DNA from: Dictyostelium discoideum
Lineage: Eukaryota
DNA length: 64,000 nucleotides
Direction: 5' to 3'
NCBI GenBank assembly: GCA_000004695.1
Contig: CM000154.2
Span: 4,512,001-4,576,000, forward strand
In this document: positions 1-64,000 of the stretch, piece by piece
How the letters are laid out: each line of letters starts with the position of its first letter
Numbering within the stretch: position 1 is the first letter of the stretch
Notes under the pieces: generated by a model
Told to the model about the DNA's origin: nothing
Databases searched by the model: none
The model's input: only the letters and a program-made list of their open reading frames with translations
Translations under genes and position numbers: made by a program

Positions 1-5670
<5,670 letters not shown>

Positions 5671-6186
5671 AATAAAAATTTAATAACATTTACTACCATT
5701 AATTTTTGTCTCTCGTGAATAATTTTTTTTTAACAACATTGTCAATGTTATTAGTGTTTATATGTAAAAAAAAATTATTCACCAATTTCAAAATCATTGG
5801 AGTTTTAAAAAGAACCTTTTTCATTAACATTTTAAAATAATAATAACCAAAAATACTATAAACAACAACCTCTATAATATTTTTTATTAATTTTTCTACT
5901 CAAATAACCATTATTTATTTAAATAATTATTATTAAAATATTTTAATTATAATTTAATCTAATTTATATTAACTTTTTAATAAAAAAAATAAAAAAAAAA
6001 TAAAAAAAAATTTTTATAATAAAAAATTAATATTAATTTAAAAATAAAGTAGTATTTTAACAAAAAGGATAATTGTTTTTTTTTAATTTAAAAAATTAAT
6101 AAAAAAAAGCGAAAATGCGTTTTTCACCTTGGGTTTAAAAACGCATGCTGGAATGGCTCATGTGGTTTTTTTATTTTAATTTCAAT

Positions 6187-9100
6187 AGACCCACACGTCT
6201 CAAAATCATTCACACAATTAGGTCTTTTAAGTTCAACAGGTAAATGTCATACATTTTCATCGGATGCTGATGGTTATGTTCGTTCAGAAGGTGTTGGTAT
6301 CGTTGTATTAAAGAGATTAAAAGATGCAATCAAAGATTCAAATAATATCTATTGTGTAATCAAAGGATCAAGTTCAAATATCGATGGTAACTTTGATAAA
6401 TTAAACTTTTATTCACCATCAAAATAATCAATATCAGATTCATTGATTTGACCATTGGTTGATTTGATTGCTAATTTGATGTGTGAAACTCATGGTACTG
6501 GTACTCCAACTGGTGATCCAATAGAATTAGAAGGTATATCAAGAGTTTTCAATAATACTAAAATACCATCAACAACAACAACAACAACAAATAATAATAA
6601 ACAAGTTTTAGTTGGATCAATTAAATCAAATATTGGACATCTTGAAGGTAAGTTTATTAATTAAAAATTAAGTCTATAAATAACCAAAGTCAATCATTAC
6701 TAACATTAAATATTGTTTATAATTAATAACAGCATGTTCAGGAGTTGCATCATTAATTAAATGTTGTTTAATGTTTAAAAATAAACTATTTCTTCAAAAT
6801 ATTAATTTCAAAGAACCAAATCCATTAATTAATTTTAAAGAATGGGGATTAAAAGTTGTCACTGAACCAATTAAATTTAATGAAAATAAATCAACTGTCA
6901 TGTTACTTAATAACTTTGGTATAACTGGTAAAAATATATAAATTTTATCTTTTTTTTTAAGTTTATAAAATAAATAATTAACATTATATCATTAATTTAG
7001 GTTCAAATGTTTGTTTAATATTATCTGAATTTAAAAATAATAATCATAATGACTATAGTAGTGGAGTCGAAATTAATGAAAGAAAGAAATATTTAATACC
7101 ACTCTCAAGTAATTCATCAACATCATTAAATAATTATAATTAAACATTCAAATTCAAATTCAACCTCATCATCGACAATAACAACAACAAGTTTCAAAGA
7201 ATACATAATCAAATTAAATTCAAATCAACATCATTAATTCAAAAATCAGTTATAATCGCAAGTGATTGGAATGAATTTCAAGATGAAAATAATCAAATCA
7301 AATTAAATAATAGTGATAATTTAATTTCAAATATTACAGTTGAAAAAAAGAAATCACCAATCACAGTAATTGTATTATGTGGTTAAGGTTCACAATATAA
7401 TAAAATGGCATTATCATTATATGATAACGAACCAGTATTTAGAGAATCTGTCAATAGATTCGATAAAGAGTTATTCAAATATTATGGTTATTCAGTTTTA
7501 GATAAATTAAGATCAATTGATGAAGATTTAATATCAATTCATCATCCAATTTTAGCACAACCTGCAAATGTTATCATTCAAGTATCACTTTATGAATTAT
7601 ATAAACATTGGGGTGTTTCAGCAGATATTATCATTGGTCATTCTCTTGGTGAAATATCATCGTCATATTGTTCAGGTATGATTGATTTTCAAACATTATG
7701 CTACTTGACTTACCATAGATCAGTAGCTCAAAATAGAACCATAGGTACAGGTAGAATGTTATCAGTTAATATTAGTTCAGATGAATTCATTAATAAATAT
7801 CAATCTACAACTAGATATAAATCATTAGAAATTGCATGTTACAATTCACCAACATCAATCGTTATCTCAGGTAAAGAAGACTTATTAAATGAAATTACCA
7901 AAGATTTCAAATCAAACGATATCTTTTGTTCAATGTTAGGATTATTATCATCATTTCATACATCAAGTCAACAAATGATTAAAGATGAAGTATGTTCATT
8001 AAATATTTCATCGAAACAACCATCGATAGCAGTATTTTCAACAGTTACAACCAGTTTATTCGATCATCAAACTTCACCGTTCAATGCAGGTTATGCATTT
8101 AATAATATTCGCCAACCAGTTCGTTTCACACAAACAATAACAAATCTTTACAAACATATCGAATCAAATGATATGGGTAATGAAATTACATTCATTGAAG
8201 TTTCACCACATCCAACATTACAATATTACTTAAATCAAATGAAATCAACTCAATCAAGTTACTTTAATAATGGTAAAAACATTACAATCTATTCACCATT
8301 AAATAAAAAGAAGAATGATTATAATGAATTCTTAAAGACAATCTCTTTATTATTTGTCAATAATAATTTTGATATTAATTTCAAATCACAATTAATTAAT
8401 AACAGTATTAACCATACAAACCAATCAAATAATTTACCACTTTACCAATGGGATGATAAAGAATACTTTAAACTAAACTCATCACTTGAAAAGATTAAAA
8501 ATGAAGGTCCATCCATTCACAGTCTTGGTAATAATACAGATTCACCATATCCATCATATCAAACATTTATCGATATCAAGAAATTACCATTCCAATGGTT
8601 AAAAGGTCATCAAGTTAGTGATAAATTCTATTATCCAGGAATGGGATATGTTCACAATTTATTATCAATTTATCCATATCAAGATATTACAATTAGCTCA
8701 TTAGAATTTAAATCACCATTATTATTAACAGAAGGTATTAATCAATGTTTACAAACTACAATTGCACCACTATCAAAGAATGAATTCAATATTAAAAGTC
8801 ATTATAAAGATCAAAAAACAAATCAATGGATATTATCATCTCTTGGTAATTTTAGTTTAACCAAACATAACAGTATCATCATCAACAAATTAATTAATAT
8901 TCAATCATTAAAAGATAAATGCAATTTTACAATCATTCCAAAACAAGATTTTTATGAAACTATTAGAATTAAAGCAAATTTAATATACAAAGGTTTATTT
9001 CAAGGTGTAAAACAATGTCATATCGGTAATAATTGTTCATTAGCAATAGTATCACTAAATGAAATTTATAATCAAAAAGAATATAATCATTTAATTAACA

Positions 9101-10268
9101 ATGGCAATATGAATACATTCTTTAATAGGGCAATTTTAGATACTTGTTTACATGGAGTTTTAGGTGGATTTACAAAACCAGTCGTACTTGATAGAATTGA
9201 AGCTTTCAAATTTTACTCTTCAAATATTCCATTATTAAATGAAAATGACAATAGCAATAATAATGGTATTGTTTTAGATATATTAAAATATTTGGTTAAA
9301 TATTCAAATGATTCAATTGAAAATATAATAATACTTTCAAAATCAAAACTAAAATGGGAATTAGAATTATTAATCAATCAAAGCAAATTTAAAAAAGATA
9401 ATAATATTAAATTCCATTTCTATCAAATCGATATTGAAGATTCAAATAAAGTTAATCAAGTATTAAATCAATTAGAATTAAATGAAAATATTACAAACAT
9501 TGATTCAATCATTCATTTTGCATTTATGAATGATATTGTGATGTTCAACAAATTGATATGAATCGTTTAAATAATACACATGGTGCTAAAACGATTGGAG
9601 CAATTAATCTTCACAATCAATCAATTAATTGTTCATGGAATATCAAACAATTTATAATGGCATCATCAGTAGTTTCAATATTTGGATCAGATCAACAATG
9701 TTGTTATGTTAGTGCATGCAATGTAATCGATTCATTATCAAAGTATAGACATTCAATTGGATTACCATCTTTAGCCATTAATTTAGGTGCGATATCGTCA
9801 ACTGGTTTCATATCACGTAATAATGCAATTGAAACAATGTTTCAGAGTTATTTTTTAAAAATATTCTCACCTCAACATGTTATTAGCTCATTAGATTTAT
9901 TCATTCAAAATCAACATCAATATCCAAATTATTGTGTATCAGATTTCGATTTTGAAATTTTACCATCAACTTTAACAAACCAATACCATTCAAAATTTGA
10001 TTTTGGAATTAAATATTTCGCTGGTGATAATAATAATGGAACTATTCACTCAACAATTTTAAATAAAATCAGTGAATTATTATCAATTGACGAATCTAAA
10101 ATCAATGAAGATTTACAACTCACACAATATGGTATGGATAGTTTAGTAATTGTACAATTAAAGAATTTTATCGATAATCAATTAGGTCATAATATTATCA
10201 CAATTCAACAATTACAAAATAATAAAATCAATCAATCAATTGAAATCATTAAATCAGCTCACAACAAA

Positions 10269-10314
<46 letters not shown>

Positions 10315-10346
10315 GCAATAATAATAGCAATAATGAACTGGTATAA
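6187..10346 (+). pseudogene. Decayed PKS pseudogene (A/B lineage): starts at KS exon-4 equivalent, AT, part of DH, internal deletion of distal DH-CMeT-ER, part of KR, ACP, poly-Asn, then ends; lacks R domain
   Basis: The sequence from 6187 (acccacacgtctcaaaatcattcac...) parallels PKS-B exon 4. It keeps B-lineage introns (6654.. and 6931..). Disabling lesions: (1) a 55-bp micro-inversion at about 6426-6480 relative to B, with an adjacent 17-bp deletion that creates TAA at 6427; (2) TAA at 7384 converts GQGSQ to G*GSQ; (3) a DH...NDNSNNN/GIVLDILKYL fusion at about 9245 removes about 5.5 kb; (4) a frameshift at about 9540. ORF-track pieces 6455..6664, 7405..9561 and 9558..10346 are its fragments. 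Confidence 0.85.
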
Positions 10347-10862
10347 AAATAAAATTTGTGACGAAAAAAAAAATAATAATTCAAATATTAATTTGGTTTC
10401 ACATAGTTGTAAACATAATTAATTTTGTTTTTTAAATAACCACTTTGGGCAATTTATTGTTTATTTCCTTTTATGGATTAAAACTGATATATCAAAAAAA
10501 ATGTTAGCTAAGTAAATATTAAATAAATATTTATTTAATAACAATAATAATAATAATAATAATGTTTAATTAATAATATTACATAATATAATTGAAAAAT
10601 CTTTTTATATTTAATTAATAAATGATTACATTTAATCTCTTTTTATAACTTTTTTTTTTTTTTTTCTATTTGATCTCTTTTTTTATTATAAATTAAATAT
10701 ATGAATGTTTAGTAGTTTGAAATCATAAAACAATTGGGAATTTTCCTATTGTGGTTGAGCATTACGATGTGCTAAAATCCTAAATTATCTATCGATACAA
10801 GATTCACTTAGTTTTTCAAGAATATGAAATATAAAATAATAACAAATGTAATTTTTTTTTAT

Positions 10863-12288
10863 TTAATGATTGTTAATGATATCATTAAAAATCATTGATT
10901 CATTAATTTCCCAATCCTGATGATTATATGAACCAATTGAAATTAATAATTCTTTTGTGCTATTTGACATTTTGAATAAACTATTGATTTTAAAGCTTGT
11001 TAATAATAAATTTTGATTTTTGTGAATGTGGAATGTTGAATATCTTTTTGATGATTTTCCATTTGATTTTGAAACTAATTCAATCCATTCATAGAAATCG
11101 ATTTCTTTACATTTAAAACTATTTTCTAATACCCTATAAAATGATTTCATTTCAATTGAATCACCATTAAAATTATAAATTGAAATTGGTTTTGATTTAT
11201 TTTGATTCCAACTGTTTTCATTGAATATTAAATCGATTGTGGTTTTAGCTATAGTTGTAACTGGAGTTGTGAAAACTGATTTATGAATATTTGGATAATA
11301 ACCAATCTCTTTCGAAGATTTTATTAAAAGTGATATAAAATCATTTGAATGACCTATACCTGTTATTGGATTTGAGAATATATCTATAATTAAAATAGCA
11401 ATGAAAATAGTTATTGGAATATTATATATAAATATATAAGGTTAATACTAAATTAATTGATTGGAATCAATATATATTAATATGCTACATACCAGGTGGT
11501 CTAATAATGATTGATGGTATACCTCTTGATTCTGCTGCGTTTGTTAATAATTTCTCTGAAATAACTTTAGATTGAACATATCCAATTGGCGTAGAATTAT
11601 AACTTGGAACTAAATTTGTTTCTTCGAAATCCTCTTCATCTTTAAAAGGATGATTAATGAATACTGCAAGTGATGAAAAATGAACTATTAATTTTTGTGA
11701 GCTATTATTTGAAACTGATAATTTTATAACTTGATTAACGTTGTTGACATTTACAGTTTTACTTTCTTCATAGTTTGATTTTAAATCTAAATCTGCTGCT
11801 GAATTTATAATAATATCACATTCATTTGATAGTTTTAAATAATCTTGTTCAGTTAAACCAAAATTATCTTTTGAAATATCACCAATCGTTGGAATGATTT
11901 TAATTAATTGATCTTCACTTATTTGGCTATTATTATCACTATTATCACCACTTTCAATATTACTATTTAATCTTTGATTTGGTGATCCTTTGTTCATATT
12001 AATTAATTGGTGTTTCTTTAAATTATTAATAATTACATCGATTGGATTTGTTAATTTTGAATTATTTCTTATTAAACAATAAATTTTTGAGATATTGTTC
12101 ATTTTAATTAATTCTGTTAATAAATATGCACCCAAGAATCCTGTTGAACCTGTTAAGAATATTGATTTACTATTATTATTATTATTTAATATATTTTTAA
12201 TTGAATATGGTCTTGAAATGATTGATTCATTTAATTTAGTTTCATTTTTAATAAATTCATCAAGTGATTGTTGTTCTTTTTTAACTAA

Positions 12289-12356
<68 letters not shown>

Positions 12357-15300
12357 GAGCCGATTTAATAATTTCAATTGATTGATTGATTTTATTATTT
12401 TGTAATTGTTGAATTGTGATAATATTATGACCTAATTGATTATCGATAAAATTCTTTAATTGTACAATCACTAAACTATCCATACCATATTGCGTGAGTT
12501 GAAGGTCTTCATTGATTTTAGATTCATCAATCGATAATAATTCACTTATTTTATTTAAAATTGTTGAACGAATAATTTCATTATTATCACCATTACCACC
12601 AGTGAAAGATTTCATTTGATTTGATTTTTTAACAATATTAATTTCAAAATCAAATTTTGAATGGTATTGATTTGTTAAAGTTGATGGTAAAACTTCAAAA
12701 TTGAAATCTGATAAACAGTAATTTGGATATTGATGTTGATTTTGAATGAATAAATCTAATGAACTAATTACGAGTTGAGGTGAGAATAAATTAAAAATTG
12801 AACTCTTAAACATTGTTTCAATTGCATTATTACGTGATACGAAACCAGTTGATGATATCGCACCTAAATTAATGGCTAAAGATGGTAATCCAATTGAATG
12901 TCTATACTTTGATAATGAATCGATAACACTACATGCACTAACATAACAACATTGTTGATCTGATCCAAATATTGAGACTACTGATGATGCCATTATAAAT
13001 TGTTTGATATTCCATGAACGATTAATTGATTGATTGTGAAGATTAATTGCTCCAATTGTTTTAGCACCATGTGTATTATTTAAACGATTCATATCGACTT
13101 GTTGAACATCACCAATATCATTCATAAATGCAAAATGAATGATTGAATCAATGTTTGTAATATTTTCATTTAATTCTAATTGATTTAATACTTGATTAAC
13201 TTTATTTGAATCTTCAATATCTATTTGATTGAAATGGAATTTAATATTATTATCTTTTTTAAATTTGCTTTGATTGATTAATAATTCTAATTCCCATTTT
13301 AATTTTGATTTTGAAAGTATTATTATATTTTCAATTGAATGGTTTGAATATTTAACCAAATATTTTAATATTTCTAAAACAATACCAGTTTGACCAGTGA
13401 GTAAAATATTTTTACCAATATTTAATTTTGAAATATCATATAAATGTTTCATTATGATATGATTGTTATTACTTTGATAATTATTATAAACTCTATTAAA
13501 TTCATCTTGATTATGATTAACAATGATTTTACCAATATGTTTTCTTTGATTTATATATTCAATTGCATCTTTAAATTGATTATTTGAATATTCAATGATT
13601 GGTACACTTAACTCTAATTTATTTGAATTAATCATTTTGATAATTTTCTTTAAATAGCTTTTGATTAATTTACTAGTGAAATCGACAACTTCTACATTAC
13701 TATATGTCATATTAAATTTGAAATGATTATTTGTCATATAATCATTTGGTGTGAGATGAGTGATACTTAAATCAACGATACGTCCTGATAAATTTAAACA
13801 TTGGAAATTTGAATCCATATACTCTGATGATAATGTATTTAATATTAAATCTACACCTTGTTGTTCAACTTCACCTAATTCCATTAATTTATTCTTTATA
13901 TCTTTGACATAGTTTTTATTACGAGATGAATAGATAGCAGTAATTAATGATCCATATTTCTTTATTAAGTATTCTTCTTTATCTTTTGAACTAACTGTTA
14001 AAAATATATAACCTTGATGTTGTTTACTTTTTAATAAATCTAAAGATGATATACCAATACCACCTGCTGCTGAATGAATTAAAATTGATTCATTTGATTT
14101 TAAATTACCAATACTGTAGATACTATGTAATGATGTAATATAAATAGATGGTATTGATGCTGAAACTGAATGGCTATAATTTAATGGTTTATAATAAATA
14201 GAAGTGAAATCTACAATAACATGTGAACTACTTGCTTTTGAACCAATACCACAAACTTGATCACCAACTTTAAATTTCTTTACATTATTACCTAATCTTG
14301 TAATAATACCACTAAAGTCATTACCAATGTTTGGATTATCAATACCAATACCATTTTCAATTTCATACTCTTTACCATACTTAATATCTAAATCTGAACC
14401 AATCATACCGATATACATTAAATAATCTTTATAATTTATACCAGTTGCCTTAACTTCTATCTCTACTTCATTTGAATTTAATTTAGCTTTTTTACTATAT
14501 AATTGATATTCTAAATTTGAATTTAATTGAATATATAAATTATCTTTATTGGTTTCAAATGATTTAGATTGGAATATACTTTTAATATTATTTGATCTTC
14601 TACAATATCTTTCATAGTATACTTTATTATTATTAATTGTAAATTCTTTTTGAATATTATTATTTGGATTGATTAAATAATTGATTAATGATAATTGTTG
14701 ATTATTTTCAATTGAAATATTATCATAATTTAAAGTTAATAAATCTAATTGTGGGAATTCAACGAAATAACGAGCAGCACCAATAATTGATGATGATAAA
14801 TAATTATCAGTGGTTGAATTTAATGATAATAATAAATGTTTGAAATTATTTGATAATTCTAATTTTAATATTAATTGATTAATTTGAATGTATTCAAATG
14901 TGATCTCTTTGAAATTAAAAGTATTCATTGTTGATTCAATTGATTTTAAAAATATTATTAATGTTTTATTACAATCATCTTTATTTTGATAATTTGTAAT
15001 CCATGATTGAAATTCATTGTAATTACTAATATTAACGATTTTGTGTTTTAATTCTTGATTTAATCTTATTAAATTTTGTATACTACTGCTGCAGATATCA
15101 TTTTTATAACTATTAATATTTCTAATATTATTACTGTTACTACTAAATAAAATAATGTTATTGAAAGAATTTAATTGATCTAATGATATTGATTGTTCTG
15201 AAATGATTTCATTAATTGTTGGTTTTCTAGTTTGAATTAAAAATACTAAATTATCATTACCAGACATTATTGTATCTCTATAATTACATTGATTTAAAAG

Positions 15301-16028
15301 GTTAATCCATTTCTCTTGTTTCATACAACATCTATCAGGTCTTAATTCGATATCACTATCAGAGGATGGCCACCATTGTGAAAAACAACCGAATATCGAA
15401 TCAAAATAAAATGATTTGTATGGTGGTTCTATAAATAAAAGTTGACCATTTGGTGTTAATATATTATGAATTTCATTTAATGTTGGTTTGAGTTTCTTAA
15501 CGACATGCATAACATTTGACATTACAACGAAATCATAATAGGATGCTTTAAGATCTTGATCTAATAATGGTTTCTCTAAGTCTAATACACGATAGATAAT
15601 ATTTAAATTGTTATGATTTGTAAATGATGAGAAATTTTCTTTAATTTCAGCGAAAAATGATGCAGATACATCACTCCATGTAAATTCTATATTAATGATT
15701 GATGTTGTACTATTATCGTTTAATAATTTACAAATCTTTTCTAAAATTAATAAACTAAGACTACCAGTACCGCCACCTGCTTCTAATATACGAAATACAA
15801 TTGGTTCATTTAAAATTGGTTTTAGAGTTTCAACTATAATTTCACTTAATAAATTATTTGATGGTTTAATTACATTTGAATTCTTATAAAATTCATCTAA
15901 ATAACCACTTTCAAATAATGATTGTGGTGTATCTGTAATGGAATCATCATCTTTTAATGGGAATAACTGTTTTGCCATTACTTTAGTTGCTCTAATATAT
16001 AAATTTTCATAATTATTATAACCATTAC

Positions 16029-16080
<52 letters not shown>

Positions 16081-19000
16081 TATATTAGGATTGTTTTGGA
16101 ATTTTTTTAAAACTTCAAAAATGAATTTGAAAAGATTTTCATTTGCTAGACTATTATCATAATATAATTGTTTAAATTGATCATATTCTAATGTTGTTAA
16201 TGATTCTAAATTGATACTTGGACATCTTTTATTAATGTGTTTATAAAATAATGATGGTAATAATCCCTTTGAAATGAATCGATTTCCTTCTTCTTTGACA
16301 CTAAATTCATCTACTCTATATAAATGTTTGAATTGTTCAGGTTTATTGATCATAGAATCTTTTGATTGAAGATATGGTGTATAAATTTCATTTGATGGTG
16401 GTTTACAAATTATAGTACTATCAGGATTGGAGCCAACAATAGTGCAAACTACATTTCCAATATCAACTAATAATGTACCATTTGGAAGTATGATTTTAAT
16501 TGATCCTGAATATGTTTGAGAATTGGTTCTTGCTCTAATTTCAGAGTAAACATATAATTCTTTAATTGTATCATTATTATTGCTATTGTTGTTATTATTA
16601 AATGATGGATAATTTGAAGAGTAAAATTTGAAAGCTTCAATTCTATCAAGTACGATTGGTTGTGTAACTGCAACCAATACTCCATGTAAACAAGTATCTA
16701 AAATTGCTGTATTAAAAAATGTATCCATAATACTATTGTTCAATAAATGATTATATTCTTTTTGATTATAAATTTCATTTAATGATACTATTGTCAATGA
16801 ACAATTACTACCGATATGACATTGTTTTACACCTTGAAATAAACCTTTGTATGTTAAATTTGTTTTAATTCTAATAGTTTCATATAAATCTTGTTTTGAT
16901 ATGCTTGTAAAATTACATTTATCTTTTAATGATTGAATATTAATTGGTTCATTATTTTCAATATTATGTTTGGTTAAACTAAAATTACCAAGAGATGATA
17001 ATATCCATTGATTTGTTTTTTGATCTTTATAATGACTTTTAATATTGAATTCATTCTTTGATAGTGGTGCAATTGTAGTTTGTAAACATTGATTATTACC
17101 TTCTGTTAATACCAATGGTGATTTAAATTCTAATGAGCCAATTGTAATATCTTGATTTGGATAAATTGATAATAAATTGAGAACATATCCCATTCCTGGA
17201 TAATAGAATTTATCACTAACTTGATGACCTTTTAACCATTGGAATGGTAATTTCTTGATATCGATAAATGTTTGATATGATGGATATGGTGAATCTGTAT
17301 TATTACCAAGACTATGAATGGATGGACCTTCATTTTTAATCTTTTCATGAAACGAATTAATTTTAAAGTATTCTTTATCATCCCATTGGTAAAGTGGTAA
17401 ATTATTCAATTGATTTGTATTGTTATTATTGATTAATTGTGATTTGAAATTAATATCAAAATTATTATTGACATATAATAAAGAGATTGTCTTTAAGAAT
17501 TCATTATAATCATTCTTCTTTTTATTTAATGGTGAATAGATTGTAATGTTTTTACCATTATTAAAGTAACTTGATTGAGTTGATTTCATTTGATTTAAGT
17601 AATATTGTAATGTTGGATGTGGTGAAACTTCAATGAATGTAATTTCATTACCCATATCATTTGATTCGATATGTTTGTAAAGATTTGTAATTGTTTGTGT
17701 GAAACGAACTGGTTGGCGAATATTATTAAATACATAATCTGCATTGAATGGTGAGCTTTGATGATTGAATAAATTGGTTGTAACTGTTGAAAATACTGCT
17801 ATCGATGGTTGTTTCGATGAAATATTTAATGAACATACTTCATCTTTAATCATTTGTTGACTTGATGTATGAAATGATGATAATAATCCTAACATTGTAC
17901 AAAAGATATCATTTGATTTGAATTCATTGGTAATTTCATTTAATAAGTCTTCATTACCTGAGATAACGATCGATGTTGGTGAATTGTAACATGCAATTTC
18001 TAATGATTCATATTTAGTTGTAGATTGATATTTATTAATGAATTCATCTGAACTAATATTAACTGATAACATTCTACCTGTACCTATGGTTCTATTTTGA
18101 GCTACTGATCTATGGTAAGTCAAGTAGCATAATGTTTGAAAATCAATTATACCTGAACAATATGACGATGATATTTCACCAAGAGAATGACCAATGATAA
18201 TATCTGCTGAAACACCCCAATGTTTATATAATTCATAAAGTGATACTTGAATGATAACATTTGCAGGTTGTGCTAAAATTGGTTGATGAATTGATATTAA
18301 ATCTTTATCATCAATTGATCTTAATTTATCTAAAACTGAATAACCATAATATTTGAATAACTCTTTATCGAATCTATTGACAGATTCTCTAAATATTGGT
18401 TCATTATCATATAATGACGATGCCATTTTATTATATTGTGAACCTTGACCACATAATACCATTACTGTGATTGGCGATTTCTTTTTTTCAACTGTAATAT
18501 TTGAAATTAAATTATCACTATTTTCTAATTTGATTTGATTATTTTCATCTTGAAATTCATTCCAATCACTTGCGATTATAACTGATTTTTGAATTAATGA
18601 TGTTGATTTGAATTTAATTTGATTATGTACAAATTCTTTAAAACTTGTTGTGGTTGATGATGAATTTGAATGTTTAATTATTGATGATTTATAATTATTT
18701 AATGATGTTGATGAATTACTTGAGAGTGGTATTAAATATTTCTTTTTTTCATTAAATTTATTATCAATTTTGATTTTGTGATAACTATTACTTTTATTAT
18801 AACTAAATTGATTACCATAAAATTCAGATAATATTAAACAAACATTTGAACCTAAATAAAAAACATTATTAAAATATTAATTATTTATTTTATAATAATA
18901 AAATATAATGATATATATTTACCTGTAACACCGAAATTATTAAGTAACATGACAGTTGATTTATTTTCATTAAATTTAATTGGTTCAGTGACAACTTTTA

Positions 19001-20622
19001 ATCCCCATTCTTTAAAATTAATTAATGGATTTGGTTCTTTGAAATTAATATTTTGAAGAAATAGTTTATTTTTAAACATTAAACAACATTTAATTAATGA
19101 TGCAACTCCTGAACATGCTATTATTATTTATTATTATTATTATTATAGATAATATTTAATGTTAGTAGTTAATAATTGACTATAGTTATTTATATTTAAT
19201 TAAATTTAATTAACTTACCTTCAGTATGTCCAATATTTGATTTAATTGATCCAACTAAAACTTGTTTGTTATTATTTATTAATGTAGTTGTTGACGCTTT
19301 ATTATTGAAAACTCTTGATATACCTTCTAATTCTATTGGATCACCAGTTGGAGTACCAGTACCATGAGTTTCACAATAATCAATATCAGATTCATTGATT
19401 TGACCATTGGTTGATTTGATTGCTAATTTGATATTTTCATACTGAGATGATTTTGATGGTGAATAAAAGTTTAATTTATCAAAGTTACCATCGATATTTG
19501 AATTTGATCCTTTGATTACACAATAGATGTTATTTGAATCTTTGATTGCATCTTTTAATTTCTTTAATACAACGATACCAACACCTTCTGAACGAACATA
19601 ACCATCAGCATCCGATGAAAATGTATGACATCTACCTGTTGGACTTAGCATATCTAATTTTGTGAATGATTTTGAAATGTGTGGGTCTTTGAATAAATAA
19701 ATAAAATATCAAATTAATATCTTTTTTTTTTTTTTTTTTTTTTTTTTATCACATACCTAATATAAAATTAACACCACCAACAATTGAAACATTTGATTTA
19801 TTTGATTTAATTGAATTATATCCACAATTAATTGCATTTGACGAACTTGAACAAGCTGTATCAATTGTTAAATTTTCACCTCTATTTTTTAAAATTAATA
19901 TAATAGTTAAAATTATAGTTGTGGTAAAAGAAAAGATAAATCAAAAACATACCTAAAATCAAAGCAATAACCAATTCTATTTGCAATAGAATGAGTTGTG
20001 GAACCAAAAATATTATTTTGAGTTTCCAATGGTGATCTTTGAAGATCATTATAATCAATAGTACTACTACCAATAAATGTACTTGTATTGGTACCACGTA
20101 AACTAATTGGATCAATACCACTATCTTCTAATGCTTCCCATACACCTGTTTGTTGATTTTATTTTAAAAATATAATTAATAAATAAATAAATATAAATAT
20201 CTAAATTTTTTGTGGAAAAGTTCAAAAACACTTAATAAATACATACATTTTAATAATAATCTTTGTTGTGGATCTATTGAACTGACATTATCATTGCTTG
20301 GATTAATTGCAAAGAAGATTGGATCAAATTGTTTCCATTCATCAAGTGGAAGTAAACCAGCAAACTTTGAAACGATTTCACCATTTAAATAATAATTATC
20401 AGACCATCTTTCAGAAGTTGTAACGATTCCATCCAATCCATTCAATAATTCATTAAATAATTGATTTGGTTTTGAAATTGATTCTTTTAAATTACCACTT
20501 GGAAATCTTAAACCAATACCAATCACTGCAACATCACCACTACCATCAACATCATCATAATCATTTCTATCCCTTATTAATTTATTATTATAAGTGCTAT
20601 TATTGTGAATATTTTCTGTCAT
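10863..20622 (-). CDS. Type I reducing polyketide synthase PKS-B, complete (KS-AT-DH-CMeT-ER-KR-ACP-R), 7 exons: complement(join(10863..11383,11493..18851,18923..19117,19219..19686,19757..19881,19953..20145,20247..20622)), about 3078 aa
   Basis: ATG at 20622 (MTENIHNN...), then [17 protein letters not shown] motifs: DTACSSS (exon 3), [14 protein letters not shown] and NIGHTEG (exon 4). AT: GQGSQ and GHSLGE. DH: [11 protein letters not shown]. CMeT: [14 protein letters not shown]: [11 protein letters not shown]: GMDSL. R: [14 protein letters not shown] and YVQSK. All introns are GTATGT/GTAAGT..AG, 71-109 bp. Exon lengths sum to 9237 nt (3079 codons) with consistent phases. The terminal exon 10863..11383 is colinear with PKS-A exon 2. 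Confidence 0.85.
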
Positions 20623-20744
20623 TTTTTTTCTTTTTTTTCTAAATAAAACAATAAACAAAATTATATAAAAAATTTTAAAGTATTTATAATTTTTTTTTTT
20701 TTTTAATCAAGTTAAATTTTCATTTAATTTTTTTTTTTTTTTTA

Positions 20745-21008
20745 TTAAAATTTAAAAATTTTAATCAGAAAAAATAATAATTGTGTGTGGGGTAACCTAT
20801 TTAAATTTTATTTATTTTGATTCAATTAATTTTTTTTTTTTTTTTTTTAGTGTGTAGACTGACCACATTCACCACTGTTGAAAATGAGATATAAACTGAA
20901 AAAACAATTCAGTCTTTTTAAATTTTACCTGAATAATAAAAACCATTGTTTAAAAACAGGGTGTGGTGGGACGGGTTATTTTTTCTGATTAAAATTTTTA
21001 AATTTTAA
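20745..21008. repeat. Element with perfect 33-bp terminal inverted repeats (20745..20777 and 20976..21008) flanking a 198-bp core that has G-rich blocks; MITE-like or hairpin-forming
   Basis: Left arm ttaaaatttaaaaattttaatcagaaaaaataa is the exact reverse complement of right arm ttattttttctgattaaaatttttaaattttaa. Internal GTGTGTGGGGTAACC and GGGTGTGGTGGGACGGG blocks are unusual in this AT-rich context. It lies about 120 bp upstream of the PKS-B start. Confidence 0.7.
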
Positions 21009-21377
21009 TTAAAATAATTTCGATAAAAACATCATCATTTTTAAAAAAAAATAAAAAAAAATTAATATTATTTTAAAAAAAAAAAAAAAAATCTATTAAA
21101 ATTGAAAAGATTATTATTATATTCTTTATTGAATGATTTATGTGTTTTTTAATATTTTTATTAATAAAGAACATTTTGGTTAATAGTTGAAAAAATGAAA
21201 TGTAATTTATAATAAATGATTATTATTTTTTTTGAAATTTTTTTTTTTTTTTTTTAAAAAAAATCATATTTTCAATTTTAAAGGTAATAAATTAAACAAA
21301 CAAACAACAAACAAACAAACAATAGTGATGGTTCTAAGGATGAAAATAATATAAATGGTTAAAAATTAATAATAATA

Positions 21378-21449
<72 letters not shown>

Positions 21450-21689
21450 CATTTATTAAAAATTATAATAACCAAAATCAATATGACAAAAATAATTTAA
21501 TTTTTAATAACAAAGATAGTAAATATAAAATTAGTTTTAATAAAGAGTTTTCAATTATAAAAATCAAAGAATCAATAATCAATGATTATTTTAAATTTAA
21601 TTTATTTAAAAATAATCAATTAGTTTATAATAGAATTTTAGCTGATATTTAAACTGGCTATTATGATGGGAATCAAGATGAAATTTTAT

Positions 21690-22030
21690 TTAAAATACAT
21701 GAATATATCAAAAGAAAATTCACAACTGTTCTATCAACTACTCATGCTAAACCATCAACCATAACTGTTCCATCAACTACCCATCTGCACTACCAACCAC
21801 TACTGGCTCACCAACTACTCAGCCGCACCACCAACCGCTACTGTTCCATCAAATACTCATGCTGCACCATCAACCACTACTGTTGCATCAACTACCATGC
21901 TGCATCTTCAACCCAACTGTTCCATCGACTACTCATGCTAAACCATCAACCACTACTGGCCCACCAACTAATCATGCTGCACCACCAACCACTACTGGCC
22001 CATCAACTACTCATGCTTCACCATTAAATT
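21690..22030 (+). repeat. Degenerate tandem repeat, about 39-bp unit x about 8-9 (consensus actactcatgctgcaccatcaaccactactg(g/t)(c/t)ccatcaact), Thr/Pro/Ser-rich reading frame with indels
   Basis: Visible periodicity. One frame reads PSTTHA(A/K)PSTTTGPPTNHAAPPTTTGP... but has unit-to-unit indels (for example catctgca versus catgctgca), so it is not an intact CDS. Confidence 0.7.
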
Positions 22031-22535
22031 AATAATAATAATATTAATAATAATAATAATAACAAATAAATAAATTAACAAATAAATAAATAAATAAATA
22101 GATTAATAAATAAATAAATTAATAAAAAAAGGTAAATAAAAAAAAACTAGTTTTAATATATTTGTGTATTTTTAAAATTGTAAACATGTTTTGAAAAAAA
22201 AAAATTATTTTATTGTTTAAATTTGGTTTAAAATTCAAATAAAAAATGATCAACTCTAAAAACGAAACCCTTTTCAAAGAATGATAATTGTTGGACACCA
22301 CTGCTACAATCAATACCATCATTGAGTTGAAAATTACCATTGAAACCAAATTCAAAAAATTCAGTTTGATAACATGTTGGAAATTGACTACTTGATGTGA
22401 AACATTGTTGATTTAAACCTTTATTAATCTTTGAAAAGTCATTTCTATTTGTATCTAAATTTATTTATTAAATATTATATTTTTGCAACAATGAAAACAA
22501 TGATTAAAATAATAAAAAAATAAATATTTTTTTTA

Positions 22536-24338
22536 TTAATTACGTTTTATGAATAAGGCATCAAAAGGTTTACATTGCATTGCCAAACCAACTTCTCCTT
22601 CAACATCAATTGGAATATCAGTTGGATTGACTATTTTAAAATTCTTTAACATTATCACCAAAAATGTAAAAGTCAAAGATTCTGTAAATCTTCCTCCTGG
22701 ACAACCTCTAGGTCCTGTTTTAAAAAAAATAATAATGATGATTATTATTATTATTATTATTATTATAAATTAGTTGTAAATTAAAAAAAAAAAAAATAGT
22801 GGTAAATTTTAATTCCTTTTTAAAATGGTATCAAAACATACCTGCACCAAAATGAAAAAGTCCTTTTTGATATAAAGGTTGATTTTTAAATCTTTCTGGT
22901 TTAAATTCTAAAGCATCTTCACCCCAAAACTCTTTTGATAAATGTGTACCACGAAGATTTTTAATTATCATTGTACCTTTTGCAATTTTATATCCATTTA
23001 CTTCAACATCTTCTGTTGTTTTATTCGGTTCAGTTATTGGTACTGAAGAATTATATCTATATGATTCTATTATTCAAATTAATACAAAATTTATTTTTTG
23101 AAAAAATATATCAACACATATTAATACCAATATATATATATATATGGATAATTACCATTCATTACAGAAATAATATATGGATATTTTGTATGATCAGCAA
23201 ATGATATATTATTTGTATTATTATTTTCATCATTTCTCATGATTTCTTCATATATTTTATCTTGAATTTCAGGTTTATTAATTAATTGACCAATTAAAAG
23301 ACTAAACCCATTGGATGTTGAATCAACTGCTGCAAAAATAATATCAGAAATTGAAAACAAGATTGAATCATAATGAATTGAACCATCTAAATAATTTTTA
23401 TAATAATTCTCAATAATTGGAATATTGTTTAGTTTTGAAGATGTTTCATCAGTAGTTTCATTTTTCAATTCATTTTCTTTTTCATATTTAATTTTAATAG
23501 CATCAAGTTTTATACCTATAAAATCTTTTAAAAAAAAGTAACTAGAAATAATATCATTCTTTGACATTGATTTTATATCTAATGGAAATAAAAATGGTAA
23601 ATAATCAGAGTAAATTAATAATCCAGCAGCTTCAAAAATGCATTTAATCTTTTCTACAATGATTAGAATGGTTTCATCATTCTCTTCAATTCCTAATGTG
23701 AAATTTAATATTAATTTAACAGCAAGAATCCTAATTTGATTTGGTGTATTTTTAACAAGAGTTTCTTTATTATCTTTACAAAGATTACTAAACATTTCTA
23801 AAATAAATTTATTTGATTCTAATCTGCCATTATTTAACTTTCTTGTTGTAATTTCACTTGTAAGAATTCCTCTTAGAACATAATGATAATCACCATTTGA
23901 AGAAATAATGTTATAATCTTTACCAAAAAATCTTGAGAATTTAATATATCTTTCTTTGAAAATTTCTCTATGTTTTTTATTAAAACATTCATCAATAACT
24001 TCAGGCCCTGTTAGAACAACAATTTCAACACTACCCAATCTTAATCTAAAAACTTTGCCATATCTTTCATAGAAATCATTTACACTTTTTGGGAAATCTT
24101 TTGCGTTAATTTGTAATAAATTACCAAAAACTGGAATTGTAGAAGGACCAGGTATTAATTTATTAATTTTTTTAATCCTACCTTCAAATAATAAATCCTA
24201 TTTAAAAAAATAAAAGTATAAGTAAGTGTTTAATTTTTAATAATCAATAATATATATAATATTTTAAAATTTTACTTTTAATATTAATGATAATACTAAT
24301 ATTGTAATTGTTAAAATAATTGTAAATATTGTATTCAT
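22536..24338 (-). CDS. Cytochrome P450 monooxygenase, 4 exons: complement(join(22536..22714,22842..23066,23156..24197,24276..24338)), about 502 aa
   Basis: Minus-strand ATG at 24338 opens a hydrophobic N-terminus (MNTIFTIILTITILVLSLILK), then a Pro hinge (IPGPSTIPVFGNL) after a 78-bp intron. Exon 2 (ORF 23121..24038) has the I-helix AAVDSTS. Exon 3 has ESYR (ExxR) and FKPERF. Heme-binding FHFGAG|PRGCPG is split by a 127-bp intron between exons 3 and 4. Stop is TAA at 22536-22538. Phases are consistent (63+1042+225+179 = 1509 nt). Confidence 0.85.
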
Positions 24339-24584
24339 TGTAATATTATAAAATATTTTAATTGAGAATCTTTTATATTAAAGTTTTTATATTAAAAAAA
24401 AAACTATTTAAATTATAAAATAAAAAAAACCAATAATGTTTTTGTTAAAAACAAATTGATATATTTAAATTTTGGGGAAGTGGGTTAAAATAATTAATTA
24501 TAAAAAAAAAAAAAACCACCAAATTTTTTTTTTTTTTTTCTTTATTAATAATTAAAAAACTTTTTTTATTTCTAAAAACGAACT

Positions 24585-24722
24585 TGAAAACAGTTTAGAA
24601 AACAGTTTTTAATTTATTTTTTGAAACTGTTTAATTTTATTTTATTTTAATTTTAAAAAAAAAACCAAAATAAAAAAATGACCATTGTACCTTTTGTAAT
24701 ATACTTCAATAAACTGTTTTTT
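24585..24722. promoter_or_regulatory. Cluster of four AAACNGTTT palindromic motifs about 250-380 bp upstream of the P450 start (candidate cis-regulatory sites)
   Basis: gaaaacagttt (about 24586), gaaaacagttttt (about 24598), gaaactgtttaa (about 24623), aataaactgtttt (about 24708). These stand out against otherwise featureless A/T runs. Confidence 0.35.
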
Positions 24723-25321
24723 TATTATTTAATTTTAAAAACAAAAATAAAAACAAAAATAAAAATAAAAATAATGAATTAAAAAAAAAAAAAAAAAAAG
24801 TTATAAGATATCTAATTAAGGGTGTAAAAATTTCAGCAATATTTTTTATTTTTATTAATTTTTTTCTGTAATAAATTCGTAAACATATAATAAAAAAGAG
24901 ATATCAAATAGAAACAAAAAAAATAAAAAAGTTTTAACATTTCAAAAAAAGAGAAGTTTAAAATTTAAGGGGGTAAAAAAAACATTTTTTTTTTTTTTTT
25001 TGTAAATTGACAAACACAAAAGCAAACTATACATTAAGTTAAATCTATTAAATAGTTTTTTATATAGAGTCTCGGGGAAATCACCAGATTTCAAAAAAAA
25101 AAATAAAAAAAAATAAAAAAAAACATAATTTTGGGTCAAATAAAAAACAAAAATTTTTTTTTTTATAGTGCGAATTAAAATTAATTATTTGTGTTGAAAG
25201 TAATATCCAAACAATCTAACCTTTTTTTTATTTTTATTTTTTTAATAACTATAAACGTCATCAAATTTTTTATTTAATTTTTTTTTTTATTTCTATAATA
25301 ATATCAAATTTATTTATTTTA

Positions 25322-25400
25322 TTTTATTCTATTTTATTCTATTTTATTCTATTTTATTGTATTTTATTTTATTTTATTTTATTTTATTTTATTTATTTGT
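25322..25400. repeat. (ATTTT / ATTTTATTCT)n microsatellite
   Basis: attttattctattttattct...attttattttattttatttt. Confidence 0.8.
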
Positions 25401-25477
25401 AAAAGAGAAAAGACACAAAATATAGATAATAATAATAAGGGATAGAAATGATGATGATGATGTTGATAGAAATGATG

Positions 25478-26840
25478 ATTTTTTTTTTTTTTTTTTTTTT
25501 GATATAAATAAACTATTGTAGTATGTTATTTTTATTTATTTATTTTAGGTTTTTTAGTTTTTGTGAATTTAAAATGGTATGTTATTTTAGATTAGGTAAT
25601 TAATAATTAATTGGTGGTGTAATTGTTGGAATTGGTTCATTAGTGTTTATGCTCCATTCTTTTTTAAATTTTTTGATTGTTTCGGACCATTGGGTTTCTT
25701 TTTGAGTTTTTGTGAGGTTGTTTTTAATTGAGTATTGGTTAAAGTTTGATAATGTTCTTGAATATTCCAATCTTATTAGCTTGTGCCATTTTGATTTTAA
25801 TATATCATAATCTAGTGTTGTGTTGTTTATTTGGTTGTTCCAATTATCAATTGATTGAGTTATATTGATGTCAAATAATGATTTGCATAACCATATCCAT
25901 ATTTGGTGAATAACTAATGAGATTATGTTCCAATATGCATGTGTTCTGACTAGATCAAGATTTGTGTTTATATAATTCCAGTTGAACCTGTATTTTTTAT
26001 ATTGTGCGTTTTCTGGAAAATGAAAATTAATATTGATAGTTGGATCTGGTTTAAATGCTTTGTTGTTTGTTTGTGGTTTATAAATGAGTGTGTATAATTT
26101 TGTTGTTTGGTTTTTTGTTAATGACCAGTTTTTGTTTCCATTGCAATTTTTATATATAAAATATTTTAATTTGTCGTGGTTTATGAAGTTGATTGTGTGC
26201 TGACAATTGAAAAACAAATGACCATAGGGATCATTATTCATTTCATTGTTGCAAATGGGGCAAACTTTGTTGTGTAGATGATTAATCGGAAGACATCTAG
26301 CATGGAATCTTTGCATTGTATCACGGCCTTTTGGATCTTTTAATTTTTGAATTTTGACAAAAAGTTGGTCGTATGTGTATTTCCATAATAGTTGTATTGA
26401 TTGTTGGTGCGAAGTAAGAAGTAGATCTGAATATTTCTTGCCAATATAGTCTTTTGATTTGCATTGGTGATTGTTGAGTATTGTCGAGTAGATTTCTTTG
26501 AGTGTTGGTGGTAGTGAAATATTATTTGTGTTTAATGTTTGAGAGGTTTGGTTTTTTGTTAATATTGGTTGTAGGGTTTGAACTTTATCTTTTAGATGTC
26601 CAATTTGAGTTGCATAGTTTTCCCATTCTTTTTTGATTTTTATAAGGTATGGAGAAGAGATTGATTTGTTGATGATTTGATCCATCCAACTTATCATGTA
26701 TATTGAATTGTTTGCAGATTTATGCTTTTGTAAAAATCTGTTGTATATCCAAATCTTTTGAGCAACTTGTCGTAATTGTATATTCCACATACCCCAACCA
26801 CCTTCTTTTAATGGTGTTTCAACAAATTGAAACAAATTGA
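25478..26840 (-). mobile_element. 5'-truncated non-LTR (LINE-like, possibly TRE-type) retrotransposon 3' fragment: ORF2 C-terminal region with CCHC motif, 3'UTR and poly(A)
   Basis: Minus ORF 25600..26835 (411 aa) lies in a locally GC-richer block. It contains CPICNNEMNNDPYGHLFFNC (C-x2-C-x10-H-x4-C), typical of non-LTR ORF2 C-termini. The + strand T23 run at 25478-25500 is a poly(A) tail about 100 nt after the stop. The ORF begins abruptly at about 26835, next to a short caaattgaaacaaattgaaaca direct repeat (26819-26840). Confidence 0.6.
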
Positions 26841-27648
26841 AACAAGTTTTTTTAATGTTTAAAAAAGGAATCTCTAAAAATAACCTATATTTAAAAATAA
26901 TAAAATTTTTTAAAATTCCAACTTTTTAAAAATGGTTTTTTTATTTTTTAATTGAAAAAAAAAAAAAAATTAAACCCAATTAAACAAAATTTTTTTTCTA
27001 ATTAATCAAACATGATATTATTTTCTCCAAATTTAAAATATTTTTAAATTATTCCACATCATAAAATGTATACATATGTGTATTTTATTGTGAAAAATCC
27101 CCTTGTTAATGAAGGGAAATTTTTTTTGAAATTTCACTACAAAAAGATTTGGTATGAAAATTTGAAAAAGACAAAAAAAAAAAAAAAATTAAAATTAAAA
27201 AAAATATCTTCACGTGGGAATTTATTTTCAGAAAAACCTTTTTTTTTTTTCATTTTTTATTTTTTTTTATTTTTTAAATTCTTAATAATAAATAAAATGA
27301 CAGTAAAATAAACATAAAAACAAAAACCAAATTTACAGACTTTATTTTTAAAATCCCCAACATGATACCGATTATCTCCAAATTTAAAATGTTCCACACT
27401 ATATAAAAAAAAGTGGTACTTGATAATTTTAATTAATATTCATTTTTTTTTATTGGTTCACCTATTTTTAACTGCTTCTTACTATAAAAAATAATAGTAA
27501 AAAAAAAAGTAAATAATGCAAGTTTCTAAAAAAAAAAAAAAATATAAATTAAAAAAAAAAAAAACAAAATTTAATTTTAAAATTAATTTAGAATTATTTC
27601 TGGTAATAACTAATAGAGATATTCCTCAACTAAAATAACTAAGCACCA

Positions 27649-30600
27649 ATGAATAATTTAGAAATTATAAATTTAATAGATAAAGGTGTTGCAATTGTTG
27701 GGGTGGGGTTTAGAATTCCTTCTGGTAATAATGAAAATTCAATTTGTTCACCAGATGATTTATTTAATAATTTAAAGAATGGTTTTGATGGTGTTAGTAG
27801 TACATCAGAAAGATGGAGTGACAATTTTCATAAATTAGGTGAAATTAGTAGTCCAAATGCAGGTTTATTACCATTTAATGAATGCAAATCATTCGATCCA
27901 TTATTTTTTGGTATTAATCCATCCGATGCTCATCAGATTGATCCTCAACAAAGATTATTATTAAAATGTACATGGGAAGCATTAGAAGATGCATCTATCG
28001 ATCCAATTTCAATTCGTGGTACAAATACTTCAGTTTTCATTGGTTCTTCAAATATTGATTATCAACATATAAATAAACACCAAGACTCAGTTTTAAAAAA
28101 TGTAATAGCACAATCTGCCTATGCTGTTTCAAATAGAATTTCATACTGTTTCGATTTTAATGGTCCATCATTATCAATCGATACTGCATGTTCATCATCA
28201 TTAAATGCAGTTTCTCAAGGTTATCATTCAATATTAAATGGTACTTCCAATATGTCAATTGTTGGTGGTGTAAATTTAATATTAGGTAAGAATTACATTT
28301 AAATATATTATATATAAAATACACTCATTAATTAATTTTTTATTTAAATATTTTACTAGATGTTGGAATGATAAAAGCATATTCGTATTTAAGCATGTTA
28401 AGTAAAACACATGGTAAATGTAAAGCATTTGATGAAAGTGGCGATGGTTTTACACGTGGTGAATGTGCTACTATTGTAGTTTTAAAAAATTTACAAGATG
28501 CAGTTAAAGATGGTAATAGAATTTATTGTGTAATTAATGGCTCAAGTTCAAACGTTGATGGCGGCGGTCATATGGATAAAGTTAACCTTTATTCACCATC
28601 AAAGCAATCACAATTTAATAATATTAATTCAGCATTTAAATCAACCAATGGTAAACTTTCAATTAATGATATTCAATATATCGAAGCACATGGTACTGGT
28701 ACTAAAACAGGCGATCCAATTGAAACTGAAGCAATTTCAATGGCTTTTAAAAATAGAGATAAATCAACACCAATTCTAATTGGTTCAATTAAAAGTAATA
28801 TTGGTCATTGTGAAGCTGGTTCAGGTGTTGCATCATTAATCAAATGTTGTTTAATGTTTAAATATCAATGCTTTTTACCAAATATTCATTTCAAAAATCC
28901 AAATCCATTAATTAAATTCAATGAATGGAATTTAAAAGTTGTAACATCACCAATTCCATTCAACAAAAGAATTAATGAAAAACCAGTTTCAATGATGATT
29001 AATAACTTTGGTGTAACAGGTTCAAATTGTTGTTTACTTATTTCAGAATTTAAAAAACAAGATTATGAATCATATGAAAACAACAACAACAACAAAAGTA
29101 ATCATAAAAATATATTAATACCATTCTCAGCAAATTCATCAAATTCATTAAATCAATACCAATCAAAATTTAAAAATATAATTAATAATCAATTCAATTT
29201 TATTGATTTTACCGCAAATCAAATTTATTCAAAATCAAATTATCTTTATCAAAGATCAGTTGTAATTGCAAGTAATTCAAATGAACTTTTTGAAAAAATT
29301 TTAAATAAAAAACAAATTCAAACTAAAAATTCAATCATTTCGAATATGTCATTCAAAGGAAAGAACCCAATTACAATTTTTGTTTTTTCAGGTCAAGGAT
29401 CACAATATCCTAAAATGGCTTTAGAATTATATAATAATGATGAAATTTTTAAGAAGTCAATTGATTTAATCGATTCAAAATTATCAAAGTACTATGGTTA
29501 TTCAGTATGGGGGAAGTTAACAACGATCAAAGATGATGACTTGACCTCAATACATGATCCAATTTTCGCACAACCAGCACTGTGTATGCTTTCAGTATCA
29601 CTATTTGAAATATATTGCCATTGGGGAGTAAATCCATCATTTATTCTTGGTCATAGTCTTGGTGAAATTTCAGCAGCATATTGTTCTGGAATGATCGATT
29701 TAGATACATTCTGTTATACAGTTTATTACAGATCAATCGCCCAATCTAAAACAAATGGTTGTGGTAGAATGTTATCAATTAATATCAGTGATGAAGAATT
29801 TAAATCAATGTATTCTCAAAAGTATCCACAAATTGAAATTGCGTGTTATAATTCACCTCAATCAATTGTTGTGGCAGGTAATGAATCAATATTAAATGAA
29901 ATTTCGAAAGAATTAAAAGAAAAAGAAATTTTCACTGCAATGTTAGGTTCATTATCATCATTCCATACAAGTAGTCAGCAATGTACAAAAGATAGTATAT
30001 TACAACTAAACATTGAAAGTAATCAACCAAAAGTACCAATATTTTCAACAGTTACAACAAATTTATTTAATGAATCAAATCGATTTAATTCACAATATGT
30101 TTATGATAATATTATCAAACCAGTTAAATTCACACAAACAATTTCAAATATTTATAAACATATCGAATCAAATCAATTAAATAATGATATTGTATTCATT
30201 GAAATTGCACCACATCCAACAATATCATTTTATATTAAGCAAATGGTACCATCAAGTTTAAATGAATCAGTTTCAGTTTATTCAGCACTTCACAAGAAAA
30301 AGAATGATGTCGAAGAGTTTCAACAAACCATTTCAAATTTATATTGTCAAAATGGATATAGTATTAATTTTAAATGTCAATTGGAAAATAAAAAATCAAA
30401 TCAATCAATAAATTTACCACTTTACCAATGGGATGATGAATTATACTTCGCTCAAACTCAAACACTTGAACAATATACAAAAGAAGGACCACCAATCGAT
30501 CATCTTGGTCTATCAAACTCTTATTATTCACCATTTAAAAATTCATATAGAACATTTATTGATATAAATAATAAACCATTCCAATATCTTAAAGGTCATA

Positions 30601-33600
30601 TGGTTAAAGGTAAATACTACTTCCCAGGTTGTGGTTATATCGATATTATTATTCAACTTTATAAAAATCAAGATATTTTTATTAGTTTTATTGAATTTAA
30701 AACACCATTAATTTTAATTGAAGGTATCAATCAATATTTACAAACAAACATTCAACAAACTGGTAAAAGTGAATATCGTGCACAATTTCATTTCAAAGAT
30801 CAAAAATCAAATGAATGGATTCAATCATCAAATGCAAATTTCCAATTATTAGATCATGGTAATGATATACCATCAAATTATAATATTGAAGAAATTATTA
30901 AAAACAAATGTAATTTGAGCAAATTAACAAAGAATGAACTTTATACACAAATAAAATCAAAAACTGGTTTGAATTATACTGGTGTTTTTCAAGGTGCTAC
31001 TGAATGTTATTTAGGTAATGATTGTTCATTATCAGTTTTATCTTTAAAATCTCAAACAAATTCATTTTTAAATATACCAATTTTAGATACATGTTTACAT
31101 GGAATGTTAGTATTAATAAATGATCAAAGTCAAATTGTATTTGATAAAGCCATTGGATTTAAATATTATTCATCAAACATACCATCGGATCTTAAAGAAT
31201 ATAAAGATAGTATTTATGTTTATTCCAATTTAAAACCAAAAAATGCTGATTCATACCATGGATCTATTATAGTAATGTTATCAGATGGTTCAGTTTTATA
31301 TGAAATTCAAGAAGTTATTTTTAAATCATTAATTCCAATCAAACATTCACTTAAAATTGAGTATCCAAATGATGAATTATACAAAGTTCATTTACAATCA
31401 AAAGATTCTCAAATTCCAACGCCATCATCATTCAAATCAATTATTTATGAAAATGATTTCTTCCATTCTGCACTTAATATTCCAGAAGATTTATTCAAAT
31501 ATATTTCAACATTATTTTATAAAGATATTATAAAAAGATGTCCAGAAATTAATATCAATAAAATTAATTCTCATAGTGTTAATGAAATTATTTCAAGTTT
31601 CAGTAAAATTTCAAAAAATCAAAGATTATTTAGATTTGTATTTGAAACAATAAAAGAGAATGGTATTCTTAATAGTTTGGAAGAAAATGATGATGCTTAT
31701 TTCGAATTTAATGAATTAGTTATTAAATCATCAAAAATTATTTCAAAATTATTATTCCCACTAGAAAGTGATAATGATAATGAAGATTTACCTCAATCAT
31801 TATTTCAAAATGGTTTAATGGATAAAATTTATAAATGCAGTTATTTAAGAAAGAAGTATCAAATGATTTCACATGTCATTATACATTCAATTAAAGAGAT
31901 TATTAATAATAATATTATAATTAGAATTTTAGAATTTGGAGGAGGCACTGCGTCATTATCAGTTGAAGTTATTGGAGAAATCGTTGCATTACTTCAAGAG
32001 AATCCAAATTATCAAGTTGAAATCGAATATACATGGAGTGATATTTCACCTGCATTCATAGCAGATGCAAAGAATAAAATCAATAAAATCATTAATGATG
32101 CTGCTATAACAAATGGATTAAATGTTATTTATCGTTCATTAACAATCGATGAATCATTGCTTGAAAATCAAGCAATTAAACCATCATATTATGATTTCGT
32201 TATAATGTCAAATGTTCTTCATGTTGTTAAAAATATTAAACAAGCTGTAGAACAAATGTATCAATTGTTAACACCGAATGGTCAATTGCTATTTATAGAA
32301 CCACCTTATAAATCAGTTCTAATCGATTCAATCATTGGTTCATTTGAACAATGGTGGTCATTCACTGATACTGATATTAGAAAAGATAGATGTGGTATGT
32401 CTCAACAAAGTTGGTATCAATTATTAAAGACATGTAATTTTAAAGACATTTTAATGTCAAAAGAATGCATCTTTGTTGGGTCAGTAATACATGCACAAAA
32501 ACCACCAATTTCTTTATTGAATTCTCAACCAAAACATGATAATATAATTATATATGGTGGTGGTGGTAATTTAAGTTTTGTAGAAAACATCAAATTAGAT
32601 TCAAATTCAAAAAGTTTAATTCAAATTGAAACTATTCAAGAATTTAATCAATTATTAAGTCAATCAACAATTACAAATGATTCAATAATTTATTTCATAA
32701 AAACATTAGAAACATTATCATTGGATAATTATAAACAAATAACTCTTGAATATATTGAAATCAATCAAAGACTATTACAAATCAATAGTTTATGTAAACA
32801 TGTATTAATTGTTAGTGATTCAAGAAAAACTAACTATTTAGCATCATCAGTTGTTGGTGCTGCAAGATACTTTGATGAATTCCAACAATTGAAATTACAC
32901 ACATTAGATTTTGATTATGATTCAACTCAAAATTATATAAATTCAAAAAATAACAAAATGGTTCAATTCATTAATATCTTGGTGGACTCCAAAACAAATG
33001 TTCATAAAGAAATGATTATAATTAATAACAAAGTATATTATGAAATAGTTCAAAAAGAGAAAAATCTAAAACTAAAATACAATTCAGAATCTTTTGAAAA
33101 TCAAAATAATTTAATGTGTTCATTATCACCAAATTTAGAATATCAATTACAATCAAAACAAATTAAATTAAGAGATAATCAAGTTGAAGTTAAAACAATT
33201 GCAACTGGTATCAATTATAAAGATTATTTAAATTTTAGCGGTTCAAATAATAATAATGGTGATGACAATACAGGTTTACCACAATTTGGATATGAATTTT
33301 CAGGTATTATAACAAGAGTTGGTAATAATGTAAAAGATTATAAAGTTGGTGATAATGTATTTGGTTTATCAAATTCTTGTACATCATCCCACATTGTTAC
33401 AAATTTTAAAAATATTCAATTAAAACCTTCAAACATAAGTCATAACGAAGCATCATCAATTCCAATTGATTATTTAACATCATTTATGAGTTTATTTAAT
33501 GTTGGTAGTTTAAATATTGAAGATAATGAATCAATTCTAATTCATTTAGGTAGTGATAGTTTTGGATTATCAACATTTGAAATATTAAAATGGAAAGGTT

Positions 33601-35267
33601 TTAAATCAAATTTATTCGTTACAGTTGATTTGGACGAAACTAAACAATATCTTCTAGATAGATATGGTGATTTTATTACTGGAATTTATTCAAACACAGA
33701 TAAAAGTTATGTTACAGAAATAAAAAACGAATTAATTAAATTAGGTTCAAAAAAGAAAGGAGTAGATTTAATATTAAATACATTACCAAGTGATTTTATG
33801 GATTCAAATTTCGAGTTATTAACAAAGAGTGGTAGAATAATTGATTTAACTTCAAATCATTTAAATCAAAGTGAATTTTTAAAAAATATCAATTTTAAAT
33901 ATAACCATGGTTACCACAACTTTCAGTTATCATTAATTCAAAAAAATAAAATACAAAAATGTTTATATGAAATTTCACATGCTATTGAAAATGGAGAATT
34001 AAAAACTATTCCAATTAAAGAATTTACAAATTTAAATATTAAAGATGCCATCAAATACATTACCAACGGTAACATTGAAAAAATTACAGTTAGTCATGAT
34101 CATGAAATTTATAGTGATATTATTTATAGATCTTTAGATGAAAAAGAGTTTTCAATATTAAAATCAAATTATCAAATTAATTCAAATAATTTAGGTAAAA
34201 ACATATTAATTACAGGTCAATCAGGTATTATTTTAGAAATATTAAAATGGATCATTAAATATTCAAATATTAACACAATTGAAAATGTTATTATTCTTTC
34301 AAGATCATCATTAAAATGGGAATTAGAATTATTAATTAATCAAACTAAACTATCAAATAATAATATTAAATTTCATTTCAAGAGTGTTGATGTCGGTGAT
34401 AGTGAACAAGTTGATAATGCAATCAATGAAATATTAAATGAAAATCAACAAATTACAAATATTGATTCAATATACCATTTTGCATTTCAACAAATTACAT
34501 GTAAAGTTCAAGAAATCAATATGAAACATTTAGATATTTCACATGGAGCAAAATCAATGGGTGCAGTTAATTTACATAATCAATCAATTAAACGTAATTG
34601 GAAATTAATTAATTTTGTTATGGCTTCTTCTGCACTTTCATTAATAGGTTCAACAGATCAATGTACATATGCCTGTGCAAACCTATTATTAGATTCATTT
34701 TCAAAATACAGAGAATCACTTGGATTACCATCTGCTTGTATTAACCTTGGGTCAATTGAATCAACTGGTTTCGTTTCAAAGAATGAATCAATTTCAGAAT
34801 TTACAGATGGCATTGGTTACGTTCCAACACCTATCAATCTAGTTTTAGGTCTTTTAGATTTACAAATTCAAAATGCAGGTAAATTTACGAATTCAATGCT
34901 TTCAAATTTAATATCATCAAAATTTAAAAATATTCAACAAACATCATTATTTCTAAAATTTGATTACTTGATGAATTTAAATGACAACAGTGAACAAACT
35001 AAAAAAGAGAATATTGGAAATAAAAACATTGATGAATTATTCATTGAGAAAGTTTCAGAATTATTTTCAACGGATCAATCAAGAATAAATAAAAATCTTA
35101 GATTAATTGATTATGGCGCAGATTCATTAATAATAGTTCAATTAAAGAATTGGATAGATAAAGAAATTGGTATAAATTTAATAACAATTAAACAACTTCA
35201 AAACAATACAATTAATATTTCAATCAAAATGATATTAAATTCATTAATGAAAAATAATCAAATATAG
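27649..35267 (+). CDS. Type I reducing PKS-C (KS-AT-DH-CMeT-ER*-KR-ACP), 2 exons: join(27649..28285,28360..35267), about 2514 aa; terminal R domain lost
   Basis: ATG at 27649 ([27 protein letters not shown]). KS: [10 protein letters not shown], a 74-bp phase-1 intron after VGGVNLILG, then [14 protein letters not shown] and [12 protein letters not shown]: GQGSQ and GHSLGE. DH: [11 protein letters not shown]. CMeT: [12 protein letters not shown]. Degenerate ER motif: [16 protein letters not shown]: [15 protein letters not shown]. It terminates with ...NSLMKNNQI* at 35267, where PKS-D continues into about 415 aa of R domain. Confidence 0.85.
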
Positions 35268-35639
35268 ATGACAATAATAATACATACAATAGATATTAAC
35301 CCAATGAAAATCAAAACATTACTAGAATTATCAACAGATAATGGGTGATCTTGAAATTTTTTATTTAAATAAGATTCAAATTTTACTTTGCGTTTTTTTT
35401 ATTTAATATTTTTAGATTTGGGTAGTTTTGGACATTATAAAATAAAAAATCTAAATCTAAATAAAATAAAAAATACAAATCTAAATTATTCTTTTTTATA
35501 AAAAAAAAAAAAAAAAAAAAAGTCAAATCAACATAAAAACATCTTCAGACATTATTTTTAAAATTGAATTTATAAAAAAAATTTTATTTATAAAAATAAA
35601 ATTTTTTCTCAATTAATATAGATATTTCAAAACTAAATT

Positions 35640-37120
35640 ATGAATAATTTTAAAAAATATAAATTTAATAGATAAAGGTGTTGCAATTGTTGGGGTGGGG
35701 TTCAGAATTCCTTCTGGTAATTATGAAAATTCAATTAGTTCACCAGATTATTAAATTTAATAATTTAAAGAATGGTTTTGATGGTGTTAGTAGTACATCA
35801 GAAAGATGGAGTGACAATTTTCATAAATTAGGTGAAATTAGTAGTCCAAATGCAGGTTTATTACCATTTAATGAATGCAAATCATTCGATCCATTATTTT
35901 TTGGTATTAATCCATCCGATGCTCATCAGATTGATCCTCAACAAAGATTATTATTAAAATGTACATGGGAAGTATTAGAAGATGCATCTATTGATCCAAT
36001 TTCAATTCGTGGTACAAATACTTCAGTTTTCATTGGTTCTTCAACTATCGATTATCAACTGTTTCGATTTTAATGGTCCATCATTTTCAATGCATGTTCA
36101 TCATCATTAAATGTTGTTTAATGTTTAAATATCAATGCTTTTTACCAAATATTCATTTCAAAAATCCAAATCCATTAATTAAATTCAATGAATGGAATTT
36201 AAAAGTTGTAACATCACCAATTCCATTCAACAAAAGAAATAATGAATTACCAGTTTCAATGATGATTAATAACTTTGGTTTAACAGGTTCAAATTGTTGT
36301 TTACTTTTAACAGAATATAAAAAACAAGATTATGAATCATATGAAACTATCTACAAAAATGATAATAGTAAAAATATATTAATACCATTTTCAGCAAATT
36401 CAACAAATTCATTAAATCAATACCAATCAAAATTTAAAAATATAAATAATAATCAATTCAATTTTATTGATTTTACCGCAAATCAAATTTATTCAAAATC
36501 AAATTATCTTTATCAAAGATCGGTTGTAATCGCAAGTAATTCAAATGAACTTTTTGAAAAAATTTTAAATAAAAAACAAATTCGAAATAAAAATTCAATC
36601 ATCTCAAATATGTCATTCAAAGGAAAGAATCCAATTACAATTTTTGTTTTTTCAGGTCAAGGATCACAATATCCTAAAATGGCTTTAGAATTATATAATA
36701 ATGAAGTAATCTTTAAAAAATCAATTGATTTAATCGATTCAAAATTATCAAAGTACTATGGTTATTCAGTATGGGAGAAGGTAAAAAAAATCAAAGATTA
36801 TGATACTACTTCCATTCATGATCCAACTATTGTACAACCAGCAGTGTGTATGTTTTCAGTATCATTATTTGAATTGTATTGCCATTGGGGAGTAAATCCA
36901 TCATTTATTCTTGGTCATAGTATTGGTGAAATTTCAACATTATATTGTTCTGGAATAATCGATTTAGATACATTTTATCACAGATCAATAGCACAAACTA
37001 AAACACACTGTAATGGTGGGCATCCACTGATATTGATATTAGGAAAAATAGATGTAGTATGTCTCAACAAAGTTGGTATCAATTATTAAATAACAGTAAT
37101 TATAAAGACATTGCAATGTG
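35640..37120 (+). pseudogene. Mosaic PKS pseudogene between PKS-C and PKS-D: promoter and 5' end copy, KS N-terminal fragment, deletion, KS C-terminus plus AT fragment, deletion, short CMeT fragment
   Basis: 35655-35700 duplicates the C and D 5' ends (aaatttaatagataaaggtgttgcaattgttggggtgggg). ORF-track fragments 35678..36073 and 36073..37089 read KS, AT ([22 protein letters not shown]) and a DIRKDRC...QQSW CMeT fragment in shifted frames. There are multiple indels and no intact frame. Confidence 0.8.
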
Positions 37121-37766
37121 CATGCTAAAATTAAAAAGATTCCTTTATTGTATCCAAAAAATAAAAGTGAAAAAAAAAAAAAAAAGAATGGTTTAAAAAA
37201 AAAAAAAAAAGGGTTAAAAATATAATAAATTAATTTTTAATAAATGTTGAGAGAAAGTATTTAAATTTTTTTTTTATTTTATTTTTTATTTTTTTTTTTT
37301 TTCCTATTCTCTGGGATTATAATCTGAAAAAGGGTTTTTTTTTTTTAAACAAATATGGGCTTACTAATAATTTAAATTGGTAAAAAAAAACAGAAAGGAT
37401 GATATATACAAAAAAAAAAATATTTTTTGTCCTTGAATATAATTTTTTCAAATATTATATCATTGTTGTTTTATAATTAATTTGAATTTGTATAATTTTA
37501 TGAATTTTATCTGGTGTGAATCTGCAAAAAATTTTATATTTTTTTTTATTTTTTTATCTGGTGGAAATCTACAAAAAAAACAACAATAAATCTATAGATT
37601 TAAAAAATTAAAAAATCGTCATTATTTTTTTTTTTGGTATGGCTTTCTCTAAACGAATCCCCACGAAAAAAAATTATAAACTTCTAATTTTCTAAGGCCA
37701 CAGTGCTGCACAAAATTACTTTTCACTTTATAGTGCTGAAATTTTTACATCCAACCCCCAAAATTT

Positions 37767-37803
<37 letters not shown>

Positions 37804-38114
37804 CATATGTACAAAAAAATAAATAAAAATAAATAATTTAACAACAAAATGAACACAAAAACAAAATACATTTCTTCAAGTATTATTTTTAAAATAAATC
37901 AAATGTGCTGTTAGTTAATCTCCTGAATAAAAATTTTTTATAAATTTTACCACATAAAGCCTTTAAAAAAAGTTTGTGTTTAATAATTTTAATTAATAAA
38001 ATCATGTAAATAATGAAAGTTTTTTAAAAAAAATATAAATTTAAAACAACAATATTTAATTTTAATAAAAAATTTTCTTCACTAATTTTGATATTTCAAA
38101 ACTACTAAATACCT

Positions 38115-41100
38115 ATGGGTAATTTAAAAAATATAAATTTAAAAGAGAAAGGAGTTGCAATTGTTGGTATTGGATTTAGAATTCCTTCTGGTAATAATGA
38201 AAATTCAATTAGTTCACCAGATGATTTATTTAATAATTTAAAGAATGGTTTTGATGGTGTTAGTAGTACATCAGAAAGATGGAGTGACAATTTTCATAAA
38301 TTAGGTGAAATTAGTAGTCCAAATGCAGGTTTATTACCATTTAAAGAATGGAAATCATTCGACCCATTATTTTTTGGTATTAATCCATCTGAAGCTCCAT
38401 TAATCGATCCTCAACAAAGATTATTATTAAAATGTACATGGGAAGCATTAGAAGATGCATCTATTGATCCAATTTCAATTCGTGGTACAAATACTTCAGT
38501 TTTCATTGGTTCTTCAACTATTGATTATTTACATACAAATAAACATCAAGACTCAGTTTTAAAGAATGCAATAGCACAATCAACCAGTGCGATTTCAAAT
38601 AGAATTTCATACTGTTTCGATTTTAATGGTCCATCACTATCAATTGATACTGCATGTTCATCATCATTAAATGCAGTTTCTCAAGGTTATCATTCAATAT
38701 TAAATGGTACTTCCAATATGTCAATTGTTGGTGGTGTAAATTTAATATTAGGTAAGGATTATTATTTTTTTTTTAAAATTAAAAATACACTTATTAATTA
38801 AAATTTATTTTTATTAGATGTTGATATTATAAAAGCATATTCGATTTTAAGCATGTTAAGTAAAACACATGGTAAATGTAAAACATTTGATGAAAGTGGC
38901 GATGGTTTTACACGTGGTGAATGTGTCGGTGTTGTAGTTTTAAAGAATTTACAAGATGCAGTAAAAGATGGTAATAGAATTTATTGTGTAATTAATGGTT
39001 CAAGTTCAAATGTTGATGGTAATGGTAATATGGATAAAGTTAACTTTTATTCACCATCAAAACAATCACAATTTAATAATATTAATTCAGCATTTAAGTC
39101 AACAAATGACAAACTCTCGATTAATGATATTCAATATATCGAAGCACATGGTACCGGTACTAAAACAGGCGATCCAATTGAAACTGAAGCAATTTCAATG
39201 GCTTTTAAAAATAGAGATAAATCAACACCAATTCTAATTGGTTCAATTAAAAGTAATATTGGTCATTGTGAAGCTGGTTCAGGTGTTGCATCATTAATCA
39301 AATGTTGTTTAATGTTTAAATATCAATGCTTTTTACCAAATATTCATTTCAAAAATCCAAATCCATTAATTAAATTCAATGAATGGAATTTAAAAGTTGT
39401 AACCTCACCAATTCCATTCAACAAAAGAAATAATGAAAAACCAGTTTCAATGATGATTAATAACTTTGGTGTAACAGGTTCAAATTGTTGTTTACTTATT
39501 TCAGAATTTAAAAATAACAATAACTTTAAAGAGAATATTAATTTAGAATCTCAAAGTGTTAATGATAGAGTGTTAATACCATTCTCAGCAAATTCATCAA
39601 ATTCATTAAATCAATACCAATCAAAATTTAAAAATATAATTAATAATCAATTCAATTTTATTGATTTTACCGCAAATCAAATTTATTCAAAATCAAATTT
39701 TCTTTATCAAAGATCAGTTGTAATTGCAAGTAATTCAAATGAACTTTTTGAAAATATCTCAAATAAAAAACAAATTCAAACTAAAAATTCAATCATCTCA
39801 AATATGTCATTCAAAGGAAAGAACCCAATTACAATTTTTGTTTTTTCAGGTCAAGGATCACAATATCCTAAAATGGCTTTAGAATTATATAATAATGAAG
39901 TAATCTTTAAAAAGTCAATTGATTTAATCGATTCAAAATTATCAAAGTACTATGGTTTTTCAGTATGGGAGAAGGTAAAAACAATCAAAGATGATGACTT
40001 AACCTCAATACATGATCCAATTTTTGCCCAACCAGCACTATGTATGATTTCAGTATCACTATTTGAATTATATTACCATTGGGGAGTAAATCCATCATTT
40101 ATTCTTGGTCATAGTCTTGGTGAAATTTCAGCATCATATTGTTCTGGAATGATTGATTTAGATACATTCTGTTATACAGTTTATCAAAGATCAATAGCAC
40201 AATCTAAAACAAATGGTTGTGGTAGAATGTTATCAATTAATATCAGTGATGAAGAATTTAAATCAATGTATTCTCAAAAGTATCCACAAATTGAAATCGC
40301 ATGTTATAATTCACCTCAATCAATTGTTGTGGCAGGTAATGAATCAATATTAAATGAAATTTCAAAAGAATTAAAAGAAAAAGAAATTTTCACCACAATG
40401 TTAGGTTCATTATCATCATTCCATACAAGTAGCCAACAATGTACAAAAGATAGTATATTACAACTAAACATTGAAAGTAATCAACCAAAAGTACCAATAT
40501 TTTCAACAGTTACAACAAATTTATTTAATGAATCAAATCGATTTAATTCACAATATGTTTATGATAATATTATCAAACCAGTTAAATTCACACAAACAAT
40601 TTCAAATATTTATAAACATATCGAATCAAATCAATTAAATAATGAAATTGTATTCATTGAAATTGCACCACATCCAACATTATTATTTTATATTAAACAA
40701 ATGGTACCATCAAGTTTAAATGAATCAGTTTCAGTTTATTCAGCACTTCATAAGAAAAAGAATGATGTCGAAGAGTTTCAACAAACCATTTCAAATTTAT
40801 ATTGTCAAAATGGATATAATATTAATTTTAAATGTCAATTTAATAATAAAAAATCAAATCAATCAATAAATTTACCACTTTACCAATGGGATGAAGAATT
40901 ATATTTCACTCAAGCCCAAACTCTCGAACAACATAGAAAAGAAGGACCACCAATTGACCATCTTGGTACATCAAACTCTTATAATTCACCATTTAATAAT
41001 TCATATAGAACATCAATCGATATAAAGAATAAACCATTTCTATATCTTAAAGGCCATATGGTTAAAGGTAAATACTACTTCCCAGGTTGTGGTTATATTG

Positions 41101-44100
41101 ATAATATTATTCAACTTTATAAAAATCAAGATATTTTTATTAGTTTTATTGAATTTAAAACACCATTAATTTTAATTGAAGGTATCAATCAATATTTACA
41201 AACAAACATTCAACAAACTGGTAAAAGTGAATATCGTGCACAATTTCATTTCAAAGATCAAAAATCAAATGAATGGATTCAATCATCAAATGCAAATTTC
41301 CAATTATTAGATCATGGTAATGATATACCACCAAAGTATAATATTAAAGAAATTATTGAAAACAAATGTAATTTAAGCAAATTAACAAAGAATGAACTTT
41401 ATACACATATAAAATCAAAAACTGGTTTAAATTATACTGGAGTTTTTCAAGGTGTTACTGAATGTTATATAGGTGGTGATTGTACATTATCAGTTGTATC
41501 TTTAGAATCTCAAACAAACTCATTTTTAAATATACCAATATTAGATACTTGTTTACATGGAATGATAGGATTGTCAAATGATCAATGTCAAATTGTATTT
41601 GATAAAGCTATTGGATTTAAATATTATTCATCAAACATACCAGCAAATTTAAAAGATTATAAAGATAGTGTTTATGTTTATTCCCATTTAAAATCAAAAA
41701 GTGTTGATTCATTCTTTGGATCTATAATAGTAATGTTATCAGATGGTTCAGTTTTATATGAAATTGAAGAAGTTGTTTGTAAATCATTAATTCCAATCAA
41801 AGATTCACTTAAAATTGAGTATCCTAATGATGAATTATACAAAGTTCATTTACAATCAAAAGATTCTCCAATTCCAACACCATCATCATTCAAATCAATT
41901 ATTTATGAAAATGATTTCTTCCATTCTGCACTTAATATTCCAGAAGATTTATTCAAATATATTTCAACATTATTTTATAAAGATATTATAAAAAGATGTC
42001 CAGAAATTAATATCAATAAAATTAATTCTCATAGTGTTAATGAAATTATTTCAAGTTTCAGTAAAATTTCAAAACACGAAAGATTATTTAGATTTGTATT
42101 TGAAACAATAAAAGAGAATGGTATTCTTAATAGTTTGGAAGAAAATGATGATGCTTATTTCGAATTTAATGAAGTAATTATCAAATCGTCAAGAATTATT
42201 TCAAAATTATTATTCCCACTAGAAAGTGATAATGATAATGAAGATTTACCTCAATCATTATTTCAAAATGGTTTAATGGATAAAATTTATAAATGCAGAT
42301 ATTTAAGAAAGAAGAATCAAATGATTTCACATGTTATTAAACATTCAATTAAAGAGATTATTAATAATAATATTATAATTAGAATTTTAGAATTTGGAGG
42401 AGGTACTGCATCATTATCAGTTGAAGTTATTGAAGAAATAATTGCATTACTTCAAGAGAATCCAAATTATCAAGTTGAAATCGAATATACATGGAGTGAT
42501 ATTTCACCTGCATTCATAGCAGATGCAAAGAATAAAATCAATAAAATCATTAATGATGCTGCTATAACAAATGGATTTAATGTTATTTATCGTCCATTAA
42601 AAATTGATGAATCATTGATAGAAACTCAATCAATTAATCCATCATATTATGATTTCGTTATAATGTCAAATGTTCTTCATGTTGTTAAAAATATTAAACA
42701 AGCTGTAGAACAAATGTATCAATTGTTGACTCCAAATGGTCAATTACTATTTTTAGAGCCACCTTATAAATCAGTTCTAAATGATTCAATAGTTGGTTCA
42801 TTTGAACAATGGTGGTCATTCACTGATACTGATATTAGAAAAGATAGATGTAGTATGTCTCAACAAAGTTGGTGTCAATTATTAAAGACATGTAATTTTA
42901 AAGACATTGCAATGTCTAAAGAATGCATCTTTGTTGGTATTGTAATACATGCACAAAAACCACCAATTTCTTTATTGAATTCTCAACCAAAACGTGATAA
43001 TATAATTATATATGGTGGTGGTAATCCAATTTTTGTAGAAAACATCAAATTATATTCAAATTCAAAAAGTTTAATTCAAATTGAAACTATTCAAGAATTT
43101 AATCAATTATTAAGTCAATCAACAATAACAAACGATTCAATCATTTATTTCATAAAAACATTAGAAACATTATCATTGGATAATTTTAAACAAATAACTC
43201 TTGAATATATTGAAATCAATCGAAAATTATTACAAATCAATAGTTTATGTAAACATGTATTAATTGTTAGTGATTCAAGAAAAACTAACTATTTAGCATC
43301 ATCAGTTGTTGGTGCAGCAAGATACTTTGATGAATTCCAACAATTGAAACTAAATACTTTAGATTTTGATTATGATTCAACTCAAAATTATATAAATTCA
43401 AATAATAAAGATATGGTTCAATTCATTAATATCTTGACAGATTCCAAAACAAATGTTCATAAAGAAATGATTATAATTAATAATAAAGTATATTATGAAA
43501 TAGTTCAAAAAGAGAAAAATCTAAAATTAAAATACAATTCAGAATCTTTTGAAAATCAAAATAATTTAATGTGTTCATTATCACCAAATTTAGAATATCA
43601 ATTACAATCAAAACAAATTAAATTAAGAGATAATCAAGTTGAAGTTAAAACAATTGCAACTGGTATCAATTATAAAGATTATTTAAATTTTAGTGGTTCA
43701 AATAGCAACGGTGATGACAATACAGGTTTACCACAATTTGGATATGAATTTTCAGGTATTATAACAAGAGTTGGTAATAATGTAAAAGATTATAAAGTTG
43801 GTGATAATGTATTTGGTTTATCAAATTCTTGTACATCATCTCACATTGTTACAAATTATAAAAAAATTCAAATAAAACCTTCAAACCTAAGTCATAACGA
43901 AGCATCATCAATTCCAATTGATTATTTAACATCATTTATGAGTTTATTTAATATTGGTAGTTTAAATATTGAAGATAATGAATCAATTTTAATTCATTTA
44001 GGTAGTGATGGTTTTGGATTATCAACATTTGAAATATTAAAATGGAAAGGTTTTAATTCAAATTTATTCGTTACAGTAAATTCATATGAAACTAAACGAT

Positions 44101-46976
44101 ATCTTCAAGATAATTACGGTGATTTTATTACTGGAATTTATTCAAACACAGATAAAAGTTATGTTACAGAAATAAATAAAAAATTAATTAAATTAGGTTC
44201 AAAAAAGAAAGGAGTAGATTTAATATTAAATACATTACCAAGTGATTTTATGGATTCAAATTTCAAGCTATTAGCAAAGTATGGTAGAATAATTGATTTA
44301 ACGTCAAATCATTTAAATCAAAGTGAATTTTTAAAAAATATCAATTTTAAATATAATCATGGTTACCATAACTTTGAGTTATCATTAATTCAAAAAAATA
44401 AAATTCACAAATGTTTATATGAAATTTCAAATGCTTTTGAAAATGGAGAATTAAAAACCATTCCAATTAAAGAATTTACAAATTTAAATATTAAAGATGC
44501 CATCAAATACATTACCAACAATAAAATTGAAAAAATTACAGTTAGTCATGATCATGAAATTTATAGTGATATTATTTATAGATCTTTAGATGAAAAAGAG
44601 TTTTCAATATTAAAATCAAATTATCAAATTAATTCAAATAATTTAGGTAAAAACATATTAGTCACAGGTCAATCAGGTATTATTTTAGAAATATTAAAAT
44701 GGATCATTAAATATTCAAATATTAATACAATTGAAAATGTTATTATTCTTTCAAGATCATCATTAAAATGGGAATTAGAATTATTAATTAACGAAACTAA
44801 ACTATCAAATAATAATATTAAATTTCATTTCAAGAGTGTTGATATCGGTGATAGTGAACAAGTTGATAATGCAATCAATGAAATATTAAATGAAAACCAA
44901 CAAATTACAAATATTGATTCAATATACCATTTTGCATTTCAACAAATTACATGTAAAGTTCAAGAAATCAATATGAAACATTTAGATATTTCACATGGAG
45001 CAAAATCAATGGGAGCAATTAATTTACATAATCAATCAATTAAACGTAATTGGAAATTAATTAATTTTGTTATGGCTTCATCTGCAATTTCATTAATAGG
45101 TTCAACTGATTTATGTACATATGTTTGTGCAAATGCATTATTAGATTCATTTTCAAAATACAGAGAATCACTTGGATTACCATCAACTTGCATTTGCCTT
45201 GGTGCAATTGAATCAACTGGTTTCGTTTCAAAGAATGAATCAGTTTCAGTATTTTTAGACGGTGGTGGTTTCCATCCAACACCAATCAATCAAGTTTTAG
45301 GCCTTTTAGATTTACAAATTCAAAATGCTGGTAAATTCACAAATTCAATGCTTTCAAATTTCAAACCCTCAAAATTTAAAAATAATCAACAAACATCATT
45401 ATTTTTAAAATTTGATTACTTGATGAATTTAAAAAACAATAGCGAAGAAACCAAAATAGAGAATACTGGAAATAAGAACATTGATGAATTATTCATTGAG
45501 AAAGTTTCAGAATTATTTTCAATGGATGAATCAAAGATAAATAAAAATCTTAGATTAATCGATTATGGTGCAGATTCACTAATAATAGTTCAATTAAAAA
45601 ATTGGATAGATAAAGAAATTGGTATAAATTTAATAACAATTCAACAACTTCAAAACAATACAATTAGCACTTCAATGAAAATGATATTAAATTCATTAAT
45701 GAAAAATAATCAAAATATAGATGACAATAATAAAGACCTACCTTCAAATAGAATCGATTATTGGAAGAATGAAATGAAATTTGAAGAGTCTATTAAACCA
45801 ATATCAAATGAAATACAATCAAGGAATAATTCAGAAAAAATTATTTTATTAACCGGTACAACTGGTTTTTTAGGTGGTTTCTTATTATTCAATATGGTAA
45901 GATTAGATTCATGTAAATTAATTTATTGTTTAATTAGAAATAAAAGTAAATCAAATAATCCATTAGATGAAATTATAAATAATTTAAAATATCATCAACT
46001 TTATGAAAAATTAAATCAATCACAAATTTCAAAGATTATACCAATTATTGGTGATTTATCAATGAATAAACTTGGTCTTTCAAATGATGATTATGAAACA
46101 ATTTCAAAAAATGTAAATTTAATAATCAATCCAGGTGCAGATATTAATCAAAAATCAAGTTACCAAGATTGTAAATTAGTAAATGTAAATGGAGTAAAAG
46201 AAATTATTAAATTATCATTATCATCATTAAAACAAAGGATACCAATTGTAAACTTTTCATCATTTTCAGTATTTTTCAATCAATCACTTGATAAGAATTT
46301 TGATGAATCAGTTTTACCATCAATTGATAATATTGATAATTTACCAACAGAATATATGAAGAGTAAAGTTGTTGGTGAATATATTTTATTGGAAGCTTCT
46401 AAAAAATATAATATACCATCAATTTTAATTAGACCACCAAGTATATTTTTAAATCCAGAAACAGGTATTGGTCATATTAGTGACTTCTCTTTATTATCAA
46501 TCCAATCATGTTATGAATTAGGTTATTATCCAAATCAATTTGAAAATGATTTTATTTTAATTAATACAATTACATGGTTATCAAATAATATTACAAATAT
46601 TATAATGAATGATAATTGTTGGACAGATTCAAAAATGAATATTTATAATGTACATGGTAAACAAATTCAATCAAGTTTAATAATTAAACCACTTGAAAAA
46701 CATTTCAATTGTAAACATATCAATACTAATGATTGGATTGATATGGTAAATAATTCAAATAAAAAATCATGTATTAAATTAAAATCATTCCATTCTTTGG
46801 ATATAATTTTAAAAAGTGAAAACAATAGATATAAACCCAATGAAAATCAAAGCATATCATTATCAACCAAATCATTACTAGAATCAATGGGCTCATACAA
46901 CACTGATCTTGAAATCACTGATAAAATGATTATTTCTCATATTAATCAAATTTTTAATTTAAATGAAACAATTTAA
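38115..46976 (+). CDS. Type I reducing PKS-D, complete (KS-AT-DH-CMeT-ER*-KR-ACP-R), 2 exons: join(38115..38751,38818..46976), about 2931 aa
   Basis: ATG at 38115 ([27 protein letters not shown]). A 66-bp intron follows VGGVNLILG (GTAAGG..TAG). The rest is one open frame to TAA at 46974-46976 (...NLNETI*). The terminal reductase is contiguous, with no intron. Confidence 0.88.
39140..39290 (+). other. PKS-D KS domain C-terminal catalytic motifs (HGTGT at about 39147, NIGH about 39255)
   Basis: [14 protein letters not shown] and [14 protein letters not shown] read in the PKS-D frame. The active-site Cys (DTACSSS) is in exon 1 at about 38650. Confidence 0.8.
39840..40130 (+). other. PKS-D acyltransferase domain core (GQGSQ about 39846, GHSLGE about 40108)
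   Basis: [13 protein letters not shown] and [16 protein letters not shown]. Confidence 0.8.
42385..42425 (+). other. PKS-D C-methyltransferase SAM-binding motif I ([12 protein letters not shown])
   Basis: LExGxGxG-type motif between DH and ER, followed by the [11 protein letters not shown] post-I motif. Confidence 0.75.
43985..44040 (+). other. PKS-D ER-domain nucleotide-binding position, degenerate ([13 protein letters not shown] instead of HSAAGGIG)
   Basis: Direct comparison with PKS-A (about 2360-2400, [13 protein letters not shown]) and PKS-B (about 14050-14100, same intact motif). Confidence 0.75.
45556..45600 (+). other. PKS-D ACP phosphopantetheine attachment site ([15 protein letters not shown])
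   Basis: DSL serine motif about 50 aa before the Asn/Asp-rich linker. Confidence 0.8.
45840..46976 (+). other. PKS-D C-terminal SDR-type thioester reductase (R) domain
   Basis: [16 protein letters not shown] (TGxxGFLG NAD(P)-binding, about 45843-45890) and [10 protein letters not shown] (YxxxK, about 46353-46385). Confidence 0.75.
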
Positions 46977-47094
46977 TTAAAAAATAAAATTTTAAAATTT
47001 TAATAAATATAAATATAATTTTTAATTTATTTATTTTTTTTTATTATTACTATTATTATTATTATTATTATTATTATTTTTTAATTAATTAATT

Positions 47095-48064
47095 TTAACC
47101 TCTTGAAATATCTCTACCGAAAACACTACTCTTTAACCAATCGAAAGAGACTAAAGCACGATTTCTAACACTTAAAAGTTTAGTGAAATATACACTTCTC
47201 CAGAGGTAATAAGTGATATAACCTTCAGAGACAGTTGTTGAATGATCACCTTTGAATTCAGCTACAGCTTGATGATCACCAACATAAGCTAAAGTACCCA
47301 TATGTTTATATTTAAATAATGGTTTCTCTTTGACGGCTTCCTCAAAGCTTTTATTTGAACCAGTGATTGAATTGAAAAGGTTTAATTTCTCTTGTTGTTT
47401 TTCTTTTTCCTCTTTATGTGCATCTGGATTCTCTCTCTTTTTAATGAGATCATTATTCATTTCCTCTGCCAATTGATTGAATAATCTGCCTAAATAACGA
47501 CCTTGTTGAGAAGCAACTTGAGCAGTTTGAGCCAATGGTTTTGATGGATTAATTGAAGCATCACCAATTGACCAAATTCCATCAGTACCAGCCACTCTGA
47601 AATAATCATCAACAACCAAACCTCTTCTATTGTTTTGAATATTTGGTCCGATCGATTGCATAATTTGAGTGGTAATCTTTCTTGGTGTATTACCGGTTGC
47701 CCATACTAATAAACCGTATGGATGAATTGATTCCTCTTTGGTTGTAGTATTCTTTACTGTAATCTCTTTCTCTCTAACTCCAACAACTGCTGTCTTTGTC
47801 CAAATCTTTGTATTGTTTGAACTTTGAAGACGTTTTTCAACATGATCAATAATCTTCTTATCAAAAATTGTTAAAATATGTGGAAGTGCTTCAACTAATG
47901 TAACATTAATTCTCTTTGCTAATGGATATGTTTTTAATAAATCTGATTGAAGGAAATCATTTAATTCTGCTGTAAATTCAACACCAGATGGACCTAAAAT
48001 AAAAATAAAAAAATAAAAAATAAAAAATAAAAAAATTTGAAAATTAAAAATGATTAGGACAGCG

Positions 48065-48098
<34 letters not shown>

Positions 48099-49055
48099 GG
48101 AAAAATATATAAATAAACTTACCACCACCAACTACAACGAAATTTAATAAACGATCAATTTCTTTTTCAGGTTGACCAGGATAAGAAGCAGTTTCAAGAC
48201 AATCAATAATTTTATCTCTAATGTTACGAGTATCATTAATTTCTTTTAAGAAACAAGCATTCTCTTTTACACCTGGAATACCAAAGGTTTGATTATCGGC
48301 ACCGACACCAACGATCAAATGATCATACTCTAATTCGAATTCTGAAACTTCACCTTTTACAGCACTATTATCATAACATTTAACCTTTTTAGAAACTGGA
48401 TCAACTGATAAACATTCTGCTTCATAAAAAGTTGCATCCTCTGCATCTGCTCTCTTACAATACTTTCTAATTGGTTCCATAATTGATCTAACTTCAACTG
48501 TACCTGTTGTACCACCAACTAATAATGGTGTAAATAAAAAGTAATTTCTTTTTTTTTTTTTTTAAATTTAAAATAAATTAGTAAATAAGATTAAAATAAA
48601 AATAAAATTAAATAATTTAATTACCTTGGTGAAATGATTGTAACATCAAATAAATCAGTATGTAATTTTCTTAAGAAACATAATGAACCCCAACCAGTAC
48701 CAAGAATGACAACTTTTGGTCTTTTCTTTCTTTCACTTTCTGGTAATCTAGTTCTAAATTTATCAGTGACTGAATCGAAATCATCATTAACCACCATATC
48801 AATTATCCAAAAACCACCTAAACCTGCTACTGCTAATCCACCCCAAAATGCAAATTTATTCATTTTCTTTTTTGGTTCTTGTTCTTTTTGTTGTTGTTGT
48901 TGTTGATTTTGTTCATTATTATTACTATTATCAGTTGATGTCGAAAATCTTTGTATAAATTGTGTTTGATTATTTTTACATGCGACAATACGATTTGTTG
49001 ACACTGTTTTAATTAATTGATTTTTATTAACTTTTGAAAATGCTCTTGAAATCAT
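47095..49055 (-). CDS. Alternative (type II, rotenone-insensitive) NADH dehydrogenase / NADH:ubiquinone oxidoreductase NDH-2, 3 exons: complement(join(47095..47993,48123..48547,48625..49055)), about 584 aa
   Basis: Exon 1 (ORF 48621..49055) carries an N-terminal presequence, then a hydrophobic FAFWGGLAVAGLGGFWII, then KVVILGTGWGSL (first GxGxxG) and TIISPR. After a 77-bp intron it continues NYFLFTPLLVGGTTGTVEVRSIMEPIR. The second dinucleotide fold VVVGGG|PSGVEFTAEL is split by a 129-bp intron that the ORF track reads through as KFIYIFF.... Stop at 47095. Confidence 0.85.
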
Positions 49056-49351
49056 TTTTTAATTTATTTATTTTATTAATTTATTTATTTTATTAATTTG
49101 GTTATTTTTTATTTATTTATTTATTTTTGGAAAAAAAAAAAAAAATTAAAAGGTTTTAATTTTTATAAATCTTTGAAAAAAAAAAAAAAAAAATTGAAAA
49201 ATAAAAATAGAAAAATAAAAAAAAAGTTATTATTATAACTTTATAATTAGTTGTAGTTTGTGAAGTGAGAAAAAAAAATGAAGAAAAAAAAAAAAAAAAA
49301 AATTCAAAAAAAAAATAAAAAAAATATAATACCACAAAAAAAAAAAAAAAA

Positions 49352-49407
49352 ACAGTAGGACCTGCATAGGTCGGGGCAAATTTTACGTATTTGCCACCAT
49401 ACTGTTA
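49352..49407. promoter_or_regulatory. GC-rich nested inverted repeat in the divergent promoter region between the NDH-2 gene and the 49968 ORF
   Basis: acagtaggacctgcataggtcggggcaaattttacgtatttgccaccatactgt. Outer arms acagta/tactgt, inner arms ggcaaat/atttgcc, and an internal gacctgca/taggtc near-palindrome. Confidence 0.4.
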
Positions 49408-49867
49408 GATTTTTATTTTTTTTTTTTTATTTTTTTTTTTTTTTTTTCGGAAATGAAATGGCTTTCGTTTTTGATCACCTGGTATGAAAAAAATAAAAAT
49501 TATGCACCCAACCCAAAAACAAAAAAAAAAAAAAAAAAAATTAAAAAAAATATTAAAAAAAAAATTTTTGAAATCAAATATGATATTTTCCCATATTAAT
49601 TAATTTGGGAAATAATATTTTTTTTATTTATCAATTTTATTATATTTTTATTTTATTTTATTTTATATTTTATATTATATTATTTACAAAAATAGAATTT
49701 TTATTTTTTATTTTTTATTTTTTTTAATTCTGCAATTATTTTTTAATTAAAAAAAAATGAAAGGGTGATTACTATATAAATAAAAACAAAACAAAAAATA
49801 AAAGGGCTCTACTTTTTTTGTTAATTTAATTTAATTTTTTTATTTTATTTTTTTTTTTTTTTTTTTT

Positions 49868-49906
<39 letters not shown>

Positions 49907-49967
49907 AAAACGAATTTTTTTTTTTTTATTTTAATTTTTATTTTTCTGAAATAATTGTAATAATAAT

Positions 49968-50531
49968 ATGTTAAAGTTTTGTAGTAAGACTAAAATACTA
50001 TTTGGTAGTTTGAATGGTGGAATCATTTCAACATCCATTTTTAAAAGAGATTTTTCAAAAATTCCAATTAGAACTTCAATTTTTAATAATCAAACCAGCA
50101 TTCCAAAAAGAATGATGATGATAAAAATTGAAGGTGAAGGAACTGTAAAAAAAGAATTAACAAATGAAGAGAAACAAAAGATTAAAGAGAAAAAGAAAAA
50201 AGAACAAATTGAAAGAAATGCATTAAAAAAACAGAATCGTGCTGCAATGATTGAAAGATCAAAAGAACTTAAAAAGACTAAAAAGGAAAAAGATATCCAC
50301 TCAAATGAAAAGAAATCTCAAAATCCCAAAAATAAAGATAAAGATGATGCCGATGATTACTATGATGAAGATGACGAAGATGATGAAGATGCACATGAAA
50401 AAAAAGGCGAAAGTGATGAAATTATAGATTTTGCTGAAGGTGATGGAGAAACATACTTTCCAAAAAAAGAAAAAGTTAAAGTTAAACCCAATAAAAAGAA
50501 ACCAAACAATGATAAAGGTTTTTGTAGATGA
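49968..50531 (+). CDS. Hypothetical Lys/Glu/Asp-rich protein (187 aa)
   Basis: Single uninterrupted ORF with ATG in A-rich context. Low-complexity charged sequence (EEKQKIKEKKKKEQIERNALKK...DDYYDEDDEDDEDAHEKK). No recognisable domain. Confidence 0.45.
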   Translation: MLKFCSKTKILFGSLNGGIISTSIFKRDFSKIPIRTSIFNNQTSIPKRMMMIKIEGEGTVKKELTNEEKQKIKEKKKKEQIERNALKKQNRAAMIERSKELKKTKKEKDIHSNEKKSQNPKNKDKDDADDYYDEDDEDDEDAHEKKGESDEIIDFAEGDGETYFPKKEKVKVKPNKKKPNNDKGFCR

Positions 50532-50550
50532 TTTTAATATTCCAATGTTA

Positions 50551-50603
50551 AAAAAAATTAAAAATTAAAAATTAAAAATTAAAAATTAAAAATTAAAAAT
50601 TAA
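50551..50603. repeat. (AAAAATT)n about 7 copies
   Basis: aaaaattaaaaattaaaaatt... Confidence 0.85.
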
Positions 50604-50796
50604 ATAATAATAAAAAAAAAAAAGATATTATAATTTAAATTATTATTTATTTTTTTATTTTTTTAAATCTGATCAATTTGTTTGGGTTGAAAAAAATAAA
50701 AAAAATTAATTTAAAAAAAAAAAAATGGAAAAAATTGAAAAAAAATAAAATCTAAAAAAAAAAGATACAGACAAAATGGTATCAGTTTTTTTTTTT

Positions 50797-50823
50797 TGTT
50801 TTGTTTTGTTTTGTTTTGTTTTG

Positions 50824-50852
<29 letters not shown>
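50797..50852. repeat. (GTTTT)n about 11 copies, immediately before the assembly gap
   Basis: gttttgttttgttttg... Confidence 0.85.
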
Positions 50853-50854
<2 letters not shown>

Positions 50855-50918
50855 TTTATTTTATTTTGTTTTTTTTTTTTTATATTTTTATATTTTTATA
50901 TTTTTATTTATATATTTT

Positions 50919-51018
50919 NNNNNNNNNNNNNNNNNNNNNNNNNNNNNNNNNNNNNNNNNNNNNNNNNNNNNNNNNNNNNNNNNNNNNNNNNNNNNNNNNN
51001 NNNNNNNNNNNNNNNNNN
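50919..51018. other. Assembly gap (100 N)
   Basis: Run of n characters. It interrupts the 5' end of the following ORF. Confidence 1.
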
Positions 51019-51019
51019 A

Positions 51020-53731
<2,712 letters not shown>

Positions 53732-54124
53732 TAATAATAATTAAATAAAAATAATAATTGAATAAATAAAAAAATAAAAACTCTAATAATATTTTATTTT
53801 TTGCCTGTGCGTATTGCTCAAGCCCTAACTGCATGCACAATTAGGTAGGAATGTCGATTTGATTTTTTTTTTTTTTTTTGATTTTCAAATCCTTGAATTG
53901 GTTGGTGATCAAAACCTTTTTTTTGATTTTTTTTTTTTTTTTTTAATTTTTTTTTTTCAAAGTTTTTGTGAAAATATCTTCAGTACACAAAAAAATTAAC
54001 GGCTTTGATTTCTTTTATTTTTATTTTAAAATAAAAAATTCGAAAAGTCTTAAATAAAAAAAATAAAAAAAAAAAAACTAATTGTATAACAGTAATAATT
54101 AAATTAAAAATAAAGATAAAAAAA

Positions 54125-54876
54125 ATGTCAGGGAATATTTATATGGATATTATTGCATCCCAAGTATGTAAAAAATAAAAAAAAACTAAAAAAATAAAAA
54201 AATTCTAATATTTATTAATTTATTTATTTTAGGTTAGTCAAGGCAACTTTGGTAAGGTTTTTTTTTTTTTTTTTTATTTATTAATTTAAAATATTAATTT
54301 TTTTTTTTTTTTTTTTTTTTATATATATATATATATAAATAAATAAATAGGTGGAAAGAATGGACAATTTGGTTATTTAGCAAAAGATAAAAGTAGAAGA
54401 GAAAAGAAATTAACAAAAGAGACTAAATTTGAAGCACCAAAAAAGAAAGTTGAAGAAAAATTTGAATGCAATGTTTTTATTGGTAGTGGAACAGCAAAAT
54501 CTACTGATAGTAATGGTTTATCAGATCCATTTGTTATTATTTGGAGTGTTGATGCTGAAGGACAACCAGATAAATCACTTTTCAAAAGTAAAGTTTGTAA
54601 AAAAACTTTAACTCCAAACTGGGATGAAAAGGGTACTTTAAAATTAAAGGAATCTTATAAATCATTAATTGTTGAATTATGGGATCACGATTTATTAACT
54701 GCAAATGATTTCATTGGTAGAGCTAGAATAAATGTTGATGCTATTAATATTAAAAAATACAGTTATACCTTCAAAGATACCATTAGTGTTTATGATGGTG
54801 AAATATCAACTCCAAGTGGTACTGTCTATATTGAAATTACCAATTCAAGTTCAACTAAATCATTTTCTTCATGTGC

Positions 54877-54880
<4 letters not shown>
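54125..54880 (+). CDS. Small C2-domain protein, paralog 1, 3 exons: join(54125..54163,54233..54251,54351..54880), about 195 aa
   Basis: MSGNIYMDIIASQ|VSQGNFG|GKNGQFGYL.... C2 core SDPFVIIWSV...LWDHDLLTANDFIGRA. A 19-nt micro-exon is inferred by alignment with paralog 2 (VNQGNMGGKGGPFGYLW). Confidence 0.7.
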
Positions 54881-54932
<52 letters not shown>

Positions 54933-54934
54933 AT
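54879..54934. repeat. (AAAT)n about 14 copies
   Basis: aaataaataaataaat... directly after the stop codon of the C2 gene. Confidence 0.85.
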
Positions 54935-54961
54935 TTAATTATCTCAAATTGATTTAAAAAT

Positions 54962-55005
<44 letters not shown>

Positions 55006-55288
55006 CACTTTAATAATAGTAATTGAATTACTTGACAAAAGATTATTCTTAAAAATTATTAATAGACAATTGATTCATAGAATATAGTTACATTAATTTA
55101 ATAAATTGGAATTTAATTTTTTTTTTTTTTTTGTTAAAGGTAACACAAAATTGTAAAAATATCTAATCAAAAAAAAAAAATAAAAAAATAAAAAAAAAAA
55201 AAAAAAAAAAACAAATCAAACAATTTGAAAATAAAATATAAAATTCAAATAAATAATTAATTTCAATAAATAAATATTAAAAAAAAAA

Positions 55289-55914
55289 ATGTCAGGTGAT
55301 TTATATTTGGATATGCTTGCCACTCAGTAAGTTTTATTATATTATTATATTATTTTATTTACTTCAAATACTTATAATAAAAAAAAAAAAAAAAAAAAAA
55401 AAAAAGAGTTAATCAAGGTAATATGGGTGGTAAAGGTGGACCATTTGGATATTTATGGAAAGAAAAAAATAGAAAAGATAAAAAAAAAGATAAAACACCA
55501 AAACCAAAGAAACAAGAAGATTATACAGTTTGTGACATTCATATAGGTAGTGGTTCAGTTAGAGATGCAAAAGATAGTAATGGTTTAGCTGATCCTTTCG
55601 TTATGATTTGGAGTGTAAATATTGAAGGTGATCATGATAAATGTATTTATAAAAGTAAAGTTTGTAAAGAAACTTTAACACCAAATTGGAATGAAGATGG
55701 TGAACTTAAAATGAAGAATGGAAGTTACAGAGAATGCATTCTAGAGTTATGGGATCATGATACCTTTACTGCAAATGATTTCATTGGTAGAGCTTTAATC
55801 TTTCCAAGTTCTGTAACTTTTGGTATGGAATATAAAGAAAATGTTAAAGTTTTTGATAAAGATGATAAAACAAATCCAACTGGTACTGTTGAAATTAATA
55901 TTAAAAGAAAATAA
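55289..55914 (+). CDS. Small C2-domain protein, paralog 2, 2 exons: join(55289..55326,55407..55914), about 181 aa
   Basis: MSGDLYLDMLATQ|VNQGNMGGKGGPFGYLWKEK.... ADPFVMIWSV...LWDHDTFTANDFIGRA. Phase-2 intron 55327..55406. Confidence 0.75.
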
Positions 55915-55985
55915 AAAAAATAAAAAAATAAAAAATAAAAGAGAGATACCAATTAATTTACAATTTTTGTGTTTTTTTATTATTA

Positions 55986-56692
55986 TTATTTTTCCAAGAT
56001 TGGAGTTTTTTTAATAGTATGAAATAAAGGTATTGATTTATGTAATAATTCTAAATGAGTCATGTGAATACTTGAATGATGGTCATATGGTAAAGTTGAA
56101 GTTGTTTGAATTTGACTATTTTGAGTTTGTGCAATTATAGTATTATTTTCACAAATTTTATCCTCTGAAACTATACAACCTGCTCCAATTGAACATTGAT
56201 CTTTTATTATTGTATTCTTTAATATTTTACATTTTGGTTCAAAAACATTTCCATTTCCAATTGATTTACATTCTATATCTATTATTAATTAGTTTTTATA
56301 AAAATAAATAAAAGTATAAATATATGTTTATATGTGTGTGTGTGTGTGTGTTTGTATGATTATTTCTATTTTATATTATTATTATTTTTTTTTTTTTGAA
56401 AAAGAAAATGCATACAAGATCCAACTTCAAATAAATTATTTGAACCAATTATCATTGGTTCAGGTGATTTATTTACAATTTGAACTAATTCTTCTATAAT
56501 ATTATTTTCACCAATAATAATTGGACCTGCACCCTCTGAAATTATAATAGATGATCTTGGGTGTAAAACAGTTCCAATTGCAATTTGAACACCATTACTA
56601 ACTGTGCTATCTTGGCAAATTAATGATTTATTTATTACAACTGGTGATGTTTGTGTTGGTGATGTAATTGTTGGTGATGGTGCTGTTGACAT
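55986..56692 (-). CDS. Dynactin subunit 6 (p27)-like hexapeptide-repeat protein, 2 exons: complement(join(55986..56278,56416..56692)), about 189 aa
   Basis: LHPRSSIIISEGAGPIIIGENNIIEELVQIVN...EPMIIGSNNLFEVGS aligns with metazoan DCTN6 ([25 protein letters not shown]...KPMIIGTNNVFEVGC). Exon 2 continues YIECKSIGNGNVFEPKCKI...QCSIGAGCIV after a 137-bp intron. Confidence 0.7.
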
Positions 56693-56696
56693 TATT

Positions 56697-56734
<38 letters not shown>

Positions 56735-57157
56735 CCCTACTCCTAAACAATGAACAATGAACAACAGAAAAAAAAAAAAAAAAAAGATTTTTTATTTTTA
56801 ATTTTTTTTTTTATTTATTTTTTTTTTTATTTATTTTTTATTTATTTTTATTTTTTTTTTTTTTATTTTTTTTTTTTTTTTTAAAAAACTCAATTTTTTT
56901 TTTATAAAATTTTCATTATTGACGATTTTCAGCAAATAATTATTTTCTGTTTTTTATTTAATACAAAGAGACTATAGTTTAGGTTACTAATAATCACTAA
57001 AATATTTATAAATAAAAGAAAATATAATAAAAGAATAATAAATTCATTTCATCAAAAAAATTTTTAATACACAGTTTGATATATATATAAATTTTTAAAG
57101 CATTAAAAAAAAAAAAAAAAAAAAAAAATTTAATAAAATAAAATAATAAAATAAACA

Positions 57158-57774
57158 ATGTCATCATTTGGAAAGAATAGCTCATATAGAGATACTGGTG
57201 CATCTCTTAAAGAATTAGGTGATTATTTAGATAGTAAACAAGAAGGAAAACCAACTCATCAAAAAACTATAGGTTTCGATACAAATGTAAGTTTTATTGT
57301 TGCAAAAACATTTATTTTTTTTGAGAAAATATAAAGAAAATTAATTGTTATTTATTTTTTTTTAAAAAAAAAATACAAATAATAATAAATAATAAATTTA
57401 ATAAAAAAGACATCACCAGTTTCAATCCCAACTATTATTTCACCACCATTGGGGTCAAATAATTCAAATTATGGAAAGAGCCCAAAATCATCATACGATA
57501 ATAAACAAACATCACCATTATTATCAGCATCAAATAATAGAAAAAACAATAATAATAACAATAATAATAATAATGCCACTTCACCAAAAGATTCATCAAT
57601 TATAGGTAAAAATAATGTAAATTCAGATTTATCAAAAGTATCATCATCATTAAATGAATTGAAATTTGAAAAACAACCAATAGGTTCAACATCTTCAACA
57701 CCAACATCCACTCCATCATCTACACCATCATCATCAACTCCATCATCAACTCCATCAACACCAAATACAAATTC

Positions 57775-57805
<31 letters not shown>

Positions 57806-59140
57806 AAGAAACAACAACAACAACAACCAAAACAACCACAACAACCAAAACAACAATCAAAGCAACAAGCAACACAACAAGATAAAAAAGATAAAGAACA
57901 ACAACAACAACAACAAGATAAACAAGATAAAGAATCAAATGAAATTAAAGGATCAAAAGAAGTTGCTAAAGATGGTCAACATGGTGTTAAACAATTCGAT
58001 GATCCAAAGCAAAGGGGTAAAATTACAAAGAAAAAGATTATAAAAGTTGGTGAAAGTTCAAGATCCGTTCAATTATTTAATCATTTACCACAATATAATT
58101 CAGAGTTTTCAATGGGTGTATCGGTATCAACCGATGAACCAAATGAGAAATATCCAATTCATCCAGATATCATTTCATTGGGATTAAAGTATGCAGAGTT
58201 TAAGATTGCAGGTTCAAATGCACGTGCAATCGCAATGATGACAGCATTCATTCAAATCTTTAAGGACTACGTTGCTGCACCAGATAAGGTTTACAGTAGA
58301 GAGTTGGATAGCCTCTTAAAGAGAAATATTCAATTCCTCGTAGATTGTAGACCAATCTCAATCTCTATGGGTAATTCAATCAATTATGTCAAACATAAAC
58401 TTTCACTCACCAACAATATGTCACACGAGGGTGCAAGAGATTACCTCATCAAATCAATCAATGAATTCATTGAACGTATTCAAATGGCCGATAATGCAAT
58501 CGTAAAACATGGTTGCTCAAAGATTAATGATGGTGATGTAATTCTAACTTATGCCTCCTCTCATGTCGTAGAGTTGATCATTCAACAAGCTATTCAAGAT
58601 AAAAAGAAATTCCGTTTAATCATTGTCGACTCTCGTCCAAAACATGAAGGTAGAGAATTACTACATCGTTTGGTTTTACATGGTGTTAAAATAACCTATA
58701 TCATGTTACACGCAGTCAGTTACATTATGAAAGAGGTTACCAAGGTTTTCGTTGGTGCTTACTCTGTTCTTTCAAATGGTAATTTAATCTCTAGAAGTGG
58801 TACAAGTTTAGTGGCATCAATGGCTAAATTCTACAATGTTCCATTCATTGTTTGTTGTGAAACCTATAAATTCACTGAACGTGTTCAATTGGATTCAATT
58901 TGTTTCAATCAAATTGGTAATCCTCAAGATTTGGTTCAAAATTTAGGTGAAAAAGAAGGTTCAAAGAGTTTATTAGAGAATTGGGAATCTTATAGCACTT
59001 TAAAACTTTTAAATTTAATGTACGATTTAACTCCAATTGAATTAATTGATATGGTTATCACTGAATTCGGTATGTTACCTCCAACTTCAATTCCTGTAGT
59101 TTTAAGAGAATATAGAAAAGAGGTAATTTCTATAAATTAA
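57158..59140 (+). CDS. Translation initiation factor eIF-2B subunit delta, 2 exons: join(57158..57286,57410..59140), about 619 aa
   Basis: The C-terminal two-thirds carry the eIF-2B alpha/beta/delta family fold (ILTYASSHVVELIIQQA, RLIIVDSRPKHEGRELLHRL, VGAYSVLSNGNLISRSGTSLVASMAKFYNVPFIVCCETYKF). N-terminal Ser/Gln/Lys-rich low-complexity extension. Exon 1 MSSFGKNSSYRDTG...GFDTN, intron 57287..57409. Confidence 0.8.
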
Positions 59141-59269
59141 AATATAATAAAAAAATAAAAAAAAAATAAAATAAAATTAAAAAAAAAAAAAATCTATATA
59201 TATATATATAGATATATTGTTATTTTGTTATCTTTTAAGATTTAAAAAATATCCATTATTTTCTAATAA

Positions 59270-60330
59270 TTAAATATTTTTATTTATTGAAATATTTGGT
59301 AAATAACTTAATTTTATAAATAAATTATTATTATTATTTTTATTGTTTGAAATTATACAATAAGGTAATCTTGAATCATAATAAATTAAATCACCCTTTT
59401 TTAAAGTAATTTCTTTGAGTTGAGAAATTAAATTTGAATCATATTTGTATAGTTCACTTGTTGAATTTATTGATCTATATTGATTTTTTGATAGATTTAT
59501 TTTCTCTTTTGAATATTTTTCACAAATATATTGGATTGATTTTTTATGATATTTAGGTATTAAATTTATTGAAGCTGTTGAATCATCACCAATAAATAAA
59601 ATTGAATTGATTGGTCTCCATTTTTTTAATTGTATACTTTCAATGATTTTATCTTTATTTACTATCTCACTTTTAAATAAACTAAATGGATTCTAAATTT
59701 ATAAAATCCACAATATTAATAATTATAATTATTAAATCAAAAAAAAAAAAAGTATTTATATTACAATAATTTATTTATACCTACACAGTCTAAAATAATT
59801 ACTTTTTCTCTTTTATTATTAATATTACTATTATTATCATTAATATTATTATTATTATTATTTGTGTTTAATATTATATCAGTTGGTGAGAAATTATTAT
59901 ATATATTAGGCCATTCACTATATTCTATATTGTTATTATTGGTTTTATGAGAATTTGAATAGGTAATTTGAAATAATTGAGAAAATGAATTTAAAAAGTT
60001 TTGATTTGTTTTAATTATAGATTCATTTATGATATAATTATTATCATTTATTAATGATTTTAGTTGCTTTTGTTCAGAAAATAAATCAATATCATTTTTT
60101 ATAATATATCCATTGTCATTAAAATGTTCTAAATCATGTAATGATAAGGGTCCATTAATTCTATTCTTTATTACCGATATATTACCATTAGTAATAGTGG
60201 AACTATTATTCATCTGTTTATTGATCTTTTCAATATTAAAACATCCATCAATATGTATATAATTTCTTATTTCATTTTTAATATTACTTAATTGAAATAA
60301 TTTAGTTATTGTCTTGTTACTTTTAATCAT
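59270..60330 (-). CDS. Hypothetical protein, 2 exons: complement(join(59270..59692,59785..60330)), about 322 aa
   Basis: MIKSNKTITKLFQL...REKVIILDC | NPFSLFKSEIVNKD...SILFIGDDSTASINLIPKYHKK...NKNI*. GTAGGT donor and TTTAG acceptor, 92-bp intron. No family recognised by eye. Confidence 0.5.
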
Positions 60331-60698
60331 TATTACTTTTTTATTTAAAAAAAAAAAAAGTGAATAAAAAAGTGAAAAAAAAAAAAAAGTGAAAAAAAGA
60401 GACCAAAAAAAAAAAAGATTTTTTCTTGAGGTGTTTTGGTAATAACAATGTTTCATATATATGTAAATAAAAAAAAATAAAAAAAGAAAAATAAAGAAAT
60501 ATTTTTGATTCCAACTATTTATTTTTTATATTAATCTTTATTTAATTTATTTTTATATATATATATTTTTTTTTGGAAGTTTAATGTTGTAATTAATGAT
60601 TTTTAATTATAACTACTAGGCTATTATTAATCTTTTTTATTATTATTAGTTATTATTATTTTAATATTTATAGTTTGTTTTATATATATTATATATAT

Positions 60699-62755
<2,057 letters not shown>

Positions 62756-63666
62756 TTTTTATTTATTTTTTTTTATATTTTTATATTTTTATATTTTATT
62801 TTATGTGTCGGTTTAATTATTTACAGAGAAAATATAAATATATAAGTGTGCGTGTGTTTTTTTTTTTTTTTTTTTTTTTTTCGCTCAAATTTGAAATCCC
62901 AATATTATTATTATTTTTATTATTTATTATCTTAACTATTATTATATAAGGGGAAAACAAAATAAAAAAAAATAAAAAAATAAGTAAAAATAAAAAAATA
63001 AAAAAATAGAAAACCTGAAAAAAAAAGTCAATTTATGTAAAAGAGAATGAAAAAAAAAAAAAAAAGATGTACAAATACTATTTTTTGTTTTTTTTTTTCT
63101 CAAAAATTCGAAAAATTATAAAAAAATAAAATTTAATTAATTTTTTAATTTTATTTTTTTTACCAGCGCATTTTTTTATTATAAAATAAAAAAAATTATT
63201 TTTAGAAAAAAGATAAAAAAAATATAAAAAAAAAAACATAAAGATAAAATGTTTAAAAAAATATCTTTTTTTATTTTTTTATTGAAATGGGACAAGGTAA
63301 GAGTTAATTTAGTAATAAATAAAAAAAAGGTTGAAAATTTTAAAAAAAAAAAATAAAAATAAAAACAAATAAAAAAAAAAAAAAAAAAAGATATAAAGAT
63401 TTAATTTAAAATTAATTTAATCTTTTTATCATTATAACTATAATAAAATTGAGATTTTCTTTTTTTGTGGATTGTTGTTTTATTTTTTGGTAAATGTAAT
63501 TTTTTTTTATGTTGGTACCATCGTTATTATAAGATTGGTTGTTTTGATCCATTGAATGTTCTTGTGTCACTTTTTTAATATTTTAAAAAAATTAAGTAAA
63601 TTTTAGTATTAGTATAACGAGTTTTATTTTATATTATTTTATTTTGTTTTATTGTATTTTATTTTC

Positions 63667-63722
<56 letters not shown>

Positions 63723-64000
63723 TTTTTATTTTTATTTTGTTTCTACTTTTTTTTTTGTTTTTGTTTTTATTATTTTTTTTTTTTTTATAATATTAAAAAA
63801 ATGAATAGTTACATCAATATCAAGGTCTTTAGTTAATCTTAATTGTTTAGTTTTGTTTTGATGATAAAACTACTTTCGAAATGTCGAGTATTTTGTCAGC
63901 CAATACAATGGGGTCACAATCCAAATATGTTGTGTTGTTTAAATTTAAAAATAATTCAAATTATGACCAAATTGTAGAGGAAAGCAAAATACTCTGAATT

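Follow-up and report, generated by a model that had tools for sequence, protein, structure and literature searches.

The window analysed here is a stretch of 64,000 nucleotides from Dictyostelium discoideum (assembly GCA_000004695.1, contig CM000154.2, positions 4,512,001–4,576,000 of the forward strand). Its G+C content was 22%, and it carried CAA-type repeats and short AT-rich introns with GT..AG borders. The first 21 kb comprised three PKS elements: the 3′ part of gene A (forward strand, ending at ~5691), a remnant designated P (6166–10346, forward strand), and gene B (10878–20622, reverse strand). Gene B was an intact PKS gene of seven exons, as seen by tblastn with AX4 pks30, and it was used as the proxy of the ancestral sequence. 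The best matches in the protein searches were D. discoideum PKS proteins, including AX4 pks29, pks30, and DDB_G0290703. The homology search with gene B returned neither its own protein nor any 100% match, and genes A and B were therefore not tied to named AX4 genes. The PKS array around P was arranged in tandem or inverted order, and P sat inside it.

The remnant P was a copy of a type I PKS gene of ~3,075 aa with a 5′ truncation and internal deletions. In the BLASTN comparison with gene B, positions 6166–9268 matched 19706–16569 at 91% identity and positions 9264–10000 matched 13387–12650. The tblastn search with AX4 pks30 showed that P retained the equivalents of residues 229–1206 and 2266–2610, while exons 1–3 and the equivalents of residues 1207–2265 and 2611 to the end were missing. 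The KS active-site cysteine region lies within exons 1–3 and was absent. The homology started inside intron 3 of gene B, and the introns and intron positions of the parent family were kept. The reading frame was further broken by stops at 7141 and 7384 and shifted near 9538. With homology running across introns and several disabling lesions, P belonged to the non-processed type I PKS pseudogenes, and the original prediction had correctly placed a PKS pseudogene in the A–B intergenic region. On account of its missing exons and segments, stops and frameshift, P is read as a dead copy even if the inversion described below is set aside. Like P, other pseudogenes and remnants of Dictyostelium PKS clusters retained introns, were sited in the PKS array, and were covered by several small predicted models; such remnants occurred in other strains at 10001–14281 of L002, 4697–9015 of L005, and 1000–11096 of L008. 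In the ACTFIT annotation P was divided into three gene models, ACTFIT_001646 to ACTFIT_001648.

The exon-4 equivalent of P, which corresponds to the C-terminal half of the KS domain, was located at 6189–6647 on the forward strand, and its AG/GT splice signals were conserved with gene B. Within it lay a block of 55 nt (6426–6480, forward strand) that, once reverse-complemented, matched the ancestral sense sequence ATCAAATTAGC...GATATTGATT exactly. The uninverted homologue in gene B (19378–19432, reverse strand, 0 mismatches to the block) encodes 18 residues immediately upstream of a 10-residue motif. The partner had earlier been placed three positions too high, at 19381–19435. The 55-mer occurred twice in the window, at 6426–6480 and on the forward strand at 19378–19432, with 0 mismatches, and in none of 100 dinucleotide shuffles. 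Both flanks were colinear with the reverse strand of gene B, with identities of 168/171 on the left (6255–6425) and 76/76 on the right (6482–6557). The block itself matched gene B at 55/55 positions when inverted vs. 20/55 in the colinear register, and the segment was thus inverted and not colinear, as had been claimed. Forced into a colinear alignment, the block appeared as a false cluster of ~35 mismatches and gaps. The tblastn search with AX4 pks30 gave the same picture at the protein level: residues 229–384 matched 6185–6649 on the forward strand, except residues 314–333, which matched 6483–6424 on the reverse strand at 95%. About 300 nt around the block contained three substitutions and no other indel. 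By these comparisons the inversion is a genuine feature of the sequence and lies far outside chance expectation.

The exact reverse-complement match was in fact longer than the block. It extended over 58 nt (6423–6480, 58/58 vs. the ancestral proxy), and over 62 nt if one mismatch was allowed. The match was 58 rather than 55 nt long because the three nucleotides AAT at 6423–6425 (forward strand) were common to the colinear left flank and to the inverted copy in the reconstructed junction. This AAT microhomology formed part of a 6/7 match between TCAAAAT (6419–6425) and TCACAAT.

The ancestral state was obtained from 11 KS-exon copies besides P, which came from four Dictyostelium assemblies. 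These were gene B in the window and the exon of gene A, which lies in L003 at 3.05 kb upstream of the first window position, together with three copies in L002, two in L005 (both GCA_054859385.1), two in L004 (GCA_054883475.1), and two in L008 (GCA_054859355.1). All 11 were uninverted and read ...TCAAAAT CATCTCAGT(A/G)TGAAAAT ATCAAATT...GATATTGATT ATTGTGAAACT. Since all of them shared this orientation and the same junction sequence, the state of P was the derived one and the ancestral junctions were known. The alignment of the copies thus indicates that the inverted state in P is derived and unique among the copies compared; P alone among the 12 examined bears an inverted segment. When ~615 kb of paralogue sequence, aligned in pairs, was scanned by k-mers, no other segment of at least 16 nt was found inverted in place, and every other match in the scan was the same P site viewed from the partner side.

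Copying of the block from a paralogue was considered and set aside: the block was identical to several paralogues, yet it stood at the exact homologous position, for which a local event is the simpler explanation. Neither an orthologue of P in other strains nor an intermediate allele was found; the ORF protein clusters were singletons and the search with the 718-aa ORF returned paralogues only. L005 and L008 contained only paralogous copies. The copy P0001 in L002 was rejected as an uninverted allele of P, being a different remnant with other deletion breakpoints and 86–92% identity.

The same inverted configuration was found in L001 and L003 of the ACTFIT assembly (GCA_054883475.1). Here, the possibility was weighed that the inversion is an assembly or sequencing artefact and is absent from the organism. 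Over 19.5 kb (window 1–19561), L001/L003 showed 100.000% identity to it, so that the data could be shared, and exact look-ups with two ORFs of 61 and 69 aa, beginning at the block or within it, returned no small contigs from public sequencing runs. The same look-ups with the window ORFs at 36073–37089 and 47095–48480 also returned none. However, the window was not colinear with ACTFIT beyond ~25 kb, where chr-5-type and chr-2-type sequence join, and a comparison of another 20 kb gave 16–20 mismatches. Window positions 25519–50918 matched a different ACTFIT contig at 99.87%, and L004, whose ACTFIT coordinates were expected to overlap the window at 38.8–64 kb, gave no 100% match. From this non-colinearity it follows that the inversion is present alike in two different assemblies, and the window assembly and ACTFIT are probably independent. 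ACTFIT codes for proteins identical to those of AX4 and is a de novo Nanopore assembly polished with Illumina reads (PMC12745789), and a precise flip of 55 bp with a loss of 17 bp in unique-enough sequence is not known as an artefact from either Sanger or long-read assembly. The homologies at the junctions, described below, also look biological. An artefact is thus considered very unlikely.

At the left junction the colinear flank ended at 6425. Adjacent to it, 17 nt were lost from P (sense CATCTCAGTATGAAAAT, gene B 19433–19449, reverse strand) that were present in gene B and in all other copies, so the 17 bp reported missing were indeed absent. The last five of the lost nucleotides (AAAAT) were the same five that preceded them, and the loss was thus framed by direct repeats of AAAAT. 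Direct repeats of this kind would be expected from a slippage deletion that arose on its own. At the right junction a single G at 6481 (forward strand), explained by neither template, replaced the ancestral AT (gene B 19377–19376), and colinearity with gene B resumed at 6482. The original prediction had described a clean footprint; that holds for the block, which was exact, but G6481 was left unexplained and the 17-nt loss fell between the AAAAT repeats.

Taken together, 74 ancestral nucleotides became 56. This net change of −18 nt kept the downstream frame, in which the KS catalytic His motif (C-E-T-H-G-T-G-T) follows. The inversion had been predicted to introduce a TAA; this in-frame stop exists, although it straddles the left junction (6425–6427, forward strand), and a second in-frame stop, TGA, lies inside the inverted block (6449–6451, forward strand). 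These were the only in-frame stops in the exon-4 equivalent, one inside and one at the edge of the block, and the inversion was the sole ORF-breaking change within its own exon. As the sole inactivating lesion of P the inversion was rejected, several other lethal defects being present in the same copy; in view of these, the simplest reading of it is that of a neutral scar left in a dead fragment. The AT at the end of the block and the filler G also created an ATG at 6479–6481 (forward strand). This ATG is the start codon of ACTFIT_001646 (P0021, MCETHGTGT...), a model of 168 aa; position 9075 of L001 corresponds to 6479 of the window.

As an empirical null for the junction homologies, the equivalent positions of gene B were used, and these statistics are post hoc. 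A 6/7 inverted match such as that at the left junction was found at 0.6% of equivalent gene B positions and a 5-nt direct repeat such as the one bounding the 17-nt loss at 0.5%, both figures being post hoc; the two together had a post hoc probability of 7e-5 under this null. Over 3.06 kb, P carried 14 indel events besides these.

Several explanations were proposed to account for these junctions. With modest confidence, we regard the event as a true micro-inversion, derived and selectively neutral, in a dead D. discoideum PKS fragment, which most likely arose in a single episode of replication or repair synthesis by short-range template switching guided by microhomology. A nascent strand ending in ...TCAAAAT would have left its template during a stalled-fork or repair-synthesis episode and annealed via AAT (6/7 nt) to the opposite strand at ATTGTGA, from which 55 nt would have been copied backwards. 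The strand would then have returned to the original template 1–2 nt from the point at which an in-place inversion resumes, with the addition of one untemplated or misincorporated G. The 17 nt between the AAAAT repeats would have been skipped by forward slippage in the same episode. The switch points were ordered 1-3-2-4, so that the fragment was inverted and no repeat was created: point 1 lay after TCAAAAT, point 3 was 17 nt further on, point 2 fell where GATATTGATT ends, and point 4 was 2 nt beyond it. A single switch and return would account for every difference in the cluster except G6481, and the AAAAT direct repeat flanking the lost 17 nt points to slippage, either as an added step or as a second event. 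The exact homologous position of the inverted copy also favours a local event. It is the switch of the polymerase, its timing within one episode, and the neutrality of the change that we infer; the inversion and its derived state, and likewise the junction sequences with their microhomologies, were observed. Template switching and break repair of the MMBIR type have the same predicted product.

The alternative with the next-best standing, which we consider possible but less probable, is that two or three independent mutations occurred in either order: an in-place micro-inversion of 55 nt, by template switching or MMBIR at a short inverted repeat, a slippage deletion of 17 nt, and possibly, at the right junction, a 1-nt change. 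Direct repeats of AAAAT bounding a 17-nt loss, with the 0.5% chance in gene B given above, are the classical signature of slippage, and a high slippage mutation rate is described for D. discoideum (PMC7466956). There are 14 other indels in P, and after the deletion the 6/7 repeat TCAAAAT/ATTGTGA adjoins a 55-nt spacer, which makes a substrate of the definite-microinversion kind (PMC8755829). However, an indel would have had to fall exactly on an inversion boundary, the chance of which is ~2–3% per boundary at the observed density. Both boundaries were imperfect, and the surrounding 300 nt held only the three substitutions and no other indel. The chance of an independent indel on a boundary (a few per cent) is comparable to that of a coincidental direct repeat, so that these figures favour neither reading over the other. 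In favour of the single episode are the two junctions, both imperfect and adjacent, and the sparseness of independent indels in P. Because the AAAAT direct repeats flank it, the 17-nt loss may have been a separate slippage deletion.

Another possibility is break and rejoining, in which two double-strand breaks arose ~55–75 bp apart and the fragment was religated in reverse by non-homologous end joining, with 17 and 2 nt resected and one G added. Small deletions at both junctions, a 1-nt filler, and microhomology of 0–3 nt are indeed typical scars of end joining. On the other hand, two breaks so close together are considered highly unlikely (PMC8755829), and a free fragment of ~55 bp would have to be kept and flipped. 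Neither the 6/7 inverted homology nor the 5-nt direct repeat would be needed, and both would then be coincidences. This explanation is therefore judged unlikely.

The inversion had also been suggested to be possibly mediated by a hairpin, but the ancestral sequence lent no weight to this. A hairpin or cruciform was rejected as the mediator: the ancestral 131 nt had an MFE of −6.1 kcal/mol with z = +1.2, and 175 of 200 shuffles folded at least as well. The inverted unit was flanked only by the 6/7-nt inverted repeat.

In the derived sequence, G6481 is complementary to C6417, which yields a 9/10 inverted repeat (6417–6426 and 6472–6481) on the two sides of the present block. Together with the reading frame kept by the net change and the ATG made at the junction, this repeat might be taken to indicate a programmed and reversible DNA switch for expression of the PKS fragment. 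However, both assemblies contained a single orientation, exact reversal is impossible given the 17-nt loss, and the host gene is disabled by several further lesions; nor did the ~615 kb of aligned paralogue sequence contain any further such segment. An invertible switch is thus exceedingly improbable. A bolder version of the template-switching reading was also given only a very small probability. It holds that a multi-step process of the FoSTeS/MMBIR type, guided by microhomology and below 100 bp in scale, operated in an amoebozoan, a group without such an event in the literature searched, and by chance kept the frame and made a new ATG. If the ATG at the junction were used, a truncated KS-C/AT protein with a de novo start could be made from the remnant (ACTFIT_001646 and ACTFIT_001647).

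The short-range template switch favoured here resembles the four-point type 1-3-2-4 (PMC5453318; PMC7954356). Common to both are the in-place replacement of a fragment by its reverse complement, colinear flanks, the lack of a repeat, identity of 2–3 nt at the switch points, and a dense cluster of mismatches and gaps in the linear alignment. A previous study of human–chimp data showed that 1-3-2-4 was the commonest class, with 45% of events, and attributed it to inter-strand switching, for which 2–3 nt of identity was enough (PMC5453318). Unlike in that class, the fragment in P is long (55–58 nt), the 17 nt between points 1 and 3 are missing and were bounded by a direct repeat, and an untemplated base is found at the return junction. 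In addition, the ancestral state was derived from paralogues and not from a sister species.

The definite microinversions (PMC8755829) share with P the precise copy of a segment, which in P has a short imperfect inverted repeat (6/7) at its boundaries. As in those events, the segment was far below the persistence length of DNA, which makes looping of the recombinase type implausible. Break repair of the MMBIR type has been proposed for human–chimp microinversions, and the definite ones are pure inversions of 17–33 nt (PMC8755829). In contrast, the change in P was not a pure inversion, as the 17-nt loss and the AT>G change accompanied the exact segment. Its repeat TCAAAAT/ATTGTGA also differed from those events in that the right arm adjoined the segment, whereas the left arm did so only after the 17-nt loss.

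Template switching associated with quasipalindromes in bacteria (the Ripley model; cited in PMC5453318) likewise involves a strand switch at short inverted homology, with a spacer that can be inverted. However, there was no pre-existing long quasipalindrome in P and no hairpin propensity in its ancestral sequence, and the arms of its repeat were not perfected: the left arm was still TCAAAAT, and the right arm was not ATTTTGA. The inversion in P thus adds one more case to a known mutational class and does not differ from it in kind. The literature search found no work linking Dictyostelium to template switching or microinversion, and the Dictyostelium studies that it returned were on mutation accumulation or microsatellites; the inversion in P may perhaps be the first documented case of such an event in Dictyostelium.

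Biologically the event matters little, since the gene fragment that carries it is dead. It is of value as an unusually clean and long (55–58 nt) micro-inversion whose ancestral state is fixed by 11 paralogous copies, so that both junctions can be read to the base. There are two practical lessons: colinear aligners turn such an inversion into a false cluster of mutations, and the ATG created at the junction misled an ab initio gene predictor into a spurious separate gene model. The event indicates that scars of short-range strand switching occur in the AT-rich genome of Dictyostelium, and its large arrays of PKS paralogues could act as internal references for locating further ones.

The KS exon that carries the inverted block (6426-6480) in P, the truncated PKS pseudogene lying between PKS genes A and B at 6166-10346 on the forward strand, was compared between 6255-6557 and 19300-19620 of the window and with the homologous exons in loci L002-L008 of other assemblies. 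Around the block this exon was nearly invariant at the nucleotide level among paralogues that diverged by 5-9% overall. Nine of the 11 uninverted copies had no substitution in the 55-nt block, and only ~6 sites in 135 nt varied among eight copies. This near-invariance suggests strong constraint and/or gene conversion among the paralogues.

In the ACTFIT assembly (GCA_054883475.1), ab initio annotation cut remnant P into ACTFIT_001646 to ACTFIT_001648, three hypothetical proteins (window 6479-7143, 7405-9561, and ~9657-10346; 9075-12942 in locus L001). ACTFIT_001646 begins at the ATG that arose where the inversion joins its flank. In several strains, the PKS clusters contained further remnants with differing deletion breakpoints, or genes of intact length split into two to five gene models. 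These were located at L002 10001-14281, L005 4697-9015 and 21189-23075 (both loci from GCA_054859385.1), L008 1000-11096 (strain OT3A), and window 36073-37089. P0001, a protein of L002, shared two pseudogene-like residues with P but belongs to a separate remnant. Pseudogenization in the PKS arrays seems to be frequent and independent.

A cytochrome-P450-like gene adjoined gene B (window 22797-24838), and it was 97% identical to the ACTFIT P450 located between a pks32-like gene and the counterpart of AX4 DDB_G0290703 (L004 7043-9096). The P450 was found in two tandem copies in L008, and PKS-P450 units appear to duplicate jointly.

Within coding regions, long CAA/AAC-type trinucleotide tracts, which are typical of Dictyostelium, cross-matched throughout the window and flooded its BLAST output; 335-425, 4084-4214, 16003-16087, 51786-52004, 53446-53558, and 61964-62078 were among the many sites.

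The window joined, at ~24840-25520, sequences held by two separate ACTFIT contigs. Chromosome CM142511.1, which also carried the counterparts of AX4 pks29, pks30, and DDB_G0290703, matched window 1-19561 at 100%; JBTAPE010000001.1 matched 25519-50918 at 99.87%, a stretch encoding AX4 DDB_G0295667 and DDB_G0271530, with the longest contig there equal in size to AX4 chromosome 2. The breakpoint fell in AT-rich intergenic DNA past a poly-T run, and no N gap was present there. The join may reflect a genuine rearrangement, or one of the assemblies may be misjoined here. To the right of a 100-N assembly gap (50919-51018), the window departed from the ACTFIT contig, and locus L006 ran on for 6 kb unmatched.

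The syntenic pks30 orthologues of ACTFIT (L004) and ACTFIR (L005) shared just ~95% DNA identity, and in ACTFIR the gene flanked by the P450 and pks30 (AX4 DDB_G0290703) was left as two fragments of 841 and 331 aa. The PKS cluster is evolving fast between D. discoideum isolates.

Follow-up and report, generated by a model that had tools for sequence, protein, structure and literature searches.

Is a short segment of Dictyostelium discoideum DNA that is bracketed by perfect inverted repeats and lies just upstream of a PKS gene a mobile element, a regulatory structure, or native promoter DNA around which a repeat arose? The segment is part of a stretch of 64,000 nucleotides (hereafter the window; 22% GC, with several PKS genes) and sits in the chromosome 5 PKS/cyp514 cluster of AX4-type DNA. 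A first-pass annotation, made from the letters of the window, had read it as a MITE-like transposon remnant or a regulatory cruciform. The window and ten further loci, which are numbered with an L below, make up ~300 kb of D. discoideum-group DNA, corresponding to ~0.4% of an AX4 genome. Combining the repeat structure, the gene neighborhood and the comparisons between paralogous loci, we tentatively prefer a third reading, whose chances we put a little short of even: the segment is native PKS/cyp514 intergenic promoter DNA bracketed by a local inverted duplication, and the G-boxes within it are functional.

A perfect inverted repeat brackets 198 bp

The arm sequence TTAAAATTTAAAAATTTTAATCAGAAAAAATAA has exactly two matches in the window, at 20745-20777 on the plus strand and at 20976-21008 on the minus strand, both with 0 mismatches. 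The description of these arms as 33-bp exact reverse complements was correct and slightly understated, in that perfect pairing extends one base further to 34/34 (20744-20777 / 20976-21009), and the whole bracketed segment measures 266 bp (34-bp arms and a 198-bp core). The features that define it are:

20744-20777, no strand: left arm of the perfect 34-bp inverted repeat; its outer 22 nt are a 10+10 mini-palindrome
20976-21009, no strand: right arm, exact reverse complement of the left arm
20778-20975, no strand: 198-bp core, 27% GC; its RNA is no more structured than shuffles
20620-20622, minus strand: ATG of the 3078-aa PKS, the same start as in assembly GCA_054883475.1

Pairing of the arms decays at once in the outward direction (42 nt with 2 mismatches) and is absent inward. 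The outer 22 nt of each arm form a 10+10 palindrome, ATTAAAATTT-AA-AAATTTTAAT, and because these outer parts are self-palindromic the arms also match each other as direct repeats over 20/22 positions; the orientation of the arms is fixed only by the inner 12 nt, CAGAAAAAATAA.

Given that the arms are 94% A+T and that self-complementarity of their outer 22 nt lowers their information content, the repeat could be imagined to reflect chance in low-complexity A+T-rich DNA or an assembly artefact. Both origins are already refuted. As the first-pass annotation had held for the 33/33 match, the pairing is far above chance: no arm match is expected, as seen in 100 dinucleotide shuffles with up to 3 mismatches allowed. 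Elsewhere in the window, perfect inverted repeats of >=26 nt consist exclusively of homopolymer or AAT runs. Across the ~300 kb, with a cutoff of >=27 nt and a distance of up to 1.5 kb, a single further perfect inverted repeat is complex in sequence (L004 6572-6713 / 7231-7372), the remaining ones again being homopolymer or AAT runs. Moreover, the element is 100% identical in the independent assembly GCA_054883475.1 (L006 13331-13594; same lineage as the window), and therefore the repeat is not an assembly artefact.

The inverted repeat in L004 belongs to a foldback of ~870 bp (6537-7411), the arms of which (6537-6713 / 7231-7411) include the 142-nt perfect inverted repeat and flank coding-like DNA in which a 129-aa gene is called; the foldback immediately precedes the retroelement in the other PKS cluster.

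The segment lies between two homology blocks

The adjoining PKS is an intact gene of 3078 aa that is called in GCA_054883475.1 with its start at window position 20622 on the minus strand. The left arm begins 122 bp upstream of the ATG, in agreement with the ~120 bp given earlier, and an TATAAATA-like box is present at 20688-20681 on the PKS sense strand. Paralogous PKS genes are homologous to the PKS 5' block as far as 75-124 bp upstream of the ATG (20697-20746) and not beyond. The limit on the right is set by a degenerate gene copy:

21268-22469, plus strand: pseudogene copy belonging to a small gene family (P0149-P0153); bounds the element-bearing stretch 20746-21235 on its right

This copy, which has one stop and two frameshifts and is ~80% identical to L010 10355-11596, has its own T-run promoter beginning at ~21235, and the family to which it belongs is multi-locus, encodes proteins of 115-175 aa and lacks a Pfam domain. 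The element thus lies in a stretch of 490 bp (20746-21235) between the PKS 5' block and the pseudogene copy. A role of the element as promoter of the neighboring pseudogene was considered and rejected: in L010, the related gene possesses a T-run promoter of its own and is not preceded by such an element. The 57-aa ORF at 21859-22032 is DDB_G0290741, and this annotated AX4 gene is just one reading frame of the T/P/S-rich repeat of the pseudogene.

Further to the right lies a P450 gene on the minus strand (22536-24338) that is cyp514A1, with 1 mismatch in 501 aa, and the block around it (22490-24841) is 94.5% identical to the cyp514A4 locus in L001. It is followed by a reverse-transcriptase element at 25519-26819 and by a 2931-aa PKS at 38115-46976, which is DDB_G0271530 of D. 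discoideum AX4. The region 12228-26819 matches CM142511.1 4587473-4609583 of GCA_054883475.1 at 99.98%. In related loci, divergent PKS(-)/P450(+) pairs are the usual layout. Literature searches with the ids of the neighboring genes returned nothing. On sequence grounds, the 490-bp stretch reads as a rearrangement junction in a cluster that was clearly rearranged.

The core carries two G-boxes and a start-like motif

The core stands out by composition, with 27% GC vs 6% in the arms and 7-10% in the flanks. The G-rich blocks noticed in the first-pass annotation are indeed present, at 20783-20797 and 20957-20975, as is the moderately GC-rich stretch, which begins at 20849. Three features of the core bear on its possible function:

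20782-20792, plus strand: GBF-type G-box cluster 1, at -170 from the PKS ATG
20957-20975, plus strand: G-rich block 2, with the GBF 7-mer match GGTGTGG at 20960-20966, ~-344 from the PKS ATG
20798-20850, plus strand: start-like motif, made up of TATTTAAAT (20798-20806) and T19 (20830-20848) followed by A-G (G at 20850)

The second G-rich block directly abuts the right arm, and the two subterminal blocks are in direct orientation, i.e. on the same strand and not inverted. Using the GBF motif (T/G)G(T/G)G(T/G)G(T/G) as defined in PMC2257962, we found 15 GBF-type clusters in the 64-kb window, most of them in coding DNA, and two of the 15 lie inside the 266 bp. Similar G-box motifs are present in promoters of the same PKS subfamily, at -206/-343 (pks30, L001), -383/-491 (L002) and -331/-425 (L005).

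Because of these G-box motifs, an influence of the element on PKS expression is plausible, and we suggest that the two G-boxes are likely its functional part and that they would mediate GBF-type activation of the PKS gene in development. In this model, the G-boxes at -170 and -344 would recruit GBF or a similar G/T-box factor and in that way switch on the PKS gene, and their positions would correspond to the usual place of upstream activating elements in post-aggregative Dictyostelium genes. Binding of GBF to the core and promoter activity of the core are thus predictions of the model. The closest parallel is with the GBF-dependent promoters of the sigN gene pairs (PMC2257962): in both cases the motif matches lie in extremely A+T-rich intergenic DNA, a few hundred bp upstream of a start codon and between oppositely oriented units. 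Unlike in the sigN promoters, the G-boxes described here are ~170 bp apart instead of forming close pairs, and they are bracketed by a 34-bp perfect inverted repeat.

Pol II start sites in D. discoideum have been described as a G preceded by up to 26 T-rich nucleotides (PMC6161686). The T19-A-G motif of the core resembles this pattern and points to the right, away from the PKS gene. The combination of TATTTAAAT, T19 and the G start is a candidate relic core promoter.

The same G-rich DNA, read on the other strand, could be taken as the upstream element of a small RNA gene. Specifically, a minus-strand ncRNA gene of ~66 nt with a GACUGA...UCAGUC terminal stem would be driven by the DUSE-like box TCCCACCA, which lies at 20971-20964 and ~57 nt upstream of GACTGA at 20914; a DUSE is defined here as [AT]CCCA[AT]AA about 60 nt upstream of an RNA start, and a terminal stem of 7 bp is possible between 20914-20908 and 20862-20856. 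Several observations largely refute this reading, to which we accord next to no probability: TCCCACCA has 2 mismatches to the DUSE consensus, and exact matches to this consensus are absent from the element and its surroundings; the Class I motif CCTTACAG(CAA) has 0 matches in the window; Rfam finds nothing, either at the gathering score or at E <= 10; and the core is no more structured than shuffles on either strand (z = +0.7 for both). A C/D-box snoRNA reading of the AGACTGA...TCAGTCT stem was likewise rejected, as neither strand has a RUGAUGA box close to its 5' end and the Rfam E-value search gave no hit there.

Part of the core is related to DNA of the same type of cluster

The central part of the core has a counterpart in strain ACTFIW, where it precedes the second gene of a tandem pair of cyp514-type P450s (L007):

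20830-20924, plus strand: stretch homologous to L007 9564-9645, comprising the T run, CCACT.TT.AAA and the exact 22-mer AAAACAATTCAGTCTTTTTAAA at 20901-20922

The 22-mer matches L007 9622-9643 exactly and in both places is preceded by a long T run and CCACT.TT.AAA. The alignment of the core with L007 scores 37.0 bits vs a null of 26.5 +/- 2.0, a score reached by 0/300 dinucleotide shuffles; it was not reported by nhmmer. It spans ~95 of the 198 core bases and excludes both the G-boxes and the arms. In addition, a paralogous PKS of D. cf. discoideum is preceded, at a comparable distance, by a 13/14 match to AACAGTGGTGA(A/G)TG that has the orientation seen here.

Because of the L007 match, the D. 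cf. discoideum match and the divergent PKS/P450 layout of related loci, the core, at least in its central part, has the appearance of native DNA from between a PKS and a P450 gene, apparently oriented as it would be towards a P450 partner that was lost. This homology does not extend to the repeat: the idea that the left arm is an ancestral promoter sequence common to the pks30 and L007 promoters was dropped, given that the similarity in question, ATTAAAATT-AAAA...TTTTAACAG, is within background in a scan of the ~300 kb.

Does the segment represent a transposon?

In size, perfect terminal inverted repeats and A+T-rich ends the segment is similar to MITEs of the Tourist/PIF type, which are associated with TTA, and of the Stowaway/Tc1-mariner type, which are associated with TA; as in those elements, there is no coding capacity, a gene start adjoins and a TTA or TA flank is possible. 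In the corresponding scenario, a solitary or low-copy MITE-like non-autonomous DNA transposon was inserted 122 bp upstream of the PKS start, and its GC-richer interior brought along the G-box-like motifs, which would now act on the gene. Combining the evidence on both sides, we regard this scenario as the main rival but an unlikely one and conclude that the 266-bp segment is probably not a transposon.

With respect to structure, the perfect 34-bp terminal inverted repeats with sharp outer and inner boundaries and the jump in GC content from 6-10% around the core to 27% within it would fit an inserted element, and the 266 bp are devoid of real coding capacity, the longest ORF having 36 codons and only low-complexity matches among 1.84 billion representatives. 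The asymmetric subterminal motifs are unlike those of MITEs, as the G-rich blocks are direct and not inverted.

With respect to target-site duplications, the check for TA/TTAA at the flanks that had been proposed gave a divided result. TTA (3 bp) or the palindromic AT/TA/TTAA is present and could represent a duplication, but the latter three belong to the repeat itself, such matches are trivial in 90% A+T DNA, and there is no unambiguous duplication. None of 5, 8 or 9 bp, or more generally of 5-10 bp, was found at the element flanks; the termini read ATTAA/TTAAA and the 5-bp flanks, TTTTT vs TAAAA, are unlike. A derivative of Tdd-4/Tdd-5 (Ginger2) is excluded by the non-TGTNR termini and the missing 5-bp target-site duplication. 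Tdd-4 and Tdd-5, the best-described TIR transposons of D. discoideum, are 3.8 kb long with TIRs of 260-297 bp, TGTNR termini and 5-bp target duplications (PMC2836005), and none of these features is present here.

With respect to copy number, blastn, Hamming scans and nhmmer over the window and the ten loci returned neither another copy of the arm (<=8 mismatches) nor another copy of the core, so that no family is demonstrated; the absence of a second armed copy from ~300 kb is a weak test, as the AX4-lineage DNA in it amounts to ~0.4% of the genome and a family with fewer than ~250 members would probably have escaped notice. We know of no matching transposase family in Dictyostelium, and, reportedly (Gloeckner et al. 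2001), published AX4 repeat catalogues contain no such family. Full-text literature and supplement searches gave 0 matches to the element sequences. The arm pair and a core 23-mer also had 0 matches in metagenome, viral and prokaryotic collections, a result that is expected and uninformative for Dictyostelium.

The comparison with paralogous promoters can be read in two ways. BLAST alignment with the sequence ahead of a paralogous PKS gene (L008) stops at 20746, i.e. at the left edge of the element, and the element is absent from the paralogous PKS promoters in L001, L002, L005, L007 and L008, as an insertion would leave them; these loci and L003 are paralogous or rearranged and not orthologous sites. 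The L008 upstream alignment is barely above shuffles (score 68 vs 49 +/- 7.5), and beyond the right edge of the element no resumption of homology is visible in the paralog. Similarly, the partial match in L007 could be a second, decayed copy at another site, but it is armless and located beside a cyp514 gene of the same gene cluster, and segmental paralogy fits better. The ~95 bp that the core has in common with DNA upstream of a cyp514 P450 of the same cluster in another strain mean that the interior is partly related to native cluster DNA, which is not what a foreign insertion predicts. Of the original interpretation as MITE or cruciform, the terminal repeats, their coordinates and the promoter position stand; part of the core is homologous to native cluster DNA, and a cruciform is unlikely (see below).

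A MITE, if the segment were one after all, would represent the first family of this type to be described in a dictyostelid and would exemplify the delivery of G-box motifs to a secondary-metabolite gene by a transposon; specialists on transposons and on Dictyostelium would find this moderately interesting.

Pairing and inversion of the arms

Extrusion of a cruciform from duplex DNA is very unfavorable with a spacer of 198 bp. Because the arms are too far apart and the stem is almost pure A/T, the regulatory cruciform suggested in the first-pass annotation is unlikely; the DNA centroid structure reaches only -3.3 kcal/mol. Pairing of the arms would instead be expected to be confined to single-stranded DNA and to transcripts covering both of them.

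Two further functions would make use of the arms as such. The segment could be a promoter cassette that is inverted by recombination or, alternatively, the source of a hairpin RNA whose 34-bp duplex is diced into small RNAs. A directional core-promoter-like motif does lie between perfect inverted repeats and between two oppositely oriented transcription units, and the full 266 nt fold with a 34-bp stem on both strands (z about -5). However, the core has the same orientation in both assemblies (the window and GCA_054883475.1, two consensus sequences) and no recombinase is associated with the cassette. The A/U-only stem with its 198-nt loop is unlike D. discoideum miRNA hairpins, and published miRNA sequences gave no match (PMC6161686 supplement and full-text searches); a miRNA hairpin is not supported. 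Taken together, these two functions are improbable. For the more specific proposal that the arms make the 198-bp core an invertible cassette, with the T19-G promoter firing either away from or into the PKS gene, the probability is lower still, and we consider it very slight. If it were true, clonal amoebae would vary heritably in the expression of a secondary-metabolite gene, and the cassette would be a eukaryotic counterpart of bacterial invertons.

A model for the origin of the segment

We tentatively suggest that native promoter DNA and a local inverted duplication together account for the segment. According to this model, (i) a 34-bp local inverted duplication bracketed a native promoter segment during the rearrangements that built the present junction, (ii) the core would have kept a relic core promoter, consisting of TATTTAAAT, T19 and the G start, that faces away from the PKS gene in the direction that, in related loci, would be taken by the divergently transcribed P450 partner, and (iii) the G-boxes would continue to act on the PKS gene, the 34-bp arms probably being a neutral scar.

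The duplication mechanism behind the arms is what we infer from their arrangement; neither a donor site nor an ancestral state with one arm was found. Local inverted duplications that are left as foldback or template-switch scars, such as L004 6537-7411, provide a precedent. Similarly to the segment described here, they consist of an inverted copy a short distance (a few hundred bp) away, have sharp boundaries and occur in a fast-rearranging gene cluster that is interrupted by repeats. The L004 foldback differs in that its arms are much longer and include coding-like DNA. We count the presence of this large inverted duplication in a neighboring PKS cluster as support for a local inverted duplication here.

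If this reading holds, it would bring a small gain in annotation, namely a candidate cis-regulatory module with two G-boxes for one of the roughly 45 mostly uncharacterized PKS genes of Dictyostelium, and it would illustrate how promoters are reshuffled by local rearrangement in a fast-evolving cluster. The segment would then be an ordinary kind of feature in an unusually clean form beside an uncharacterized secondary-metabolite gene, and no long-standing question would be opened by it.

Additional observations on the window and related loci

Several observations concern the surroundings of the segment and the related loci. Upstream of a cyp514-type P450 gene in L007 there are two 53-nt direct repeats (9392-9444 and 9468-9520), which are 94% identical and each contain the GC-containing palindrome AAAAAGGCGCCTTTTT; a promoter unit, TTTTTAAAAAAATAGTTT, occurs three times there with a spacing of 137-151 bp.

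In the window, sequences from two different contigs of GCA_054883475.1 meet, namely CM142511.1, which has the size of chromosome 5, on the left (12228-26819) and JBTAPE010000001.1 on the right (25519-45268). The piece that is common to both contigs at the junction is the reverse-transcriptase retroelement at 25519-26819. Genes on the left side have AX4 ids of the chromosome 5 type (DDB_G0290741, cyp514A1) and those on the right side have ids of the chromosome 2 type (DDB_G0271530, DDB_G0295667). The join reflects either a genuine translocation or chimeric assembly across a repeat.

Immediately to the left of this retroelement, 24853-25480 holds the upstream region of another PKS gene along with the initial ~80 nt of the gene itself, at 79% identity to L001 9467-10081; this gene is divergent from cyp514A1 and truncated by insertion of the retroelement. 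Between two intact PKS genes, KS and AT pieces of a PKS with disrupted frames occupy 35678-37089 and represent a pseudogene that tandem duplication left behind. A scaffold gap of 100 N is present at 50918-51017 in an ORF-rich region.

Finally, the splice model of cyp514A1 derived from the window gives a protein of 502 aa, as long as that of cyp514A4. The recorded protein EAL62077.1 has 575 aa and a different C-terminus, and the deposited cyp514A1 gene model may read through a splice site.

Follow-up and report, generated by a model that had tools for sequence, protein, structure and literature searches.

The transposon fragment beside the P450 gene in the window, as we call the 64-kb stretch of Dictyostelium discoideum DNA analysed here, consists, judged by its sequence, of the 3′-terminal 1,337 bp of a minus-strand TRE3-B non-LTR retrotransposon, at 25479–26815. 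Our account of this remnant, to which as a whole we give a probability of about 0.8, is as follows. A full-length TRE3-B of approximately 6.4 kb entered PKS-X, a PKS paralogue, leaving a 10-bp target-site duplication that indicates target-primed reverse transcription; a solitary B-box-like motif 74 bp upstream may have steered the insertion; and a later non-homologous event, or else an assembly join, would have removed the 5′ 5.06 kb of the element together with the body of PKS-X. Relative to an earlier sequence-only reading of the locus, the additions are the assignment to TRE3-B, the target within the coding region of a PKS paralogue, the secondary nature of the truncation and a speculative B-box explanation for the site. 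The element itself is ordinary and already known, offering nothing new because it belongs to a described family in a well-studied genome; its history is unusual.

The assignment to TRE3-B came from protein comparisons. A search with the minus-strand open reading frame (ORF; 25600–26835, 411 aa) returned eight relatives, six of them D. discoideum proteins with 86–99% identity, and in three of the eight, PF00078 (reverse transcriptase, RT) precedes the shared region. The window ORF is 99% identical (398/404) to residues 986–1389 of the gene model P0011, a protein of 1389 aa with Exo_endo_phos at 422–530, RVT_1 at 726–846 and a zinc knuckle near residue 1170. This order of endonuclease, RT and zinc knuckle matches the description of TRE ORF2, in which endonuclease and RT are followed by a zinc finger (PMC5006619). 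The family name derives from DDB_G0291686, whose dictyBase product is ‘TRE3-B ORF2’ (PMC12405889, Table 2); it falls in the same 90% cluster as P0011 and is 97% identical to it over the part overlapping the window ORF, which identifies the element as TRE3-B rather than a cellular gene. Membership of a cellular gene family, which the sequence-only reading had named as the outcome that would speak against a retroelement, was checked and not found, the longer relatives having endonuclease and RT upstream of the C-terminal region. The two-ORF layout of such elements was also recovered, with an ORF1 of 402 aa in the L002 copy and homologous sequence in L003 (loci introduced below), and is missing from the window fragment.

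Within the window ORF, codons 8–411 (26815 down to 25603) are derived from the element. The CX2CX10HX4C zinc knuckle on the minus strand, the stop codon and the untranslated region of about 100 nt that had been read from the letters were all present (Table 1). The knuckle is kept in D. discoideum copies and in the 38%-identical relatives P0007 and P0008; a Pfam search of the ORF returned no family above cut-off, zinc knuckle included, and gave only sub-threshold zinc-finger noise. The adjoining T run is real, although it comprises 22 T from 25479 and not, as first reported, 23 T from 25478. Taken alone, such a run would be uninformative, because the window has 22% GC and holds 26 runs of A or T that are 18 bases or longer. 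We nonetheless identify it as the poly(A) tail because the A runs of four other copies (L001a, L001b, L002 and L003), which differ in length, start at the same element position; the window and L003 both have A22. The window copy thus retains the zinc-knuckle part of ORF2 and lacks the endonuclease, RT and ORF1. With these and a promoter missing, the remnant is inert, and its lasting effect is the inactivation of PKS-X.

Table 1 Features of the TRE3-B remnant and its flanks in the window, and distances between tRNA genes and TRE3-B at other loci
Feature	Position in window	Strand	Description
Poly(A) tail	25479–25500	-	22 T on the plus strand
3′ UTR of TRE3-B	25501–25599	-	99 nt; alignable base by base to the 3′ UTRs of four further copies
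TRE3-B ORF2, C-terminal 404 codons and stop	25600–26815	-	Corresponds to residues 986–1389 of the 1389-aa P0011
ORF2 stop codon	25600–25602	-	
Zinc knuckle CX2CX10HX4C	26203–26262	-	CPICNNEMNNDPYGHLFFNC; ORF residues 192–211; ‘HC’/zinc-finger domain at the ORF2 C terminus
Seven non-element codons with TTG start	26816–26835	-	GTTTCAACAAATTGAAACAAATTGAAAC; ORF runs on into the flank by chance
Putative secondary rearrangement junction	26815–26816		Element sequence and collinearity with L003 both end
Target-site duplication, 3′ copy	25469–25478		GAAATGATGA on the plus strand, TCATCATTTC on the element strand
PKS-X stub	25410–25478	+	Start-codon remnant AAG (ATG in paralogues; loss of T), frameshift, codons ...DRNDDDDVDRNDD
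TRE3-B copy L001a			tRNA-Val (TAC); 39 bp from tRNA end to element junction
TRE3-B copy L001b			tRNA-Val (AAC); 64 bp from tRNA end to element junction
TRE3-B copy L002			tRNA-Phe; 57 bp from tRNA end to element junction
TRE3-B copy L002s (206-bp piece)			tRNA-Asp; 49 bp from tRNA end to element junction
TRE3-B copy L007			tRNA-Thr; 48 bp from tRNA end to element junction
TRE3-B copy L006			tRNA-Gly; 53 bp from tRNA end to junction; inverted fragment adjoins the tRNA

We compared seven loci from other Dictyostelium assemblies (L001–L007); L001, L002, L006 and L007, which carry TRE3-B besides L003, all come from one assembly, GCA_054883475.1. The neighbouring P450 gene matches CYP514A1, with two exons 100% identical to P0054 (EAL62077 of AX4, KAM9948325 of GCA_054883475.1), and it was P0054 that led to L003. 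Window positions 26819 to 12228 match L003 positions 7521 to 22111 at 99.98%, and the match ends abruptly at the 5′ end of the window element. In L003, the element extends 5.06 kb beyond that point and is full length, covering 6,395 bp from its 5′ end at 2465 to its tail at 8859. Its 5′ terminus, (A)nCGAAACAAAGAAATAAACGAG, is shared with the L002 copy, where it follows closely on tRNA-Phe. A 10-bp target-site duplication, TCATCATTTC, occupies L003 2455–2464 directly before the 5′ end and recurs directly after the A22 tail (possibly 11 bp, with one A common to the tail), indicating ordinary target-primed reverse transcription.

When the L003 flanks were rejoined across the element, they yielded an uninterrupted PKS N-terminal frame that runs from ...DRNDDDDVDRNDD onward into L003 2454 downwards and aligns with the N termini of PKS-B in the window and of the PKS genes in L004 and L005. 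The body of this gene in L003, PKS-X, is absent from the window and is 96% identical to PKS-B and 95% to PKS-A, values low enough to mark it as a separate gene. PKS-X stands head-to-head with CYP514A1; in L004 and L005, which come from more divergent strains, the same head-to-head PKS/P450 pair is found with approximately 1 kb between the genes and without the element. We therefore place the TRE3-B insertion, in antisense orientation, within the first ~70 bp of the PKS-X coding region. The earlier description of an insertion between the P450 and PKS-C is too simple, as a third PKS paralogue, now dead, has the site within its 5′ coding region.

Several details of this flank deserve mention in their own right. 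Just upstream of the PKS-X stub, 25310–25399 consists of 5-bp repeats of the (TATTT)/(TATTC) type; repeats like these are found ahead of the PKS start codons in L004 and L005, which is why we regard this segment as the old PKS-X promoter region. The stub itself (25440–25478) contains a duplicated GATAGAAATGATGAT, giving it 9 extra in-frame bases relative to PKS-B, and the target-site duplication falls in the second GATAGAAATGATGAT repeat. The CYP514A1 gene model (22231–24338, minus strand, 575 aa) has an extra 3′ exon at 22231–22452 relative to its paralogues of 500–502 aa; this exon may be an annotation artefact.

A tandem PKS duplication covers window positions 27489–35458, 35459–37005, and 37998–40458 and beyond: PKS-C with ~160 bp of upstream sequence recurs as a partial broken copy (87–91% identity) and again as PKS-D (91.5%). 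The sequence-only reading had proposed that the transposon mediated the C/D duplication, a role for which we found no support. Upstream of PKS-C, homology starts at 27489 for the PKS fragment (matching 35459) and at 27501 for PKS-D (matching 37998), so that the duplication boundary lies approximately 670 bp from the element and is free of transposon sequence, and the window contains a single TRE piece. As the homology starts only at 27489–27501, the paralogous upstream regions of PKS-C and PKS-D contain no empty site. The structural change that the element marks is a different one, the loss of PKS-X.

How the fragment came to end at 26815 is a separate question from how it was inserted. To the right of the junction, the flank GTTTCAACAAATTGAAACAAATTGAAAC includes a tandem repeat of 10 bp and is not matched in any TRE3-B copy, and a search of 26816–27648 for PKS remnants or repeats, against TRE3-B copies, PKS genes and the fetched loci, gave low-complexity matches only. 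The fragment had been described as a 5′-truncated LINE-like copy. It is indeed a non-LTR 3′ part on the minus strand, whereas the notion that it was truncated at insertion does not agree with the full-length copy in L003. A classical dead-on-arrival LINE copy, for which reverse transcription was aborted at 26815 and the element was 5′-truncated upon insertion, would have ample company, since 5′-truncated TRE3-B copies of like size are common (1.6 kb in L001a, 1.1 kb in L001b and 2.2 kb in L007). However, an abortive copy should have a target-site duplication flanking 26816, and a search for TCATCATTTC there found no copy of the 3′ flank. In addition, the insertion in L003 is the same one, with an identical 3′ flank and A22 tail and with surrounding DNA that matches at 100%, and there it is full length and has its target-site duplication. 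We thus consider abortive reverse transcription highly improbable. Given the full-length insertion in L003 and the lack of a 3′-flank duplication at 26816, truncation would have followed insertion, and we infer that the junction at 26815/26816 arose secondarily and without homology, through a real deletion in this strain lineage or an assembly join, and not by abortive reverse transcription. Compared with L003, the window is missing, at minimum, 5.06 kb of the element and the PKS-X body.

Over 14.6 kb, the window and L003 differ by two substitutions only. These fall inside the TRE3-B remnant, at positions 26726 and 26611, no more than 210 bp from the junction. At 26726, the deviating base (Met to Lys) is found in the window alone, and at 26611 the deviating base is unique to L003. 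A real deletion with mutagenic repair, the presence of a second element copy or the mixing of reads in a repeat could each account for such clustering; the pattern hints against a simple old deletion, which does not predict it.

These differences also bear on the possibility that the junction is an artefact of the window assembly, in which case the chromosome would have the L003 structure and reads would have been joined across repeated TRE3-B/PKS sequence. The protein identities suggest that the window is the 2005 Sanger AX4 reference, and L003 comes from a newer assembly with nearly identical sequence that may be the AX2-214 assembly of PMC12745789, built from Nanopore and Illumina reads. 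The sole two differences between them sit in the repeat, adjoining the junction, as an artefact of this kind could produce. By contrast, the sequence to the right of the junction is not a repeat within the 64-kb window or the seven loci, and collapse via a shared repeat therefore cannot make the 26815/26816 join. The short tandem duplication at the junction resembles repair filler, and a second truncated copy would have no tRNA gene or B box on its 5′ side. An assembly artefact consequently seems rather unlikely to us, and the junction is more likely to represent a real deletion than an assembly join.

Unequal homologous recombination would provide another route to a chimeric element, if the full-length copy in PKS-X had recombined with a second, 5′-truncated TRE3-B upstream of PKS-C and the intervening DNA had thereby been deleted. 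This would accommodate the clustering of two differences from L003 within the final 210 bp, the remaining 14.4 kb having none. TRE3-B copies differ from each other by 1.2–2.2%, and TRE3 repeats have been noted near copy-number breakpoints in laboratory strains (PMC2643946); the same copy-number study of laboratory stocks makes no mention of any PKS locus. However, with one difference private to the window and the other to L003, neither resembles a switch to any other copy in the sample. The second copy that this scheme requires would be an orphan as well, neither strand of the window having a tRNA gene or B-box motif, and no other TRE piece that might have served as a recombination partner was found in the window at the protein or DNA level. 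We judge such an exchange improbable and retain the secondary non-homologous junction as the preferred explanation.

The remnant in PKS-X is atypical for TRE3 in that no tRNA gene lies nearby. TRE3 elements are reported to lie ‘always’ downstream of tRNA genes (PMC5006619), more precisely 40–150 bp downstream, in the same orientation and after an internal or external B box (PMC5911963). At six other places, we found TRE3-B sequence starting 39–64 bp downstream of a tRNA gene, five of the six in tRNA orientation (Table 1), a pattern that agrees with the rule of PMC5911963 and shows that the TRE3-B family targets tRNA genes. The alternative suggestion of the sequence-only reading, that the fragment belongs to a family that does not target tRNA genes, is therefore at odds with the behaviour of TRE3-B at these six loci. 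Two of the loci have a more complex structure. L001 9591–12268 contains two tandem TRE3-B copies past one tRNA-Val, a 5′-truncated copy followed by the 5′ kb of another, in keeping with the description in PMC5391098 of a single tRNA gene being targeted repeatedly. At L006 7212–10099, TRE3-B pieces lie head-to-head beside tRNA-Gly, where an inverted 5′ fragment (element 12–838) abuts a 5′-truncated forward copy, an arrangement that suggests local rearrangement.

We searched for Pol III RNA genes with ARAGORN on the window and the seven loci, and with Rfam at gathering and permissive thresholds. No tRNA gene was found in the whole 64-kb window by ARAGORN or at the Rfam gathering threshold, nor around the element by Rfam at E values up to 10, which upholds the earlier observation of no tRNA-like sequence within 500 bp and extends it to the full window. 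The orthologous 22-kb locus, L003, likewise has no tRNA gene and no other Rfam RNA above threshold. A U6atac-like match (E=3) and a sub-threshold fluoride-riboswitch match in the Rfam search were treated as chance; the former (13.9 bits) lies at 27096–27165 on the plus strand, where a short hairpin (CCCTT...AAGGG) is followed by a T run, and is probably fortuitous. The B-box-type motif G[AT]TCGANNC is absent from both strands of the window, and the canonical B box GGTTCGAATCC, with up to 2 mismatches allowed, had fewer matches in the window than in shuffled sequence. The window copy thus does not follow the TRE3 location rule. Its membership of TRE3-B rests on sequence, and it is an exception to the targeting rule of its family.

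L003, which retains the PKS-X sequence lost from the window, has a B-box-like 9-mer, GATCGATTC, at 2391–2399 on the element strand, the complement of the PKS-X coding strand, starting 74 bp upstream of the insertion point and followed by TTTT. This 9-mer is identical to the one at the expected external B-box position, between tRNA and element, in L001b (−31) and L006 (−20). Its own position, −74, compares with a range of −60 to −85 for internal B boxes in tRNA-linked copies, five of which contain one according to this pattern. G[AT]TCGANNC occurs 14 times in 407 kb of strand sequence, with 11 of the 14 occurrences at or beside tRNA genes; the pattern was defined after the site had been seen, and the chance probability is roughly 0.001–0.01. 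At the same codons (ESIS), the PKS paralogues read GAATCAATTTCA or GAATCTATTTCA, and PKS-X alone reads GAATCGATCTCC, with three synonymous differences. The published D. discoideum B box, GTTCRANNC, occurs about once per 7.5 kb (PMC5391098), and GATCGATTC has one mismatch to it, at position 2. No A-box-like motif was found upstream of GATCGATTC in L003, and a lone B box is reported to work poorly as a target of the related TRE5-A (PMC5391098).

These observations raise the speculative possibility that a solitary B-box-like motif, perhaps a TFIIIC site, may have guided the off-target insertion in PKS-X. The stronger proposal, that TRE3-B integrates away from tRNA genes when given a lone B-box-like sequence and that three synonymous PKS changes created GATCGATTC, with a full-length element then landing 74 bp downstream and destroying the gene, is tentative, and we would put it somewhat short of an even chance. 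Alternatively, the insertion may have been random, with the poly(A) RNA primed by chance on a nick or break in the PKS gene without Pol III factors; we give this even odds. The random alternative is favoured by the fact that there is one locus and that the motif is non-canonical, lacks an A box and was noticed after the fact. It has to contend with the rarity of the motif, which has three matches away from tRNA genes in the 407 kb, and with its placement on the correct strand, at the distance of an internal B box and uniquely in PKS-X among the paralogues. If B-box guidance were true, nature would have supplied evidence, in the PKS-X insertion, that the B box (TFIIIC) and not the tRNA gene is what TRE3 reads, and that silent mutations can turn coding sequences into retrotransposon targets.

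Whatever guided it, the window copy is a clear exception to the ‘always’ of PMC5006619 and indicates that supposedly safe elements can disrupt a gene. The PKS/P450 cluster also differs in structure between two nearly identical D. discoideum genomes, either as a strain difference or through assembly error, which is relevant to counting or knocking out PKS genes there.

Compared with TRE3-B as known from its other copies, the window remnant has 97–99% protein identity to annotated ORF2 pieces, belongs to an ORF2 in which the endonuclease precedes RT and RT the zinc knuckle, and ends, like them, with a short 3′ UTR before its poly(A) tail. It departs from them in lying inside a protein-coding region without a tRNA gene within tens of kb and in the loss of its 5′ 5 kb through what would be a secondary event. 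Mammalian L1 elements are known for 5′ truncation and for L1-associated deletions. Like the window copy, they insert by target-primed reverse transcription, end in a poly(A) tail, are flanked by a short target-site duplication and encode a C-terminal CCHC-type motif, and their truncated copies have a similar look; unlike them, the window copy would have been truncated after insertion, and TRE elements usually avoid genes via Pol III targets. A further parallel is provided by TRE5-A, which integrated into the extrachromosomal rDNA palindrome at sites that have a B box, or A and B boxes, but no tRNA gene (PMC5391098; PMC5633606). In that case, as in L003, a TRE-family element lies at a fixed distance from a B-box-type motif outside a tRNA gene. 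However, the TRE5-A insertions were experimental and involve a different subfamily that inserts upstream and prefers sites with both A and B boxes, whereas the L003 insertion is one natural event, downstream of a non-canonical solitary motif that is a putative TFIIIC site.

Follow-up and report, generated by a model that had tools for sequence, protein, structure and literature searches.

Polyketide synthases in the window

Four polyketide synthases, PKS-A to PKS-D, are encoded in a 64-kb window of the Dictyostelium discoideum genome (the whole stretch of DNA analysed; 64,000 nucleotides, positions 4,512,001 to 4,576,000 of CM000154.2). The dinucleotide-binding loop of the enoylreductase (ER) domain is canonical in PKS-A and PKS-B and degenerate in PKS-C and PKS-D. 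This raises the question of whether the latter two can reduce an enoyl intermediate and, if they cannot, what they make.

Exact-sequence lookup against named D. discoideum AX4 proteins, using splice models, identified PKS-C (27649..35267, forward strand; 2514 aa) as pks8/35 (DDB_G0271618 / DDB_G0295667) and PKS-D (38115..46976, forward strand; 2931 aa) as pks9/36 (DDB_G0271530 / DDB_G0295659). Both frames are uninterrupted (2514 and 2931 codons), each with one clean GT-AG intron. PKS-C consists of exon 1 (27649-28285), an intron (28286-28359) and exon 2 (28360-35267, including the stop codon), while PKS-D consists of exon 1 (38115-38751), an intron (38752-38817) and exon 2 (38818-46976, including the stop codon). 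Orthologues of both are intact in other D. discoideum strains. PKS-A (3..5667, forward strand; last intron approximately 5052-5154) is truncated by the start of the window and retains cMT-ER-KR-ACP-R. Its full-length paralogue PKS-B (10866..20706, reverse strand) is collinear, KS-AT-DH-cMT-ER-KR-ACP-R; it falls into seven segments, and the gaps between them (50-110 nt) resemble short introns. According to Pfam, all of these (PKS-A in part) carry on a single polypeptide the KS-AT-DH-(cMT)-ER-KR-ACP order of an iterative type I (mFAS-like) highly reducing PKS.

PKS-C and PKS-D differ at the C-terminus. Pfam assigns KS-AT-DH-cMT-ER0-KR-ACP-R to PKS-D (ER0 denoting an ER predicted to be catalytically dead), with a terminal thioester-reductase (R) domain at 45849..46565 on the forward strand (NAD_binding_4, 176.9 bits) in which the nucleotide motif TGTTGFLG is intact (residue 2558). 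PKS-C is KS-AT-DH-cMT-ER0-KR-ACP; it ends just past the ACP and Pfam found no terminal reductase domain. Its similarity to PKS-D stops at 35280. Between the two genes lies a pseudogene remnant (35560..37121, forward strand), a third pks6-9 family copy that has been broken up into a KS N-terminal piece, a KS-AT linker/AT piece and a short pre-ER piece, with 72-94% identity to PKS-D and frame breaks. It is the leftover of a rearrangement that deleted the reductase domain of PKS-C. Further PKS debris is present at 6185-10250. The PKS-A/PKS-B pair is only about 45-53% identical to the PKS-C/PKS-D array. The locus had been called a cluster from its sequence, but it is not a co-functional one: it is a tandem array of recent paralogues, with pseudogene debris, beside an unrelated PKS pair.

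Cofactor-binding elements of the enoylreductase domains

The canonical loop HSAAGGIG is found in PKS-A (2352-2408, forward strand) and PKS-B (14085-14029, reverse strand). The corresponding loop reads HLGSDSFG in PKS-C (33534..33590) and HLGSDGFG in PKS-D (43986..44042), both on the forward strand, within ER domains at 33129..34136 and 43584..44588, respectively. The contrast between the two pairs, drawn in the sequence-only reading, is real, and six-frame translation places all four loops within a few bases of where that reading had put them. In Rossmann folds the loop glycine, replaced by Asp in PKS-C and PKS-D, packs against the pyrophosphate.

That reading had overlooked two more degenerate cofactor elements in these ERs, TV(D/N)-x-x-E-T-K and IEKITV. 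Past the second Rossmann strand, where canonical ERs have TVGSxxK, PKS-C has TVDLDETK (33621..33644) and PKS-D has TVNSYETK (44073..44096); in canonical ERs this segment binds the 2'-phosphate of NADPH. At the C-terminal element, HIGKIVV in canonical ERs, PKS-C has NIEKITV (34071..34091) and PKS-D has KIEKITV (44523..44543), all four on the forward strand. PKS-A has TVGSKDK at 2439 and HIGKIIV at 2898 (forward strand). Three NADPH-binding elements are thus degenerate in PKS-C and PKS-D (the glycine loop, the G-S-x-x-K segment and the C-terminal IGK), and the same three are canonical in PKS-A, PKS-B, Pks16 (PDB 9NJU), CurK, JamJ and other solved ERs. Set against the features of a competent MDR ER, PKS-A and PKS-B have the H-x-x-x-G-G-x-G loop, whereas PKS-C and PKS-D lack it and also lack T-(A/V)-G-S-x-x-K and (H)-I-G-K-(I/V)-V. 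Both keep the last loop Gly, the flanking His and the GroES-like subdomain and, judging by ADH_N, seem to keep the MDR fold signature overall.

The comparison set for these positions was 195 ER domains, taken from the 150 nearest representatives among 1.84 billion proteins. Where PKS-C and PKS-D have Asp, 184 of the 195 have Gly, and the next loop position is Gly in 187; at the position of Phe, 174 have Val. The last loop Gly is shared by 192 of the 195. The N/D of TV-N/D corresponds to Gly or Ser in 181/189 domains and the canonical Lys of the T-(A/V)-G-S-x-x-K segment to Lys in 118/181, while the Glu of IEK is Gly in 97/100. The loop difference is not chance variation.

Pfam comparison of the four ERs, which had been suggested as a check on the contrast, gave the same division. 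The Rossmann model ADH_zinc_N_2 scored about 43 bits in PKS-A and PKS-B (42.6 and 43.2) against about 24 bits in PKS-C and PKS-D (24.3 and 23.6), below the Pfam cut-off of 27 bits. ADH_N was above its cut-off in PKS-C (36.5 bits) and PKS-D (36.2 bits), and KR scores were alike in all four synthases (83-89 bits). In a PDB sequence search the ERs of PKS-C and PKS-D matched solved active ERs (E = 1.6e-57 to 2e-15). These scores, with the alignment to solved ER structures for PKS-C and a low-confidence AF2 model for PKS-D, underlie the prediction that both domains are catalytically dead. The AF2 model of the PKS-D ER puts the motif in a strand-loop-helix arrangement, with a mean pLDDT of 50.8 that is too poor for pocket inspection.

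The closest solved structure to both types of ER is that of Pks16 (PDB 9NJU), the main D. discoideum fatty acid synthase (E = 1.6e-57 for PKS-D and 3.1e-64 for PKS-A), which shares its overall architecture with the synthases in the window. Pks16 makes saturated fatty acids and has canonical HSATGGVG, TVGSKEK and HIGKIVV; PKS-A and PKS-B resemble it at these sites but PKS-C and PKS-D do not.

Relationship to PKS5

PKS5 (DDB_G0271520, Q86JI5), the dictyodene synthase, shares a tandem array (pks5-6-7-8-9), a clade and 88% nucleotide identity with PKS-C and PKS-D. A pks5-pks6-pks7-pks8 array is present in a D. discoideum assembly, and the pks5-9 clade has a bootstrap of 200/200. Nucleotide identity is 87.8-88.4% between pks5 and pks6-9, and 94.4-95.0% among pks6-9. 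At the protein level PKS5 is 86% identical to PKS-C and PKS-D over shared ungapped alignment columns, and 74.5% identical in the ER. Its KS-AT-DH-cMT-ER-KR-ACP architecture is like that of PKS-C; PKS-D adds the C-terminal thioester reductase. The loop of AX4 PKS5, LGSDSFG, is identical to that of PKS-C, and its TVNSDEIK and RIDKIVV share the TVNSDE-x-K and I-D/E-K degenerations. Loops of the other AX4 paralogues are HLGRDGFG (pks6) and HLGSDGFG (pks7), and copies in wild strains have HLSSDGFG and HLGNDGFG.

Unlike pks8 and pks9, PKS5 has been characterized by its product, a yellow polyene known from the literature. Dictyodenes carry a 17-OH and a single C-methyl on a C18 chain in which seven double bonds are conjugated, and have m/z 301.1795 [M+H]+ (PMC9618038). 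This mass fits C19H24O3, whose eight unsaturations correspond to seven C=C and one C=O; therefore, no PKS5 cycle includes enoyl reduction. Because PKS5, with the same LGSDSFG motif, makes its polyene without enoyl reduction, the ER of PKS-C and PKS-D is almost certainly a catalytically dead scaffold. That this ER is inactive and leaves double bonds in the chain, as had been predicted from the motif, is strongly supported by membership of the PKS5 clade, the identical loop and the unreduced dictyodenes (PMC9618038). An active ER with an LGSDxFG loop would have spoken against the prediction, but the only characterized PKS with this variant is PKS5, which makes an unreduced polyene.

Alternative explanations

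Products of PKS-C and PKS-D might be partly reduced by a separate trans-ER acting on selected intermediates, as in the LovB/LovC system to which they had been likened. The inactive-looking cis-ER is a precondition for such an arrangement, and trans-ERs are widespread in fungal HR-PKSs (PMC7870829). No stand-alone MDR reductase was found in the 64-kb window: tblastn with ER domain and stand-alone MDR queries matched only the four in-cis ERs, and the neighbours of the PKS genes (an NDH2-type flavoprotein, a P450 fragment and an eIF2B subunit) include no MDR reductase. A dedicated gene could lie in the rest of the genome, as the search covered the window only. However, overexpression of pks5 in D. 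discoideum gave heptaene polyenes with no reduced position (PMC9618038), and a trans-ER is very improbable here. Neither the window nor pks5 overexpression supports the lovastatin analogy, and since the overexpression gave polyenes, an ER0 polyene synthase such as LpaA or PPS1 is the better one.

Another possibility is that the ER of PKS-C and PKS-D still works by means of a non-canonical cofactor site, perhaps with NADH or in only a subset of cycles; the motif change would then alter programming and not abolish reduction. In the AlphaFold 3 survey of the DdPKSs, NADPH binding to ERs was heterogeneous: only the Pks10 ER was singled out as 'not predicted to bind', and in the models most DdPKS ERs carry NADPH, 'through diverse modalities' (PMC12828403). 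Given the conserved last loop Gly, His and GroES-like subdomain, residual or non-canonical cofactor binding may occur in PKS-C and PKS-D. Between PKS-C and PKS-D the dN/dS is 0.45 for the ER and 0.37 for the whole gene; purifying selection persists on the ER and it is not decaying freely, although no other catalytic domain is so poorly conserved between pks9 and pks5 (74.5%, against 87-91% for KS, AT and KR). A scaffold role explains this selection equally well. Three independent cofactor elements are changed, including an acidic Asp at the loop Gly, and copies that are otherwise near-identical have drifted apart in the loop (GSDS, GSDG, GRDG, SSDG and GNDG). As PKS5, with the same motif, reduces in none of its cycles, an active ER in PKS-C or PKS-D is very unlikely.

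It is hardly probable that either gene, or both, is a decaying duplicate, effectively a pseudogene, whose ER reflects general decay with no meaning for the product. The tandem expansion is very recent (94-95% identity), PKS debris occurs across the locus (6185-10250 and 35560-37121) and PKS-C has lost its reductase domain through rearrangement, all of which fit such decay. However, the open frames, single introns and intact orthologues in other strains argue against it, as does the gene-wide dN/dS. Every catalytic motif outside the ER is intact in both PKS-C and PKS-D, including those of KS (Cys-His-His), AT (GHSxG), DH (HxxxGxxxxP) and ACP (DSL; GADSL), and PKS5, which is demonstrably functional, has its ER in the identical state. 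PKS-C and PKS-D are very probably ER0 iterative synthases that make conjugated polyenes in the manner of PKS5.

Proposed chemistry and comparison with other systems

PKS-C and PKS-D would be iterative type I PKSs built like the animal fatty acid synthase, in which loss of the NADPH-binding site leaves the enoyl intermediate unreduced. In each elongation cycle KS, AT, KR and DH would act, and cMT occasionally, with the α,β-double bond remaining; as it would be kept in every cycle, conjugated polyenes resembling dictyodenes are the expected products. From the kinship with PKS5 we infer that both enzymes behave as it does, although they may depart from it in chain length and in methylation programme. 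Knock-out of pks7, an equally close paralogue, lost only a few, different features (PMC12625978).

The ER0 is probably retained as a structural element, its dimer steadying the modifying region and aiding ACP docking. In models of the DdPKSs, ER residues help DH/ACP docking (PMC12828403), and in LovB an inactive MDR-fold ER dimer (psiER) is kept in the HR-PKS for architecture (PMC7870829). The ERs of PKS-C and PKS-D matched active ERs in the PDB sequence search, but the LovB psiER was too diverged to be matched. LovB, the lovastatin nonaketide synthase, also needs its dedicated trans-ER LovC and its product is selectively reduced, in contrast to that of PKS5.

The principle of ER0 as a scaffold in polyene-forming HR-PKSs is already established. 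The basidiomycete polyene synthases LpaA and PPS1 (KS-AT-DH-MT-ER0-KR-ACP-TE) are, like PKS-C and PKS-D, single iterative HR-PKSs with a retained inactive ER; they make methyl-branched conjugated polyene acids that are pigments, and their ER has been interpreted as structural (PMC7473843). They are fungal, not specifically related to PKS-C and PKS-D, and the case for an inactive ER in them was built on the missing proton-donor Lys (mFAS K1771 position) and did not involve the glycine loop. Release in LpaA and PPS1 is by a thioesterase. By analogy with PKS5, PKS-C, which has no release domain, would yield a polyenoic acid, either free or as a conjugate. PKS-D, with its intact thioester reductase, would release a polyene aldehyde or alcohol. 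PKS-A and PKS-B, from another PKS subfamily and with a canonical ER, would make saturated or mostly saturated chains. Two distinct polyketides had been proposed for the locus; since PKS-C and PKS-D are unequal, with an R domain only in PKS-D, at least three product types are predicted.

Possible recurrent loss of ER function in social amoebae

Several separate lineages have ER loops that are wrecked, each in its own way: pks5-9, pks10 and its relative (an Asn-rich insertion replaces the loop), and genes of D. purpureum, Tieghemostelium lacteum, Heterostelium album and Polysphondylium violaceum. The pks5-9 clade has its nearest relative in D. firmibasis, and this one is still canonical. D. discoideum has about 40 PKS genes, very few of which have an assigned product. 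It is possible, if tentative, that recurrent ER loss diversifies the PKSs of social amoebae, with pks5-9 as a young, expanding ER0 polyene family whose varied release and programming give related signals or pigments around spore dormancy. If so, members of pks5-9 would differ in release (acid versus aldehyde or alcohol), where only the dictyodenes of PKS5 have been known so far.

The PKS5-type dead ER common to pks6, pks7, pks8/35 and pks9/36 allows a concrete prediction of what these four orphan enzymes make, namely conjugated polyenes, by reductive release in the case of pks6 and pks9. That pks5 knock-outs lose 'most', and not all, of the yellow colour would be explained only if the paralogues contribute. 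These ER0 synthases, nearly identical but only in part equipped with a reductase domain, would form a natural series in which to study chain-length and release programming.

Identity and layout of the polyketide synthase genes

The window has a G+C content of 22% and carries several very long polyketide synthase (PKS) reading frames, every one of them interrupted by short introns with GT-AG borders. Two of its four PKS genes were named by exact-sequence lookup of spliced gene models. PKS-C (27649-28285 joined to 28360-35267; 2514 aa) is AX4 'Probable polyketide synthase 8/35' (DDB_G0271618/DDB_G0295667) and PKS-D (38115-38751 joined to 38818-46976; 2931 aa) is AX4 'Probable polyketide synthase 9/36' (DDB_G0271530/DDB_G0295659), both on chromosome 2. 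A word-indexed protein search with the enoylreductase (ER) domain of PKS-D missed all of the AX4 PKSs and brought up only five distant fragments. PKS-A is truncated by the window start and PKS-B is on the minus strand; their ER domains are approximately 96% identical, and the two genes are only 44 to 53% identical to PKS-C and PKS-D. PKS-B looks intact, since its seven segments are collinear with a full-length PKS and have intron-sized gaps between them. Its KS region (18870-20532, minus strand) appears to consist of five short exons with intron-like gaps of about 50 to 100 nt, compared with one KS intron in each of pks8 and pks9; intron density is markedly different between the two PKS subfamilies.

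Pfam places all four genes as KS-AT-DH-cMT-ER-KR-ACP synthases, with a C-terminal NAD_binding_4 reductase (R) domain present in PKS-A, PKS-B and PKS-D and absent from PKS-C. Both PKS-C and PKS-D have (I/V)TGQSG and the ACP motif GADSL, and the R domain of PKS-D has TGTTGFLG. All other catalytic motifs outside the ER are likewise intact in PKS-C and PKS-D. Whole-gene dN/dS between the two is 0.37, and they would be working genes in which one domain has been specifically damaged.

Cofactor-binding elements of the ER domains

The sequence-only reading had proposed that the glycine-rich dinucleotide-binding loop of the ER is intact in PKS-A and PKS-B and degenerate in PKS-C and PKS-D. The four motifs were located where it had put them (PKS-A, 2352-2408; PKS-B, 14085-14029 on the minus strand, with the same sequence as PKS-A; PKS-C, 33534-33590; PKS-D, 43986-44042), in each case inside the ER domain. 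The Rossmann subdomain model ADH_zinc_N_2 scored 42.6 bits in PKS-A and 43.2 bits in PKS-B, and 24.3 and 23.6 bits in PKS-C and PKS-D, both below the 27-bit cut-off. As an internal control KR, the other NADPH-dependent domain, scored 83 to 89 bits in all four genes.

With the PKS-D ER as query, exhaustive HMMER searching of 1.84 billion representatives retrieved 5872 proteins (E ≤ 1e-10); the best 150 of these supplied 195 ER domains, in which residues were counted at each position. The histidine preceding the loop (193/195) and the last loop glycine (192/195) are kept in PKS-C and PKS-D. At the first loop glycine (184/195 in the family, where aspartate occurs once) both have aspartate. The second (187/195) is serine in PKS-C and glycine in PKS-D, and the position after it, valine in 174 of 194, is phenylalanine in both. 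Two more cofactor elements, missed in the sequence-only reading, are also degenerate. The element following the second strand is TVGSKDK or TVSSKDK in PKS-A and PKS-B but TVDLDETK in PKS-C and TVNSYETK in PKS-D: the residue after TV, glycine or serine in 181 of 189 relatives, is aspartate or asparagine, respectively, and the canonical lysine of G-S-x-x-K (118/181) is threonine in both. The C-terminal element HIGKIIV of PKS-A and PKS-B is IEKITV in PKS-C and PKS-D, with glutamate at the I-x-K position, where 97 of 100 relatives have glycine. In a Rossmann fold, the loop glycine that is replaced by aspartate here packs against the pyrophosphate, where an acidic side chain would be expected to prevent NADPH from binding.

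Among solved structures the closest is D. discoideum Pks16 (9NJU), in which all three elements are canonical, unlike in PKS-C and PKS-D. The aligned ERs of CurK and JamJ have a canonical loop, and the solved-structure matches further included ERs of FAS and MAS. For the PKS-D ER an AF2 model was built from eight aligned sequences, but its confidence (mean pLDDT 50.8; 67 to 83 in the Rossmann core) was too low for pocket analysis; in this low-confidence model ILIH forms a strand, LGSDG a loop and the following segment a helix, which would be the classic dinucleotide-binding turn. The 'proton donor' criterion based on mFAS K1771, used for LpaA, was rejected as it does not discriminate: the column holds phenylalanine (95), alanine (44) or tyrosine (27) among 191 related ERs, active ones included. 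PKS-A and PKS-B have tyrosine at this position and PKS-C and PKS-D phenylalanine.

Relationship to PKS5 and its unreduced product

The 90%-identity cluster of PKS-D also holds pks6 and pks7, and in a D. discoideum assembly a 2512-aa PKS is followed by pks6, pks7 and pks8 in a tandem array. The spliced model of this 2512-aa PKS clusters with AX4 'Probable polyketide synthase 5' (PKS5, DDB_G0271520). At the nucleotide level it is 88.4% identical to pks7, in agreement with the 'approximately 88%' given in PMC9618038, 87.9% to PKS-C and 87.8% to PKS-D; pks6-9 are 94.4 to 95.0% identical to one another.

The ER elements of AX4 PKS5 are a glycine loop letter-for-letter identical to that of PKS-C, FVTVNSDEIKQYL and RIDKIVV. 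The loop is HLGRDGFG in pks6 and HLGSDGFG in pks7; in wild strains it is HLSSDGFG in pks8/9 and HLGSDGFG or HLGNDGFG in copies of PKS5. Such drift, among proteins otherwise 86 to 93% identical in the pairs measured, is the behaviour due from a former active site that is no longer constrained. PKS5 itself has GSDG or GNDG in three wild or related strains versus GSDS in AX4, and RIGKIVV versus RIDKIVV at the C-terminal element, so that what was once the cofactor site varies within the species.

Few Dictyostelium PKSs are characterised, and PKS5 is among them: knock-out and overexpression have assigned to it the dictyodenes. These are polyunsaturated C18 acids that carry a 17-hydroxyl and one C-methyl and contain seven conjugated double bonds (m/z 301.1795 [M+H]+; PMC9618038). 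By our own arithmetic the mass fits C19H24O3 (calculated 301.1798), the eight unsaturations of which are seven C=C and the carboxyl. PKS5 therefore reduces none of the seven enoyl intermediates. The domain map in that paper shows an ER, the inactivity of which is left undiscussed (PMC9618038); neither PMC9618038, PMC12625978 and PMC12828403, in their accessible text, nor the supplements of the last explicitly call the ERs of DdPKS5-9 inactive, and no publications on pks8 or pks9 were found.

Three degenerate elements, together with the loop and unreduced product of PKS5, make it very probable that the ERs of PKS-C and PKS-D are inactive, as the sequence-only reading had held. That reading named as its refutation characterised PKSs that carry the LGSDxFG loop and have a working ER; the one characterised carrier found is PKS5, a polyene synthase, which speaks against refutation. 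The analogy that the sequence-only reading drew with lovastatin-type synthases, which rely on a separate trans-acting ER, was not supported: the 64-kb window has no stand-alone MDR gene and the PKS5 product is unreduced. A better analogue is the mushroom polyene synthases LpaA/PPS1 (KS-AT-DH-MT-ER0-KR-ACP-TE; PMC7473843), in which ER0 denotes an ER that is kept but catalytically dead.

Timing of the probable loss of activity and retention of the domain

A neighbour-joining tree of 28 dictyostelid PKSs (1109 ungapped columns, 200 bootstrap replicates) recovered a pks5-9 clade (200/200) with D. firmibasis RB653_009810 as its sister (200/200). The ER of RB653_009810 is canonical (HSASGGIG loop, TVGSDEK, HIGKIVV). 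This nearest non-discoideum relative of pks5-9 is 63% identical to PKS-D over the full length and has the reductase domain. A separate group (200/200) joins pks10 (DDB_G0271662) and its D. cf. discoideum relative, whose loops are wrecked differently from those of pks5-9. In pks10 an Asn-rich insertion, which looks like a typical Dictyostelium homopolymer expansion within a former active site, replaces the glycine loop, in agreement with the Pks16 structure paper, where AlphaFold 3 models the ERs of DdPKSs as binding NADPH 'through diverse modalities', with the exception of Pks10 (PMC12828403). One ancestral loss shared by pks10 and pks5-9 was rejected, as their grouping without the D. firmibasis gene occurred in 0 of 200 replicates. 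D. cf. discoideum PKS5 already carries the ER lesion, and on the simplest reading of the tree the pks5-9 loss would be separate from that of pks10 and older than the pks5-9 expansion. The loss may be very recent, or RB653_009810 may be a paralogue lost from D. discoideum. Degenerate ER loops also occur in D. purpureum DICPUDRAFT_54214 (HSSTNDFG), Tieghemostelium lacteum, Heterostelium album and Polysphondylium violaceum.

The ER domain is not neutral, as its dN/dS between PKS-C and PKS-D is 0.45 (15 synonymous and 29 non-synonymous differences), although with such small counts a value only slightly above the 0.37 of the whole gene is alone uninformative on catalysis. Between pks9 and pks5 the ER is the least conserved catalytic domain (74.5%, compared with 86.9% for KS, 91.2% for AT and 89.2% for KR). 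Dividing ER identity by the average identity of the remaining domains gave 0.80 to 0.94 in the three closest pairs involving an ER0 protein and 1.01 to 1.14 in pairs with both ERs canonical, but the separation is not clean, since pks9 gave 1.00 and 1.03 against two more distant canonical-ER proteins. This pattern fits a domain that would have lost catalytic constraint and retained structural constraint. There is precedent for the retention of a dead domain, and in DdPKS models the ER dimer is described as shaping the reaction chamber and aiding DH/ACP docking (PMC12828403).

Product release and the surroundings of the genes

The sequence-only reading treated PKS-C and PKS-D as a pair, but they are not equivalent. 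Homology of PKS-C to PKS-D ends at 35280, directly after the PKS-C stop codon, leaving PKS-C without the reductase domain that is intact in PKS-D. PKS-D is therefore predicted to release its product reductively and PKS-C to release an acid, as PKS5 does. A pks8 from a wild strain is approximately 11 residues longer, extending into the linker. Between pks8 and pks9 lies a shredded third gene copy of pks6-9 type (35560-37121, plus strand) matching PKS-D residues 4-138, 372-681 and 1544-1579 at 72 to 94% identity with frame breaks. It starts about 300 nt past the end of the PKS-C homology, a position that suggests a rearrangement that removed the PKS-C reductase domain.

What had been called a cluster is an array of tandem paralogues together with debris and not a pathway cluster. 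Besides the shredded copy, a PKS remnant lies between PKS-A and PKS-B (6185-10250, plus strand), with KS C-terminal, AT and DH pieces followed by the KR end and an ACP. It is without the KS N-terminus and the reductase domain, has a deletion of the equivalent of approximately residues 1155-2165 (cMT, ER and most of KR), and is probably a pseudogene. The pks7-pks8 intergenic region of GCA_054883475.1 is syntenic with the window only from 25519 onwards (99.7% identity over that part); upstream, the place of pks7 is taken by PKS-B together with a P450 fragment and some other sequence. This layout is consistent with the window representing the second copy (pks35/pks36) in the known AX4 chromosome-2 duplication, with a junction near 25519.

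A cytochrome P450 ORF (23121-24038, minus strand) covers only profile positions 41-327 of 462 (68.8 bits) and is either an exon of a multi-exon gene or a fragment; placed between the two PKS pairs, it could be a candidate tailoring enzyme. Directly downstream of pks9, on the opposite strand, is a type II NADH dehydrogenase-like flavoprotein (47095-48480, minus strand; Pyr_redox_2 and NDH2_C), which is not an MDR enoylreductase and whose exact product had no match in the contig index. No Pfam match was obtained for two large ORFs, one of 976 aa (50801-53731) and one of 411 aa (25600-26835). A housekeeping gene of the eIF-2B subunit family (57449-59140, plus strand; IF-2B, a strong match at 261 bits) marks the end of the PKS array.

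Significance

PKS-C and PKS-D are orphan but already annotated genes that now fall in a known class, the founding member of which in D. discoideum is PKS5, whose product is already solved. The result adds no new type of system; it is a useful annotation-level inference that carries a clear experimental prediction.

Follow-up and report, generated by a model that had tools for sequence, protein, structure and literature searches.

Probable loss of the terminal reductase domain through an old in-frame deletion in the apparently maintained polyketide synthase gene pks8/35 of Dictyostelium discoideum

In the tandem polyketide synthase (PKS) cluster of Dictyostelium discoideum, the coding sequence of pks8/35 stops just after its ACP domain and is followed by a fragment of the 3′ end of a reductase (R) domain that the neighbouring pks9/36 carries in full, which raises the question of whether pks8 is a broken copy of an R-bearing synthase or a maintained synthase with no release domain of its own. 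The window analysed here, i.e. the whole 64,000-nucleotide stretch of DNA to which all coordinates refer, is approximately 22% GC and contains several type I PKS genes, and a search of it for tRNA genes found none.

An earlier sequence-only reading had named the two genes PKS-C and PKS-D. PKS-C is the D. discoideum AX4 ‘Probable polyketide synthase 8/35’ (DDB_G0271618 / DDB_G0295667, XP_001732964.1), the spliced model matching the 2514-aa database protein exactly, and PKS-D is ‘Probable polyketide synthase 9/36’ (2931 aa, likewise an exact match to the spliced model). The protein predicted for pks8/35 is the same in three records. The features of the two genes are as follows.

27649-28285, forward strand: exon 1 of pks8/35, from the start codon to the GT donor at 28286, encoding the N-terminal part of KS; splicing yields XP_001732964.1 exactly
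28286-28359, forward strand: sole intron of pks8/35, with GT...AG ends, removal of which gives the exact database protein; used as a neutral comparator
28360-35267, forward strand: exon 2 of pks8/35, encoding KS (C-terminal part)-AT-DH-MT-ER-KR-ACP according to Pfam domains, ending in TAG at 35265-35267, with no internal stop
35004-35261, forward strand: C-terminal ACP of pks8/35 (PF23297, ACP_SdgA_C; residues 2213-2298 of the ORF starting at 28368), the last domain, with GADSL present
38115-38751 and 38818-46976, forward strand: exons of pks9/36 (PKS-D), giving the 2931-aa spliced model

Pfam matches for KS, AT, DH, MT, ER, KR and ACP were found in both pks8 and pks9, whereas NAD_binding_4 (PF07993) was matched only in pks9 (E = 6e-52) and not in pks8; no terminal R release domain follows the pks8 ACP, an R 3′ remnant of approximately 100 non-coding nucleotides being all that is left. 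The catalytic motifs of pks8 are otherwise largely those of an intact synthase. Its KS matches both ketoacyl-synt and Ketoacyl-synt_C and has DTACSSS, HGTGT and NIGH all present (Cys-His-His), its AT matches Acyl_transf_1 (E = 1e-43) with GHSLG at residue 643, and its ACP matches ACP_SdgA_C (E = 4e-29) with the phosphopantetheine-attachment motif GADSL at residue 2465. The DH motif HxxxGxxxxP, the MT motif EFGGGTA and the KR motif GQSGII are also present, with Pfam finding KR, Methyltransf_12 and ADH_N, while the ER nucleotide (NADPH) motif is degenerate (HLGSDSFG), as it is throughout the pks6-9 clade. Judged from these domains and motifs, pks8/35 appears to be an iterative, highly reducing type I PKS of the order KS-AT-DH-MT-ER-KR-ACP.

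As had been claimed from the sequence alone, the two genes are colinear up to the end of the ACP: the DNA aligns at 93.7% identity (27501-35280 to 37998-45733), the proteins are 92% identical over their common 2.5 thousand codons, the intron position is the same, and both proteins run through ...MKNNQ. Beyond this point the two genes part, and the pieces of the junction in pks8, their counterparts in pks9 and the sequence between the genes are given below.

35260-35262, forward strand: A-run, AAA in pks8 against AAAA at 45712-45715 in pks9; the 1-nt deletion puts TAG (35265-35267) in frame
35263-35280, forward strand: ACP-R linker leftover tatagatgacaataataa, colinear with 45716-45733 of pks9, lying at and after the stop codon
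35281-35285, forward strand: junction filler tacat, 5 nt, aligned to neither side
35286 to ~35385, forward strand: decayed R remnant of the last ~50 R codons, homologous to 46822 to ~46952 of pks9; non-coding, with stops in all frames
45734-46821, forward strand: the stretch of pks9 absent from pks8, 1088 nt, containing the entire NAD_binding_4 core (45849-46565)
46822-46976, forward strand: 3′ end of pks9/36, the intact counterpart of the remnant, comprising the last 51 codons and the stop
35507-37119, forward strand: additional, degraded PKS copy lying between pks8 and pks9, not part of pks8

Direct reading bears out the missing A, since pks8 reads caa-ata-tag at 35259-35267 where pks9 reads caa-aat-ata-gat (then gac aat aat aaa gac). 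The left side of the junction is identical to pks9 at 19 of 19 positions by blastn (35262-35280 against 45715-45733), and the order in pks8 is gatgacaataataa (35267-35280), tacat, then acaatagatattaaccc..., which corresponds to pks9 from 46822 onward. The proposed jump to sequence homologous to the 3′ end of the R domain is likewise confirmed, with blastn finding 84% identity over 50 nt from 46822 onward (E about 1e-9) and a local alignment score of 66 against 34.8 +/- 4.9 for dinucleotide shuffles, none of 300 of which reached that score; the homology is firm to 35357 and weaker past that point. The R domain is thus gone and the junction does lie near its 3′ end, but the remnant corresponds to the last 51 codons of pks9, which are downstream of the Pfam NAD_binding_4 match and not inside it. 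The deletion itself, put at roughly 1.3 kb in the sequence-only reading, was overestimated: 1088 nt of pks9 (45734-46821) are missing and, with the 5-nt filler subtracted, the net loss is 1083 nt, i.e. 361 codons, and the deletion was therefore originally in frame. When the missing A is restored, the tail reads NRY(K)PNENQ, as in the native frame of the R tail of pks9, and without the 1-nt deletion the pks8 frame would end 12 codons later, at a TAA that is a single A>T change. An intron skipping the TAG was considered and rejected, there being no GT from the stop to 35345 and the remnant being stopped in all three frames. The 2514-aa annotation model of pks8 is correct.

Copies from related genomes, drawn from the collection described in PMC12745789, were compared at the same position. 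NDH2, which adjoins the cluster, has a dS of ~0.12 between AX4 and the two cryptic sister lineages (ACTFIY and ACTFIZ), and of 0.05-0.07 between AX4 and two diverged D. discoideum isolates. ACTFIY (D. cf. discoideum GCA_054859205.1) retains just a 3′ fragment of pks8, and its junction, ...GATGACAATA joined to AACCCAATGAAAAT.AAA.CATTACT.GAATT, belongs to the same junction family as that of AX4 pks8. The end of this fragment (...CAAAATATAGATGACAATA joined to AACCCAATGAAAATAAAATCATTACTCGAATT) matches AX4 pks8 on both the left and right sides, has AAAA in the A-run, and shares with AX4 pks8 a secondary loss of 20 nt from the tail, in which CAAAGCATATCATTATCAACCAAATCATTAC of pks9 has become CAAAaCATTAC. 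The degraded copy at 35507-37119 of the window was compared with the additional R-bearing gene that ACTFIY has and was rejected as its counterpart, its 5′ part being 96.9% identical to pks8 and ~90% to that gene. In ACTFIZ (D. cf. discoideum GCA_054859235.1), the gene at the pks8 position encodes 1647 aa after an internal deletion of ~2.85 kb and ends in ...LMTNK* through a CAA>TAA change, with an R-tail remnant lying directly after the end of its ACP (local score 96). The right-hand breakpoints of these three copies (46822, ~46830 and ~46833) are spread over ~11 nt, and the economical reading of the alignments would be one ancestral deletion followed by small secondary deletions, with no selection acting on that side.

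A different junction is found in g2, the positional orthologue of pks8 in GCA_054859355.1, which is also R-less (2525 aa). It is colinear with pks9 to 45760 (...NIDGNNKNLPSNRID*), retaining 27 nt more linker than pks8, and then continues into unrelated sequence; one ancestral deletion therefore cannot account for every copy. The R-less neighbour pks7 resembles pks8 in its length (2513 aa) and in ending five residues past ...MKNNQ, but it differs in having another junction (CAA joined to TGTGGAAGGGA...) and no R-tail remnant, and this third junction type is shared with its orthologue g1 of GCA_054859355.1 (CAA joined to TGTSGAAGGGA). The loss of the R domain from pks7 was independent of that from pks8 and is common to GCA_054859355.1. 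No R-tail remnant scoring above the shuffles was found 3′ of g2, g1 or pks7, and a match to GATGTTGAAAG picked out by eye in g2 was rejected as a remnant, not being significant. The end of ACTFIW_000318 (...NTDTNNKYLPSN) is possibly a fourth truncation, while GCA_054859385.1 lacks pks8, and between its pks6 and pks9 lies only a pks7 fragment of 1.3 kb. Loss of the R domain just after the ACP has thus happened more than once in this cluster, and whole copies have been gained and lost. As the counterparts of pks8 are degraded or absent in ACTFIZ, ACTFIY and GCA_054859385.1, the gene is dispensable in some lineages.

Whether what remains of pks8 is maintained was addressed through the pattern of substitution along its coding sequence. 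The ORF is intact over 2514 codons, all indels relative to the paralogues are in frame, and no disabling mutations were found in the remaining coding region. The NG86 method gives pks8 a dN/dS of 0.27 when compared with g2, its positional orthologue, and of 0.30-0.36 when compared with the paralogues, well away from the value of about 1 expected of a pseudogene, with the caveat that gene conversion may depress it; the comparators are 0.23 for pks7 against g1 (both R-less) and 0.21 for pks9 against its orthologue (both R-bearing). Because gene conversion occurs in the cluster, counting was restricted to changes unique to pks8 at positions where all six other copies agree. They number 69 in total, of which 40 are nonsynonymous and 29 synonymous; N/S is therefore 1.38, where neutrality would give 2.5-3.7 (binomial p = 0.002), omega is ~0.45-0.63, and the same ratio is seen in the R-bearing pks9 (35:24) and pks6 (49:31). 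At the protein level, 34 amino-acid replacements are unique to pks8. None of the unique changes creates a stop codon, where approximately 6 would be expected from synonymous unique-change rates or 3-5 from kappa-model stop fractions, and the replacements are mostly conservative, with the KS, AT, DH, MT, KR and ACP motifs intact. The constraint on pks8 is moderate but real, and no weaker than that on the neighbours that keep the R domain.

The alternative that bears most directly on these values is that pks8/35 is a non-functional relic, in which loss of the R domain killed product release and the ORF has since been kept open by conversion from pks6, pks7 and pks9. In sliding windows the nearest neighbours of pks8 form a mosaic, some segments being 1.8-3% from pks7, and in another strain a tract of g2 is only 0.5-1.2% from its neighbour g3, indicative of recent conversion; the process could therefore help to hold the ORF of pks8 open. 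The degraded or lost counterparts in three other genomes and the degraded PKS copy directly downstream of pks8 are also in keeping with a relic. However, the unique changes of pks8 did not come by conversion from any sampled copy and are nonetheless skewed away from replacements and stops, to a degree of constraint equal to that of R-bearing pks9 and pks6, and within the same genome no window is less than 1.8% from any paralogue. Further, the adjacent remnant has accumulated 8 indels in ~120 nt where the 7.5-kb ORF has none out of frame, and ACP-terminated relatives are functional (PMC9618038; PMC12625978). A relic is therefore considered unlikely, although it is the alternative that fares best. 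The reading favoured is that pks8 is a synthase that most likely lost its R domain through an old in-frame deletion and has been maintained since, and from its retained motifs and constraint we infer that it is probably functional as an enzyme. In the literature that could be searched, also under pks35 and the DDB_G identifiers, nothing turned up on the expression, the protein or the product of pks8/35. AX4 holds two identical pks8 copies, which complicates read mapping; AX2 does not have the chromosome 2 duplication.

A second alternative, put forward in the sequence-only reading as a ‘recently inactivated copy’, is that both the frameshift and the deletion arose recently, in a gene whose R domain was working until lately. 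It draws on the 1-nt deletion, which is seen only in the AX4/AX2 copy, and on the longer linker of g2, which would allow R-bearing pks8 alleles to have persisted for some time. The decay of the remnant argues against it. Relative to the tail of pks9, the remnant carries 15.1% substitutions and 8 gap events, most of them of a length not divisible by three, as against 14.3% and 7 gap events in the intron and 15.7% and 7 gaps in the 5′ flank of the same two genes, both neutral comparators, and as against 5-8% divergence with no internal gaps for the same R tail (the 46822-46976 stretch) among functional copies. The remnant having decayed like the intron and 5′ flank, the tail has been non-coding for approximately as long as the two genes have been diverging. 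The junction family and the secondary 20-nt deletion are, moreover, shared with lineages at the NDH2 distance given above, and the 1-nt deletion costs a short tail of only 12 codons. Together with the purifying selection on the 7.5-kb ORF, these observations make a recent inactivation very improbable, and the deletion of the R core from pks8 is old. Nor do the frameshift and the deletion form a single lesion, as had been assumed: with AAA seen only in the AX4/AX2 copy and AAAA in pks9, in g2 and in the ACTFIY and ACTFIZ copies, the 1-nt deletion in the A-run is the younger of two events of different age, the in-frame deletion having come first.

It is hardly credible that the lesion is an artefact of the AX4 reference, i.e. 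a homopolymer miscall combined with a collapse between tandem paralogues, even if an A-run amid tandem paralogues 93-95% identical is an error-prone setting, as an independent AX2-like assembly from Nanopore and Illumina (long and short) reads, GCA_054883475.1, holds 35200-35420 of the window exactly (and 25519-45268 at 99.87%), the same protein is predicted in three records, and related junctions occur in other genomes. The exact agreement of an independent assembly shows that the lesion is real, and the assembly error offered earlier as a possible refutation has failed.

The history that best fits these observations would begin with an ancestor of pks8 whose C-terminus bore a thioester reductase (R) domain resembling the one in the neighbouring pks9/36. 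A single old in-frame deletion, 1088 nt in pks9 coordinates and 1083 nt net, would have taken the R core and joined the ACP-R linker to the final ~50 R codons. The leftover tail, having no function, would then have decayed through the repeat-flanked 20-nt deletion, further indels and the A>T change that made the TAA. Finally, in the lineage of NC4, AX2 and AX4, the 1-nt deletion in the A-run would have moved the stop to its present position two codons past ...MKNNQ, which is the place at which naturally ACP-terminated Dictyostelium PKSs end. Purifying selection would have continued on the remainder of pks8, an R-less synthase from whose ACP the product would be freed in the absence of a release domain in cis, as happens in PKS5, whether by hydrolysis or with the help of an enzyme acting in trans. 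Confidence in this history is higher than in the function of pks8, which is held to be probable.

Terminal R domains carry out reductive release, and pks9, which unlike pks8 has kept its NAD_binding_4 reductase at the C-terminus, with both TGTTGFLGG and YxxxK, is hence expected to make an aldehyde or alcohol. The product expected of pks8 is instead of acid type, on a presumed mode of release. The alternative raised in the sequence-only reading, that of a release-domain-less synthase, is therefore supported, but such a synthase is not unusual: among the best 120 homologues, more than half are synthases of ~2500 aa without PF07993, including the nearest relatives from D. citrinum, D. firmibasis and D. 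dimigraforme, and these R-less relatives end 5-10 residues past the ...IKIILN.L.K... segment, where pks8 now ends. PKS5, which has the architecture KS-AT-DH-MT-ER-KR-ACP and makes the dictyodenes, which are polyene acids, shares with pks8 the domain order and the lack of a release domain (PMC9618038). Like pks8, it ends a few residues past the ...IKIILN.L.K... helix and lies in the same tandem cluster, of which it is the head (the first gene of pks5-pks9). Its product and expression are known. It differs from pks8 in sequence, at ~81% protein identity as judged from its closest cluster relative and a dS of ~0.27, and in its R-less state being much older and common to the D. citrinum and D. firmibasis relatives. 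Knockouts of pks5 and pks7 have been studied by comparative metabolomics, and that of the R-less pks7 led to the loss of a few metabolite features (PMC12625978). The ACP-terminated PKS architecture is accordingly both normal and productive in D. discoideum, and pks8 fits into a known family as one of its ordinary members, with nothing about it that is surprising for that family.

Some fungal highly reducing PKSs that lack a release domain are off-loaded in trans by a separate hydrolase or thioesterase, as LovB is by LovG. These enzymes resemble pks8 in being iterative and in ending in an ACP (or a non-releasing domain). LovB has its hydrolase partner, whereas no gene for a candidate trans-acting hydrolase was found among the ORFs neighbouring pks8, and release in trans is presumed in its case. 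Its neighbours are an unclassified ORF (25600-26835, reverse strand) with no Pfam family and weak zinc-finger hits, a P450 and NDH2.

For the prediction of products, pks8/35 is best handled, like PKS5, as a synthase that ends in an ACP and releases its product non-reductively, and neither as a broken copy of pks9 nor as an enzyme with reductive release, and the frameshift gives no ground for flagging pks8 as a pseudogene in genome annotation. At least three separate truncations are found within ~50 nt after the ACP, namely those seen in pks7, in pks8 and in g2 of GCA_054859355.1, and it can tentatively be proposed, as a possibility somewhat short of an even chance, that loss of the R domain is a recurrent and selectively retained form of product diversification in the pks5-9 cluster. 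If this were so, each truncation would make a synthase that releases aldehydes or alcohols into one that releases acids, with selection still acting on the remainder of the enzyme, and the product of pks8 would be the acid-type analogue of that of pks9. The pks5-9 cluster provides a dated example of tandem PKS paralogues shifting their release chemistry through domain deletion.

Further features of the polyketide synthase (PKS) genes and their surroundings were seen in the window, from Dictyostelium discoideum AX4, and in the compared sequences (ER, enoylreductase-position PKS domain; R, chain-release thioester reductase domain; L-numbers, loci from compared sequences).

Features in the window and the compared loci
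Window 1-5532, + strand: R-bearing PKS gene of another subfamily, inverted pair
Window 6166-10326, + strand: deletion derivative flanked by the inverted pair
Window 11001-16424, - strand: R-bearing PKS gene of another subfamily, inverted pair
Window 25600-26835, - strand: 411-aa ORF adjoining the pks8 promoter
Window 33480-33503: ER nucleotide-binding motif, pks8 residues 1941-1948, with the equivalent position in pks9
Window 35507-37119, + strand: heavily deleted PKS copy between pks8 and pks9
L001 ~11500-13000 versus L003: low-divergence tract of g2 and g3 in GCA_054859355.1
L002 17597-17620 and L001 7575-7600: pks7 truncation junction
L008 3588-4880, - strand: DDE transposase gene (DDE_Tnp_1 / DDE_Tnp_4) of the ACTFIY cluster

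The degraded copy between pks8 and pks9 begins with an upstream region and KS N-terminus that share 96.9% identity with pks8's own 5' end, continues with a KS-C/AT segment and finishes with 108 nt matching pks8 at 32350-32457. Its start region carries a frameshift, and it is annotated as two ORFs (116 and 331 aa) in the independent AX2-like assembly GCA_054883475.1. The inverted genes of the other subfamily are 94.6% identical to one another and 65-70% identical to pks8, and in the derivative that they flank, AT-DH is joined directly onto the KR end plus ACP. At its truncation junction, pks7 is cut exactly 3' of a CAA (Q) codon and then joined to TGTGGAAGGGAAATTTAA..., the initial 11 nt being common to pks7 and its GCA_054859355.1 orthologue. 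In the ACTFIY cluster (GCA_054859205.1, D. cf. discoideum), degraded PKS fragments adjoin the DDE transposase gene, which may be involved in local rearrangements.

The positional pks8 orthologue g2 and its neighbour g3 differ by 0.5-1.2% over ~1.5 kb (alignment columns 1500-3000) versus 5-9% elsewhere, a sequence pattern that points to recent gene conversion between tandem PKS genes.

The match of the window to the AX2-like assembly, which is without the chromosome 2 duplication, begins at ~25480-25519, at a poly-T run, 5' of which lies pks7 in the AX2-like strain versus a P450 and other PKS genes in the window. The AX4 chromosome 2 tandem duplication probably has its junction at this position, in which case the window would be the pks35/pks36 copy. 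The 411-aa ORF matched no Pfam family; it contains a CxxC...HxxxxC zinc-finger-like motif, and its position is annotated as a 348-aa gene in GCA_054883475.1.

At the nucleotide-binding motif of the ER domain, every pks6-9 copy has HLGSD(S/G)FG, and pks5-like and D. firmibasis relatives have H(S/T)..GG(V/I)G. The ER domain may be inactive across the whole young pks6-9 clade, which, if true, would weigh more on product prediction than the loss of the R domain.
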